From Pseudomonadota bacterium (GTDB taxonomy: Bacteria; Myxococcota_A; Bradymonadia; UBA4248), in the NCBI GenBank assembly GCA_017555665.1, contig JAFZFY010000190.1, positions 1 through 35,399 on the forward strand: a stretch of 35,399 bases of DNA, in the 5' to 3' direction. This document shows positions 1 through 35,399 of the stretch, piece by piece. Within the stretch, counting starts at the first letter, position 1, and every line of letters begins with the position of its first letter. The notes under the pieces were generated by a model. It saw only the letters and a program-made list of their open reading frames with translations, was not told the DNA's origin and searched no databases. The translations under genes and the position numbers were made by a program.

Positions 1-1243
1 AGGGATGCGATTGTAGAGGAAAGCTCGATATCGCGCGCGCTGATCGTCTCGTTGGCAGTTGCGAGTTCAGAGATGCGTGTGTCGAGATAAGCATGGACAG
101 AGGCGAGTTCAGTGTCACGCGCGCTGATCGTCTCATTCGCAGTTGCAAGTTCGATGTCGCGTGTTGCTATGGTTTCGTTCGCCGTTGCAAGCTCCGAAGT
201 ACGCGCATCGAGGTCAGCGCGGACAGAGGCGAGTTCAGTGTCACGCGCGCTGATCGTCTCATTCGCAGTCGCGAGTTGTGTCTCACATTCTTCTAATTCA
301 AGCGCTTTTGAAGCAATCAGTTCATTCGCACGTTCCATGAGCGAATCGCGACTTTGAATTTCATTTTGCGCATTTTCGAGCTCGTATTCACGTCTTGAAA
401 GCGTTTTTTTAATGCTCTCCAGTTCCTTTGTTTGCTCAATGAGTTGATTTTTAAGTTCCTTAAGAGATTTTTGGACTGCCTCATAATCAAGGCGTAAGGC
501 TAACATGGCTTGAGAAGAATAATTTTGTTCAACTGTGCTCTGCGATACAGGAAAATCGATTTTAGATCTCAGGCTCTGAAGTTCTTTTTGAGCTTCTTCC
601 AATGCAGCGTGAAGTGATTCAAGTTCTGAATCACGCAGTGCCAGGTCAGAACGCAGCACTTCAATATCAGTCTGATTCGCTTCAAGTTCGGCACGAGCAG
701 ATGAGAGGTCACTCTGACACTGTTCAAGTTCATCTTGAAGCAATTGGATATTTGCCTGACGTTCTTCAAGTTCATCTTGAAGCGCCTGGATATCGACCTT
801 CTGTGTATCGACCTCAGATAACGAAGTATCTGATATTGTAAGATCGGAGATGGCATCGTTTTGGTTACTTGGCGATGCCATGCCCTTTTTTGAAGATCTG
901 GCACGAGACACAGGACTGACTAACGTTTCAGGTGCAGCCACGTCCTGAGCATTGTATTCGACGAGCTCTAGCTTCAGATTAGCAAGCTCTCCCGAACGCT
1001 TGAGTTCAGCAATACGCCGTTTAGCCCCTTCGATTGAAAATTGTGCTTCTCGGACCAGGTAACGAATGACCGCCAGCGTTTCAAGATCGCTGCGCGTATA
1101 AAGCTTTCGATTTGTTCCAGTCGTTTCAGGACGGATATCCGGAAAATGTGATTCCCAATACCGAATCACGTGTGGTTCAAGACCCAAAAATTTGGATAAT
1201 TCACCGATCTTGTAATAGGATTTCCGATCGACCGTGACTGCCA
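1..1243 (-). CDS. MerR-type HTH plus long coiled-coil protein; the 3' end runs off the window and the reading frame is broken at about codon 14 (possible pseudogene or assembly error)
   Basis: ATG at 1243 follows an AGAGGTG Shine-Dalgarno. That frame reads MAVTVDRKSYYKIG and then hits TGA at 1166-1168. The continuation LSKFLGLEPHVIRYWESHFPDIRPETTGTNRKLYTRSDLETLAVIRYL (MerR HTH and wing) lies in the adjacent frame, which is open from 1199 to position 1. The rest is E/L/Q/A-rich coiled coil with ELATANETISARD-type repeats. The ORF track misses it because it runs off the edge. Confidence 0.6.
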
Positions 1244-1486
1244 TTACATCACCTCTGGTGTGTTTGCATCCATGCGGATGGCAAAGTCATGTGTAAAACG
1301 CCTTCCTGGCTCTATTTCGTATTGTCTGATCGCTTCCACAGAGAAGCGGTCTATTTTCGTTTAATTATGCCTTAAAATTCAAGCAAAACTTTAACGATCG
1401 AGACCTCTTTTTTGTCTGTTTTGCTCGTAAGGTTTTGTTATTCAGCCGGGTGTCTGAACAACGGCTACTGGTTTTTGCGCATTCTG

Positions 1487-1586
1487 GTCGACGAGGGGGT
1501 AGCGGCGTATGCGCGCAGCCAGAGACGTGTCGCGACACGTCCCTGGCGAGCACATAGCCGCGAAGGGGGATTCTTCCCCCTGCCCC
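1487..1586 (+). repeat. Compound REP-like element, copy 1
   Basis: GAGGGGGTAGCGGCGTAT, then an internal palindrome (GACGTGTCG/CGACACGTC), then ATAGCCGCG-AGGGGGAttcTTCCCCCT. Near-identical arms recur at 19983-20066 (same orientation) and 26973-27080 (inverted). Confidence 0.75.
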
Positions 1587-1639
1587 AAAATGTGTCAGAA
1601 TGAATGATTTGTTCAGGGCCGCCGAACACAAAACTGAGC

Positions 1640-1671
1640 AAAAAAAAACGGCCAGGCATATTGCCCAGCCG
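1640..1671 (-). terminator. Rho-independent terminator of dnaA
   Basis: The minus strand reads CGGCUGGGCA-aua-UGCCUGGCCG followed by U9. Two stem positions are G-U wobbles on the minus strand only, so the structure is strand-specific. It lies 15 nt after the dnaA stop. Confidence 0.75.
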
Positions 1672-1685
1672 CTCAAATAAAGCGA

Positions 1686-3131
1686 TCAGCGTCTGTTTGT
1701 TGAATTAAAAAGCTCGTCTTCAAGACGCTTGATATCCATTTCAAGATAAGCATCTTTCTTCGTGAGCTCTTCCTTGATCTTCGTCACGGCATGGATCACT
1801 GTCGTGTGATCGCGCTCAAAAATGCGTTCAAGGTCGGGATAAGACAGGGATGTATGCGACCTGGCGAGATACATGGCAATCTGCCGTGGATGCGCGATAG
1901 GCTTGGCACGTGTCTTAGACATCATCTGCTCATGCGTGATGCCGAAATAGCGGCAGACGCATTCAATGATCATATTGGCATCGACGAGAACGGTCCGCGT
2001 CTGATAAAACGGCTCGATCACGCGTTGCGCCAGCGCCATGCTGATCTCGTGATTGTTCGCAGCCATCTTGATGCGCTTGATGCAGCCTTCCAGTTCACGG
2101 ATATTGGAATTCACTTTGGATGCGATATATTGAGCGATATCGTCAGGGATAAAGAAGCGTTCGGCACGTGATTTCTTGCGGATGATTTCGAGGCGTGTCT
2201 CAAATTCAGGCAGCTGAATATCGACCATCAGCCCTTGCATAAAACGAGACTGCAGACGATCCGAGAGATCTTTGATTTCTTTTGGCGGCCGGTCGCTTGT
2301 CAGAACAATCTGCTTGTTGTTCTGAGTCATTTCATTGAAAACATTGAAAAACTCGTTCTGAGTTTCGACTCTTTTCTCGATGAACTGGATATCGTCCAGA
2401 AGAAGCACATCACAATTCTGACGAACTTTGATCCGGAATTCAGGCATTTTACCTTTCTGCAGGGCATCCCGATATTCGTTCGTGAACTCTTCGCTGGTCA
2501 TATACCGAACGCGGAGATTGCTCGTCTGGAGGATCTCGTTGCCGATTGCATGCATGAGGTGAGTTTTGCCAAGTCCGACGCCGCCATAAATGAAAAGAGG
2601 GTTATAAGCACCGCCAGGATTAGATGCGACTGCTTTTGCGGCACAATAGGCCATTTCATTTGAACCGCCCTTGATAAAGCTGTCAAACGTGTAATTCGTG
2701 TTAAGATGGCTTTCTTCGCGAAGCCTGACCGCAGCAGCAGTATCAAACGAAGCATACGTCGAGCTGATTCTGAATGCAGCCTTGGAATCATCCGGTGTGG
2801 AAACATCCGTGACGCGGTTCAAACCCATCAATGGCAGGCAGCCGGGTGTCTGCTTTTTCTGCTCTTCGGCGTTTTCGCCTTCGAGAGACAGATCCAGCAC
2901 AACTTCTGATGTGATGCCTTCATCCTTGAGGACATCATGCATGATGTTACAGAGCCTGTCATAAAAACTGCTCTCAACCATGTTAAGCGTGGCGCGATCT
3001 GGCAAGCACACGACCCATTCATTTTCAGTCATGGATCGGCATGACATATTTTCGAGATACAACTCGTAATACTGGTCATTGACCTGATTTTTGACACGCG
3101 CCTTGAACTTAGCCCAGATTTCTTTGTTCAT
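1686..3131 (-). CDS. dnaA: Chromosomal replication initiator protein DnaA
   Basis: 481-aa ORF with Walker A GGVGLGKTHL, an AAA+ core (LLLDDIQF), and the C-terminal DNA-binding helix region (IAMYLARSHTSLSYPDLERIFERDHTTVIHA). It is adjacent to an AT-rich region with DnaA boxes. Confidence 0.97.
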   Translation of the reverse strand: MNKEIWAKFKARVKNQVNDQYYELYLENMSCRSMTENEWVVCLPDRATLNMVESSFYDRLCNIMHDVLKDEGITSEVVLDLSLEGENAEEQKKQTPGCLPLMGLNRVTDVSTPDDSKAAFRISSTYASFDTAAAVRLREESHLNTNYTFDSFIKGGSNEMAYCAAKAVASNPGGAYNPLFIYGGVGLGKTHLMHAIGNEILQTSNLRVRYMTSEEFTNEYRDALQKGKMPEFRIKVRQNCDVLLLDDIQFIEKRVETQNEFFNVFNEMTQNNKQIVLTSDRPPKEIKDLSDRLQSRFMQGLMVDIQLPEFETRLEIIRKKSRAERFFIPDDIAQYIASKVNSNIRELEGCIKRIKMAANNHEISMALAQRVIEPFYQTRTVLVDANMIIECVCRYFGITHEQMMSKTRAKPIAHPRQIAMYLARSHTSLSYPDLERIFERDHTTVIHAVTKIKEELTKKDAYLEMDIKRLEDELFNSTNRR

Positions 3132-3655
3132 ACCGTCAAATTCTTGAAAAAACAGAATCCCCTTGCGAGGAACTTTGAGATCAGTCGCCTTCCTGGTCTG
3201 ATCTCCAGACGAATCGAGTATTCATACTCTACACTACCATGCCTGTCGGAATCATCCTCAAGGCAAACGGCACATTAAGGGAGACCCGTCAACCCGTCAA
3301 CTATTTTACCCTTAGACCCCCTTTGTGAACCCGCAAGTCAAGATTTCATGCGCCTCAGAGCGCTATTCGCGATTCCCTTTGAATATTCTGCTTAAAATTT
3401 ACAATATTCTGAATTTTATTAAATTATATGCATTTTTTATAAGTTTAATCGTTATCAGAATAATAACATTCATATAACAAGATGGTATCATAAATTTTAT
3501 TCTATTACACGCCGTTTACATGAAAATTTGTAACCTAAACAATGCGATTATGGAGTTTCATACAAGTTTACGCTGAGTCATTAGCATAATATTCGTAAAT
3601 TAATAGAAATACATGTTTAAAATTTAATAATAGCCGTGAAGTCATTGACGCTGAG

Positions 3656-3678
3656 TTATCCACATATTCTGTGGATAA
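3656..3678. promoter_or_regulatory. Inverted pair of perfect DnaA boxes (TTATCCACA-5 nt-TGTGGATAA)
   Basis: Read directly from the sequence: ttatccacatattctgtggataa. Confidence 0.8.
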
Positions 3679-3830
3679 TCATGTGCATTTGTGTGTAAAA
3701 ACCTGCATCTGTCTAATCTTCATAAAATACTTAAAACTTAGTATTTTATACCCAATATGTTTATAAATAGCGAATTTAATTCACACTATACACGAAATGC
3801 AGATCACTAAAGCATCTAAGATGTTTCGGT

Positions 3831-3853
3831 TTATCCACACACGCTGTGGATAA
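3831..3853. promoter_or_regulatory. Second inverted pair of perfect DnaA boxes with the same 5-nt spacing
   Basis: Read directly from the sequence: ttatccacacacgctgtggataa. Confidence 0.8.
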
Positions 3854-4498
3854 ACCAGTGAGTAGGTGTGAATACATGTGGGTTAAAATTTAATTTGTTA
3901 TAGTGGCTAAAAAATCAAACAATCATCATGGATTCTAAAAATATACGAATAATATTCATATACTGGATAACGTCGGGGATAAGATTGTGGGTATTTTGTG
4001 AATTCCATGTTGAAAAAGATGTGGATAACTTTCACGAAAATCACAAGCCTGGATTTGTCCACAGACATCCACAATGCGATGCACAGGATAATCACAGGCA
4101 ACAACGCGACAAATCCCGTATTGATGGGGAATTTCGAAGTTATGCAGATATCAACAGCCCCTACTACGACCACGAGTATTAATTAATAATCTTTATGATC
4201 AAATAGTCGTAATAGTTGCCGAGCTGCCGATGAAAACAAACTGCCGATAAAGGCATAGATAAAGCCGGAAATTGACACGTACTCGGGCACCTTGAAAGCG
4301 CTGAAACAACGGCGGCGGTAGTTGCGGTCTGCTGGACACGTACTCAGGCATCTTAAAAAAAGCGCCAAACGTACAGCTCGGCATAAGCGCTTAATGCGCA
4401 ACCAAGGGGGCAAGAACATCCCCATCCTGATAGCACTTTGAAAATGCCGAGCATACAGCCCAGCATATGATTGCTGTATCTGCCATTGAAAATAGAGC

Positions 4499-4528
4499 CC
4501 AAAAAAAAGCATCGGTTAATCCGATGCT
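4499..4528 (-). terminator. Rho-independent terminator of the MazG-like/pssA operon
   Basis: The minus strand reads GCAUCGG-auuaa-CCGAUGC followed by U8, about 80 nt after the pssA stop. Confidence 0.7.
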
Positions 4529-4606
4529 TTGAATCCTGAATGACTACGATCTTAGGATGCGCGTGACACACGGCGCATTGAGAGCGCCGTGAGTGCTTGA
4601 TAACGT

Positions 4607-5647
4607 TTACGCGTCTTTGGGGTTACTTTCAGGTTCAGATGCGTCTGATGGCGCCTGGATGCTGTCATCCTTGTCGGTTTTGGATGTTTCGGAGGCATCA
4701 GCAGATTGATCTTTGTCGTGATCAGCTTTGTCGTGATCAGCCTTGTCGTCTGCTCCTTTGTCTGTTTTGTCTGTTTCAGGCTTGCCTGCTTCGTTTTTGC
4801 TGCTTTTGTCCGTATCTTTGTCGTCAATTTCTTCGGCAGAGCCATCTTCCATGTACCGATGCCGATGCTTTCCTGAGCCGTATTTCAGATTGAAATAGAT
4901 GGTGTTGAGCATGCCGTACAGAACGAAATAGCAGACGAGGAAGAAGAAAGCGACGGCGGGATGCCAGATGAAGCAACATGCGATGAACATGCTGATGCCG
5001 ATCACCATGTAGGCGTAATCGCCTTTCGTCTTCTTGCCTTTGAGCGTCTTATACTTGACGGTCGATACCATGAGCAGGCCGACAGCGATGACGATAAAGG
5101 CGAGTGTATTGAGTTCAAAAGCGGTGGAAAGCTGGAAATTCGTATGTATCGCAGCGATAACGATCGCCGTGATACAGGCGGCACCGCCGGGAGCAGGGAT
5201 GCCCTTGAAGTATGTCTGCACGCCCTCTTCAGGAGCTTCGATATTGAAACGCGCCAGCCTGAGAAGCGCGCCGGCGGCAAATATAAAGCTTGCAATCAGG
5301 CCGAATACACCGGCATTGTGAAGTGCAAATCCATATATAAGGATGGCTGGTGCAAAGCCGAAGCTGACGCCGTCTGCCAGACTGTCGAGTTCCATGCCGA
5401 ACTTGGTCGATGTATGCGTAAGCCTTGCGACTTTTCCGTCAAAAGTGTCAAAAATGATGCTGCCGATGACTGATAGTGCGCCATACATGAGGTACTGCAT
5501 CTGTGCTTCACCGACGAGGCTCTGCGATTTGAAGACGAAGGCGATGGACAAAAAGGCGCAGAAGACGGAGCCCAGCGTGACGAGGCTCGGCAGCGCAAAT
5601 TTGGCTTTCTTAATTTTTCTGATCTTGATTCTCTTGATCCTTGGCAT
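4607..5647 (-). CDS. pssA: CDP-diacylglycerol-serine O-phosphatidyltransferase (CDP-alcohol phosphatidyltransferase family) with a long charged C-terminal tail
   Basis: CDP-alcohol phosphatidyltransferase motif DTFDGKVARLTHTSTKFGMELDSLADGVSF and multiple TM helices. I place the start at ATG 5647 (MPRIKRIK...) because AAGGAGG lies 6 nt upstream. The longer track ORF (to 5752) overlaps the upstream gene extensively. Confidence 0.85.
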   Translation of the reverse strand: MPRIKRIKIRKIKKAKFALPSLVTLGSVFCAFLSIAFVFKSQSLVGEAQMQYLMYGALSVIGSIIFDTFDGKVARLTHTSTKFGMELDSLADGVSFGFAPAILIYGFALHNAGVFGLIASFIFAAGALLRLARFNIEAPEEGVQTYFKGIPAPGGAACITAIVIAAIHTNFQLSTAFELNTLAFIVIAVGLLMVSTVKYKTLKGKKTKGDYAYMVIGISMFIACCFIWHPAVAFFFLVCYFVLYGMLNTIYFNLKYGSGKHRHRYMEDGSAEEIDDKDTDKSSKNEAGKPETDKTDKGADDKADHDKADHDKDQSADASETSKTDKDDSIQAPSDASEPESNPKDA

Positions 5648-5969
5648 TTGGAACCTCCTTTTTAAGGGTCCAGCGCGACGTGTCGCGCGATTCGATTTTC
5701 TGCATGGTCCGGTCGAAGACATCATCAAGCGAGATGTGGTAGGCATTTGCAAAGCAGATGAGAACGAACAGCAGGTCGCCGAGTTCCTCCTCTATGCCGT
5801 GCGAAGTCTCGCCGGGTTTTGGTTTTTTGACGCCTGTTTCATGGCTGACGGCTCTGGCAAGTTCTCCAAGTTCCTCCACAAGCCTTGCGATCTGCACGAG
5901 GGGGGGAAAGTAACCTTCTTCGAATTTGGAGATCCATGCGTGAACACGGTCTTGAGCATTTTGTAACAT
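5610..5969 (-). CDS. MazG-like nucleotide pyrophosphohydrolase domain protein
   Basis: 119-aa ORF with an EELGELA...EEELGDLLF pattern typical of the all-alpha MazG/NTP-PPase fold. AAGGA Shine-Dalgarno upstream. The 3' end overlaps the pssA start by 38 nt. Confidence 0.7.
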   Translation of the reverse strand: MLQNAQDRVHAWISKFEEGYFPPLVQIARLVEELGELARAVSHETGVKKPKPGETSHGIEEELGDLLFVLICFANAYHISLDDVFDRTMQKIESRDTSRWTLKKEVPNAKDQENQDQKN

Positions 5970-6309
5970 ATGATCCTTTCAAAAAGGGTACGATCAAGCC
6001 ATTTTGAACAGCTGTCATGCAGCGTCCATTAAACGGCTGTCATGCGGCATCATTCGATGCGAATAAGCATCGGCTGAAAACATGGCCGCATATCCATGAA
6101 ACTATAAATATCAAAAAACTGGAAATTTTACACAAAATAAGGTATAAGATAAGGGCTGGTTTGGGTCTCATCAGGATAAAGATGACCCGCATCAGGCAAA
6201 CTAAAATATATGCACCCGTAAGCTCGGGAATAAAAAACCAGCGATTACCGTTGGGCATCTTGGAGGCAACTAATGCATTCACCTTCAATTAGTCAAGGAG
6301 AAAAAAAGA

Positions 6310-6837
6310 ATGCCTGAAATGAATAGCAATATCCCAGAATCGACAGACAGAGTTCTCAAATGGCAGATCGGCGAACGCGTTGTTTATCCCAGTCATGGTG
6401 TTGGTGAAATCGTGGCGATCGAATCGAATGATCTTTTTGGACCCGGTGCAAAAGTGTATGTTCTTGAGCTGATTCAGTCTCCGCGTCGCGTGACGATCGC
6501 TACAGAAAAGGCCGAAAAAGGCGCGCTCAGGCCGATCGTCTCGCCGGAAGAAGCGTCAAAAATCATCGCTTCGCTCAAAGAACCGCCGCCCGCTTCCAAA
6601 TCCGTGCCCTGGACGAAACGGCAGCGGATCCTCAATGACAAGCTCGCCAGCTGCAGCCTTCAGGATGTCGCTGATGTCGTCCGCGAACTCTATCACCTCA
6701 AAAATGTCAAGGATCTGAGCTTCAGCCAGCGCCGTCTTTTTGATACAGGCATCAGCCTGATTGTTCAGGAACTTTCAATCTCCCTTAAACGTCCCGATAA
6801 GGAGATTGAAGACGAAATCCGCGCCATGTTCGCATGA
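6310..6837 (+). CDS. carD: CarD/CdnL-family RNA-polymerase-binding transcription regulator
   Basis: N-terminal GERVVYPSHGVGEIVAIE...YVLEL motif (CarD_CdnL_TRCF domain), 175 aa, AAGGAG Shine-Dalgarno upstream. Confidence 0.85.
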   Translation: MPEMNSNIPESTDRVLKWQIGERVVYPSHGVGEIVAIESNDLFGPGAKVYVLELIQSPRRVTIATEKAEKGALRPIVSPEEASKIIASLKEPPPASKSVPWTKRQRILNDKLASCSLQDVADVVRELYHLKNVKDLSFSQRRLFDTGISLIVQELSISLKRPDKEIEDEIRAMFA

Positions 6838-6847
6838 TTTCCATGAT

Positions 6848-6884
6848 CCCAGGCTGATTTTCCGATTGGCCTGGGATTTTTATT
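6848..6884 (+). terminator. Rho-independent terminator after carD
   Basis: CCCAGGC-14 nt-GCCTGGG followed by a T-rich tract (atttttattt). Confidence 0.65.
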
Positions 6885-7064
6885 TGGCAGGAAAGCGCTT
6901 CCCTGCGCATCTATGCGCAGCGCTCAGGTCTCTATAGAGCAAAAACGCTTGTGCAGCCCGCGATCGCCTGCCCGTTGTTGCCTGTCCCGTAATGCTCGCC
7001 ATACTTCAGAAAAGTCTAAGGGCTGAATCGTGACCGATTGCCGGCAATGTGAGACAATTGTTTC

Positions 7065-7093
7065 TTGACCTGAGATCTGAAATGTTATATAGG
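7065..7093 (+). promoter_or_regulatory. Candidate sigma70-type promoter for rpsD
   Basis: TTGACC at 7065-7070 and TATATA/TATAGG at 7086-7093, giving a 15-17 nt spacer. It would produce a ~190-nt 5' leader. Confidence 0.35.
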
Positions 7094-7288
7094 CGCGCCC
7101 GTTTTGTGTCCTGTGGGCACATGACAATATTACGCTGTGAGCTGTTTGCCCGGCGGAATACCGGATACAATACAGTTCTGGATGATCCGGCCGTTCAAGT
7201 GAGCGGCTGATGTTGCGGCAGGTGCCGCAGAAGGTTTGTGACGCACGATATTGTGCATTTGTGACTAAAGAAAAAGGAGAGGCTCCAA

Positions 7289-7906
7289 ATGAGTCGTTAC
7301 ACTGGTCCACGCGTTAAAATTCTTCGTCGTTTTGGTGTTGCCCTTCCCGGCCTGACCCGCAAGACGGTTGCCGAAGGCGCCAATCCTCCGGGTGAACACG
7401 GTGCCAATCACCGCCGCAAGGTGAGCGAATACCGCGAACATCTCGATGAGAAACAGAAAGTTCGTTTGAACTATGGCCTGAGCGAACGTCAGTTCGTCAA
7501 TTACATGAAAGCCGCCATCGGCAGCAAGCTCGACACCGGTCTCCGTCTGATCCAGCTGCTCGAAGGTCGTCTTGACAATGTCGTTTTCCGTGCCGGTTTT
7601 GCCCCCACGATCCCCGCTGCTCGCCAGGTCGTCAACCATGGACATATCCTTGTCAATGGCCGCAAAGTCGATATCCCCAGCTTCCAGGTCCGTCCCGGTG
7701 ACGTGATCTCCCTCCGTGAACGCAGCAAGAAAATCGCCGCGATCCAGGATTCGTTTGCAACGCCGTCGCTTGCCCGTCCGAGCTATCTCGAAGTCGATAC
7801 CGAGAAGCAGACGGCCAAGATGATCAACACGCCGGCTCGCGAAGATGTCCCCATCACGGATCTTCACGACAACCTCATCATCGAGTACTACAGCCGCCGC
7901 GTCTAG
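7289..7906 (+). CDS. rpsD: 30S ribosomal protein S4
   Basis: MSRYTGPRVKILRRFG... N-terminus, S4 RNA-binding domain (RLDNVVFRAGFAPTIPAARQVVNHGHILVNG), 205 aa, AAGGAGAGG Shine-Dalgarno. Confidence 0.97.
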   Translation: MSRYTGPRVKILRRFGVALPGLTRKTVAEGANPPGEHGANHRRKVSEYREHLDEKQKVRLNYGLSERQFVNYMKAAIGSKLDTGLRLIQLLEGRLDNVVFRAGFAPTIPAARQVVNHGHILVNGRKVDIPSFQVRPGDVISLRERSKKIAAIQDSFATPSLARPSYLEVDTEKQTAKMINTPAREDVPITDLHDNLIIEYYSRRV

Positions 7907-7950
7907 TATTTTTGGTCTTATGCGCCCCGTTTACGGGGCGTGTCATCGGG

Positions 7951-7979
7951 CGCATGTCTTTCGGCATGCGTTTTTTTTT
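7951..7979 (+). terminator. Rho-independent terminator after rpsD
   Basis: CGCATG-tctttcgg-CATGCG followed by T9. An additional hairpin CGCCCCG-ttta-CGGGGCG lies at 7923-7940. Confidence 0.75.
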
Positions 7980-8023
7980 ATACTCCGTCGATTCGAGCCT
8001 TTCCGTGGCTCAGGAAATAAGAA

Positions 8024-9355
8024 ATGGCCGTATTAAAAGCAGCAATACCCAAGGGCACGCGCGATTTTCTGCCGCAGCAGATGCGCCAGCGCCACCGCGT
8101 GATGGATGTCATACGCAAAGTCTATGAGCGCCACGGGTTTTCCCCGATAGAAACGCCCGCCATCGAGAATATCGAGACCCTGATGGGCAAATATGGCGAA
8201 GAAGGCGACCAGCTTCTGTTCAAGATATTGATGCGCGGCGCGAAAGCGGCTTCCGGCATGTGCGATCTCGGCCTTCGCTATGATCTGACCGTGCCGCTGT
8301 CACGGTTCGTGGCGATGCATCAGAACGATATCGGCCGCATTTTCAAGCGGTATCAGATTCAGCCCGTGTACCGTGCCGACCGTCCGGGTCACGGCCGTTT
8401 CCGAGAGTTTTATCAGTGCGACATCGATATGATCGGCGCGAGCGCGCCGCTTCCGGAGATTGCGCTGCTTCAGGCAGTCGGCGATGTCTTCGCGGAGCTG
8501 AAGTTTGACGGCATCTGCATTCATATCAATGACAGGCGCATCCTGCGCGCGATGATCGAGGTATGCGGCATCAGCATCGAGCAGGAGACGACCGCGATCA
8601 CCGCGATCGACAAGCTGGACAAGATCGGCCGCGAAGGCGTTGAAAAAGAGCTGACCGAACGCGGCATCGCCGCCGGGAGCGCCGCGATGCTGCTCGACAT
8701 GATCGCTGCCAAGCCTTCGAATGACGAGACACTCGCGAGCCTGGAGTCGCTCTTTGCCGAAAAGCCGGAAGCGCTCCAGGCGGTATCCGAACTGCGCGTG
8801 ATCGTCGATGCGGCGCAGCATTTCGCAAGCGCGCCCGCGATCCGTGTCAGCCCGGAACTCGCGCGAGGGCTCAACTATTATACCGGCGCGATATTCGAGA
8901 TTCAGGCGGAAGGCCTGGGGTCGAGCATCGCGGGCGGCGGGCGTTACGATCACCTGATCGGCATGTTCTCCGGTCGTGATATCCCCGCTGTCGGCATCAG
9001 CCTGGGTTTCGAGCGCATCTGCGTGATCATGCAGGAACGCGGCATGTTTGACGATGTCAGCTGCGATGTCGATGTCGTCGTGGCACCCGCTGTTGCCGGC
9101 GCGCTGCACGCGGCAACGTCATTTTCCGATCGCGTCCGCGCGCTCGGATTCTCTTGCGAGCTCTATCCGGGTTTCGACAAACTCGCCAAGCAGTTCAAGT
9201 ACGCCAATGAACGCCATGCGCGCTATGTCGCGGTGTTCGGAGAGGACGAGCTGGGCGCAGGCGCCGTGACCCTCAAGGATATGGCCATCGGCGAGCAGAA
9301 AACAGGCGCGGTGGAAAGCCTCAGGGCGGAAGACGGAAGGCTCGTGGTCGGATGA
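8024..9355 (+). CDS. hisS: Histidine-tRNA ligase
   Basis: 443 aa. N-terminal KGTRDFLP motif, class II aaRS motifs (RYDLTVPLSRF; FREFYQCDIDMIG; GGGRYDHLIGMF), and a C-terminal anticodon-binding region. Confidence 0.95.
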   Translation: MAVLKAAIPKGTRDFLPQQMRQRHRVMDVIRKVYERHGFSPIETPAIENIETLMGKYGEEGDQLLFKILMRGAKAASGMCDLGLRYDLTVPLSRFVAMHQNDIGRIFKRYQIQPVYRADRPGHGRFREFYQCDIDMIGASAPLPEIALLQAVGDVFAELKFDGICIHINDRRILRAMIEVCGISIEQETTAITAIDKLDKIGREGVEKELTERGIAAGSAAMLLDMIAAKPSNDETLASLESLFAEKPEALQAVSELRVIVDAAQHFASAPAIRVSPELARGLNYYTGAIFEIQAEGLGSSIAGGGRYDHLIGMFSGRDIPAVGISLGFERICVIMQERGMFDDVSCDVDVVVAPAVAGALHAATSFSDRVRALGFSCELYPGFDKLAKQFKYANERHARYVAVFGEDELGAGAVTLKDMAIGEQKTGAVESLRAEDGRLVVG

Positions 9356-9367
9356 TGCGGATGATCT

Positions 9368-9432
9368 GCGCGGCGTATCGACAGATAGCCGCGCACCGAA
9401 GGCGTATTGCGATGAAATCGCAATAGCCTTCG
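9368..9432 (+). repeat. REP-like palindrome doublet
   Basis: GCGCGGCgTAT-cgacag-ATAGCCGCGC (9368-9394) and CGAAGGCgTATTGCGAT-gaa-ATCGCAATAGCCTTCG (9397-9432). They share a base GGCgTAT...ATAGCC with a bulged G and have a variable stem tip. Confidence 0.75.
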
Positions 9433-9546
9433 ACACATGAAAATTAAAATACTTGTAATTTTATGTGTGCAATTTATATTGTGCCGCCCTGATTTTGCCT
9501 GTCGGCAGGGTATACCCTCAATTTCTCAATTTTGGAGAAGCTCAAT

Positions 9547-11355
9547 ATGCTTCAGGACTTAAGAGATCAGAAGAATTCGTGGCTGATCGTTCTTCTGTTT
9601 GGCATCATTATCATCGTGTTCGTGTTCATGTTCGGCCTCCCGAGCATGGATTCATCGTGCAAGTCGAACTCGCAGGTCGAGCTTGCGACAGTCGGTTCGC
9701 ATGATATCGGCTATGAGATGCTTCGCACGATGATCTATCGCTATTACGATGACAATATCCTGAGTTCGCCCCAGTATCCGGCATTTGCCGAGCAGCTCGT
9801 CAAGAATATCGCCCTCATTTATCTGCTTGCCGATGAGGCGCGTGAGGCGGGCCTGCGCGTGAGCGACGCGGATCTCCAGGACTATATCACGAACTGGGAA
9901 TCGGGTAACTCGGATGTCATCCAGCAGCGTTTTCTCAATAACCAGAACAAGTTCTCGTCGAAGAATTACGAGAACGCGCTCAGCCGTCTCTCGATATCGA
10001 AACGCGATTACGAGAATTTCAAGCGCGAGGAGCTTCTGGCGCGCCGTTACCTGACGCTTCTGGCATCGTCGATCAGCGTGTCGGAGGAATCGCTCTGGCA
10101 GCAGTACGCGGCTGATAACGATGCGGCGACGATCGAGATCGTCCGCCTGACGGCTGCGGAAGTCGGCATGACGTTCAAGCCGCTCACGGATGAAGAACTC
10201 GCCGGTTTCGAGGTCAGCAACATGGCCGATATCGACAAGTATTATAACGAGCATCTTGGCGATTACACGACGCCTGCCAAGGCAAAGCTCCAGCAGGTCA
10301 CGATCCAGAAAAGCCTGACGAACGTGAAGAATCCTGGCGAGAAGACGATCACGACGTATCTCTCTGCCGAGCGTTTCGCGATCGCGCGGGCGAAGATCGT
10401 CGACGACAAGCTCGATTTCGATCAGGCGTTTGTCGATTACGACGAGTCGGATAACAAGGATGCGAAAGGCATGACCGCGCTCCTGAGCATCGAGATCATG
10501 GCGGATGAGATCCGCGACGCGCTCGAAGGCAAGAAGGCCGGCGACATCATCACGGCGGAACTCGCCGACCGATATGTGATCGCCAGAGTCGTCGAGCAGA
10601 CGGACAAGATCGTGACGCCGCTCAACGAAGTCAAGCGCGATATCGCCGCCAAGGTCATGAACGACAAGCGGATCAGCGCGCGCATCGACGAGGCCGCGAA
10701 CACCATCCTGACGCTTGCAAAGAACGGCCAGACGCTGGCAGATGCGCTCAACGCGAGCCTTTATGCGAACGTGCTGGAAGAAGCGCCTGTTGCCGCGCCT
10801 GCACCCGAAGCGCCTGCGGATGGCACGGCCGATGGCACGCCTGCTGACACGACGGACGGAACGCCCGCGCCTGCAGCTGTCGAAGCGCCTGCGCCTGTCG
10901 CGGCCGATCAGGTCATCGTTTCCGGTGCTGACCGCATCCAGGTCAAGACGCTCAGCGACATCGCGACAAATACAGGCTTCATCATGGGGCTCGGCATCAA
11001 TGACGACCTGGCGCGTGATATCCGCGGCGCGTCCGAGAACACGGTGCTTCCGAAGGTCTATCCTGTCGGTCAGGACATGGTCATCGCGCGCGTCGTCTCG
11101 AAGAAAGGCGCCGACCGTGCGGCATTCGCGGCAGAGCTTCCCACGCTCCGCGAGACAGCGATCGCGTCCAAGACGCTCCAGCTCATCGGCGATCCCGACG
11201 AGATCCTGGGCATGGGCGGCAGGTACGGTTTCTGGATCGAGCAGAAGCTGAATGCCGCGCTGGTGTCCAAGAAGCTCACGATCAACGAGGATTATTTCGC
11301 AAGAGAGCGCAATCGCCGCGAGAAAGCGGCCAGGGAACGCGCCGAAGGCAAATAG
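9547..11355 (+). CDS. PpiD/SurA-like periplasmic chaperone (peptidyl-prolyl isomerase family), membrane-anchored
   Basis: N-terminus MLQDLRDQKNSWLIVLLFGIIIIVFVFMFG is typical of PpiD-type anchors. The length is right for a SurA-N-like chaperone architecture. It carries an Ala/Pro/Asp-rich low-complexity insert. I prefer ATG 9547 (GGAGAAG Shine-Dalgarno upstream) over the track's TTG at 9532. Confidence 0.65.
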   Translation: MLQDLRDQKNSWLIVLLFGIIIIVFVFMFGLPSMDSSCKSNSQVELATVGSHDIGYEMLRTMIYRYYDDNILSSPQYPAFAEQLVKNIALIYLLADEAREAGLRVSDADLQDYITNWESGNSDVIQQRFLNNQNKFSSKNYENALSRLSISKRDYENFKREELLARRYLTLLASSISVSEESLWQQYAADNDAATIEIVRLTAAEVGMTFKPLTDEELAGFEVSNMADIDKYYNEHLGDYTTPAKAKLQQVTIQKSLTNVKNPGEKTITTYLSAERFAIARAKIVDDKLDFDQAFVDYDESDNKDAKGMTALLSIEIMADEIRDALEGKKAGDIITAELADRYVIARVVEQTDKIVTPLNEVKRDIAAKVMNDKRISARIDEAANTILTLAKNGQTLADALNASLYANVLEEAPVAAPAPEAPADGTADGTPADTTDGTPAPAAVEAPAPVAADQVIVSGADRIQVKTLSDIATNTGFIMGLGINDDLARDIRGASENTVLPKVYPVGQDMVIARVVSKKGADRAAFAAELPTLRETAIASKTLQLIGDPDEILGMGGRYGFWIEQKLNAALVSKKLTINEDYFARERNRREKAARERAEGK

Positions 11356-11359
11356 GTTT

Positions 11360-11392
11360 AAAAAAACGCTGACATTGTCAGCGTTTTTTTTT
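11360..11392 (+). terminator. Rho-independent terminator after the PpiD-like gene
   Basis: A-run, CGCTGAC-attg-GTCAGCG, then T9. It is symmetric and could act in both directions. Confidence 0.75.
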
Positions 11393-11407
11393 AGTCATAT
11401 CCCGTTT

Positions 11408-11477
11408 CCGCCGCCTATGCCCTTGCGGGCATACGGCTGCGGCGCGCGTCTATTGCCTTGCGGCAATACGCCGCGCG
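11408..11477 (-). repeat. REP-like palindrome doublet (inverted orientation)
   Basis: Reverse complements read ...GCCgTATGCCC-gcaa-GGGCATAGGC... and ...GGCgTATTGCC-gcaa-GGCAATAGAC.... Same family as 9368-9432. Confidence 0.7.
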
Positions 11478-11500
11478 ATCTTTCTGTCTGTTCCGGGGAT

Positions 11501-13567
11501 ATGGCTATGGCTAAAATACATGTGCTTTCGCAGGCGCTTTCCAATCAGATCTCGGCTGGCGAGGTTCTCGAAAGGGCATCGAGCGCCGTGAAGGAGCTCG
11601 TTGAAAATTCATTGGATGCGGGCGCGACGGCGATCGAGATAGAGATCGATGACGGCGGCAGGAAGCGGCTGCTTGTCTGCGACAATGGCTGCGGCATGAC
11701 GCAGGAGGATGTGCAGCTCTCGATCCTTCGCCACGCGACATCCAAGATCGAGAAGACGGAAGATCTCGCTGCGATATCGACGATGGGTTTTCGCGGGGAG
11801 GCGCTGGCATCGATGGCGGCCGTGTCACGGATGACGATCACGACGCAGCGGCCGGGCGACGAGATGGGGACGCTTCTTCGCGTGGAAGGGACGGAAGTCG
11901 TCGAATGCCGCGAGACGGCTGCGCCTGCCGGCACCCAGATCGTCCTGGAGGATTTGTTTTTCAACACGCCTGCGCGCCTCAAATTCCTCAAGACGGCGGC
12001 GACGGAGATCCGCCGTGTGTACGAGGTCGTGGAGCAGTTCGGGCTGGCATGCCCCGAAGTGAGCTGGAAGCTCACGGTGGACGGGCGCGTCAAGTGCGAC
12101 TGGCCGAGCCACCGGACGCTGCGCGAGCGCGCCCTGGCGATCTTCGGGCGTTCCCTGTACGACAACCTGTTCCCGATCGTGCGCACGACGTACCAGGACA
12201 TCACGGTGGACGGGCTTTTCGGCTCGCCGGAATACCTGCAGTCGACTGCGGGCAGGATCTATACGTATGTGAATCGGCGCGTCGTGAAAGACCGGATGGT
12301 CAATATGTCGATCAGCCGTGCGTATCGAGAGTTCCTCCACGGCAAGCAGCCGTGCGTCGTGCTGTTCCTGACGCTTCCGCTCAGCCTAGTAGATGTGAAC
12401 GTGCACCCGACGAAGAGCGAGGTCCGTTTCAGGGAGCAGGATGTCGTGTTCCACGCGGTGTATCGCGCGCTTCGGCAGTCCCTGGAGCAGACCCCGTGGA
12501 TCCGCAGCATCGACGGCGCGGCGCGTCAGTCCGTGCCGCCGAAATTTTTTGAGATGCTTCCGGATGCGGCATTCCGCACGCCTGAAGATAACCTGTGCCG
12601 TGACTTCGGCCTCGTGCCGCATTATCCCGGCGCGGAGACGGGCGGCAGCGCGGCTCTGGATGCGGATCTGGCGGAGATGCCGTCGCCGGACACGGCTGGA
12701 TCCGCCGCGCGTGATGCGCGCGTGGCGCGCGAACTGAGCGTTTTCGATGCGGATATCCCGAAGCCCTCTGCCTGCGCCTCTTCCGGCAGCCCCTCTGCCT
12801 GCGCCTCTTCCGGCAGCCCCTCTGCCTGTGCCGCGCCTGCGCGCGAATCCGGCGATGACATCGAAGAACCGGCATGGAGGCTCCAGCCCGTGACGCCGCG
12901 CCCCGATCCGCCGCAGCAGCGCGAGCTTCCGCTGGAAGGCCAGACGGCCGCGAAGGGCTATTTCTCCAGCCTGAAATATATCGGCCAGCATGCGCTGACT
13001 TATCTGATCTGTGCCGACGGCGATGCGCTCGTGATCATCGACCAGCATGCGGCGCATGAGCGCATCAATTACGAGCGTCTTCGGGAAGTGTGCGAGAATA
13101 TCCTGCCGTCGTCATCGCAGATGCTCCTGTTCCCGATTTTGCTGCAGCTCGACACGCGATTGTCCGATGTGCTTGAGGAATATGCCGGTTTTTTTGAAAA
13201 GCTCGGCTTTCAGTTCGACGCGCTCGGCAGCAATTCACATGCGATCCGCGCGGTGCCGGACTGCCTGAACGGGTACGATTACACGGCGCTTCTCCGCGCG
13301 GCGCTGACCGAGCTGGCGGATAACGGGCGTTCCGGGCAGTTCGAGGCCATCCGGGACAATATTATCGCGACGATGGCGTGCCACAGCTCGATCCGTTCGG
13401 GCCAGAAGATGTCCCCCGACGAGGTCCGCGAGCTTCTCAGGCAGATGGACGAGACGGCATTCCGCTCGAACTGCCCGCATGGCCGGCCAGTCCATTTCGT
13501 GTGCACGGCATCGGAGCTTGCGAAGCGGTTCCTCCGGATCGGCTATAACGGGCTTGGAGGCGTTTGA
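11501..13567 (+). CDS. mutL: DNA mismatch repair endonuclease MutL
   Basis: MAMAKIHVLSQALSNQISAGEVLERASSAVKELVENSLDAGAT (GHKL ATPase N-terminus), MGFRGEAL, and the C-terminal dimerisation/endonuclease region (DQHAAHERINYE; ACHSSIRSGQ; CPHGRP). The track ORF start at 11252 overlaps the upstream gene and REPs, and I reject it. Confidence 0.93.
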   Translation: MAMAKIHVLSQALSNQISAGEVLERASSAVKELVENSLDAGATAIEIEIDDGGRKRLLVCDNGCGMTQEDVQLSILRHATSKIEKTEDLAAISTMGFRGEALASMAAVSRMTITTQRPGDEMGTLLRVEGTEVVECRETAAPAGTQIVLEDLFFNTPARLKFLKTAATEIRRVYEVVEQFGLACPEVSWKLTVDGRVKCDWPSHRTLRERALAIFGRSLYDNLFPIVRTTYQDITVDGLFGSPEYLQSTAGRIYTYVNRRVVKDRMVNMSISRAYREFLHGKQPCVVLFLTLPLSLVDVNVHPTKSEVRFREQDVVFHAVYRALRQSLEQTPWIRSIDGAARQSVPPKFFEMLPDAAFRTPEDNLCRDFGLVPHYPGAETGGSAALDADLAEMPSPDTAGSAARDARVARELSVFDADIPKPSACASSGSPSACASSGSPSACAAPARESGDDIEEPAWRLQPVTPRPDPPQQRELPLEGQTAAKGYFSSLKYIGQHALTYLICADGDALVIIDQHAAHERINYERLREVCENILPSSSQMLLFPILLQLDTRLSDVLEEYAGFFEKLGFQFDALGSNSHAIRAVPDCLNGYDYTALLRAALTELADNGRSGQFEAIRDNIIATMACHSSIRSGQKMSPDEVRELLRQMDETAFRSNCPHGRPVHFVCTASELAKRFLRIGYNGLGGV

Positions 13568-13787
13568 AACAGGCGTGCGCCGGCGTCTGCCGGCATAAAA
13601 GAATAAAAGTTGGGAATTTTTGGACAAATAAGAATTACAATCGTGGAGTGATGTGTTAGGATAAAAGATGTAGAGTGTTATAGCTTTGCTTTTGAACGCA
13701 GATCATGGAGGAGAGAGCGGAGCTAAGGATGATCGTTTGTGATCTGTTTTTGTTGACGGACCCGATGGGCAGCTAAGGAGAGATGGC

Positions 13788-13979
13788 ATGTCAGAGTGTG
13801 ATTACGATGAGCTTTCGGTGTGGCAGGACGTTCTAGATGAAGTCATGAATGGTCATGTAGACGGCTTGGTCTGTCCATTTTGCGAGAAGAAAGCGATAGA
13901 AGTGGATACAGAAGGGGCCTCGATCAGCATCAAGTGTACGGAATGCGGCCGGTGGATAGAGGGTCAGAACGCGTTCTGA
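13788..13979 (+). CDS. Small Zn-ribbon protein (63 aa), first gene of the baseplate module
   Basis: CPFC...17 aa...CTEC pattern, AAGGAG Shine-Dalgarno 7 nt upstream, and 19 nt before the gp25-like gene. Confidence 0.6.
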   Translation: MSECDYDELSVWQDVLDEVMNGHVDGLVCPFCEKKAIEVDTEGASISIKCTECGRWIEGQNAF

Positions 13980-13998
13980 GAAATGGGGGCAGAAATCA

Positions 13999-14403
13999 AT
14001 GATAAACAGTAAGATCATAGGAAGCGGATTTTCGTTTCCAATGCAGATTGATGCTCTTGGCGGAACGGAGCTGAGTTCGGACAACGACAACATTCGCCAG
14101 AACATGATGCTGATATTGGGCACGGCTCCGGGAGAGCGTATGTGTCGTCCGACATTCGGATGCGCGATACACGATATATTGTTTGAGCCGAACACGCTCG
14201 TGACGGCGGCGAAGATCGAGTACGAGGTCAAGAAATCGCTTCTGGAATTCGAGCCTCGCGTATCAGATCTTGAAGTACATGCAGCGCCTGACGACAGCGA
14301 GCTGAGCCGCATGAATGTGACGATTTCATACACGATTCGCAAGACGAACACGAAGGCGAATCTCGTTTATCCGTTTTATCTTCGCAAAGAGGGAGAAGTA
14401 TGA
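13999..14403 (+). CDS. GPW/gp25-family baseplate wedge protein (TssE/Afp9-like)
   Basis: 134 aa. SGFSFPMQIDALGG...IRQNMMLILGTAPGERMCRPTFGCAIHDILFEP...EYEVKKSLLEFEPRV matches the gp25/GPW pattern. ATGA overlap with the next gene. Confidence 0.85.
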   Translation: MINSKIIGSGFSFPMQIDALGGTELSSDNDNIRQNMMLILGTAPGERMCRPTFGCAIHDILFEPNTLVTAAKIEYEVKKSLLEFEPRVSDLEVHAAPDDSELSRMNVTISYTIRKTNTKANLVYPFYLRKEGEV

Positions 14404-17400
14404 TTCCATTACCGAAACTGGACGACCGCAAGTGGGAAGATCTCGTCCGCGAGGCTGTAGAGCTGATACCAAAATACTGCCCGGAATGGACAAACCACAA
14501 CGCGGCAGACCCTGGTATAACGCTGTTAGAACTCTTTGCATGGCTGATCGAAGTTCTCCTTTATCGTTTGAACCGTGTCGGCGATAAGAACTATCTGGCA
14601 TTTCTGAACCTGATGGGGATTGATCTTCAGCCGCCGCAGCCATCGCGTGTGCAGCTGACGTTCAGCCTTGTATCGGGCGCGCGCAACTATCAGGTGGTTC
14701 CTGCGGGCACGAGCGTGGCGACGAATTACAAGAACGACGAGCCGCCTGTCGTGTTCGAGACGCTTCGTGACCTTGTTGTGCTCCCGACATCGATCGTGCG
14801 TTGCTTTGGTCAGTTTCACGATATTTATGCGGACAATACGCCGTATATTTACGGCCGCCCCGGGCAGTCGTTTGAAGTCTTCATGGGCTGCCAGCGCATC
14901 GAGCGTTATCTTTACTTCATGGACAGCCGTCTGGAGGTGCTCAGCGAGGAAGCGCTTCTGATCATCGGCGCGGAGACGCCGAACAGCCCTGACAGCGATT
15001 TCCCGACGCTGTGTGAATGGGAATACTGGAACGGGCACCGCTGGCGCGAGCTTGAAGCGTCGACGCAGGAGCTTCCGATCGGCTGGGTGGCGTTCAAGGG
15101 CGTTGACGGCATGGAAGAGACGACAGTCAACGATGTCAAGGGTCTTTGGATCCGCGCGCGTCTCGTGAATGTTCCTCAGAATCAGGACATGACGAGCCTT
15201 GAACGTCTCAAGATGCGCATCGAGATCCTGGGCGAGGGCATCCTTCCGGACAGCGCGATCACGCAGACGCCTGCGGATGATTTTGTGCCCGCAGACCTTT
15301 CAAAGAATTTCTTCCCGTTCCACAAAGAGCCGGCCGTGGACAGCGCGTTCTATATCGGCAACGACGAGCTTTTCGGCCATGAAAATGCGCGTATCCGCAT
15401 CGATTTCGAGCTTGCGGACGGCATCGCGGTGTCAGGCATGAATCCCTCGACGGATCTCCAGGTCGTCTGGGAATATTATGACGGTCGCCAGTGGCAGAAG
15501 ATCGGCATCGTCACCCCGAAGGGTGTCGAGGATTCGCTCAAGGGCATCGAGTTTGACGATTCGACATACTGCTTCACGCGTAACGGGACGGTGAGCTTCA
15601 CGGTGCCGGAGGATATGTCGAAAGTGGAAGTGTCCGACCAGGAAGCGTATTACGTCCGCGCGCGCATCCTCAAGGGCGATTACGGCGTTCCGGGCATGTA
15701 CATGCTCGATGGCGACAAGTGGGCATGGTTTGACGAGCGTCCGCTTCGGCCGCCTCAAATGAAATCAGTCCGCCTGAAATACGAGGAAGCGAGCCAGACG
15801 CCGCAGCTGGTCCTGACATATAACGATTTCCGGTATGAGGATGTGACGGCGCCGCTTTCGGAAGACCTCTCGACGACGCAGGTGTTCGAGCCGATTCCTG
15901 ACGAGAATCCGTCGATGTATTTCGGCATGAACGGCCCGTTCCCGAATGAGCGCGTCCAGGTGTATGTCCACGTCCTGACAAAGACGAGCGCGACGCTTGA
16001 GCGCAGCCGCGAGGACGCGAAATTCCTGCGCAACTACTATCGCAAGATGGAAGAAGAGTATTTCGGGAACAAGAAACTTGCCTGGGAATACTGGAACGGC
16101 CGCGAGTGGGCAGACCTGAATGTGACGGACGGCACGCGTGCGTTTACGGAATGCGGATATCTTGAGTTCATGGGACCGAAAGATATGGACGTGACGCGCA
16201 AGTTTGGCGAGAACCTTTACTGGATCAGGGTACGCCTTGAGATGGGCGGTTATGAGGAGCTTCCGCGTATCGACCACATCCTGTTCAACACGGTGGAAGC
16301 TGTGAACCGTCGCACGATCAATTACGAGATCATCGGCACCGGCCGTGGCACGCCGAACCAGGTGTTCAAGTTCCTGAACGCGCCAGTGCTTGAGGATGAG
16401 GAGATCTGGGTGCGTGAGAAGGAACGTCCTCGTGACGAGGAGATCACGGCGCTTCAGCAGCAGTATGGCACGAAGCCGTTCATGTATGAGGACACGCGTC
16501 TTGGCGGCTGGTGGGTGCGCTGGGAGAACGTGGACAGCTTCTTCCTGTCGAATGAGCGCAGCCGTCATTACCGCCTTGACCGCCTTTCCGGGCGTATTCA
16601 GTTCGGTAACGGCACGCGGGGGATGATGGTGCCTCTGATGGATCAGAACATCCGCACGAGCCACTATTGCATCGGCGGCGGCGTGAGGGGCAATATCGGT
16701 GTGAACCAGGCGACAACGATCCGTCAGGCGATTGCGTATATCGACGGCGTGACGAACCACTATCCCGCCGCAGGCGGCAGCGATGTGGAGTCGATCGAGG
16801 CCGTGAAACAGCGCGGGCCGTATGTCATCAAGAGCCGTTATCGTGCTGTGACCCAGGAAGACTTCGAGGTGCTCTCGCTTCAGAGCTCGAACGCGATCGC
16901 GCGTACATGCTGCCTGCCTGCAACGGAGCAGGAAGGCGCGGTGTGCATCATCGTCGTGCCGAAGTTCGACCAGGAAAAAGAAGAATATGACAAGAAGCTT
17001 GTGCCGACAGCAGAGCTGCTTCGCCGCGTGAAGGCCTATCTCGACGAGCGCCGCCTTGTGACGGTGCGCGTGAACGTGGAACGCCCGCAGTACACGGAGA
17101 TCAGCGTGTATATGGAGATCATCCGTACCTCGACCGGCGCAAGCGATCGTCTCAAACGCGATATCAACCGCGCGCTGAGGCGTTTCCTGCATCCGATCGT
17201 GGGCGGCCGCGACGGGCATGGCTGGAAGTTTGGACGCAGCGTTCTCAAGGTCGATCTCTATCACATTGTAGAGGAAGTGGACGGTGTCGAGTTCGTCGAT
17301 AAGCTTCAGATCCTCGATGAGGATCGCGGGATTTTTGTCGATCAGATCAAGCTCAGTCCCAAGGGGCTTCCGTTCCTTGTGAACGTGGATATCACGGAAA

Positions 17401-17423
17401 AGACGCGCGAGCGCGTCCTGTAA
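14400..17423 (+). CDS. Baseplate J / gp6-like baseplate assembly protein (1007 aa)
   Basis: The N-terminus LPKLDDRKWEDLVREAVELIPKYCPEWTNHNAADPGITLLELFAWLIEVLLYRLNRV resembles, from memory, the putative baseplate assembly protein family of tail-like clusters. The C-terminal part AVTQEDFEVLSLQ...CIIVVPK...RVKAYLDERRLVTVRVNV is gpJ-like. Translationally coupled to gp25. Confidence 0.85.
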   Translation: MIPLPKLDDRKWEDLVREAVELIPKYCPEWTNHNAADPGITLLELFAWLIEVLLYRLNRVGDKNYLAFLNLMGIDLQPPQPSRVQLTFSLVSGARNYQVVPAGTSVATNYKNDEPPVVFETLRDLVVLPTSIVRCFGQFHDIYADNTPYIYGRPGQSFEVFMGCQRIERYLYFMDSRLEVLSEEALLIIGAETPNSPDSDFPTLCEWEYWNGHRWRELEASTQELPIGWVAFKGVDGMEETTVNDVKGLWIRARLVNVPQNQDMTSLERLKMRIEILGEGILPDSAITQTPADDFVPADLSKNFFPFHKEPAVDSAFYIGNDELFGHENARIRIDFELADGIAVSGMNPSTDLQVVWEYYDGRQWQKIGIVTPKGVEDSLKGIEFDDSTYCFTRNGTVSFTVPEDMSKVEVSDQEAYYVRARILKGDYGVPGMYMLDGDKWAWFDERPLRPPQMKSVRLKYEEASQTPQLVLTYNDFRYEDVTAPLSEDLSTTQVFEPIPDENPSMYFGMNGPFPNERVQVYVHVLTKTSATLERSREDAKFLRNYYRKMEEEYFGNKKLAWEYWNGREWADLNVTDGTRAFTECGYLEFMGPKDMDVTRKFGENLYWIRVRLEMGGYEELPRIDHILFNTVEAVNRRTINYEIIGTGRGTPNQVFKFLNAPVLEDEEIWVREKERPRDEEITALQQQYGTKPFMYEDTRLGGWWVRWENVDSFFLSNERSRHYRLDRLSGRIQFGNGTRGMMVPLMDQNIRTSHYCIGGGVRGNIGVNQATTIRQAIAYIDGVTNHYPAAGGSDVESIEAVKQRGPYVIKSRYRAVTQEDFEVLSLQSSNAIARTCCLPATEQEGAVCIIVVPKFDQEKEEYDKKLVPTAELLRRVKAYLDERRLVTVRVNVERPQYTEISVYMEIIRTSTGASDRLKRDINRALRRFLHPIVGGRDGHGWKFGRSVLKVDLYHIVEEVDGVEFVDKLQILDEDRGIFVDQIKLSPKGLPFLVNVDITEKTRERVL

Positions 17424-17441
17424 TCGGCCTAAGGAGAAGCC

Positions 17442-18335
17442 ATGCGGGTACAGACCAAAAGAAAACTGAGTGTTCCCGATCTCGAAGGGCTGACGGCGGA
17501 GAACGCATCCGTATTTCTCGAGCTCAACGGATTTCCGAAACCGGATATTCTTTACGAGGAAAGTGATGCGCCGGCAATGACGGTACTGAATCAGGATCCC
17601 CAGAAAGGTCAGATCGTGGATGCGGATACGATCGTGACGATCTATGTGTCACAGAGTTCGTTCTGCGACCTTCTTCCGGGAATCTATCGTACGTCGATTT
17701 ATGAGGGGCATACGCATCTTCGCGATTATCTCTGGATATTCCGTCACATGTTCGACAGCGTGTCGATGGAAGTGGACAATATCCCGAAGATGTTCGATCC
17801 CTATGAGACGCCGGCTAAATTTTTGCCGTGGCTTGCCGGCTGGATCGGGTTTGTCCTCGATGAGGACTGGCCGGAAGGCAAGAAGCGCTATCTGCTTCGC
17901 CGTGCGCTCGAATACTATCGGATCCGCGGTACTGTTAAAGGGCTGAAGCTGTTCTTGTCGATATTCGTGGGCGTTGAGCCTGAGATTATCGAGAATGCAT
18001 GGCCGTTTAACGGATTTCAGATCGGCGTGCACTCGACGATGGATTTTGACACGATCATTTTCCCGGTCGTGAATCTATCTCACTGCTTTATCGTGGACAT
18101 ACCTCTGGAACCGGAGGAGGTGTCCGAGTACACGATCGTGAAGATTCACGATATCATACGCGCAGAAAAGCCGGCACACACGATGTATTATCTTCGCTTC
18201 AAGGGCAAGAAAGTGGCACTCTCGGAGTTCCAGCTGCTCGTCGGCGACGAAGAGCAGGGCTATGTCATCGGTTCTGGCGAAGAGATCGTGGAACTCGGCG
18301 AAACGGAAGTCGAGCGGCTGCCGGGTGAGGAATAA
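17442..18335 (+). CDS. PASTA-domain fusion to a P2 gpI-like phage tail (baseplate) protein
   Basis: Residues ~10-68 (VPDLEGLTAENASVFLELNGF...VLNQDPQKGQIVDADTIVTIYVS) fit PASTA. The remainder (LPGIYR...YLWIFRHMFDSV...FDPYETPAKFLPWLAGWIGFVLDEDWPEGKKRYLLRRALEYYRIRGTVKGLKLFL) fits the tail-protein-I domain. AAGGAG Shine-Dalgarno. Confidence 0.8.
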   Translation: MRVQTKRKLSVPDLEGLTAENASVFLELNGFPKPDILYEESDAPAMTVLNQDPQKGQIVDADTIVTIYVSQSSFCDLLPGIYRTSIYEGHTHLRDYLWIFRHMFDSVSMEVDNIPKMFDPYETPAKFLPWLAGWIGFVLDEDWPEGKKRYLLRRALEYYRIRGTVKGLKLFLSIFVGVEPEIIENAWPFNGFQIGVHSTMDFDTIIFPVVNLSHCFIVDIPLEPEEVSEYTIVKIHDIIRAEKPAHTMYYLRFKGKKVALSEFQLLVGDEEQGYVIGSGEEIVELGETEVERLPGEE

Positions 18336-18409
18336 TCAGTTAATTGTAAGCAGAATAAGGAAACCGACTGGGACGCAGGCGTTTCAGGCTTAACGCATCA
18401 GGTGGAGAT

Positions 18410-19957
18410 ATGGCAGAAGACCAGGGATTCAAGCGAATCAATTTTTTCAAGGGATTTGTGACGACGACGAAAGACTGGAATGATGCAGAGCAGTATCACG
18501 TCGAAAAGCACAAGCTCCATAACCGCTGTTTTCACGGTGCCGGTGTCGTGCCGGGTTACCGTCAGGAAATGAAGATCAGTGCACGCGGCCGCGCGGATAT
18601 GTCCGTTGAGGTGTCACCGGGCTATGCGATCGACGGTCAGGGCAATGATATCATGCTTTATGAGACCGAGATCAAGGCGGTCAATAAGGGCGATTTCAAG
18701 CTTCCGTTGACGATCTACTTTGTCGTGAGGTACGTGGAAGAGTTCACGGATTTCATCTCCTATAAAGAGAATCTCGATTTCAAAGGCCATCGCCGTATAT
18801 TGGAGAAAGCGGTCATTGAGATTTCGATTACGGAACCGGATATTTCCCGTGAAGTCGAGATTGGCCGTGTGTATCTGACCGATGATGCCAAGAAGATCAC
18901 GGATGCAAAAGATCCGCTCGAACCGGGTCCGAACGAGATCGACCTTCGCTTTGTGCCTCGCGCGGGTGTGGTCGGCGGTTATCTGCCGATGGAACTCATC
19001 AACCGCCTGCGCAAGATCATCCGCACGCAGCGCGATATGTATTATCGCATGGCTCGCGACAAGAAGGTTTTGGCAGCCAACGGCGCGGCGCTTGGTCTGA
19101 TGACGATCGATATGTTGCTCGAATCGGGCACTGTCGGACCGCAGAACGTCATGCCGCTCCTCGGCAATATCGGCGATCTCGAATGGGATACGATCACCGA
19201 GATCGAAGCGACGAAGCCGACCATGAAGGCTATGAAAGACTTCGGGCAGTTCAAGCACTCTGTCGAGGTGTTCCGTGATCTCGTCGATGACAAGGCGTTG
19301 CTCGTCGATGAAAATGAACTCATCAACTTCAACAGCCTCGATCAGGTGATTGCGATCAAGGAAAAAGGCTCTGGCGCGCTGGCATCGATCGTCGGCGAAG
19401 AACTCGCGCCTGCCATCCTCGAAAATGGCGAGGAAGTCATTTCTCAGGAATGGAACAAGCTGAAAGAAATGAGCGGCGAGCTCCCCGAAACTGTCATGAT
19501 CGATGGTCAGGAATGGACGCTCATCGACTCGATTGATATCCTCAACAAGGAAAGCGAGCAGGAACATATGTTCCAGATCATCGAGGCTCGCGACTCTTGG
19601 CGTGCACGTCAGCGCATCCGTTATCCGGATGGCGTGACTGTCGAAGATGTCGGTATTGCGCATGAAGGCGGCTATACGACATTCGAGATTCACAATGTCA
19701 CGATCAGCCGTCCGATCATGATCCTTCGCCGTATGGACTATGCTCGCGGCGATTTCGAGATCGAATACAGTGCAAACGAAGTGCGCATCGGTGTTTCCCA
19801 GTGCGTCGGCTCCGACAAGCGCTTCCGCTGGCGTAACTGGCCGTTCCTTGTGCCGGCTGAATTCGTCACCTCGGAAGTCGTCAAGATCACGCAGAAAGCA
19901 CTCACTGCTGCGCGTGATATCAATATGTACCACTTCTGGTTCTATCAGGCACTTTAA
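18410..19957 (+). CDS. Hypothetical 515-aa protein; candidate peripheral baseplate, TssK-like or receptor-binding component
   Basis: GGTGGAG Shine-Dalgarno and normal amino-acid composition, whereas the 439-aa antisense ORF has shadow-ORF composition. It sits immediately after W-J-I. I recognise no family with confidence. Confidence 0.7.
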   Translation: MAEDQGFKRINFFKGFVTTTKDWNDAEQYHVEKHKLHNRCFHGAGVVPGYRQEMKISARGRADMSVEVSPGYAIDGQGNDIMLYETEIKAVNKGDFKLPLTIYFVVRYVEEFTDFISYKENLDFKGHRRILEKAVIEISITEPDISREVEIGRVYLTDDAKKITDAKDPLEPGPNEIDLRFVPRAGVVGGYLPMELINRLRKIIRTQRDMYYRMARDKKVLAANGAALGLMTIDMLLESGTVGPQNVMPLLGNIGDLEWDTITEIEATKPTMKAMKDFGQFKHSVEVFRDLVDDKALLVDENELINFNSLDQVIAIKEKGSGALASIVGEELAPAILENGEEVISQEWNKLKEMSGELPETVMIDGQEWTLIDSIDILNKESEQEHMFQIIEARDSWRARQRIRYPDGVTVEDVGIAHEGGYTTFEIHNVTISRPIMILRRMDYARGDFEIEYSANEVRIGVSQCVGSDKRFRWRNWPFLVPAEFVTSEVVKITQKALTAARDINMYHFWFYQAL

Positions 19958-19982
19958 TCATCAGTTCGGCATGAGGCCGGCA

Positions 19983-20066
19983 AGAGGGGGTAGTCGGCGT
20001 ATTGCCCGGCACGTGACGTATGTCGCTGCCGGGCAATAGCCGCGCAGGGGGAGACTTCCCCCCTCC
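19983..20066 (+). repeat. Compound REP-like element, copy 2
   Basis: GAGGGGGTAGTCGGCgTAT-TGCCCGGCA...TGCCGGGCA-ATAGCCGCGCAGGGGGAgacTTCCCCCCT. It lies between the 515-aa gene and the next ORF. Confidence 0.75.
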
Positions 20067-20081
20067 ATATTGGAGAAAATT

Positions 20082-20354
20082 ATGGACGATAAAGAACGTT
20101 ACGAAATATTTAAAAAATTCCAGGGACGCTGTCATTACTGCGGTACACGCCTGAAATGGGAAGCCTTCGAAGTACGTGGGCTTTCCGGTGGCTGGGTCAT
20201 CGAAGATCAGGACGATGGCTCTAAACAGGCATTATGCTATAAGTGTTTGGAATTCCCGCAGCGTGGAAAAACAGCGCATCGCCTGACGATCAATGAAGAA
20301 CAGCGCCCGACAGGTGCTGGCTTGGGCGAAACCCCGGTCTCAAACGAACAATAA
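20082..20354 (+). CDS. Small Zn-ribbon protein (90 aa)
   Basis: CHYCG...38 aa...CYKC. TGGAGA Shine-Dalgarno upstream of ATG 20082; the track start at 20070 is TTG. It looks like an HNH finger but lacks the catalytic His. Confidence 0.55.
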   Translation: MDDKERYEIFKKFQGRCHYCGTRLKWEAFEVRGLSGGWVIEDQDDGSKQALCYKCLEFPQRGKTAHRLTINEEQRPTGAGLGETPVSNEQ

Positions 20355-20364
20355 GGAGGATTTC

Positions 20365-20829
20365 ATGGGAGCAAGCAAAACCCAGGTAATGAATTTGCTT
20401 GAGCTGCGCTATGATTATCAGTCTGCACGCAATGTTCTGGTGAATTGGCGCAAGGCGGCAGGCATTAAAGAAGATGTGGATTCGCTTGACGATGTTCAGC
20501 TTCGTTGTCTGCTCGCTTATCTCAAGGATAATGCGGCTGAGGCCAAACGTGTCCATGATGCGATTGAACGCCTGATTCTTACGGATAACGGCGATGCACC
20601 GGCTGTTGAAGCGGCTCCGGCAATCGAAGCGGTTGCGGTCGAAGAAGCCCCCGCAATCGAAGCGGTTGCGGTCGAAGAAGCCCCCGTAATCGAAGCGGTT
20701 GCGGTCGAAGAAGCCCCCGCAATCGAAGCGGTTGCGACTGAAGAAGCTCCGGCTGATGCGGCTGAAGAAGCTCCGGCTGATGCGGCTCCGGCTGAAGGTG
20801 GCAAAAAGAAAAAGAATAAGAAACGTTAA
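20365..20829 (+). CDS. Hypothetical protein: helical N-domain, acidic EEAPAIEAVAV tandem repeats, C-terminal GGKKKKNKKR
   Basis: AAGGAGGA Shine-Dalgarno 5 nt upstream of ATG 20365. 33-bp in-frame tandem repeats. Followed by a clean terminator. Confidence 0.7.
   Translation: MGASKTQVMNLLELRYDYQSARNVLVNWRKAAGIKEDVDSLDDVQLRCLLAYLKDNAAEAKRVHDAIERLILTDNGDAPAVEAAPAIEAVAVEEAPAIEAVAVEEAPVIEAVAVEEAPAIEAVATEEAPADAAEEAPADAAPAEGGKKKKNKKR
20620..20745 (+). repeat. Intragenic 33-bp tandem repeat (about 3.8 copies)
   Basis: The unit gcaatcgaagcggttgcggtcgaagaagccccc repeats at 20620, 20653, 20686 and, partially, 20719. A 24-nt gaagaagctccggctgatgcggct duplication follows. Confidence 0.85.
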
Positions 20830-20898
20830 TCATCTTGCCTCCGGCAGACCTTTTTGTCTCCGGAGTGCCGCCTTTAAGTATTGCTTAAAGGCATCTTA

Positions 20899-20933
20899 GG
20901 GTGCAGGGATGACGATCTCTGCACCTTTTTTTT
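20899..20933 (+). terminator. Rho-independent terminator closing the plus-strand baseplate operon
   Basis: GGTGCAG-12 nt-CTGCACC followed by T8. Confidence 0.8.
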
Positions 20934-20957
20934 GCTCTGTTCTACAAGCGTGGATGT

Positions 20958-21051
20958 GGCTTTTCTGGACCTCATCCGCGCCCTCTCCAGTTTGGAGAGG
21001 GCGGTGGGTTCGCTTGTCGCCCATGTTTGGTGTACTCAAAGGACGGTATCT
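20958..21051 (+). repeat. About 95-nt intergenic repeat, copy E1
   Basis: Shares ggcttttc..gacctc...[hairpin]...gggttcgct...cccatgtttgg.gtac.caaggac.gtatct with 23484-23590. Hairpin CGCCCTCTCCA-gtt-TGGAGAGGGCG at 20979-21002. Confidence 0.7.
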
Positions 21052-21151
21052 GTTTTATTGCCGTGTATGTGGCAATTCCCTGACCGTTTTAGGACCCAGG
21101 ATATGCGTTAGAGGGGTGAAGCGATTGAAGGTATCATCGGAGGATATAGGC

Positions 21152-21183
21152 AAAAAAAAGCCTGTATCGCGAAGATACAGGCC
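21152..21183 (-). terminator. Rho-independent terminator of the spike gene
   Basis: The minus strand reads GGCCUGUAUC-uucgc-GAUACAGGC followed by U8, 22 nt after the stop at 21206. Confidence 0.8.
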
Positions 21184-21205
21184 TTAAAACATCAAAGATT
21201 TGATA

Positions 21206-22063
21206 TTACGGGTTGAGATCGATGGTCGAGCCCTTGAGTGTCATCTTACCAGAAGCCGTGATATCAGTGGTTGCATCGCTCTTGGAGGTGAGCTTGTTGC
21301 ATTTTATGTCGAGTGTCTTTCCAGCCTTGAAGGAGACATTCTCCTCGGCTTCGAGTTCAAAGTTTTTGCACTCCATACGGATTTTTTCTTTAGCCTTGAT
21401 AAGGATATCACCGGTATCTGTCTGGAGCGTAATTTTCTTGTTGGCGGTATCGATTTCGAGCCACTGCTGCTGATCTTTATCATAGAGGCGGATGCGCTCG
21501 CTGCCGTCTTTATCATCGATAAAGAGTTCTGCAGATTTGGCGGAGCGGACGGAGACACCACCTTCCCCGTCTTTATCGACGAAAGCGAGTGTATGTCCCA
21601 TACGGGAACGGAAGAAGCGGAAATTGTTTTCGCCGCCCTGCTGATTATTGGGGACATCAACCTCAGTCTGATCAGGCGAATAGGTAAGTTTTCTCGGAGA
21701 GTTATTGACGCCGTTCCAGAGGGAACCGACGATGATGGGTCTTCCGAAATCACCTTCCTCAAAGACGACCATGACTTCGTCATCGATTTCGGGGAGCCAA
21801 ACGCCACCCATATCGCTACCGGTCATCAGGGAGGTGATACGAGCCCAATGGCTTTGAACTTTGGATTCAGAGCCATCGGAGGTAGTTTCTTTTGAGTACT
21901 GGTCAGACAGCCACGGGAAGGAGACGCGAACGCGATAGCGATCTTCAGGATCGACATTATCCACGACTTTCGCGATCATGCCGCCCTGCATACGGGCTTC
22001 GCCCGAACGTCCCTGGTGACTCTCATTTAACATTTCGCTAATGACTTTTCCTATCGATGCCAT
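21206..22063 (-). CDS. gpV/gp5-type baseplate spike (VgrG C-terminal-half-like: OB-fold plus beta-helix), 285 aa
   Basis: GMIAKVVDNVDPEDRYRVRVSFPWL...SHWARITSLMTGSDMGGVWLPEIDDEVMVVFEEGDFGRPIIVGSLWNG is the gp5/VgrG OB-fold signature. The C-terminal alternating beta-strand repeats (ITLQTDTGDILIKAKEKIRMECKNFELEAEENVSFKAGKTLDIKCNKLT) are beta-helix-like. There is no gp27-like N-terminal half. Confidence 0.85.
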   Translation of the reverse strand: MASIGKVISEMLNESHQGRSGEARMQGGMIAKVVDNVDPEDRYRVRVSFPWLSDQYSKETTSDGSESKVQSHWARITSLMTGSDMGGVWLPEIDDEVMVVFEEGDFGRPIIVGSLWNGVNNSPRKLTYSPDQTEVDVPNNQQGGENNFRFFRSRMGHTLAFVDKDGEGGVSVRSAKSAELFIDDKDGSERIRLYDKDQQQWLEIDTANKKITLQTDTGDILIKAKEKIRMECKNFELEAEENVSFKAGKTLDIKCNKLTSKSDATTDITASGKMTLKGSTIDLNP

Positions 22064-22120
22064 AACTCAATCCCTCATGGTTTAAGAAGTTTTTAAGACA
22101 CACAACACACCGTTGGCGAT

Positions 22121-22150
22121 ATCATAGCAAGAATTATTCCGTATGGTCAA
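22121..22150 (-). promoter_or_regulatory. Candidate sigma70 promoter of the spike gene
   Basis: The minus strand reads TTGACC-18 nt-TATGAT, about 55 nt upstream of the GAGGGA Shine-Dalgarno and ATG 22063. Confidence 0.5.
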
Positions 22151-22230
22151 TATGCGAAAATCGCCTTATTTTTCAATAGAACACGGCAAGAGAGCAGTGC
22201 CCATAGACCATCGGGTGGGGTCTAAACACC

Positions 22231-23229
22231 TCAGTCAAAGTTCAGGTGAATACCCATTGCGAACCCATCCTGCATGGGGCTCAGATACGCACTCACATTG
22301 TCGACTTCGACGCGTTTTTTATCGCCGACATAGCTGAGGATAGCCAAGGTCGCACCAGTCGCGGCCGTCGCTAAGCCAACGCCGACGAATGTTCCCATCA
22401 AGGCATTACCCAGTTTCACCTTGCCATTTGCATCTGACTGCTTTTTCTCAAGCGCATCTTTTTCGGCGCTCTCTTTTCCGAGCTTTGCGATCTCGATCGA
22501 GTAGTTGATTTCATCGACCTTTGCGCTGTGTGCCATTGCCAGGAAGCCAAAGCCGCCTGCGACAAGTGCAAGACCGCCGCCGATCAGTCCCCAGTAAAGG
22601 TGAGGATTAAATTTTTCTTCCATGATATAGGTGTGTTCTTCCTTGACGACTTTTTCGACTTCGACCTGTTCGGCTTCAAAAGCGATATGGAGGCGCTGTT
22701 CTTTGCTTCCATTTACGGCCTTATGCTTGACTTCTTTTGTTTTTCCCTTGGCGTCCACAAGCTTGATGATGTGATCGCCAGGAGACATGGAATATGCGCG
22801 TTCCCAGCAAGCTGCCACACGCTCGCCATCGATCAACACATAACCGCCTGCTGGGATTTCGCAGTCAAGGTAGATCTTCTGCCACTCGCTGCAGGATGCG
22901 ATCTCATCATACGCCTTTACTGCGCGCTGATAGATCTGATTCTTTTCGGGGAGATTATACGCAACCATCACCTCGGTATAGTAATGTTGCGCCTCGGTAC
23001 ATTGATTCAACCTTTGATATGCCCTGCCTAAGGAGTAATCCACCTCAGGCCCTGCAAACTGCACGCGAAGTTCCAGATACTGCCTCAAAGCCTCACCGAG
23101 ATCGACTTTTGTCATTGCGGCCGCATCCGCCATGCGTGTCTTAAACTCTTCCATATCCTGGGCCTGGACAGTCGAGGAAAAGGCACAGAACGCGAGAACC
23201 GAATACATCAGCGGCTTAATTAATCTCAT
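22231..23229 (-). CDS. Secreted or membrane protein with a TPR-like N-region, a PEGA-like beta domain and C-terminal TM segments
   Basis: Signal peptide MRLIKPLMYSVLAFCAFSSTVQA; IPAGGYVLIDGERV...SPGDHIIKLV resembles PEGA; two hydrophobic stretches near the C-terminus; GGAGGA Shine-Dalgarno. Confidence 0.5.
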   Translation of the reverse strand: MRLIKPLMYSVLAFCAFSSTVQAQDMEEFKTRMADAAAMTKVDLGEALRQYLELRVQFAGPEVDYSLGRAYQRLNQCTEAQHYYTEVMVAYNLPEKNQIYQRAVKAYDEIASCSEWQKIYLDCEIPAGGYVLIDGERVAACWERAYSMSPGDHIIKLVDAKGKTKEVKHKAVNGSKEQRLHIAFEAEQVEVEKVVKEEHTYIMEEKFNPHLYWGLIGGGLALVAGGFGFLAMAHSAKVDEINYSIEIAKLGKESAEKDALEKKQSDANGKVKLGNALMGTFVGVGLATAATGATLAILSYVGDKKRVEVDNVSAYLSPMQDGFAMGIHLNFD

Positions 23230-23483
23230 TTATGATTCCTCCATAGTTCGCACAGCGCGCACTAAACACGGGTCTAGCATCTCACATATTCGCTTTTCTT
23301 GCAAAAAACTTATCTCATTTTCACACCATTTTTATGACGACTCGGTCTGCAGGCGTTTTCTGATATCATTTGGGAATCGTTTTGCGGGCAACCGGTGGGG
23401 GACTGAGGTGATTTGAGGCATATCGCATAGGCGTGAGGGGCGTTAAATCACTCTAGATTGAGTGGTCAAGGCCTCAAAAAATA

Positions 23484-23590
23484 GGCTTTTCCAGACCTCT
23501 CTCGGCGCGTTCGCGCCGTCCTCCCCACCGTGGGGAGGGCTTGGGTTCGCTCCCGCTCACCCATGTTTGGCGTACCCAAGGACAGTATCT
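23484..23590 (+). repeat. About 95-nt intergenic repeat, copy E2
   Basis: Homologous to 20958-21051. Its hairpin GTCCTCCCCA-ccg-TGGGGAGGGC (23518-23540) differs from E1 by paired, stem-preserving substitutions. Confidence 0.7.
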
Positions 23591-23601
23591 AGAGCATAGC
23601 C

Positions 23602-23638
23602 AAAAAAAAGACCGCATCTACCAGGTGTAGATGCGGTC
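23602..23638 (-). terminator. Rho-independent terminator of the Cys-rich lipoprotein gene
   Basis: The minus strand reads AAGACCGCAUCUAC-accugg-GUAGAUGCGGUCUU followed by U8. Confidence 0.85.
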
Positions 23639-23673
23639 TTAGGGATTATCGCGTGATAAGACGCGTATCTGGA

Positions 23674-25566
23674 TTATTTGCAAACGCCGTTGTTGCAGCT
23701 TGACTCACAGAACTCGTAGTCGCCCATGAAGTAGCCATAGCCACCAGCTTCCGTCTTGTCGCAGGTATATTGAACGGAGAGCGGATAGCCCATATAGGTC
23801 ATGCATACTTTTTCAGCAGGATCGCCCGCGTTGCATGCGATCGCGCAGTCGGAATAATTATCTGCGGCACGGACGGCACACGGCGCGTCGCTGTCGCATT
23901 CGATCGTGGCAACGGCGCCCTCGCTGCAATAATAACCCGTGTTGCCATCGCACACTTCGACAAAGTTGTCATCGCATTTGTCGCCGACTGTCGGACCTGT
24001 GCCGCCCGAAACGCACGCGCCGTTCGAGCATTTCTCGTCACATGTCTGTGAATCTACCCAAGCACCGTTCTTACAGGTCTGGACAGTCTTGCCAGAGCAT
24101 TTTTTCGCACCCTCCGTGCAGGTCGCGGGGCTCTGGCCGTCGCAAACGCCATTGTCGCAGCTCGATTCGCAGAACGTATAATCGCCCATGAAGTAGCCAT
24201 AGCCGCCAGCTTCCGTCTTGTCGCAGGTATATTGAACGGCGAGCGGATAGCCCATGTAAGTCATGCATACGCTTTCAGCAGGATCACCCGCGTTGCACGC
24301 GACAGCACAGTCGGAGTAGTTGTCGGAGGCACGGACGGCACACGGCGCGTCATTATCGCAATCGATCGTATCAACAGTGCCTTCGCTGCAATAGTAACCC
24401 GTGTTGCCATCACAGAGCTCGACGAAGTTGTCATCGCACTTGTCGCCAACGCTCGGAATGGTGACGGGATCGCTTGAGCAAGCACCGCTCTTGCAGCTGA
24501 TATCACATGACTGACTGGTGACCCATTCGCCGTTCGTGCAGGTCTGGACATCCTTGCCGGAGCAGCGTTTTGTGCCGTCCGTGCAAGCCGTAGGCGTCTG
24601 GCCATCGCAAACACCGTTGCTGCAGCTCGATTTGCACACTTCATATTCGCCCATGAAATAGGCATAGCTGCCATCTTCCGTCTTGTCGCAGGTATATTTG
24701 ACGGAAAGCGGATTGCCCATATAGTCTACGCATACGTTCTCGGCAGGATCACCCGCGTTGCACTCAGAGGCGCAGTCGGAATAATTGTCGGAAGCACGGA
24801 CGGCACACGGCGCATCGCTGTCGCATTCGAACGTCTCGACCTTGCTCTCATGACAATAGTAGCCGGTATTGCCGTCGCAGACTTCGGTGAAGTTGTCGTC
24901 ACAGCTGTCACCCACGTTAGGAATGCTACCCGCTTCAACGCATTTACCGCTACGGCAGGTGTCGGCACCAGGCTGGTTGCACACGGAAATCGTCTTCCAT
25001 ACGCCATCCTGACATTCCTGAACGGCTTCGCCTGCTGCACAACGCGTCGCACCTTCTTTGCAGGCCGCTTCTGCTACGCATGAACCGGCTTTGCACGTCT
25101 GACCGCTCGGGCAGGGCGAATCAACCCATGTATTGTTGGAACAAACCTGATGTGCACCCAGCGATGTGCAGCGCTGCGCACCCGCATTACATACGGTTTC
25201 GGGGGTAACCGAATCTGGATCACAGTAGGCACCATTCGGACCGGATGTGCACGCCAGCGCGCCGCAATCTGTCAGCTCATACGTCCATTTCGATTCGCTG
25301 CAGTATTTGACCGAATTGCCTGCACATACCGGCTTCGTCGTCGCAGGATTGCATTCCTGAATCGACAGACATTCGCCGCTGTTGCACGTTCTGCCTGTAG
25401 GACACGGAATCGAAACATACTCGCCATCGACACATTCCTGGCGTACACCGCTCGCATTACAAATGCGATGACCTTCCTCGCACGCCGCCTTGTTGCCATC
25501 TTCTTCATTACACGACGCACAGCTCAGTGCCGCCAGCATCGCAATAACAGTCCATGTCTTTTTCAT
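23674..25566 (-). CDS. Cysteine-rich repeat lipoprotein (about 630 aa)
   Basis: MKKTWTVIAMLAALSCASC signal/lipobox-like N-terminus with GGAGA Shine-Dalgarno upstream of ATG 25566. N-terminal C-x-G-x-x-C modules are followed by three ~154-aa repeats (GDxCDDNFxExCDGNTGYYC...DNYSDCA..CNAGDPAE.VC...YTCDKTE.G.Y.YFMG.Y..C.SSC.NGVC). Confidence 0.8.
   Translation of the reverse strand: MKKTWTVIAMLAALSCASCNEEDGNKAACEEGHRICNASGVRQECVDGEYVSIPCPTGRTCNSGECLSIQECNPATTKPVCAGNSVKYCSESKWTYELTDCGALACTSGPNGAYCDPDSVTPETVCNAGAQRCTSLGAHQVCSNNTWVDSPCPSGQTCKAGSCVAEAACKEGATRCAAGEAVQECQDGVWKTISVCNQPGADTCRSGKCVEAGSIPNVGDSCDDNFTEVCDGNTGYYCHESKVETFECDSDAPCAVRASDNYSDCASECNAGDPAENVCVDYMGNPLSVKYTCDKTEDGSYAYFMGEYEVCKSSCSNGVCDGQTPTACTDGTKRCSGKDVQTCTNGEWVTSQSCDISCKSGACSSDPVTIPSVGDKCDDNFVELCDGNTGYYCSEGTVDTIDCDNDAPCAVRASDNYSDCAVACNAGDPAESVCMTYMGYPLAVQYTCDKTEAGGYGYFMGDYTFCESSCDNGVCDGQSPATCTEGAKKCSGKTVQTCKNGAWVDSQTCDEKCSNGACVSGGTGPTVGDKCDDNFVEVCDGNTGYYCSEGAVATIECDSDAPCAVRAADNYSDCAIACNAGDPAEKVCMTYMGYPLSVQYTCDKTEAGGYGYFMGDYEFCESSCNNGVCK
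23683..25070 (-). repeat. Three tandem ~462-465-bp intragenic repeats
   Basis: The landmark ggtatat(t)tgaacgg/gacgg...agcggat(a/t)gcccat recurs at 23764, 24226 and 24691. The antisense track ORFs at 23770 and 24232 are near-identical. Confidence 0.8.
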
Positions 25567-26173
25567 CTCTTTCTCCATTGTCGCCACTTGGGCACGAATT
25601 ATTAAATTGTTTAAGGCACGCGATGGTTCTCTTTGCTTAGAGCAAAGTGCCGTTCCCCCCTTTATGCCGTAATCTGCGCCTACTTTCAACTACATATCAC
25701 CATATTTTGCAAAAAAAATATCACTTTCAGGCATTTTTTTGAATTTTGGACATCTCACCCGCTGTTTTTCGCGTACCCAGATGGATAAAATTCAGTCTAA
25801 GACGGAATAGACTGCATAATCAGAGCAATCATCCCCATTGGGATTCAGTCGCGTGCTCGATATCTGGGGATGCTGCGCGCCTCGCGCCTGTGCGCGGCAT
25901 GATCTCACATCATCCAGACCCGTGCATGGTTCGCGATAAGGCATGCTTGCATCATCTTAGCGCTGGCTGTGCTGCGATTTGGATCACGAGATCTGGATTT
26001 GAAGCACGCACGCCCGGCGTGATATACACGCCGCCTGCGCCCGCCGCCTGCGCCCGAATCAAGCGGCACGGCTGTTACGGCTTGCATCCGATGGCGCGTC
26101 CCACACGCCTGGATCATGCATCCGCGTCTAGGGCATCACGCTGCAAAAACTCTTGCAAATACAGGATTTTACA

Positions 26174-26860
26174 ATGCTTTCGACATGCATTCCATCGAGA
26201 GATATCACGCTTCGCGCCGCCTTGTTCGATCTCGACGGTGTCGTATTCGATACCGAAGGCCAGTACACGGAACTCTATGGGGCCATCGGCCGCAAATACC
26301 TTCCCGACGCGCCCGACTTTGCCCAACGCATCAAGGGCCGCACCTTGGTGCAGATCTATGCCGAATGGTTCCCAGGCCAGCCCGAACGCCAGGCCGAAAT
26401 CACGCGTTGGATCGACGACTTCGAGCGCAACATGGATTACCGCTTCGTCAACGGCGCGGTGCGTTTTATCAAGGCTTTGCGCGCCGAAGGCATCCGCACC
26501 GCCGTCATCACGAGCAGCAACAAGCCTAAAATCATGAGCGCGCTTGCGGCACGCCCGGAACTCAACGCGCTCTTTGACCGCATCCTCACCGCCGAAGACT
26601 ATGCCGCCAGCAAGCCCGCCCCAGACGGCTATCTCAAAGGCGCAGAGATCTTCCAGGCATCCCCCCTCGAATGCGTCGTCTTCGAGGACAGTCTCAACGG
26701 GCTCAAAGCCGGCAAAGCCGCCGGCAGCTTCCTCGTCGGCCTCACGACGACAAATCCTCCCGAACTCGTCAGGCAATACGCCGACCTCACGATTCCAGAC
26801 TTTGAAAACCTCTCGGTGCAGACCCTGAAAGCTCTGTACGCCGTAAGCATATTCCCGTGA
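26174..26860 (+). CDS. HAD-superfamily hydrolase, subfamily IA (beta-phosphoglucomutase/phosphatase-like)
   Basis: Motif I FDLDGVVFDT, motif II VITSS, motif III/IV K...FEDSLNGLKAGKAAG. I prefer ATG 26174 over the track's TTG at 26153. Confidence 0.85.
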   Translation: MLSTCIPSRDITLRAALFDLDGVVFDTEGQYTELYGAIGRKYLPDAPDFAQRIKGRTLVQIYAEWFPGQPERQAEITRWIDDFERNMDYRFVNGAVRFIKALRAEGIRTAVITSSNKPKIMSALAARPELNALFDRILTAEDYAASKPAPDGYLKGAEIFQASPLECVVFEDSLNGLKAGKAAGSFLVGLTTTNPPELVRQYADLTIPDFENLSVQTLKALYAVSIFP

Positions 26861-26972
26861 CACACGGACAGCCCTGAAGCGTTTTCGGCCTCTGTTTATG
26901 CCGATTTGCGCGCGTGCCTGTCGCCTGGACACGAACTGGCGAGAGATGCCTCGGCTCTCTGATGCGGCTTTT

Positions 26973-27080
26973 GGGGAAGGGGGAAGAATCCCCCTGCGCG
27001 GCTATGTGCTCGACCGGTAGAGACGTGCGGACCGCGCGTCTCTACCGGTCTGCGCGCATACGCCGCTACCCCCTCGACGA
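26973..27080 (-). repeat. Compound REP-like element, copy 3 (inverted)
   Basis: The reverse complement reads CGAGGGGGTAGCGGCgTATGCGCGCAG-[ACCGGTAGAGACG...ACGTCTCTACCGGT]-CGAGCACATAGCCGCGCAGGGGGAttcTTCCCCCT. The arms match copy 1 and the inner hairpin is different. Confidence 0.75.
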
Positions 27081-27169
27081 ATCACACATGCCGCCATGAC
27101 ACAGCGCATGAAGGTTCCTGCGGCGAACATAAACTCAGGATCTATCGCTTGTTTCTCACGCGGATCGCG

Positions 27170-27871
27170 TTACGTCATGCACCGATAGATCATGAAGTAA
27201 TGTGCGATTGTGCCGAGGACGATAAAGACGTGAAAGATCTCGTGACACCCGAAGCGCGGATTGTTTCTTCCGGGCCATTTGATGGCATAGAGGATGCCGC
27301 CTGTCGTATAGAACACCCCGCCGAGTACCATCCAGAAGAGCGGATTGAAGCCAGCCGCATGATAGATCATGGGGACGGTGCAGACGCTGATCCATCCGAG
27401 GGCGATATAGACCCCGGCGGTGACCCATCGCGGCGCGTTGATCCATAAGAAGGCGAGCAGGCAGCTTGCGATGGCGAGCGTCCAGATGCCGGCAAGAATG
27501 AGATTGCCCCAAAAACCGGCGAGTATCGTGAGGCAGAGCGGCGTATAGGTGCCTGCGATGAGGAGATTGACGGCCATGTGGTCGATCTTTCGCAAGGCGA
27601 TTCGCCCTTTGACGGACGTGTTCACCGAGTGGTAGAGCGTGCTCGCCGTGTAGAGGATGATCGAAGTCGTGCAGAAGATACAGAAGCCGGCGATGCGTAT
27701 GCCGTCATGATCTGGCACGACTTTGCACACCATGAATATCGCGCCGATCGCCGAGAGCAATATGCCGACGCCATGCGTGATGGCCGACCACGGGCGAAGC
27801 CCGTCATAGGGATTGCGTCCCTTTTCCATAGGGCGACGCGAAGAGCCTTCGTATTCCTTAACACTGTCCAT
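27170..27871 (-). CDS. Hemolysin-III / PAQR family membrane protein
   Basis: Seven predicted TM segments, with conserved AITHGVG..., HSV...DH... and HxFHV motifs (HEIFHVFIVLGTIAHY). AGGAGA Shine-Dalgarno upstream of ATG 27871; ATG 27910 is an alternative start. Confidence 0.85.
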   Translation of the reverse strand: MDSVKEYEGSSRRPMEKGRNPYDGLRPWSAITHGVGILLSAIGAIFMVCKVVPDHDGIRIAGFCIFCTTSIILYTASTLYHSVNTSVKGRIALRKIDHMAVNLLIAGTYTPLCLTILAGFWGNLILAGIWTLAIASCLLAFLWINAPRWVTAGVYIALGWISVCTVPMIYHAAGFNPLFWMVLGGVFYTTGGILYAIKWPGRNNPRFGCHEIFHVFIVLGTIAHYFMIYRCMT

Positions 27872-28004
27872 CTCGATATCTCCTGAACGAATCACGCCTG
27901 AGCGATCCATCGATATTTATATCATGGATATGTCATCATGATGTCATTGGGCTACGGATATGCTTTTGTTTCGGACGTGATTTGGGGGGGATCACGGCAG
28001 GGAT

Positions 28005-28073
28005 GTGCGGGCGTATTGCGCGTATTCGCAATAGCCCGCACGTCAGCGGCGCGTATGCCAACGGCATAGCGCC
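28005..28073 (+). repeat. REP-like palindrome doublet
   Basis: GTGCGGGCgTATTGCG-cgtatt-CGCAATAGCCCGCAC and GGCGCgTATGCC-aac-GGCATAGCGCC. Confidence 0.75.
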
Positions 28074-28110
28074 GCCCCCAAACGGTTCCATAAAGCGCGG
28101 TGCTGCCATT

Positions 28111-31005
28111 TTACCGGGGCGGTCTGACGCGGAGCTTGAACCATTTGCGCATGTCGTTCATTTTGGCGCGTTCGGAGGCGGGGGCTGTGCGCGAGCATGT
28201 CTTGTATTCGGGGGAGTTTGCGGGTGCGCCCCAACGGATCTCGTTGCAGTCGGCGGGATGATACGCCATTTCGAGCGATTCGGCGCGTTCGACGATCGTC
28301 TGTAACGAGAGGGATACGGGCGTGCCTTCGGAATTGAGGTAGCTGATTGAGGCGTGCGCGAGCGCATTGTGGATGTCGGCGCGGGCACCGGCGACGGCCT
28401 GATCGATCTCGGCCTGTGTCGTGAGCCCGTAGCGTTCGGCATTTCTGGCGATTTTGTCGGGGAAATCCATGACGGCATCGATGGCGATGAGCATGCGCAT
28501 ATCGCGAGAGGGCGTGGAGAAGTCTTCCCAGGGGCCGGTCGTCTCGAAGATCGCGTAACCTTTGGGCATGACGAATCCGGCAGTGCCGTGTTCACGGGCG
28601 TAATCATCGCCGTTCTGGACGCTGAGGACGCGTTTTTCGGCAGATTCGCGCAAGGCATCCGTGAGTTCGGCGATGGCATCAGCGATAGCGAGCGGCTTCG
28701 GATGAATGGCGGCTTCGACGCGGTCATAAAAGACATCGCGGGAGACCTGTTTTTGTTCGAGGCTGTAGGGGACGAAGCCTGATTTTGAGTTGAGCTCGTC
28801 GTTTGTGAGCTGTTTGCCGTCCACAATGGGTCGGAAAGCCTTGAACCCGGCGCCGACGTTATCGACTTCCGGGACGAAGAGGAAGTTCCCGCGCCAGAAG
28901 CGTTTTCGCGTGATCGTGCCGTCGGGCTGGGCATCTGCGGCGAGCATGGCGCCGGGCGTTTCTGGCGTATCCGGCGTGTAATGCGCGATGATGAGCAGGT
29001 GGCCGTAGGGATCCGCGTAGGTCGTCCCTGGTCGCAGTGCGTCGCGTTCGAGGGCGACGGGATAGAAATCGGTCTCGTCGTCATCAAGCGCGGTCCTTGC
29101 GGAGCCGGAATGTACCATGTAACCGCCGACGTACAGGGCGTAGCGGTTGAATTTTTTGGCATCGGGGCCCGCCGTGTTGCTGGTCTGGCTGTCATGGAAA
29201 GTGGGCGCGCCGCAACGCGGGGCGCGGACGTTTGTGCCTCGGTCGCATTTGCGCACCGCCATCGGGAGGCCGCGTTTCCAGGCGAAATATGACCGGAGCA
29301 TATAGGGGAGATCGGCGCAATCCGGCTCAAGCCGCAGGCCGTCGTCTTCGTGCTGTCCGAGCGCGTTGTAAAGGATATTGTGCCTGGGGTCGCGCAGAAC
29401 GTCGCCCAGGTTTGTCCAGCTCTTGTCCGGTTCGTCGGGATAATCGAACAGGCGTTCGACAAATGCAGAAAACAGCGTCTCTTCCTGAGGTGTCCAGTTC
29501 CGTGATGATTTCCAGGGCAGTCCGGCACTCGGTTCGGCATCGCGTGTGAGCTCGGTCATGACGGAGATGTGCGTGATGCGTTCGAGGAAGCTGCCGCGCG
29601 ATGTGTTTTCGCCCAGGGCGAGTGAGCTGAGCGTGACGCGGTCGACATGCACGAGCGTTTCGGGGTTTTCGCCGTCTGGGACTTGCGCATCGGCGGGGCA
29701 TGCTTCGAGATACTCGGAGAGCGCGTGGAGGACGACGGGGGTGCCGTCGCTTTTTTTGCCGAGCCAAGCCATGATATGGCCGGGAAAATGGAGCAGGACG
29801 ATGCCTGTTTTGGCGGCATCCTCAATTTTCTTGAGTTTGTCGCCGGGAGCCATGCCGGCGACGTGGATGTAATAGCTTGTCTGGACGGCTTGTTCCTTGC
29901 TGTTTCTGGGCAGCCTGAGGCCGAAAGCGCGCGCGGTGTCGAGCATGAGGCGTGAGCAGTCGCGCCATCCGCCGTGTCCGCCCCAGCCATACGGATCGCC
30001 TGCGAACAGGAAGAGCGTGCGCACCCAGTCGCGACGCGACAAGGGGCGTGAGGTATCGACGAGGCCGTCGATGCCTGCGGCGCGAATGGCTCTCATGCCG
30101 TCTGGGGTGGCGACATAGACATCAGACTTTGAACCCTCCAGGAACGCGCCTTTGGGGATCGTCATGCCTGCAAGATCGAGGGGCTTTTCGGCGAACCATC
30201 GGGCTTCCTGGACGCCTTTGGTGCGGCTGTCGCGTTCGGGGCTCAGGCGGGCATTCGGCGTGAGCCAGCCCCACATATCGCGTGTGCGCACGAACTTCAT
30301 GCCGTCGGCATGCTCGAACAACACTTCGATACGCGCCTGGGCGCGGCCCAGCGAGCAGTTGTTGCGGCTGAATCGCGCTTCTCCGTTGACGGTGCGGATG
30401 TAATGCCGGTCGTGCGGCCCGCATAGGATCGTCGCATCGTCGAGCAGGACGTATTGCTTGAACGCAGCCGGGTCACAGCCTTGCCGGAACTCGCGGAGCG
30501 GACGTTCCCAGTCATCGGGGGGCGGCACGGATCCGTCCTCGAACATGATGTCGCCGTTGTCGAATTTCTCCTTAAAAGACTGCAGGCGCGTGCGCATATC
30601 GGCTTCGAGCGCGGCACAATCCGGCGGCGTGTCGAGATCGGTCATCGCGGTGTAGAACCGTTCGTTTTGGCGTTCGATGCCCTTTGGGGTGAGGGTCGCG
30701 CGCTTGTTGTTTGACCAGATCTTGGGGTCGAAGTCTGCCTCGGAGATGCCTGGCAGCAGCGCGTCAGCCTGCCTTTCTGCCGGGCAGTTGGCGCTTCGGG
30801 GGATCTTCGGGGCAGGCGCCGTGTCATCGTCGGGGGCGGCCGGTTGCCCGCTGTCTGGCTGGGGATTGTCCGATACGTCGGATATATCCGACGCGTCATT
30901 CTGCGATATCTCGGCGGCAGAGCGCGTTTCGGTCGGCGTGTTCTGAGGCATGCAAGCGGCTAGGCATCCGGCGAGTATCAGGCATAAAGGCTTTGTGACA
31001 GACAT
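28111..31005 (-). CDS. Large lipoprotein (964 aa) with an embedded NlpC/P60-like cysteine peptidase domain
   Basis: Canonical lipobox MSVTKPLCLILAGC. The central DPYGWGGHGGWRDCSRLMLDTARAFGLRLPRNSKEQ...LLHFPGHIMAWLG matches the NlpC/P60 Cys...His signature. The long flanking regions are unrecognised. Confidence 0.75.
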   Translation of the reverse strand: MSVTKPLCLILAGCLAACMPQNTPTETRSAAEISQNDASDISDVSDNPQPDSGQPAAPDDDTAPAPKIPRSANCPAERQADALLPGISEADFDPKIWSNNKRATLTPKGIERQNERFYTAMTDLDTPPDCAALEADMRTRLQSFKEKFDNGDIMFEDGSVPPPDDWERPLREFRQGCDPAAFKQYVLLDDATILCGPHDRHYIRTVNGEARFSRNNCSLGRAQARIEVLFEHADGMKFVRTRDMWGWLTPNARLSPERDSRTKGVQEARWFAEKPLDLAGMTIPKGAFLEGSKSDVYVATPDGMRAIRAAGIDGLVDTSRPLSRRDWVRTLFLFAGDPYGWGGHGGWRDCSRLMLDTARAFGLRLPRNSKEQAVQTSYYIHVAGMAPGDKLKKIEDAAKTGIVLLHFPGHIMAWLGKKSDGTPVVLHALSEYLEACPADAQVPDGENPETLVHVDRVTLSSLALGENTSRGSFLERITHISVMTELTRDAEPSAGLPWKSSRNWTPQEETLFSAFVERLFDYPDEPDKSWTNLGDVLRDPRHNILYNALGQHEDDGLRLEPDCADLPYMLRSYFAWKRGLPMAVRKCDRGTNVRAPRCGAPTFHDSQTSNTAGPDAKKFNRYALYVGGYMVHSGSARTALDDDETDFYPVALERDALRPGTTYADPYGHLLIIAHYTPDTPETPGAMLAADAQPDGTITRKRFWRGNFLFVPEVDNVGAGFKAFRPIVDGKQLTNDELNSKSGFVPYSLEQKQVSRDVFYDRVEAAIHPKPLAIADAIAELTDALRESAEKRVLSVQNGDDYAREHGTAGFVMPKGYAIFETTGPWEDFSTPSRDMRMLIAIDAVMDFPDKIARNAERYGLTTQAEIDQAVAGARADIHNALAHASISYLNSEGTPVSLSLQTIVERAESLEMAYHPADCNEIRWGAPANSPEYKTCSRTAPASERAKMNDMRKWFKLRVRPPR

Positions 31006-31059
31006 GATTTTCCAGAGTGGCAGAGCGCAGTGGCTTGTGTGACAAGGCGTTTAAAAAAA

Positions 31060-31130
31060 GCGTCTGCGTATCGGCTGTTCAGCCGATAGCAGACGCCAGA
31101 TGGCTCGCGTATGCCGCAGGCATAGCGAGC
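31060..31130 (+). repeat. REP-like palindrome doublet; the left copy doubles as the minus-strand terminator of the kinase gene
   Basis: GCGTCTGCgTATCGGCTG-tt-CAGCCGATAGCAGACGC (31060-31096) is followed by U7 on the minus strand. GCTCGCgTATGCC-gca-GGCATAGCGAGC lies at 31103-31130. Confidence 0.75.
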
Positions 31131-31148
31131 GTCAAAAAAAGATGCGTT

Positions 31149-31763
31149 CTATTTCAGGAGATCTTCGATCTGCTCGATCAGGTCGATGCGATGGATGATG
31201 TCGCGGAGGTAGTCGAGTTTGTCGGTCTCTATGACGGCTTTGGGGCCGAGATCGTATCGCTCAAACCATTCCTCGTACTGCGTGTGGAGCTTCTGGATGT
31301 AGGAAAGGGGGATCGCCATCTCGGATTCGCGCCCGCGTTTCTTGATGCGCCGGCGGACACCGCGCACGGAACAACGGAGATAAATGAGCAAATCTGGGGG
31401 CTGGAGCTCGCGCCGAATGGTCTTATAGAGTTCCATGTACGTGTCGTAATCGCGCTTTGTGATGCCTCGACGGCGGCGAAGATTCTCGACGAAAATCTCC
31501 GCATCCTCGTAGATCGATCGGTCGAGTATGACGCGTTGTTCAGACTTTTGGGCTTCGAGATGAAGGGCATATTTTCGCGACAGATAAAAGATCTGCGAGT
31601 TGAAAGCCCATCGCTTCATATCTTCGTAGAAATCGGCGATATAGGGGTTGTCATCGACCGGTTCATAGAGTGGTGTGAGGCCATATCTCTTGGAGAGGAA
31701 GCCGACCATTGTGGATTTTCCGGCACCGATGTTCCCGGCGATAGCGATAAATCTTGCAGTCAT
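31149..31763 (-). CDS. Deoxynucleoside kinase (dCK/dGK family)
   Basis: P-loop IAIAGNIGAGKST, DRSIYED, and Arg-rich lid RRRIKKRGRESE. I prefer ATG 31763 over the track's TTG at 31796. Confidence 0.85.
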   Translation of the reverse strand: MTARFIAIAGNIGAGKSTMVGFLSKRYGLTPLYEPVDDNPYIADFYEDMKRWAFNSQIFYLSRKYALHLEAQKSEQRVILDRSIYEDAEIFVENLRRRRGITKRDYDTYMELYKTIRRELQPPDLLIYLRCSVRGVRRRIKKRGRESEMAIPLSYIQKLHTQYEEWFERYDLGPKAVIETDKLDYLRDIIHRIDLIEQIEDLLK

Positions 31764-31884
31764 AAGCCTATTAAAACGAAAAGCCCCGTGTATCAAAGGG
31801 GCTGAGGGTGTTTGAGCGTCTTGCGAAATGCGTCGAGACGAGGTCAGGTGTAGATACGAGCACTCATCATGAGTGCATAACAGT

Positions 31885-33192
31885 TTACCCTAAAAACAAA
31901 AATAATTGAAGCAGGGAAGGTACAAGCAGGATCGTGTTGTACGTCATGTGCAGTAAAATAGAGGGAAACAGCGATCGATATCTGAGTTTGAGGTAGCCGC
32001 AGGTGAGCGAGACGAGTGCGATGGGCAAGAGTGCCCAGAGGTGCTCGATGCTCTGCGGAATGTGCACGCCGACGAAGAGCACGGAGCTGATGGCGATGGC
32101 GAGGATATTGGTTGCAATCGGATGTTTTGAGCCGCTTTTGGCTTCAAGGCTCGTCTGAATGATGCCCCTGAAGAGACATTCCTCGGAGACGCCGGCGAGT
32201 ATGGCGAAAATGCAGGTGAGGTAACAGGAGGAAGTGAGCTGTGTCGCCATCTCGATCGTGCCGAGTTCGACAGTAGGCGAGAGGAGATTGAGCACGAGCG
32301 CGGCAGTCACGGCGAGCCCGAAGCCGAGACCGAGCGAGAGCAGCGGATTGAAGGCCGGGGCTGGCGCGGATTCGCTTGGGGGCGGCGTTTCCTTGTCGGC
32401 TTCTTCGGCAGGCATCACGGCTGGCGCTGTGCGCCGTGATCTGTACCAGAGGAACGCGCCGGCTACGGTCAGCATGGCGACGAAATTGACCGAGAGTACG
32501 GGGAGAAAGTCTAGAAATGACGGGAGAATATGCGATTCGGGAGCATCGAGATTCTGCGCAAATGGCATAGACAGGACAAGCGAGAGCCCCATCGCGGCGA
32601 GGAATGATGTGACGGCATCGTATGGCTTAAAGACGGGTTTGGAGAATGGATAAGGCTTGTATGAAGCGCAGGCTGCCGCGCCCCAGAGGGTTCCGAGGAA
32701 TGTGATGAACAGGATCAGGAGCGAGAACCATCCGGCGTGTCTGGACGATGCCGCGATGACGAGCGTGGGCGATGGGAGATCCCGGATCTCGAAGGTCTGT
32801 TCCGAGACATCCGCTTGGGCGGATGCAGGGAACAAGGCTATGGATGCGCTGGAGCCGGATGCAGCCTCCTGAGCAGGCGGGATCTCTAGCCAGACGGCAC
32901 CGCAAGCGAGGTGTGGCGAGACATCGAATTGTTCTGCAGTTTTTGCCGAGAGCGTGAGCGGTCTCGGCGGTTCGACATCGTAACGCTCGCCGTTGATATA
33001 TGTTTCTGCCGGGATGTCGGTCATCGAGGGCAGGCAGAGGAAGAGGGAGGCTGAGGAATCTGAGGGAAGGGATAGGCTGACGGCGTGATCTGTCGAGAGC
33101 GCCGTGACCTCGTGGTCATCGCGCGATCCGGCGAGAAGACACAACAGAATGGCCGAAAGAACGGCGATGACTGCAAGGATTCGATGGTTCAT
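31885..33192 (-). CDS. CPBP-family intramembrane glutamic endopeptidase (CAAX protease-like) with a large N-terminal extracytoplasmic region
   Basis: C-terminal EECLFRGIIQ and FVGVH...H motifs, multiple TM helices, ATG 33192 lies 15 nt after the upstream stop. Confidence 0.8.
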   Translation of the reverse strand: MNHRILAVIAVLSAILLCLLAGSRDDHEVTALSTDHAVSLSLPSDSSASLFLCLPSMTDIPAETYINGERYDVEPPRPLTLSAKTAEQFDVSPHLACGAVWLEIPPAQEAASGSSASIALFPASAQADVSEQTFEIRDLPSPTLVIAASSRHAGWFSLLILFITFLGTLWGAAACASYKPYPFSKPVFKPYDAVTSFLAAMGLSLVLSMPFAQNLDAPESHILPSFLDFLPVLSVNFVAMLTVAGAFLWYRSRRTAPAVMPAEEADKETPPPSESAPAPAFNPLLSLGLGFGLAVTAALVLNLLSPTVELGTIEMATQLTSSCYLTCIFAILAGVSEECLFRGIIQTSLEAKSGSKHPIATNILAIAISSVLFVGVHIPQSIEHLWALLPIALVSLTCGYLKLRYRSLFPSILLHMTYNTILLVPSLLQLFLFLG

Positions 33193-33206
33193 GTAGCCCG
33201 TGTATA

Positions 33207-35009
33207 TCAATCGGCGTGAATGAGACTGGCAGATACGCCGCCAGACGCGAGTTCCGGATTGGAGATCTGCGGCAGGACCTGTTCGATAAAGAGCTCGACG
33301 ATATTGATATCGAGTGCGCCTTCTGCCGCCTCTTTGCGAAGGATCATGGCTGCTTCCCCGAAAGAATGGCGCAACTTGTAGGAGCGGTCGCCGCCCGTGA
33401 GCGCGTCAAAGATATCGCAGACGGTGATGATGCGGCTTTGAAGGCAGATCTGATCGCCTGAAATGCCATAGGGATAGCCAGTGCCGTTCAACTTTTCGTG
33501 ATGCTGGAGCACATAGAGGGGGACGTTTGCCCATCGCGGCGGCCAGGCGATCTGCGTGAGGTATTGCCACGAGATCAGCGCATGCTTTTGGATTTCGCGT
33601 CTTTCGTCCGTGTTCAGCGTGCCCTTTGTGATGAGCAAAGACTCGCGTTCCTGCGGCGAGAGCAACGGGATATTCGGGCACGGCGCGATATAGGTGCGCG
33701 CCATTTCATCGATGATCTCGATATCTTCGGGCGCGGCTTTTTCTTGCGCGAGCTGCACGCGCGTGACGACTTCGCGGTAATGCTCGAATCTGCGTTGCGG
33801 GCGGTAATCGTCACCGAGCTTTTCGGGAGATTGCGTCTGAAACCAAGCGGCAAAGAGGTCAAGCCGTTCGAGAAGGTGGTTGAGATCAGACTTGGTCAGC
33901 TTGGCATCCTTGAGCAAGATTTCACGCCGAAGGACGACTTTGCCGATATCGTGAAGCAGCGCGGCAAAGCGCAGTTCATCGAGATGATTGTTCGAAAAGG
34001 AGATATTTTTAAATGCCGGGTGTTGCGAGGCATGCACGGCTTGCGCGGTGAACAGGGCATATTTGGCGACGCGCATGGAGTGGCCCGATGATGCGGGATC
34101 ACGCGCATCCATGACCGTGATCAGGGAGCGGATAAACCCGTCGAACACGGCACTGAGGTCGGCATTGACAAAGGTTCTTTCGATGGCATACGCGCTGACA
34201 CACGCGACGCGCGTGCATCGCTCCAGGTCGGCATGCGTAAAAGGCTGATCTTCGGAGGCATCTGCCGTGATCACGCCGAGTTCCCGCCGTGATGTGACGA
34301 TCGGTGCCACGATCATTGAGAGCGAGCCTTGCCCGCGCACAGCCTGGTGTAATTCCGAGACCCTGCTGCGGATCACACGCCTGAAATCATCCGGTGAGAA
34401 AATGTTTGGCGTGATGCGCTCGGCGCGTGCACGCTCGTAACTCCGGATAAATGCATCCTGGCAGGAGTCGTATTTCCAGAAAGAAAGATGAGAAAGATAG
34501 GGGATCTGAAGCATGAGCATCTGCGCGAGATGCGTCATGACGGCTTCATAAGTCGTCTTTGACGTGAGTGCCGTGGAGATGTCGAGCAAAAACGCGAGCA
34601 GCTTCGGATCGTCTGAAGGGGAAAGCGTATGTAGCGGCAGCGTCTCTGTATGCTGGATACGCATGCCGCAACTATCAGGCGGGGCATTCGGGATATTGGT
34701 GCACTGTATCACGCTTTGGCCCAGCGACAGCGTGCATTCCCCCGTGAGCGCCACCGACTGGGGCAGCTGATGGCTGAACAGCAAGACATCGATACTCGCA
34801 GAGCGCACGCGTGTCCCGCGCGCGCTGAGCATGTCACAATACGCATAACTCGCCTCGTGCGCGTTCGTGAACTGACCGTGATACTCGCTGACTTCTGGGT
34901 CAGTGAGCTGAAAGTCATTCCCCGGATCTGTGCCGATATGGACGACGCTTTGCTGGAAACGCCCACATTTCCCTGCATCTCTTCCATAAATGACTTGAAG
35001 CTGAATCAT
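33207..35009 (-). CDS. FHA-domain / sensor (GAF-like) / HD-GYP-domain protein (putative c-di-GMP phosphodiesterase)
   Basis: N-terminal FHA pattern (VVHIGTDPGNDFQLTDPEVSEYHGQF), HD motif (HSMRVAKY...LLHDIGK) and HHEKLNGTGYPYG (GYP). The start is ATG 35009 or GTG 35033. Confidence 0.8.
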   Translation of the reverse strand: MIQLQVIYGRDAGKCGRFQQSVVHIGTDPGNDFQLTDPEVSEYHGQFTNAHEASYAYCDMLSARGTRVRSASIDVLLFSHQLPQSVALTGECTLSLGQSVIQCTNIPNAPPDSCGMRIQHTETLPLHTLSPSDDPKLLAFLLDISTALTSKTTYEAVMTHLAQMLMLQIPYLSHLSFWKYDSCQDAFIRSYERARAERITPNIFSPDDFRRVIRSRVSELHQAVRGQGSLSMIVAPIVTSRRELGVITADASEDQPFTHADLERCTRVACVSAYAIERTFVNADLSAVFDGFIRSLITVMDARDPASSGHSMRVAKYALFTAQAVHASQHPAFKNISFSNNHLDELRFAALLHDIGKVVLRREILLKDAKLTKSDLNHLLERLDLFAAWFQTQSPEKLGDDYRPQRRFEHYREVVTRVQLAQEKAAPEDIEIIDEMARTYIAPCPNIPLLSPQERESLLITKGTLNTDERREIQKHALISWQYLTQIAWPPRWANVPLYVLQHHEKLNGTGYPYGISGDQICLQSRIITVCDIFDALTGGDRSYKLRHSFGEAAMILRKEAAEGALDINIVELFIEQVLPQISNPELASGGVSASLIHAD

Positions 35010-35149
35010 GCCTGCTGCCCTTGCATACACCACATTTCGGGCAGAACGCCCAAAACATCACGATGTCCTCCCGTGTAGGTATTAATACCACACGTGCGCT
35101 TTTTATGCCCAATTTTTTTACTGAAATTTAGTTGTCGCTGAACCTAAAG

Positions 35150-35399
35150 GCATTTTCCGTGGGCAGCGTGCGTCGTGTATCGGGCGAAGCGTGTGCCTGG
35201 GGCATTGTGAACACGGCGTGCGTCGTGTATCGGGCGAAGCGTGTGCCTGGGGCATTGTGAACACGGCGTGCGTCGTGTATCGGGCGAAGCGTGTGCCCAA
35301 GGCATTGTGAACACGGCGTGCGTCGTGTATCGGGCGAAGCGTGTGCCCAAGGCATTGTGAACACGGCGTGCGTCGTGTATCGGGCGAAGCGTGTGCCCA
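35150..35399. repeat. Perfect 50-bp tandem repeat array (at least 5 units) running off the window
   Basis: cgtcgtgtat recurs at 35171, 35221, 35271, 35321 and 35371. The unit is ggcattgtgaacacggcgtgcgtcgtgtatcgggcgaagcgtgtgcc plus TGG (first two junctions) or CAA (later junctions). There are no spacers. Confidence 0.9.

What the first reader, a model, noticed from the sequence alone, without database searches (positions are those of the whole stretch)
13788..22063. Orphan baseplate-and-spike module of a contractile tail-like machine, embedded in core genes near oriC
Seen in the sequence: seven co-directional ORFs are tightly packed right after mutL (an ATGA overlap between gp25 and J, and short Shine-Dalgarno-bearing gaps elsewhere). 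A convergent spike gene has its own promoter and terminator. The products I recognise are gp25/GPW, a 1007-aa Baseplate-J protein, a P2-gpI-like protein and a gpV/gp5 OB-fold spike.

Established knowledge: V-W-J-I is the minimal baseplate set of P2-type tails, and it corresponds to the wedge core of eCIS and of T6SS (TssE/F/G).

Not visible anywhere in 35 kb: sheath, tube, tape measure, gp27/gpD hub, LysM/gpX, tube initiator, terminator cap, AAA+ ATPase, PAAR, capsid, lysis or integrase. All module ORFs look intact and the flanks are housekeeping genes.

Inference: three explanations fit. (a) It is one half of a split CIS locus. (b) It is an unusually well-preserved tailocin or prophage remnant. 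(c) It is an exapted baseplate-like complex working without a contractile sheath; the PASTA fusion, the unknown 515-aa protein and the Zn-ribbons make this worth considering.
Basis: partly seen in the sequence, partly recalled or inferred. Interest (0 to 1): 0.85.

Follow-up and report, generated by a model that had tools for sequence, protein, structure and literature searches.

The report
Baseplate block of a scattered injection machine
These genes are real, intact baseplate and spike parts of a phage-tail-like contractile injection machine, but they are not orphans: the sheath, tube, cap and hub genes of the same machine lie elsewhere in the same genome, so this is one piece of a gene set scattered around the chromosome.

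Summary
Directly after mutL lie a 63-aa Zn-ribbon gene, gp25/Cis9, a 1007-aa Baseplate_J/Cis11, a PASTA+Tail_P2_I/Cis12-like protein, a 515-aa protein and two small genes. A convergent gpV-type spike gene follows. No sheath, tube, cap, hub or tape-measure homologue occurs anywhere in the 35 kb.

The module is not orphan. In relatives with 45-67% identical J proteins, the same five genes form the distal end of one contiguous locus: cap, sheath, tube, sheath, tube, tape-measure-like protein, CIS_tube/LysM, gpD hub, then the Zn-ribbon block. In the window's own MAG (locus tag IKY83), GenBank accession blocks place tube, cap and hub proteins on other contigs. A sister species with the same mutL synteny has a [tape-measure/CIS_tube/hub] and [cap/sheath/tube] contig in the same two samples.

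The wedge genes are under selection as strong as rpsD (dN/dS 0.02-0.04). The closest solved relative is the Streptomyces coelicolor CIS. The 515-aa protein models as a TssK/receptor-binding-protein-like subunit with a carbohydrate-binding-module-like head.

Options (b) remnant and (c) sheath-less complex are not supported. Interest is modest.

The parts
13788..13979 (+). 63-aa C4 Zn-ribbon protein, first gene of the wedge operon
   Evidence: It gives weak Lar_restr_allev/Zn-ribbon hits. It is conserved immediately upstream of gp25 in split loci (L003, L004, L005, L056) and in contiguous loci (L017, L020, L022, L026) at 52-95% identity. dN/dS is 0.038. Its function is unknown.
13999..14403 (+). 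gp25/GPW = Cis9/TssE-like sheath-initiator wedge protein (134 aa)
   Evidence: Pfam GPW_gp25 2.6e-23. phrog_261 1.2e-26. TssE model 7.4e-08, below its cut-off. dN/dS 0.043.
14400..17423 (+). Baseplate_J = Cis11-like wedge protein (1007 aa)
   Evidence: Baseplate_J 1.5e-18. TIGR02243 at 345 bits against a cut-off of 156. PDB 9gtp_1K, S. coelicolor CIS Cis11, at 8.7e-77. More than 774 full-length homologues in Bradymonadales/Myxococcota MAGs. dN/dS 0.037.
17442..18335 (+). PASTA-like N-domain + Tail_P2_I = Cis12-like wedge protein (297 aa)
   Evidence: Tail_P2_I 3.9e-13 and PASTA 1.9e-08. TIGR02242 at 79 bits against a cut-off of 52, and CIS12_fam 1.4e-22, below its cut-off. PDB 9gtp_E at 1.6e-09. 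The N-domain is conserved across the whole family, including contiguous loci.
18410..19957 (+). 515-aa TssK/receptor-binding-protein-like peripheral baseplate protein
   Evidence: No Pfam or PHROG hit. The N-terminus matches CIS13_fam at 7.8e-12, below its cut-off. It always follows the I-like gene, also in contiguous loci; identity to L001 is 43%. The AF2 model has pLDDT 88.9 and three domains. Foldseek top hits are TssK (5y0e, 1.2e-07), Anabaena Cis19 and CBM6/CBM4 for the C-domain, and phage receptor-binding proteins. The family has 1664 representatives.
20070..20354 (+). 94-aa (called 90-92 aa) CxxC Zn-ribbon protein, clade-specific accessory gene
   Evidence: It is conserved after the 515-aa gene in L003 (78%) and L056 (86%) but not in L005, L004 or L017. 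No family hit passes a threshold.
20293..20829 (+). Ala/Glu-rich repeat protein with a Lys-rich tail; the real start is probably later (154 aa as called in L007). Last gene of the operon.
   Evidence: It contains 33-bp tandem repeats at 20620-20747. It is conserved in L003 and L056 at about 72%. Copy number differs between strains: 154 aa in L007 and 132 aa in L008. A terminator-like hairpin lies at 20898-20927.
21206..22063 (-). gpV/gp5-type spike: OB fold plus beta-helix (285 aa)
   Evidence: Phage_base_V 4.8e-21. It matches the C-terminal halves of VgrG in the PDB, best 6.3e-11. It is 100% identical to MBR4985471.1, IKY83_07020. A promoter-like site lies at 22150-22121 and a terminator-like site at 21185-21157.
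22231..23229 (-). 332-aa envelope protein (signal peptide, ~190-aa domain, two TM helices) that travels with the spike gene
   Evidence: It has no family hit. A homologue (60% and 38% identity) lies directly upstream of the spike gene, on the same strand, in L011/L012 and L013, where no other CIS gene is within 10 kb. Topology comes from hydropathy analysis. Its role is inferred only.

Best explanation
The region encodes the baseplate wedge and receptor-binding block, plus the spike, of a complete contractile injection system (CIS). The system's genes have been scattered around the chromosome in this Bradymonadia-like lineage of Myxococcota.

Proposed assembly, by homology with the S. coelicolor CIS structure:
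- Six wedges form, each made of two J/Cis11 and one I/Cis12 subunit, and each is linked to the first sheath ring by gp25/Cis9.
- The wedges surround a central hub. The hub consists of a gpD-like protein and a CIS_tube initiator, both encoded elsewhere, capped by the gpV spike encoded here.
- Trimers of the 515-aa TssK/RBP-like protein sit on the wedge periphery.
- Sheath, tube, Pvc16-type cap and a tape-measure-like protein come from other loci.

Inferred mechanism: the CBM-like head of the 515-aa protein, and perhaps the PASTA-like domain of Cis12, bind a glycan or cell-wall ligand. This triggers baseplate opening, the sheath contracts, and the tube and spike are driven into a target.

Shown here: the homologies, the split, and the selection on the genes. 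Inferred: the stoichiometry, the ligand, and whether the particle acts outside the cell, from the envelope, or inside the producer.
For: 1. Contiguous ancestry. L017/L021 (J 67% identical) has cap, sheath, tube, p123, sheath, tube, a 1607-aa protein, CIS_tube/LysM, gpD hub, Zn63, gp25, J, I, a 518-aa protein and an FHA protein in one run. The same holds for L020/L026/L027 (61-64%), L022, and L001/L032 (45%).

2. Same genome. By exact look-up the window's J, 515-aa protein and spike are MBR4985466.1, MBR4985468.1 (IKY83_07005) and MBR4985471.1 (IKY83_07020). Tube MBR4984203.1, cap MBR4984205.1 and hub MBR4986003.1 fall in the same accession block. Four sister MAGs show the same pairing, for example J MBQ9241984 with hub MBQ9243705, cap ..708, sheath ..709 and tube ..710.

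3. Sister species. L056/L057 (J 94.7% identical, same CarD-rpsD-hisS-SurA-mutL-wedge synteny) and L051/L055 ([tape-measure/CIS_tube/hub] ... PBP ... [cap/sheath/tube], GC 0.54) come from the same two samples, ERZ27256836 and SRR27361822. L050 is NCBI GCA_017464085.1.

4. Selection. dN/dS is 0.017-0.043 at dS 0.5-0.84, equal to rpsD and CarD.

5. Solved relatives. J matches 9gtp Cis11 at 8.7e-77, I matches 9gtp_E at 1.6e-09, and the relatives' 391-aa sheath matches the CIS-Sc sheath 8bky at 1.2e-137. Wedge composition is taken from PMC12237407.

6. The 515-aa protein.
Against: - The sheath of the window's own MAG was not seen directly. It is inferred from the accession number between its tube and cap, and from the gene order cap-sheath-tube in L050.
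- Linking proteins to one MAG by accession block and by shared samples is strong but indirect, and MAG binning can err.
- The second sheath/tube pair (589 aa and 151 aa) of the contiguous loci was not found in this lineage.
- No AAA+ ATPase, PAAR protein or effector was identified.
- There are no expression or particle data.
- The mode of action is open. The closest solved relative (CIS-Sc) works inside the producer and lacks a fibre, whereas this system has an RBP-like subunit.
Confidence: 0.85

Rival explanations
1. Exapted baseplate-like complex that works without a contractile sheath. On this reading the wedge, RBP-like protein and spike form a stand-alone envelope or adhesion device.
For: - The wedge operon is an independent transcription unit with its own terminator.
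- It moves as a unit between neighbourhoods: after mutL, ychF, rubrerythrin or a histidine kinase.
- The spike travels with a membrane protein rather than with the tube genes.
- The search seeded with the L015 hub returned few hub homologues.
Against: - Sheath, tube, cap, hub and CIS_tube genes are present in the same MAGs.
- gp25, whose known role is to start the sheath, is as constrained as the other genes (dN/dS 0.043).
- The PASTA domain, the 515-aa protein and the Zn-ribbon also occur in contiguous loci with a sheath.
Confidence: 0.05
2. Well-preserved remnant of a prophage or tailocin that is on its way to decay.
For: - All the products have phage-tail homologues.
- The locus has been broken up repeatedly, once next to transposases (L004).
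Against: - dN/dS is 0.02-0.04 at dS up to 0.84.
- Full-length orthologues exist throughout a clade spanning 63-95% identity.
- No integrase, capsid or lysis gene is present.
- GC content equals that of the surroundings (0.545 against 0.542).
- The complementary parts are retained elsewhere in the genome.
Confidence: 0.03
3. The split is an artefact of assembly or binning, and in the real chromosome the sheath, tube and hub genes adjoin this module.
For: All the evidence comes from MAG and metagenome contigs. The hub of the IKY83 MAG sits at a contig end.
Against: - In the window the operon is bounded by 13.7 kb of housekeeping genes upstream (dnaA to mutL) and more than 13 kb of non-CIS genes downstream.
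- The same bounded arrangement recurs in independent assemblies: L007, L008, L056 and L057.
- The sheath cluster on the 75-kb contig L051 is itself flanked by unrelated genes: a PBP, a PPIase, OTCase and a peptidase M20.
Confidence: 0.02

Closest known systems
Streptomyces coelicolor cytoplasmic CIS (CIS-Sc, type IId eCIS; PDB 9gtp/9gtr/9gts, 8bky)
   Same: - It is the best solved match for J (Cis11, 8.7e-77), for I (Cis12, 1.6e-09) and for the relatives' sheath (1.2e-137).
- It has a gp25-like Cis9.
- It has a Pvc16-type cap.
- It has no conventional tail fibre gene.
- An accessory gene follows the baseplate genes (PMC12237407).
   Different: - CIS-Sc is one contiguous cluster. Here the genes lie in at least four loci.
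- CIS-Sc has a fused VgrG-like Cis8. Here there is a separate gpD hub and gpV spike.
- J here is 1007 aa against 652 aa.
- Cis12 here carries a PASTA-like domain.
- The slot after the baseplate genes holds a soluble TssK/RBP-like protein here, not the membrane protein CisA.
- The host is a diderm Myxococcota bacterium, not an actinomycete.
Afp / PVC / AlgoCIS extracellular contractile injection systems
   Same: - The same module set is present: cap (Pvc16_N), sheath paralogues, gp19-type tube, LysM/CIS_tube initiator, gp25, J and I-like proteins.
- The TIGR02243 and TIGR02242 marker families are met.
- PDB hits to 7aeb and 6j0n are weaker.
   Different: - No Afp13-type fibre, AAA+ ATPase or PAAR protein was seen.
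- The genes are dispersed.
- By homology to CIS-Sc the wedge is probably 2 Cis11 + 1 Cis12, rather than 1 + 1.
T6SS baseplate (TssE/F/G/K + VgrG)
   Same: - gp25 corresponds to TssE, J to TssF, I to TssG, and the spike to the C-terminal half of VgrG.
- The 515-aa protein models with a TssK-like shoulder, neck and head (Foldseek 1.2e-07).
- FHA proteins follow the locus in relatives.
- Dispersal of genes over several loci is common in T6SS.
   Different: - No TssB/C-type sheath, ClpV or TssJLM was seen.
- The TssE model scores below its cut-off (32 bits against 53).
- The sheath and cap are of the eCIS type.
Anabaena thylakoid-anchored CIS (tCIS, PDB 7b5h)
   Same: The N-domain of the 515-aa protein resembles Cis19 (All3314), the trimeric 'crown' protein. 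The sequence match is weak (E 0.055); the fold match is 1e-04. Both systems extend the baseplate periphery (PMC8894136).
   Different: There is no transmembrane Cis13 and no long Cis12 extension. The 515-aa protein is much shorter (515 aa against 1476 aa) and ends in a CBM-like head.
P2/Mu phage baseplate (V-W-J-I, gpD hub)
   Same: The gene order hub, (V), W, J, I and the separate gpD and gpV proteins are the same. There is a weak Phage_Mu_Gp48 hit in L001.
   Different: There are no capsid, lysis or integration genes. J is far larger. The genes are fixed in the chromosome under strong purifying selection.

Membership tests
Contractile injection system (eCIS/CIS superfamily) | Baseplate wedge set: gp25-like, Baseplate_J-like and P2_I-like proteins | tested here: met
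   Pfam hits all exceed their gathering scores. TIGR02243 scores 345 against 156 and TIGR02242 scores 79 against 52.
Contractile injection system (eCIS/CIS superfamily) | Contractile sheath and inner tube genes in the same genome | tested here: met
   - They are not in the window.
- Tube MBR4984203.1 and cap MBR4984205.1 lie in the window's MAG accession block; the sheath is inferred between them.
- Sheath MBQ9243709.1 and tube MBQ9243710.1 were seen in sister MAG GCA_017464085.1.
- The link is indirect, resting on accession blocks and shared samples.
Contractile injection system (eCIS/CIS superfamily) | Central hub and spike (gp27/gpD + gp5/gpV, or VgrG) | tested here: met
   The spike has Phage_base_V at 4.8e-21 in the window. 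The hub, a 'phage late control D' protein MBR4986003.1, is in the same MAG. Phage_GPD scores 5.2e-13 in L050.
Contractile injection system (eCIS/CIS superfamily) | Genes clustered in one locus (the working criterion of eCIS catalogues) | tested here: not met
   The wedge operon, the spike pair, tape-measure/CIS_tube/hub and cap/sheath/tube are separate. Clustering is met in relatives L017, L020, L026 and L001.
eCIS in the strict sense (released particle that binds targets) | Pvc16/Afp16-type cap | tested here: met
   Pvc16_N scores 5.8e-19 in L021. It is present in L050. MBR4984205.1 is in the window's MAG.
eCIS in the strict sense (released particle that binds targets) | Tail fibre or receptor-binding protein on the baseplate | tested here: inconclusive
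   There is no Afp13-type fibre. The 515-aa protein has an RBP/TssK-like predicted fold with a CBM-like head. This rests on a model only; the ligand and location are unknown.
eCIS in the strict sense (released particle that binds targets) | Release from the producer and action from outside | not testable with these tools
   This needs particle purification or cryo-ET.
CIS-Sc-like (type IId) lineage | Closest sequence relationship of sheath, Cis11 and Cis12 to the Streptomyces system | tested here: met
   Among solved structures, 9gtp and 8bky are the top hits. No phylogeny against unsolved CIS lineages was made.
CIS-Sc-like (type IId) lineage | CisA-type membrane protein downstream of the baseplate genes | tested here: not met
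   The downstream gene encodes a soluble 515-aa protein; its highest 19-residue hydropathy is 1.41 and it has no TM segment. A membrane protein (332 aa) accompanies the spike gene instead. Homology to CisA was not tested.
Type VI secretion system | TssB/C sheath, ClpV, TssJLM membrane complex | not tested
   None is in the window or in the fetched loci. The sheath found is of the phage/eCIS type, Phage_sheath_1. The rest of the genome could not be searched.
Type VI secretion system | TssK baseplate subunit | tested here: inconclusive
   Similarity is at fold level only: Foldseek 1.2e-07, with TM 0.27-0.44. No TssK sequence family was hit.
Prophage / tailocin | Integrase, lysis cassette, capsid genes or att sites | tested here: not met
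   None appears among the Pfam-scanned ORFs of the window. GC content is the same as the flanks.

The most novel reading that the evidence does not exclude
This lineage of (probably rumen or gut) Bradymonadia has turned an eCIS-type machine into a fully chromosomal, regulon-like system. Its parts are expressed from at least four separate loci. Its baseplate carries a TssK/RBP-like trimer and a PASTA-like domain, and its spike is paired with an envelope membrane protein. On this reading it is an evolutionary intermediate between free eCIS particles and envelope-anchored T6SS, possibly used for contact-dependent killing of prey.
Probability: 0.15. Interest if true: 0.65.

Novelty: new member of a known kind. 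Interest (0 to 1): 0.3.

Why it matters
- It removes a false lead. There is no sheath-less 'orphan baseplate' here.
- CIS gene sets can be scattered, so catalogues that require one contiguous cluster will miss them or call them partial.
- The lineage offers a natural series from contiguous to partly split to fully split loci (L001/L017, then L015, then the window). This could be used to study how phage-derived machines become ordinary chromosomal regulons.
- The TssK/RBP-like 515-aa protein and the PASTA-bearing Cis12 are testable candidates for how a fibre-less CIS recognises its target.
- Myxococcota eCIS-like clusters have been proposed as predation weapons (PMC11937823), but none has been tested.

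Tried and rejected
- **Genome scan with the L017 sheath.** Scanning GTDB genomes with it as a single query found only itself and one 66% relative. The pattern method was too narrow, so this says nothing about absence.
- **JGI metagenome scan.** A scan with a CIS_tube/LysM alignment gave 11 loci, and every long one was contiguous. It did not reach the window clade.
- **IMG/VR scan with the window's J.** It found nothing. The sheath scan found relatives, but they had the wrong GC content for this clade; L035 has GC 0.63.
- **Hub search from L015.** It returned only 11 proteins. For a time this suggested the hub might be missing from the clade. One search disproved that, with hub proteins in all five MAGs.
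- **A withdrawn link.** I first took L013 (lone spike pair) and L018 (full locus) for the same organism because they share a sample. GC content of 0.65 against 0.57 says otherwise, so I dropped the claim.
- **Structure prediction of the 515-aa protein.** It was redone with library representatives.
- **PADLOC.** It gave only a PASTA-type hit to PD-T4-6, so there is no defence-system reading.
- **Literature.** No paper links Bradymonadales to a CIS.

Full report
**What is in the window**

ORF listing and Pfam scans give this map:
- dnaA at 1686-3131 (minus strand)
- an AT-rich stretch with five perfect DnaA boxes at 3656-4028
- a CDP-alcohol phosphatidyltransferase, CarD, rpsD, hisS, a SurA-like chaperone and mutL (ending at 13567)
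- seven co-directional genes from 13788 to 20829
- a convergent spike gene at 21206-22063 (minus strand), preceded on its own strand by a 332-aa gene at 22231-23229
- unrelated genes: a 671-aa unknown, a HAD hydrolase, HlyIII, a 964-aa NlpC/P60 protein, a CAAX protease and an FHA/HD-GYP protein

PHROGs and NCBIfam agree; J meets TIGR02243 at 345 bits against a cut-off of 156.

The ATGA overlap between gp25 and J is real. A promoter-like site lies upstream of the spike, and terminator-like hairpins follow both the spike and the plus-strand operon.

**Is anything else of the machine in the window?**

No. I took sheath, tube, cap, CIS_tube initiator, gpD hub, tape-measure-like protein and p123 from close relatives and ran tblastn against the window. 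There were no hits at E<=1e-5 or E<=1e-2.

**What the relatives show**

The J protein has hundreds of full-length (~1000 aa) homologues at 45-95% identity. Those that carry a name come from Bradymonadales, Bradymonadia or Myxococcota MAGs. Gene neighbourhoods fall into three groups:
- **Contiguous.** In L001/L032 (J 45% identical), L020/L026/L027 (61-64%), L022 and L017/L021 (67%), the same block sits at the distal end of one locus. The block is the 63-aa Zn-ribbon (absent only in L001), gp25, J, the PASTA/I-like protein and a ~515-aa protein. The full locus reads: Pvc16_N cap, 391-aa sheath, tube, a 123-aa 'tail assembly' protein, 589-aa sheath, tube, a ~1600-aa tape-measure-like protein, CIS_tube/LysM initiator, gpD-type hub, then the block, usually followed by FHA-domain proteins.
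- **Intermediate.** In L015 (57%) the sheath and tube are gone from the locus, but tape-measure, CIS_tube and hub still precede the block.
- **Split.** In L004 (63%, next to transposases), L005/L006 (71%), L003/P0011 (82%), L056/L057 (95%) and the window, the five-gene block stands alone. Its upstream neighbour differs in each: a histidine kinase, rubrerythrin, ychF and mutL.

A neighbour-joining tree of J puts window, L056, L003 and L005 in one all-split clade. Its sister clade holds two contiguous loci and one split locus. Fragmentation therefore happened at least two or three times.

**Are the missing parts in the same genome?**

Exact-sequence look-ups settle this.

The window's proteins are:
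- J = MBR4985466.1
- gp25 = MBR4985465.1
- 515-aa protein = MBR4985468.1 (IKY83_07005)
- spike = MBR4985471.1 (IKY83_07020)

Locus tag 07005 is roughly the 1401st gene. The MAG's accession block therefore starts near MBR49841xx and must extend past MBR4986003, so all three fall inside it. The sheath is inferred to be MBR4984204.

Four sister MAGs in the same 90% J cluster show the same pairing. One example is J MBQ9241984 with hub MBQ9243705, cap ..708, sheath ..709 and tube ..710.

The context of that sheath is L050 (GCA_017464085.1), L051 (a 75-kb contig), L052-L055. It reads [1478-aa tape-measure-like protein, 327-aa CIS_tube, gpD hub], two small genes, a class A PBP, then [cap, sheath (91% identical to L021's), tube], then a PPIase and other unrelated genes. 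GC content is 0.54, as in the window.

The matching J contigs (L056, L057) carry exactly the window's CarD-rpsD-hisS-SurA-mutL-wedge synteny. They come from the same two samples as L051 and L055.

So the machine is complete but dispersed. The evidence is indirect for the window's own sheath, and it rests on MAG binning. The pattern nevertheless repeats in five MAGs and two samples.

**The spike**

Spike homologues at 79% and 63% identity (L011/L012 and L013/L014) lie among housekeeping genes, with no other CIS gene within 10 kb. In L011/L012 and L013, a homologue of the window's 332-aa protein sits just upstream on the same strand.

That protein has a signal peptide, a ~190-aa domain and two transmembrane helices. 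In the sister species L056 the spike pair is not next to the wedge operon. Their adjacency in the window is therefore a local accident of rearrangement, not a conserved 'baseplate-and-spike module'.

**Selection**

I compared the window with L056:

| Gene | dN/dS |
|---|---|
| Zn63 | 0.038 |
| gp25 | 0.043 |
| J | 0.037 |
| I | 0.017 |
| 515-aa protein | 0.039 |
| rpsD | 0.037 |
| CarD | 0.025 |
| hisS | 0.090 |
| SurA-like | 0.194 |

dS for the wedge genes is 0.5-0.84. This rules out a decaying remnant. It also shows that gp25, the sheath initiator, is not relaxed.

**Closest known system**

Against PDB sequences:
- J matches Cis11 of the Streptomyces coelicolor CIS (9gtp_1K, 8.7e-77). Matches to AlgoCIS and the Anabaena tCIS are much weaker.
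- The I-like protein matches 9gtp_E (1.6e-09), and its N-domain matches PknB PASTA units.
- The relatives' 391-aa sheath matches the CIS-Sc sheath at 1.2e-137.
- The spike matches the C-terminal halves of VgrG proteins.

In CIS-Sc each wedge is two Cis11 plus one Cis12, joined to the sheath by Cis9. There are no fibres, and a membrane protein, CisA, encoded after the baseplate genes is needed for firing (PMC12237407).

eCIS-like clusters have already been noted in uncultured Myxococcota MAGs and proposed as predation weapons (PMC11937823). No paper links Bradymonadales with a CIS.

**The 515-aa protein**

It has no Pfam or PHROG family. Its N-terminus gives a sub-threshold match to NCBIfam CIS13_fam (7.8e-12) and a weak match to Anabaena All3314/Cis19.

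A full scan of 1.84 billion representatives finds 1664 relatives. Its N-domain and C-domain also occur in other architectures.

An AlphaFold2 model built from a 33-sequence alignment has mean pLDDT 88.9. It shows a beta-rich N-domain (1-190), a helical bundle (194-330) and a C-terminal beta-sandwich (360-515).

Foldseek results are as follows:
- TssK ranks first (5y0e at 1.2e-07; also 5mwn, 6n38 and 5m30).
- Cis19 chains of 7b5h follow.
- The C-domain matches CBM6/CBM4/CBM35 modules (TM 0.5-0.66 on the target).
- Against viral models the top hits are phage receptor-binding and tail-fibre proteins.

Whole-chain TM-scores are low (0.27-0.44) because the three domains are arranged differently, so this is a fold-level lead and not membership. 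I read the protein as the peripheral, probably trimeric, receptor-binding or anchoring subunit of the baseplate.

The PASTA-like domain of the Cis12-like protein is conserved across the whole family, including contiguous loci.

**Mechanism and its uncertainty**

Shown:
- homology of every part
- completeness of the gene set at genome level
- purifying selection

Inferred by homology to 9gtp: six wedges of 2 J + 1 I + gp25 surround a hub of gpD, CIS_tube and spike, with the 515-aa protein outside.

Inferred only: ligand binding by the CBM-like head and/or the PASTA domain opens the baseplate and fires the sheath.

Where the machine acts is open. My rough split is:
- released eCIS-like particle that binds prey, about 45%
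- envelope-associated, T6SS-like, about 25% (hinted by the membrane protein next to the spike and by FHA proteins in relatives)
- intracellular, like CIS-Sc, about 20%

**Verdict**

'Orphan' and the favoured exaptation idea are not supported.

This is a new member of the known CIS kind. It has an unusual scattered gene layout and a few features of interest to specialists: the TssK/RBP-like subunit, the PASTA-bearing Cis12, the separate gpD and gpV proteins, and the Zn-ribbon. Interest is about 0.3.

Noticed in passing
window 3656-4063: Five perfect DnaA boxes (TTATCCACA), in two inverted pairs plus one, and one box with a single mismatch, lie in the AT-rich gap (GC 0.35) upstream of dnaA. This is very likely oriC. 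No dnaN follows dnaA.
   Followed up: partly
L021 7115-8290; L026 3-986; L032 567-1718; L050 10001-11176: The 391-aa sheath is far more conserved than the rest of the machine. It is 95%, 91% and 80% identical between genomes whose J proteins are 77%, 67% and 48% identical. Cap, 144-aa tube and p123 are also highly conserved. The second sheath/tube pair (589 aa and 151 aa) evolves fast (44-66% and 30-74%) and was not found in the window's lineage.
   Followed up: partly
window 20620-20747 (also L008 6192-6590): There are 3.9 copies of a 33-bp tandem repeat encoding A-I-E-A-V-A-V-E-E-A-P in the last gene of the operon. The product is 154 aa in L007 and 132 aa in L008, so copy number varies between strains of one species. 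The protein ends in a Lys-rich tail.
   Followed up: partly
window 12764-12832: A 27-bp tandem repeat (2.6 copies) lies in the mutL linker and encodes SACASSGSP. MutL is only 70% identical to the sister species, while the adjacent wedge proteins are 95-97% identical.
   Followed up: no
L001 15738-18337; L004 15822-17039; L017 17789-18814; L026 18837-18968: FHA-domain proteins, one with a Zn-ribbon and one with a VWA domain, directly follow the 515-aa gene in most relatives outside the window's clade. This recalls Fha-type regulation of T6SS. In the window's clade a 94-aa Zn-ribbon protein and an Ala/Glu-repeat protein take that place.
   Followed up: no
window 33207-35033 (-) and 28111-31005 (-): An FHA + HD-GYP protein (608 aa) and a 964-aa protein with an NlpC/P60 domain lie 6-13 kb from the module. 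Neither is conserved next to the module in the sister species, so no link to the machine is shown.
   Followed up: no
window 20909-21187: The 92-aa ORF between the operon and the spike lies between two facing terminator-like hairpins (20898-20927 on the plus strand, 21185-21157 on the minus strand). It has no homologue or family hit and is probably not a gene.
   Followed up: partly
window 23674-25689 (-): A 671-aa protein has no hit in Pfam, NCBIfam or PADLOC. It is conserved only in the same species (L007, L008) and ends at a strong terminator-like hairpin (23640-23608).
   Followed up: no
L004 17247-18746 and 21978-23015: Two DDE transposase genes flank the independently split wedge operon of L004. 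This suggests IS-mediated rearrangement as one route to fragmentation.
   Followed up: no

Follow-up and report, generated by a model that had tools for sequence, protein, structure and literature searches.

Why a domain best known from wall-sensing kinases should be fused to a subunit of a contractile baseplate is the question raised by a single gene in a 35,399 bp stretch of Myxococcota DNA, which was analysed as a whole and is referred to here as the window. [quoted passage not shown] The features involved are collected in Table 1, and the gene product is called PASTA-gpI below.

Table 1. Features of the wedge module and of the adjacent spike gene, with positions counted from the first nucleotide of the window.
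Feature	Position	Strand	Size or residues	Basis or remarks
Zinc-ribbon protein (CPFC...CTEC)	13788..13979	+	63 aa	ORF; weak Zn-ribbon Pfam matches
gp25/gpW/TssE/Cis9-type sheath-initiator wedge protein	13999..14403	+	134 aa	PF04965 GPW_gp25, E = 2.6e-23
gpJ/TssF/Cis11-type wedge protein	14400..17423	+	1007 aa	PF04865 Baseplate_J, E = 1.5e-18; TIGR02243
Shine-Dalgarno sequence AAGGAG	17431..17436	+		5 nt before the PASTA-gpI ATG; direct reading of the sequence
PASTA-gpI (Cis12/Tri2/TssG-type) wedge protein	17442..18335	+	297 aa	Pfam, PDB profile, AlphaFold2/Foldseek
PASTA domain	17463..17657	+	residues 8-72	Pfam, PDB profile search, model and Foldseek, column conservation
Linker	17658..17726	+	residues 73-95	Conserved L78-P79-G-I-Y82, P79 invariant; pLDDT 62-79
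gpI/Tri2/Cis12/TssG-type core	17727..18206	+	residues 96-255	PF09684, TIGR02242, 9gtp_E/8kea_c/6u5b_0
Acidic C-terminal tail	18207..18332	+	residues 256-297	pLDDT <50
TssK-like/Cis13-like protein	18410..19957	+	515 aa	Foldseek of model; CIS13_fam
Small CxxC...CxxC protein	20070..20354	+	about 90 aa	After the 515-aa gene in 15 loci
Small protein with EEAPAIEAVAV repeats and Lys-rich tail	20293..20829	+	154-178 aa	Present in 14 loci
VgrG/gpV-type spike protein	21206..22063	-	285 aa	PF04717 Phage_base_V, E = 4.7e-21; VgrG-related NCBIfam matches

The open reading frame quoted in the initial annotation is this same product, and its start codon is the correct one: AAGGAG stands just ahead of it, the ATG at 17442 is the first start available to the frame, and homologues begin at the same place. 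These three observations rule out a downstream start codon; the upstream gpJ-like gene stops at 17423, the next in-frame methionine is M46, and a start there would split the PASTA domain. A low-complexity or chance match to PASTA was ruled out by the curated cut-offs, the PDB profile matches, and the fold superposition given below. The chance that the fusion is an artefact, be it a wrong start, a chimera made in assembly, or a PASTA-like match by accident, is negligible: a ribosome binding site stands ahead of the frame's first possible start codon, independent contigs obtained from different samples encode the very same protein, each of the 80 best loci in species-representative genomes has the fusion, the scores are above curated cut-offs with a fold match of 1.1–1.5 Å, and the PASTA domain is under purifying selection. 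GC content gave no sign of the wedge module being foreign to the surrounding DNA, and a hydropathy scan of PASTA-gpI and its wedge partners revealed neither a signal peptide nor a transmembrane segment.

In Pfam-A, the PASTA family (PF03793) was matched at residues 11–71 (E = 1.9e-8; 34.6 bits vs. a gathering score of 23.2), and residues 1–80 searched alone scored 38.1 bits against the same cut-off. A profile built from 32 homologues matched the PASTA domain of Mycobacterium tuberculosis PknB in the PDB (2kui, E = 8.5e-16). The AlphaFold2 model, with a pLDDT of about 90 over residues 11–70, predicted the small alpha/beta fold of a strand, a helix, and a three-stranded sheet, and Foldseek superposed it on PknB PASTA domains with an rmsd of 1.1–1.5 Å over 66–68 residues (TM of 0.91 for 3ouv, target-normalised) at 27–29% identity. 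A PASTA domain at the N-terminus of a gpI-type protein, as initially annotated, is thus borne out by Pfam, PDB profile, and model superposition. Its closest matches in both structure and sequence are the sensor PASTAs of PknB, PrkC, and StkP, not those of PBP2x. The canonical fold positions P12, G16, A22, L26, G30, Q51, P53, G56, and V69 are conserved, and F31 together with Y38-x-E40-S41-Y42 forms a motif that is specific to the PASTA-gpI family and lies outside these positions. The extracytoplasmic context C-terminal to a kinase or transpeptidase, which is typical of PASTA domains but does not define them, is not that of PASTA-gpI. Muropeptide binding is not shared by all PASTA domains, exceptions being that of PonA2 and several others, some of them in PBPs, and we know of no sequence signature that predicts ligand binding by a PASTA domain.

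The remaining ~230 residues, initially assigned to tail protein I, scored above the cut-offs of PF09684 Tail_P2_I (residues 108–245, E = 3.9e-13; 49.9 bits vs. 20.6, Pfam-A) and of the NCBIfam families TIGR02242 (79 bits vs. 51.85) and TIGR01634 (30.2 bits vs. 30.05), and were modelled with the fold of small wedge subunits, which upholds that assignment. The 32-homologue profile matched Streptomyces coelicolor Cis12 in the PDB (9gtp_E, E = 8.1e-13), and Foldseek E-values of the model were 5.4e-9 for 9gtp, 2.3e-7 for 8kea_c, 6e-6 for 8v3w, and 3.6e-3 for 6u5b_0. The non-PASTA part thereby matches Cis12 (9gtp), the cyanophage A-1(L) wedge protein gp32, the diffocin triplex, and pyocin Tri2, with a global rmsd that is high because the model also holds the PASTA domain and disordered loops. 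Structurally, this core is predicted to consist of a long N-terminal stem helix (residues 92–112) and an alpha/beta domain. The NCBIfam model of the Afp12/Pvc12-type Cis12 proteins (NF053768 CIS12_fam) gave 80.2 bits vs. a cut-off of 860, over positions 463–572 of its 715, and by this comparison PASTA-gpI shares its core with the large Afp12-type protein but is not an equivalog of it. Within the core, the low-confidence segment 190–212 may correspond, by analogy, to TssG loop 1 (PMC6300606). Similarly, the tail at residues 256–297 may be the loop on which the downstream TssK-like protein docks, an analogy drawn from TssG loop 2 and TssK (PMC6300606) and from the Alg12 C-terminal loop and Alg19 (PMC13314943).

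The genetic context agrees with a wedge function, PASTA-gpI being encoded directly after gp25-like and gpJ-like genes. The zinc-ribbon gene is the first of the wedge module, directly 5′ of gp25, and a relative, often in duplicate, precedes gp25 in 74 of 85 loci. The gp25-type gene was found in 77 of these loci (its product matching TssE below threshold in NCBIfam), and the gpJ-type gene, whose start overlaps the gp25 stop and whose product scored 344.8 bits vs. a cut-off of 155.8 with TIGR02243, in all 85. The gene for the 515-aa protein comes after that for PASTA-gpI in 79 of 85. This protein has 695 homologues of near-constant length, all named hypothetical, with a mean column identity of 59%, and had no match in Pfam; its model (pLDDT of 82) gave as top Foldseek matches TssK (5y0e), the TssK-TssF-TssG complex (6n38), and the Anabaena CIS baseplate (7b5h), followed by carbohydrate-binding modules, and its N-terminus matched the NCBIfam family CIS13_fam (E = 7.8e-12). 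In a gut-associated clade, the module includes the CxxC...CxxC gene and ends with a gene of the EEAPAIEAVAV-repeat type, in which a tandem repeat occupies positions 20620–20747 of the window. The spike gene is convergent with the wedge module and located downstream of it.

The window thus holds spike and wedge genes (Phage_base_V, gp25, gpJ, and gpI), and no sheath or tube gene was found in its 35 kb, nor within 10 kb in the gut-clade relatives L009 and L013. Relatives in other Myxococcota carry a sheath (PF04984 and PF17482 in locus L036), a gp19 tube, CIS_tube proteins, a spike, and an AAA ATPase. The sheath and tube genes of the present genome must therefore be located elsewhere or be absent. 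Pfam searches of the window and of the examined loci (about 10 kb per side) yielded no match to TssB/TssC, Hcp, TssJ/L/M, or TssA, and several conserved operon proteins in these loci are without annotation. Two to three FHA-domain proteins are encoded in the operon of most lineages, with Ser/Thr kinases nearby, and the tube-initiator protein of the same gene-cluster family carries a LysM domain. A SurA/PpiD-like periplasmic chaperone is encoded in the window, and the relatives are nearly all titled as Myxococcota or under a former name of that group, so the producer looks diderm, with its sacculus beyond the inner membrane. Myxococcota eCIS-like clusters have been found to be strongly expressed in the sea, were read as extracellular systems, and were proposed to be predation weapons (PMC11937823). 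Taken together, the product of the gene is almost certainly the small wedge subunit of a contractile injection system that is chromosomally encoded in uncultured Myxococcota.

The fusion is not peculiar to this genome. Among the 150 best cluster representatives at 50% identity, 57 are PASTA-gpI proteins, so that at least 57 clusters have the fusion, and among the matches listed both Pfam domains were recognised in 109 of 120 homologues, two of the others scoring close to the threshold, at or under it. In each of the 80 best genome loci the match begins at residue 21 or earlier, and almost all of these loci bear a Myxococcota title or a former name of that group. Homologues with as little as about 40% identity still align with the N-terminal domain without a shift in register. 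Mean pairwise identity is 46% for the PASTA domain vs. 60% for the core, and dN/dS is about 0.12 vs. 0.05, ratios that are rough because dS is near saturation. These comparisons indicate that the PASTA domain is under purifying selection and that, in an injection-system family spread across the Myxococcota, this subunit normally carries the fusion. As to the naming of divergent clusters, Myxococcales stands in those of the PASTA-gpI fusion, and giant multi-PASTA repeats go with one Planctomycetota protein. A tblastn search of 50,697 phage genomes with PASTA-gpI returned nothing at E <= 1e-3, and six IMG/VR loci match the core only, from residue 68 onwards, with the PASTA part never covered; a prophage or phage origin of the fusion was ruled out on these grounds.

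In full-text literature searches, no PASTA domain tied to a contractile injection system was found, and a search for PASTA domains with baseplate or tail gave nothing relevant by title, among the best matches for tail. In a catalogue of the receptor-binding domains of eCIS published in 2026, PASTA occurs only as weak matches at the C-termini of some fibres and never on Tail_P2_I proteins (PMC12923769), and the fusion is absent both from this catalogue of fibres and from a CIS metagenome survey. The initial claim that no PASTA-bearing baseplate wedge protein had been described therefore stands for the literature searched, although some copies have already been auto-named 'PASTA domain-containing protein' by NCBI.

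Surveying the architectures of related Cis12-like proteins revealed that other modules occupy the position of the PASTA domain. Protein P0131 has two PASTAs at its N-terminus, P0247 carries an NHL beta-propeller there, and further relatives have N-terminal domains of 170–200 aa; for those of P0220, P0237, and P0262, Pfam and PDB sequence searches matched the Cis12 cores alone. Such swapping suggests the behaviour of an exposed, exchangeable binding module, and the bulk of the alternative modules indirectly suggests that the PASTA domain is exposed on the baseplate. Its placement at the baseplate periphery, as initially proposed, is nevertheless called into question by the T6SS, where the corresponding stem at the N-terminus is directed at TssE and the sheath (PMC6300606).

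How the subunit might work can be outlined by homology. One copy of PASTA-gpI would join two gpJ/TssF-like copies through the stem helix, a stoichiometry inferred from 9GTP, pyocin R2, and TssF2-TssG, so that each baseplate would carry six PASTA domains; gp25/TssE would tie the wedge to the sheath, and the segments 190–212 and 256–297 would dock trimers of the downstream 515-aa protein. Our preferred reading, held tentatively and at somewhat less than an even chance, is that the PASTA domain is a solvent-exposed, ligand-binding accessory that contacts peptidoglycan or muropeptide-like material of a target, a binding that we regard as plausible. Such binding would take place once the particle is outside the producer, or has come before a neighbouring cell in some other way, and would be a second contact of low specificity, in addition to the carbohydrate-binding-module-like heads of the TssK-like protein; it would help to keep the baseplate in place or in the right orientation on the wall, and might add to the firing signal. 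The moderate conservation of the domain is more in keeping with a ligand that does not vary than with a receptor caught in an arms race, and the kinase-sensor character of its best matches, the exchange of N-terminal modules among relatives, the TssK-like product of the next gene, the complete systems (sheath, tubes, spike, and AAA ATPase) of relatives, and the proposed predatory role of Myxococcota eCIS-like clusters (PMC11937823) all point the same way. In AlgoCIS, moreover, a TssK-like fibre docks on the Alg12 C-terminal loop, and a second receptor contact has been postulated since fibre binding alone does not fire the particle (PMC13314943). Against target binding stand the PASTA domains that fail to bind muropeptides, the peptidoglycan of Gram-negative prey lying beneath an outer membrane, and the lack of a sheath or tube gene in the window; contact with a target wall is also not guaranteed since the domain precedes the stem helix, and in the T6SS this stem is turned toward TssE and the sheath, not the distal face (PMC6300606). 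The further step, in which the six PASTA domains form a peptidoglycan or muropeptide sensor that gates the firing of a Myxococcota-wide injection system, we consider rather unlikely. Such a sensor might act on an exposed prey wall, or cytoplasmically on lipid II or precursors as a reading of wall damage, and the FHA proteins of the operon might link it to phospho-signalling.

A serious rival to target binding, if a doubtful one in our estimate, is that the PASTA fold has been co-opted without any peptidoglycan ligand, as a protein–protein module that builds or stabilises the baseplate and that might connect the wedge with gp25 and the first ring of the sheath, with its neighbouring wedges, or with the TssK-like trimer. 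Precedent exists in the LysM fold of Cis7, T4 gp53, and P2 gpX, and with a LysM on the tube initiator of the same clusters and on Alg7 of AlgoCIS (PMC13314943), wall-binding folds evidently recur in baseplates. The invariant LPGIY-type linker motif suggests a docked rather than a floppy linker, the F31/Y38-x-E40-S41-Y42 patch could be a protein interface, and both the near-constant company of the 515-aa protein (79 of 85 loci) and the stem directed at TssE and the sheath in the T6SS (PMC6300606) would fit. A tightly packed adaptor, however, would poorly tolerate the NHL propellers, 170–200 aa domains, and PASTA duplications of relatives, and S. coelicolor Cis12, pyocin Tri2, and phage gpI make wedges without any such domain.

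Quite unlikely in our view is a machine that stays inside its producer, as in T6SS-like or Streptomyces-like systems, with the PASTA domain as a cytoplasmic sensor or anchor. Its putative ligand would be UDP-MurNAc-pentapeptide, lipid I, lipid II, or a signalling partner, and baseplate placement or firing would be coupled to the state of the cell wall. The FHA proteins and nearby Ser/Thr kinases, reminiscent of T6SS threonine-phosphorylation control, fit this arrangement better than target binding, as does the TssK-like protein, whose unusual conservation is that expected of a partner in the same cell. The wedge is also of the TssE-TssF-TssG-TssK type, PASTA-gpI has no export signal, and its closest solved core relative is the Cis12 of the cytoplasmic S. 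coelicolor system, which fires after envelope stress (nisin) and depends on a membrane adaptor to do so. To our knowledge, however, a cytoplasmic PASTA domain that binds wall precursors has no precedent, and the examined loci, many genes of which are without annotation, contain no recognisable CisA-like gene or membrane complex of the T6SS type. The carbohydrate-binding-module-like head of the TssK-like protein and the reading of comparable Myxococcota clusters as extracellular (PMC11937823) argue in the same direction. Least of all can a T6SS-like attachment of the baseplate to the sacculus of the producer itself, one of the two functions initially proposed, be upheld: only the general association of PASTA with peptidoglycan speaks for it, and we judge it very improbable because PASTA-gpI and its wedge partners, devoid of signal peptides and transmembrane segments, would be made in the cytoplasm of an apparent diderm with a periplasmic sacculus. 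The T6SS makes its own contact with peptidoglycan via periplasmic domains of membrane-complex proteins, not via the baseplate. T6SS baseplates are cytoplasmic (PMC6300606).

How contractile injection systems recognise a target and decide to fire is an open question, and a 2026 study of AlgoCIS concluded that the fibre by itself does not suffice and that the second receptor contact is missing (PMC13314943); a kinase-type wall-sensor domain in a wedge subunit is a concrete, if putative, candidate for such a contact. The fusion also extends the range of PASTA domains beyond the extracytoplasmic parts of Gram-positive kinases and PBPs to a cytoplasmically made machine of a diderm phylum, and it points to the N-terminus of Cis12-type proteins as a place where modules are exchanged (PASTA, double PASTA, and NHL propeller), which could serve the retargeting of engineered injection systems. 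If the domain were purely structural, it would be a modest addition to baseplate diversity; if it did gate firing, this would be the first phage-tail-like machine triggered by cell-wall chemistry via a Ser/Thr-kinase-type domain, in a group rich in predators.

Compared with known systems, PASTA-gpI shares its sequence family (PF03793) and fold with the PASTA domains of PknB/PrkC/StkP and PBP2x-type proteins. Whereas classical PASTA domains lie at the C-terminus, usually as repeats, in extracytoplasmic parts of proteins from Gram-positive bacteria, the present one is single, N-terminal, devoid of an export signal, and part of a phage-tail-like machine in a diderm lineage. The LysM domain of Cis7/Pvc7/Alg7, T4 gp53, and P2 gpX is likewise a peptidoglycan-binding fold built into a contractile baseplate, but it differs in fold and subunit and sits in the inner hub rather than the wedge. 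Its role in baseplate tube-initiator proteins is regarded as structural, and it therefore serves as a caution rather than as a model for PASTA.

The core at residues 96–255 resembles S. coelicolor Cis12 (9GTP), pyocin R2 Tri2 (PA0619, 6U5B), the diffocin triplex, and P2 gpI in both profile and fold; in this group the gene likewise follows gp25 and gpJ, and two large and one small wedge subunit are expected. These proteins are about 150–190 aa long and start some 10–35 residues before the stem helix without any N-terminal domain, in contrast to the 65-residue PASTA domain and conserved linker of PASTA-gpI, and the S. coelicolor system lacks the fibre or TssK-like protein that is present here. 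The T6SS wedge TssE-TssF-TssG-TssK (6N38) is of the same order and kinds, with gp25-, gpJ-, and gpI-like subunits followed by a TssK shoulder-and-neck fold, and TssG, for which we know of no report of a PASTA domain, is likewise gpI-like with two flexible loops. Different from the T6SS are the phage-type sheath, gp19 tube, and Cis15-kind AAA ATPase of PASTA-gpI relatives, and the head of the 515-aa protein, which resembles carbohydrate-binding modules and not the TssK head. The resolved TssG model begins at residue 122, and in the TssF2-TssG trimer it is toward TssE and the sheath that the N-terminal stem extends (PMC6300606). Finally, in the eBAP3 eCIS (PMC12923769) and in AlgoCIS (Alg12-Alg19, PMC13314943), a Tail_P2_I gene is followed by one with a TssK-like shoulder, as is the case for PASTA-gpI, and docking via loops of the small wedge subunit was proposed or shown for these systems (PMC12923769, PMC13314943). 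The eBAP3 systems are mainly from Bacillota and Actinobacteriota and bear variable fibres (PMC12923769), whereas the partner of PASTA-gpI is short, near-constant in length, and strongly conserved, and the extra binding-type domain, unlike those of that catalogue, is located on the Tail_P2_I subunit itself.

The open reading frame of PASTA-gpI encodes exactly the 297-aa protein quoted in the initial annotation, which had proposed a PASTA domain fused N-terminally to a gpI-type baseplate protein. Position 17442 is the earliest possible start in this frame, with the upstream gene ending at 17423 and an AAGGAG motif located at 17431–17436, 5 nt 5′ of the ATG, which argues against a true start further downstream. 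Pfam-A revealed a PASTA domain (PF03793, residues 11–71; 34.6 bits vs. a gathering score of 23.2) followed by a Tail_P2_I domain (PF09684, residues 108–245; 49.9 bits vs. 20.6). Moreover, a profile of 32 homologues, searched against the PDB, matched the PASTA repeats of Mycobacterium tuberculosis PknB (2kui; E = 8.5e-16) and, independently, the Cis12 protein of the Streptomyces coelicolor injection system (9gtp_E; E = 8.1e-13), with further matches to cyanophage wedge protein gp32 and pyocin Tri2. In an AlphaFold2 model based on the same alignment (pLDDT ~90 across residues 11–70), Foldseek superposed the N-terminal part on the PASTA domains of PknB, PrkC, and StkP (1.1–1.5 Å rmsd over 66–68 residues) and matched the rest to Cis12, gp32, the diffocin triplex, and Tri2. 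In NCBIfam, tail_TIGR02242 exceeded its cut-off and the PASTA region of Stk1-type kinases was matched locally; the protein is no equivalog of the large Afp12-type Cis12 (80 bits vs. a cut-off of 860).

The proposed fusion is therefore borne out by Pfam, PDB profile, modeled fold, and NCBIfam alike, with a clear PASTA match within the first 80 residues. By sequence and fold, the N-terminal domain is a PASTA member that departs from the usual PASTA context and most resembles those of Ser/Thr kinases, while profile, fold, and synteny place the core in the gpI/Tri2/TssG family. The protein carries one PASTA domain (presumably six per baseplate) and lacks an export signal.

Among the 129 homologues returned from the protein database, both Pfam domains were present in 109 of the 120 listed, and two of the remaining ones, tested directly, yielded PASTA matches at or just under threshold. 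In the homologue alignment, the N-terminal domain stayed in register to ~40% identity, keeping the canonical PASTA fold positions (P12, G16, A22, L26, G30, Q51, P53, G56, and V69) and a family-specific patch (F31/Y38-x-E40-S41-Y42). Across 15 close relatives, dN/dS was ~0.12 for the PASTA codons and 0.05 for the core (rough figures, with synonymous sites near saturation). The PASTA domain is thus conserved and under purifying selection.

When 1.84 billion representatives at 50% identity were searched exhaustively with the profile and the hits were sorted by sub-profiles for the two parts, PASTA-gpI accounted for 57 of the best 150, most others being gpI proteins without PASTA or multi-PASTA giants unrelated to the baseplate protein apart from the shared domain. 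The latter (P0143–P0148 and ~50 more rows) span 2000–3400 aa with 20–31 tandem PASTA repeats, and one is annotated to a Planctomycetota MAG. A scan of species-representative genomes yielded 551 stretches encoding relatives, the best 80 of which all matched from residue 21 or earlier and nearly all were titled Myxococcota or older names (Myxococcales, Deltaproteobacteria, Proteobacteria), including Kofleriaceae, Haliangiales, Nannocystineae, Polyangia, and Bradymonadia. Two loci (L015 and L042) titled "Bacteroidaceae bacterium" and "uncultured Enterobacteriaceae bacterium" have a typically Myxococcota gene order and are probably mis-binned contigs. The closest relatives of the window stem from roe deer and goat omasum metagenomes (88–97% identity), followed by a dairy-cattle colon MAG (82%). 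No match was found in a set of 50,697 phage genomes, and in six IMG/VR loci encoding relatives the core was matched but never the PASTA part. We know of no cultured organism carrying the system.

The window is housekeeping in character (dnaA, CarD, rpsD, hisS, a PpiD/SurA-like chaperone, and mutL), with a compact wedge module beginning directly after mutL and no sheath or tube gene within its 35 kb. The replication origin may be nearby, given that dnaA precedes the module by ~11 kb. An open reading frame on the plus strand (21200–21895), overlapping the minus-strand spike gene, was dismissed as spurious.

Features of the wedge module and its surroundings in the window
Feature	Position	Strand	Remark
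dnaA	1686–3131	−	
Zinc-ribbon protein, 63 aa	13788–13979	+	CPFC...CTEC; upstream of gp25
gp25/TssE	13999–14403	+	
gpJ/TssF-type protein, 1007 aa	14400–17423	+	
PASTA-gpI, 297 aa	17442–18335	+	
515-aa protein (TssK-like)	18410–19957	+	no Pfam match
Small CxxC...CxxC protein	20070–20354	+	follows TssK-like gene in gut clade
Small Ala/Glu-rich protein	20293–20829	+	Lys-rich C-terminus; EEAPAIEAVAV repeats
33-bp tandem repeat	20620–20747		encodes EEAPAIEAVAV repeats; 3.9 copies, 94% matches
VgrG-like spike	21206–22063	−	convergent to wedge module
332-aa signal-peptide protein, then 671-aa protein	22231–25689	−	after spike; informative family match for neither
964-aa lipoprotein	28111–31005	−	NlpC/P60 peptidoglycan endopeptidase domain; 8 kb downstream of module
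FHA-GAF-HD protein	33207–35033	−	

Across 85 retrieved loci (80 of them from scanning genomes, five from contig look-ups, with up to 10 kb of flank per side), the order gp25, gpJ, PASTA-gpI, and 515-aa protein was near-invariant (77, 85, 85, and 79 loci, respectively). The zinc-ribbon protein, kept upstream of gp25 in 74 of them and often duplicated, sits roughly where other systems encode PAAR. Outside the gut clade (i.e., the window's nearest relatives, from ruminant gut metagenomes), the wedge genes are embedded in a full cluster, preceded by sheath, gp19 tube, CIS_tube/LysM initiator, Phage_GPD spike, and zinc-ribbon protein(s), and followed by two to three proteins with an FHA domain, a pair of conserved unknowns, and an AAA ATPase. 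These FHA proteins are encoded within the operon, downstream of the TssK-like gene, in ~50 loci (among L004, L005, and L025–L085), with PEGA-domain Ser/Thr kinases nearby, an arrangement reminiscent of T6SS threonine-phosphorylation control. In the gut clade, by contrast, a seven-gene module (zinc-ribbon, gp25, gpJ, PASTA-gpI, TssK-like, and two small proteins) stands isolated and lacks the operon FHA genes, with no sheath, tube, or FHA gene within 10–17 kb. Its neighbors vary by genome, from mutL in the window to an Amidase_3-PEGA protein and a Ser/Thr kinase (L013) or a DUF4139 and a PSP1-domain protein (L009). The gut clade has either dispersed the system or lost part of it.

For the 515-aa protein, 695 homologues were found; their length hardly varies, mean column identity is 59%, and every one is annotated as hypothetical. 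Its conservation exceeds that of the wedge subunit on which it presumably docks, an unusual trait in a receptor-binding protein. At the N-terminus, it is matched by NCBIfam CIS13_fam. In its model (pLDDT 82), a helical neck separates the N-terminal and C-terminal beta-sandwiches, and the best Foldseek matches are TssK (5y0e), TssK-TssF-TssG (6n38), and All3314 of the Anabaena CIS baseplate (7b5h), the C-terminal domain resembling CBM6/35/36 carbohydrate-binding modules. The protein is thus predicted to fold like the TssK shoulder and neck, topped by a carbohydrate-binding-module-like head. In the T6SS, each of two TssG loops binds a TssK trimer (PMC6300606), and in AlgoCIS the TssK-like shoulder of the fibre is bound by the Alg12 C-terminal loop (PMC13314943). 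The low-confidence segments of the PASTA-gpI model (residues 190–212 and 256–297) would be natural candidates for such docking loops.

Where PASTA-gpI has its PASTA domain, related Cis12-like proteins carry other modules (a pair of PASTAs, an NHL beta-propeller, or 170–200-aa domains of unknown kind); modules are exchanged at the N-terminus of Cis12/gpI-like proteins. Such variants were seen among P0131, P0247, P0248, P0220, P0237, and P0262 (rows of the 50%-identity search). The mycobacterial kinases PknB and PknD also have PASTA and NHL propellers as their extracellular sensor domains. The N-terminal position in Cis12-like proteins thus accommodates large modules that can be swapped, an argument for exposure and a binding role. 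Because of this tolerance we tentatively favor PASTA as an accessory ligand-binding module that might touch peptidoglycan-like material of the target, its putative ligand, next to the TssK-like protein's carbohydrate-binding-module-like heads. This would fit with the second receptor contact postulated for AlgoCIS firing (PMC13314943), and with the proposal of such Myxococcota clusters as predation weapons (PMC11937823).

The main rival, a purely structural adaptor, is a serious though somewhat less likely alternative: LysM in Cis7, gp53, and gpX provides a precedent, the conserved linker motif and family-specific patch of PASTA-gpI agree, and the TssF2-TssG N-terminal stem points to TssE and the sheath (PMC6300606), but the exchange for bulky modules speaks against it. 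A machine that stays inside its producer, as in Streptomyces, with PASTA sensing wall precursors, is unlikely; the closest solved core does come from that cytoplasmic, envelope-stress-triggered system, and the FHA proteins, nearby kinases, and unusually conserved TssK-like protein agree. Anchoring of the baseplate to the producer's own sacculus, an option raised in the initial annotation, is highly improbable, as the baseplate is cytoplasmic and the sacculus periplasmic.

The fusion had also been put forward as undescribed, and indeed no paper linking PASTA to contractile injection systems, baseplates, or phage tails was found in the searched literature, although automated annotation already names some copies "PASTA domain-containing protein". 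In the supplement of the eCIS fibre catalogue (PMC12923769), PASTA appears as weak matches only, at the C-termini of a few fibres. The PASTA-gpI architecture is genuine and uncharacterized, with conservation throughout the phylum. Because the 515-aa protein matches TssK and CIS13_fam, the wedge is of the TssE-TssF-TssG-TssK kind, and it agrees with the type that this 2026 catalogue defines as "Tail_P2_I baseplate with TssK-like eBAP3 fibre" (PMC12923769).
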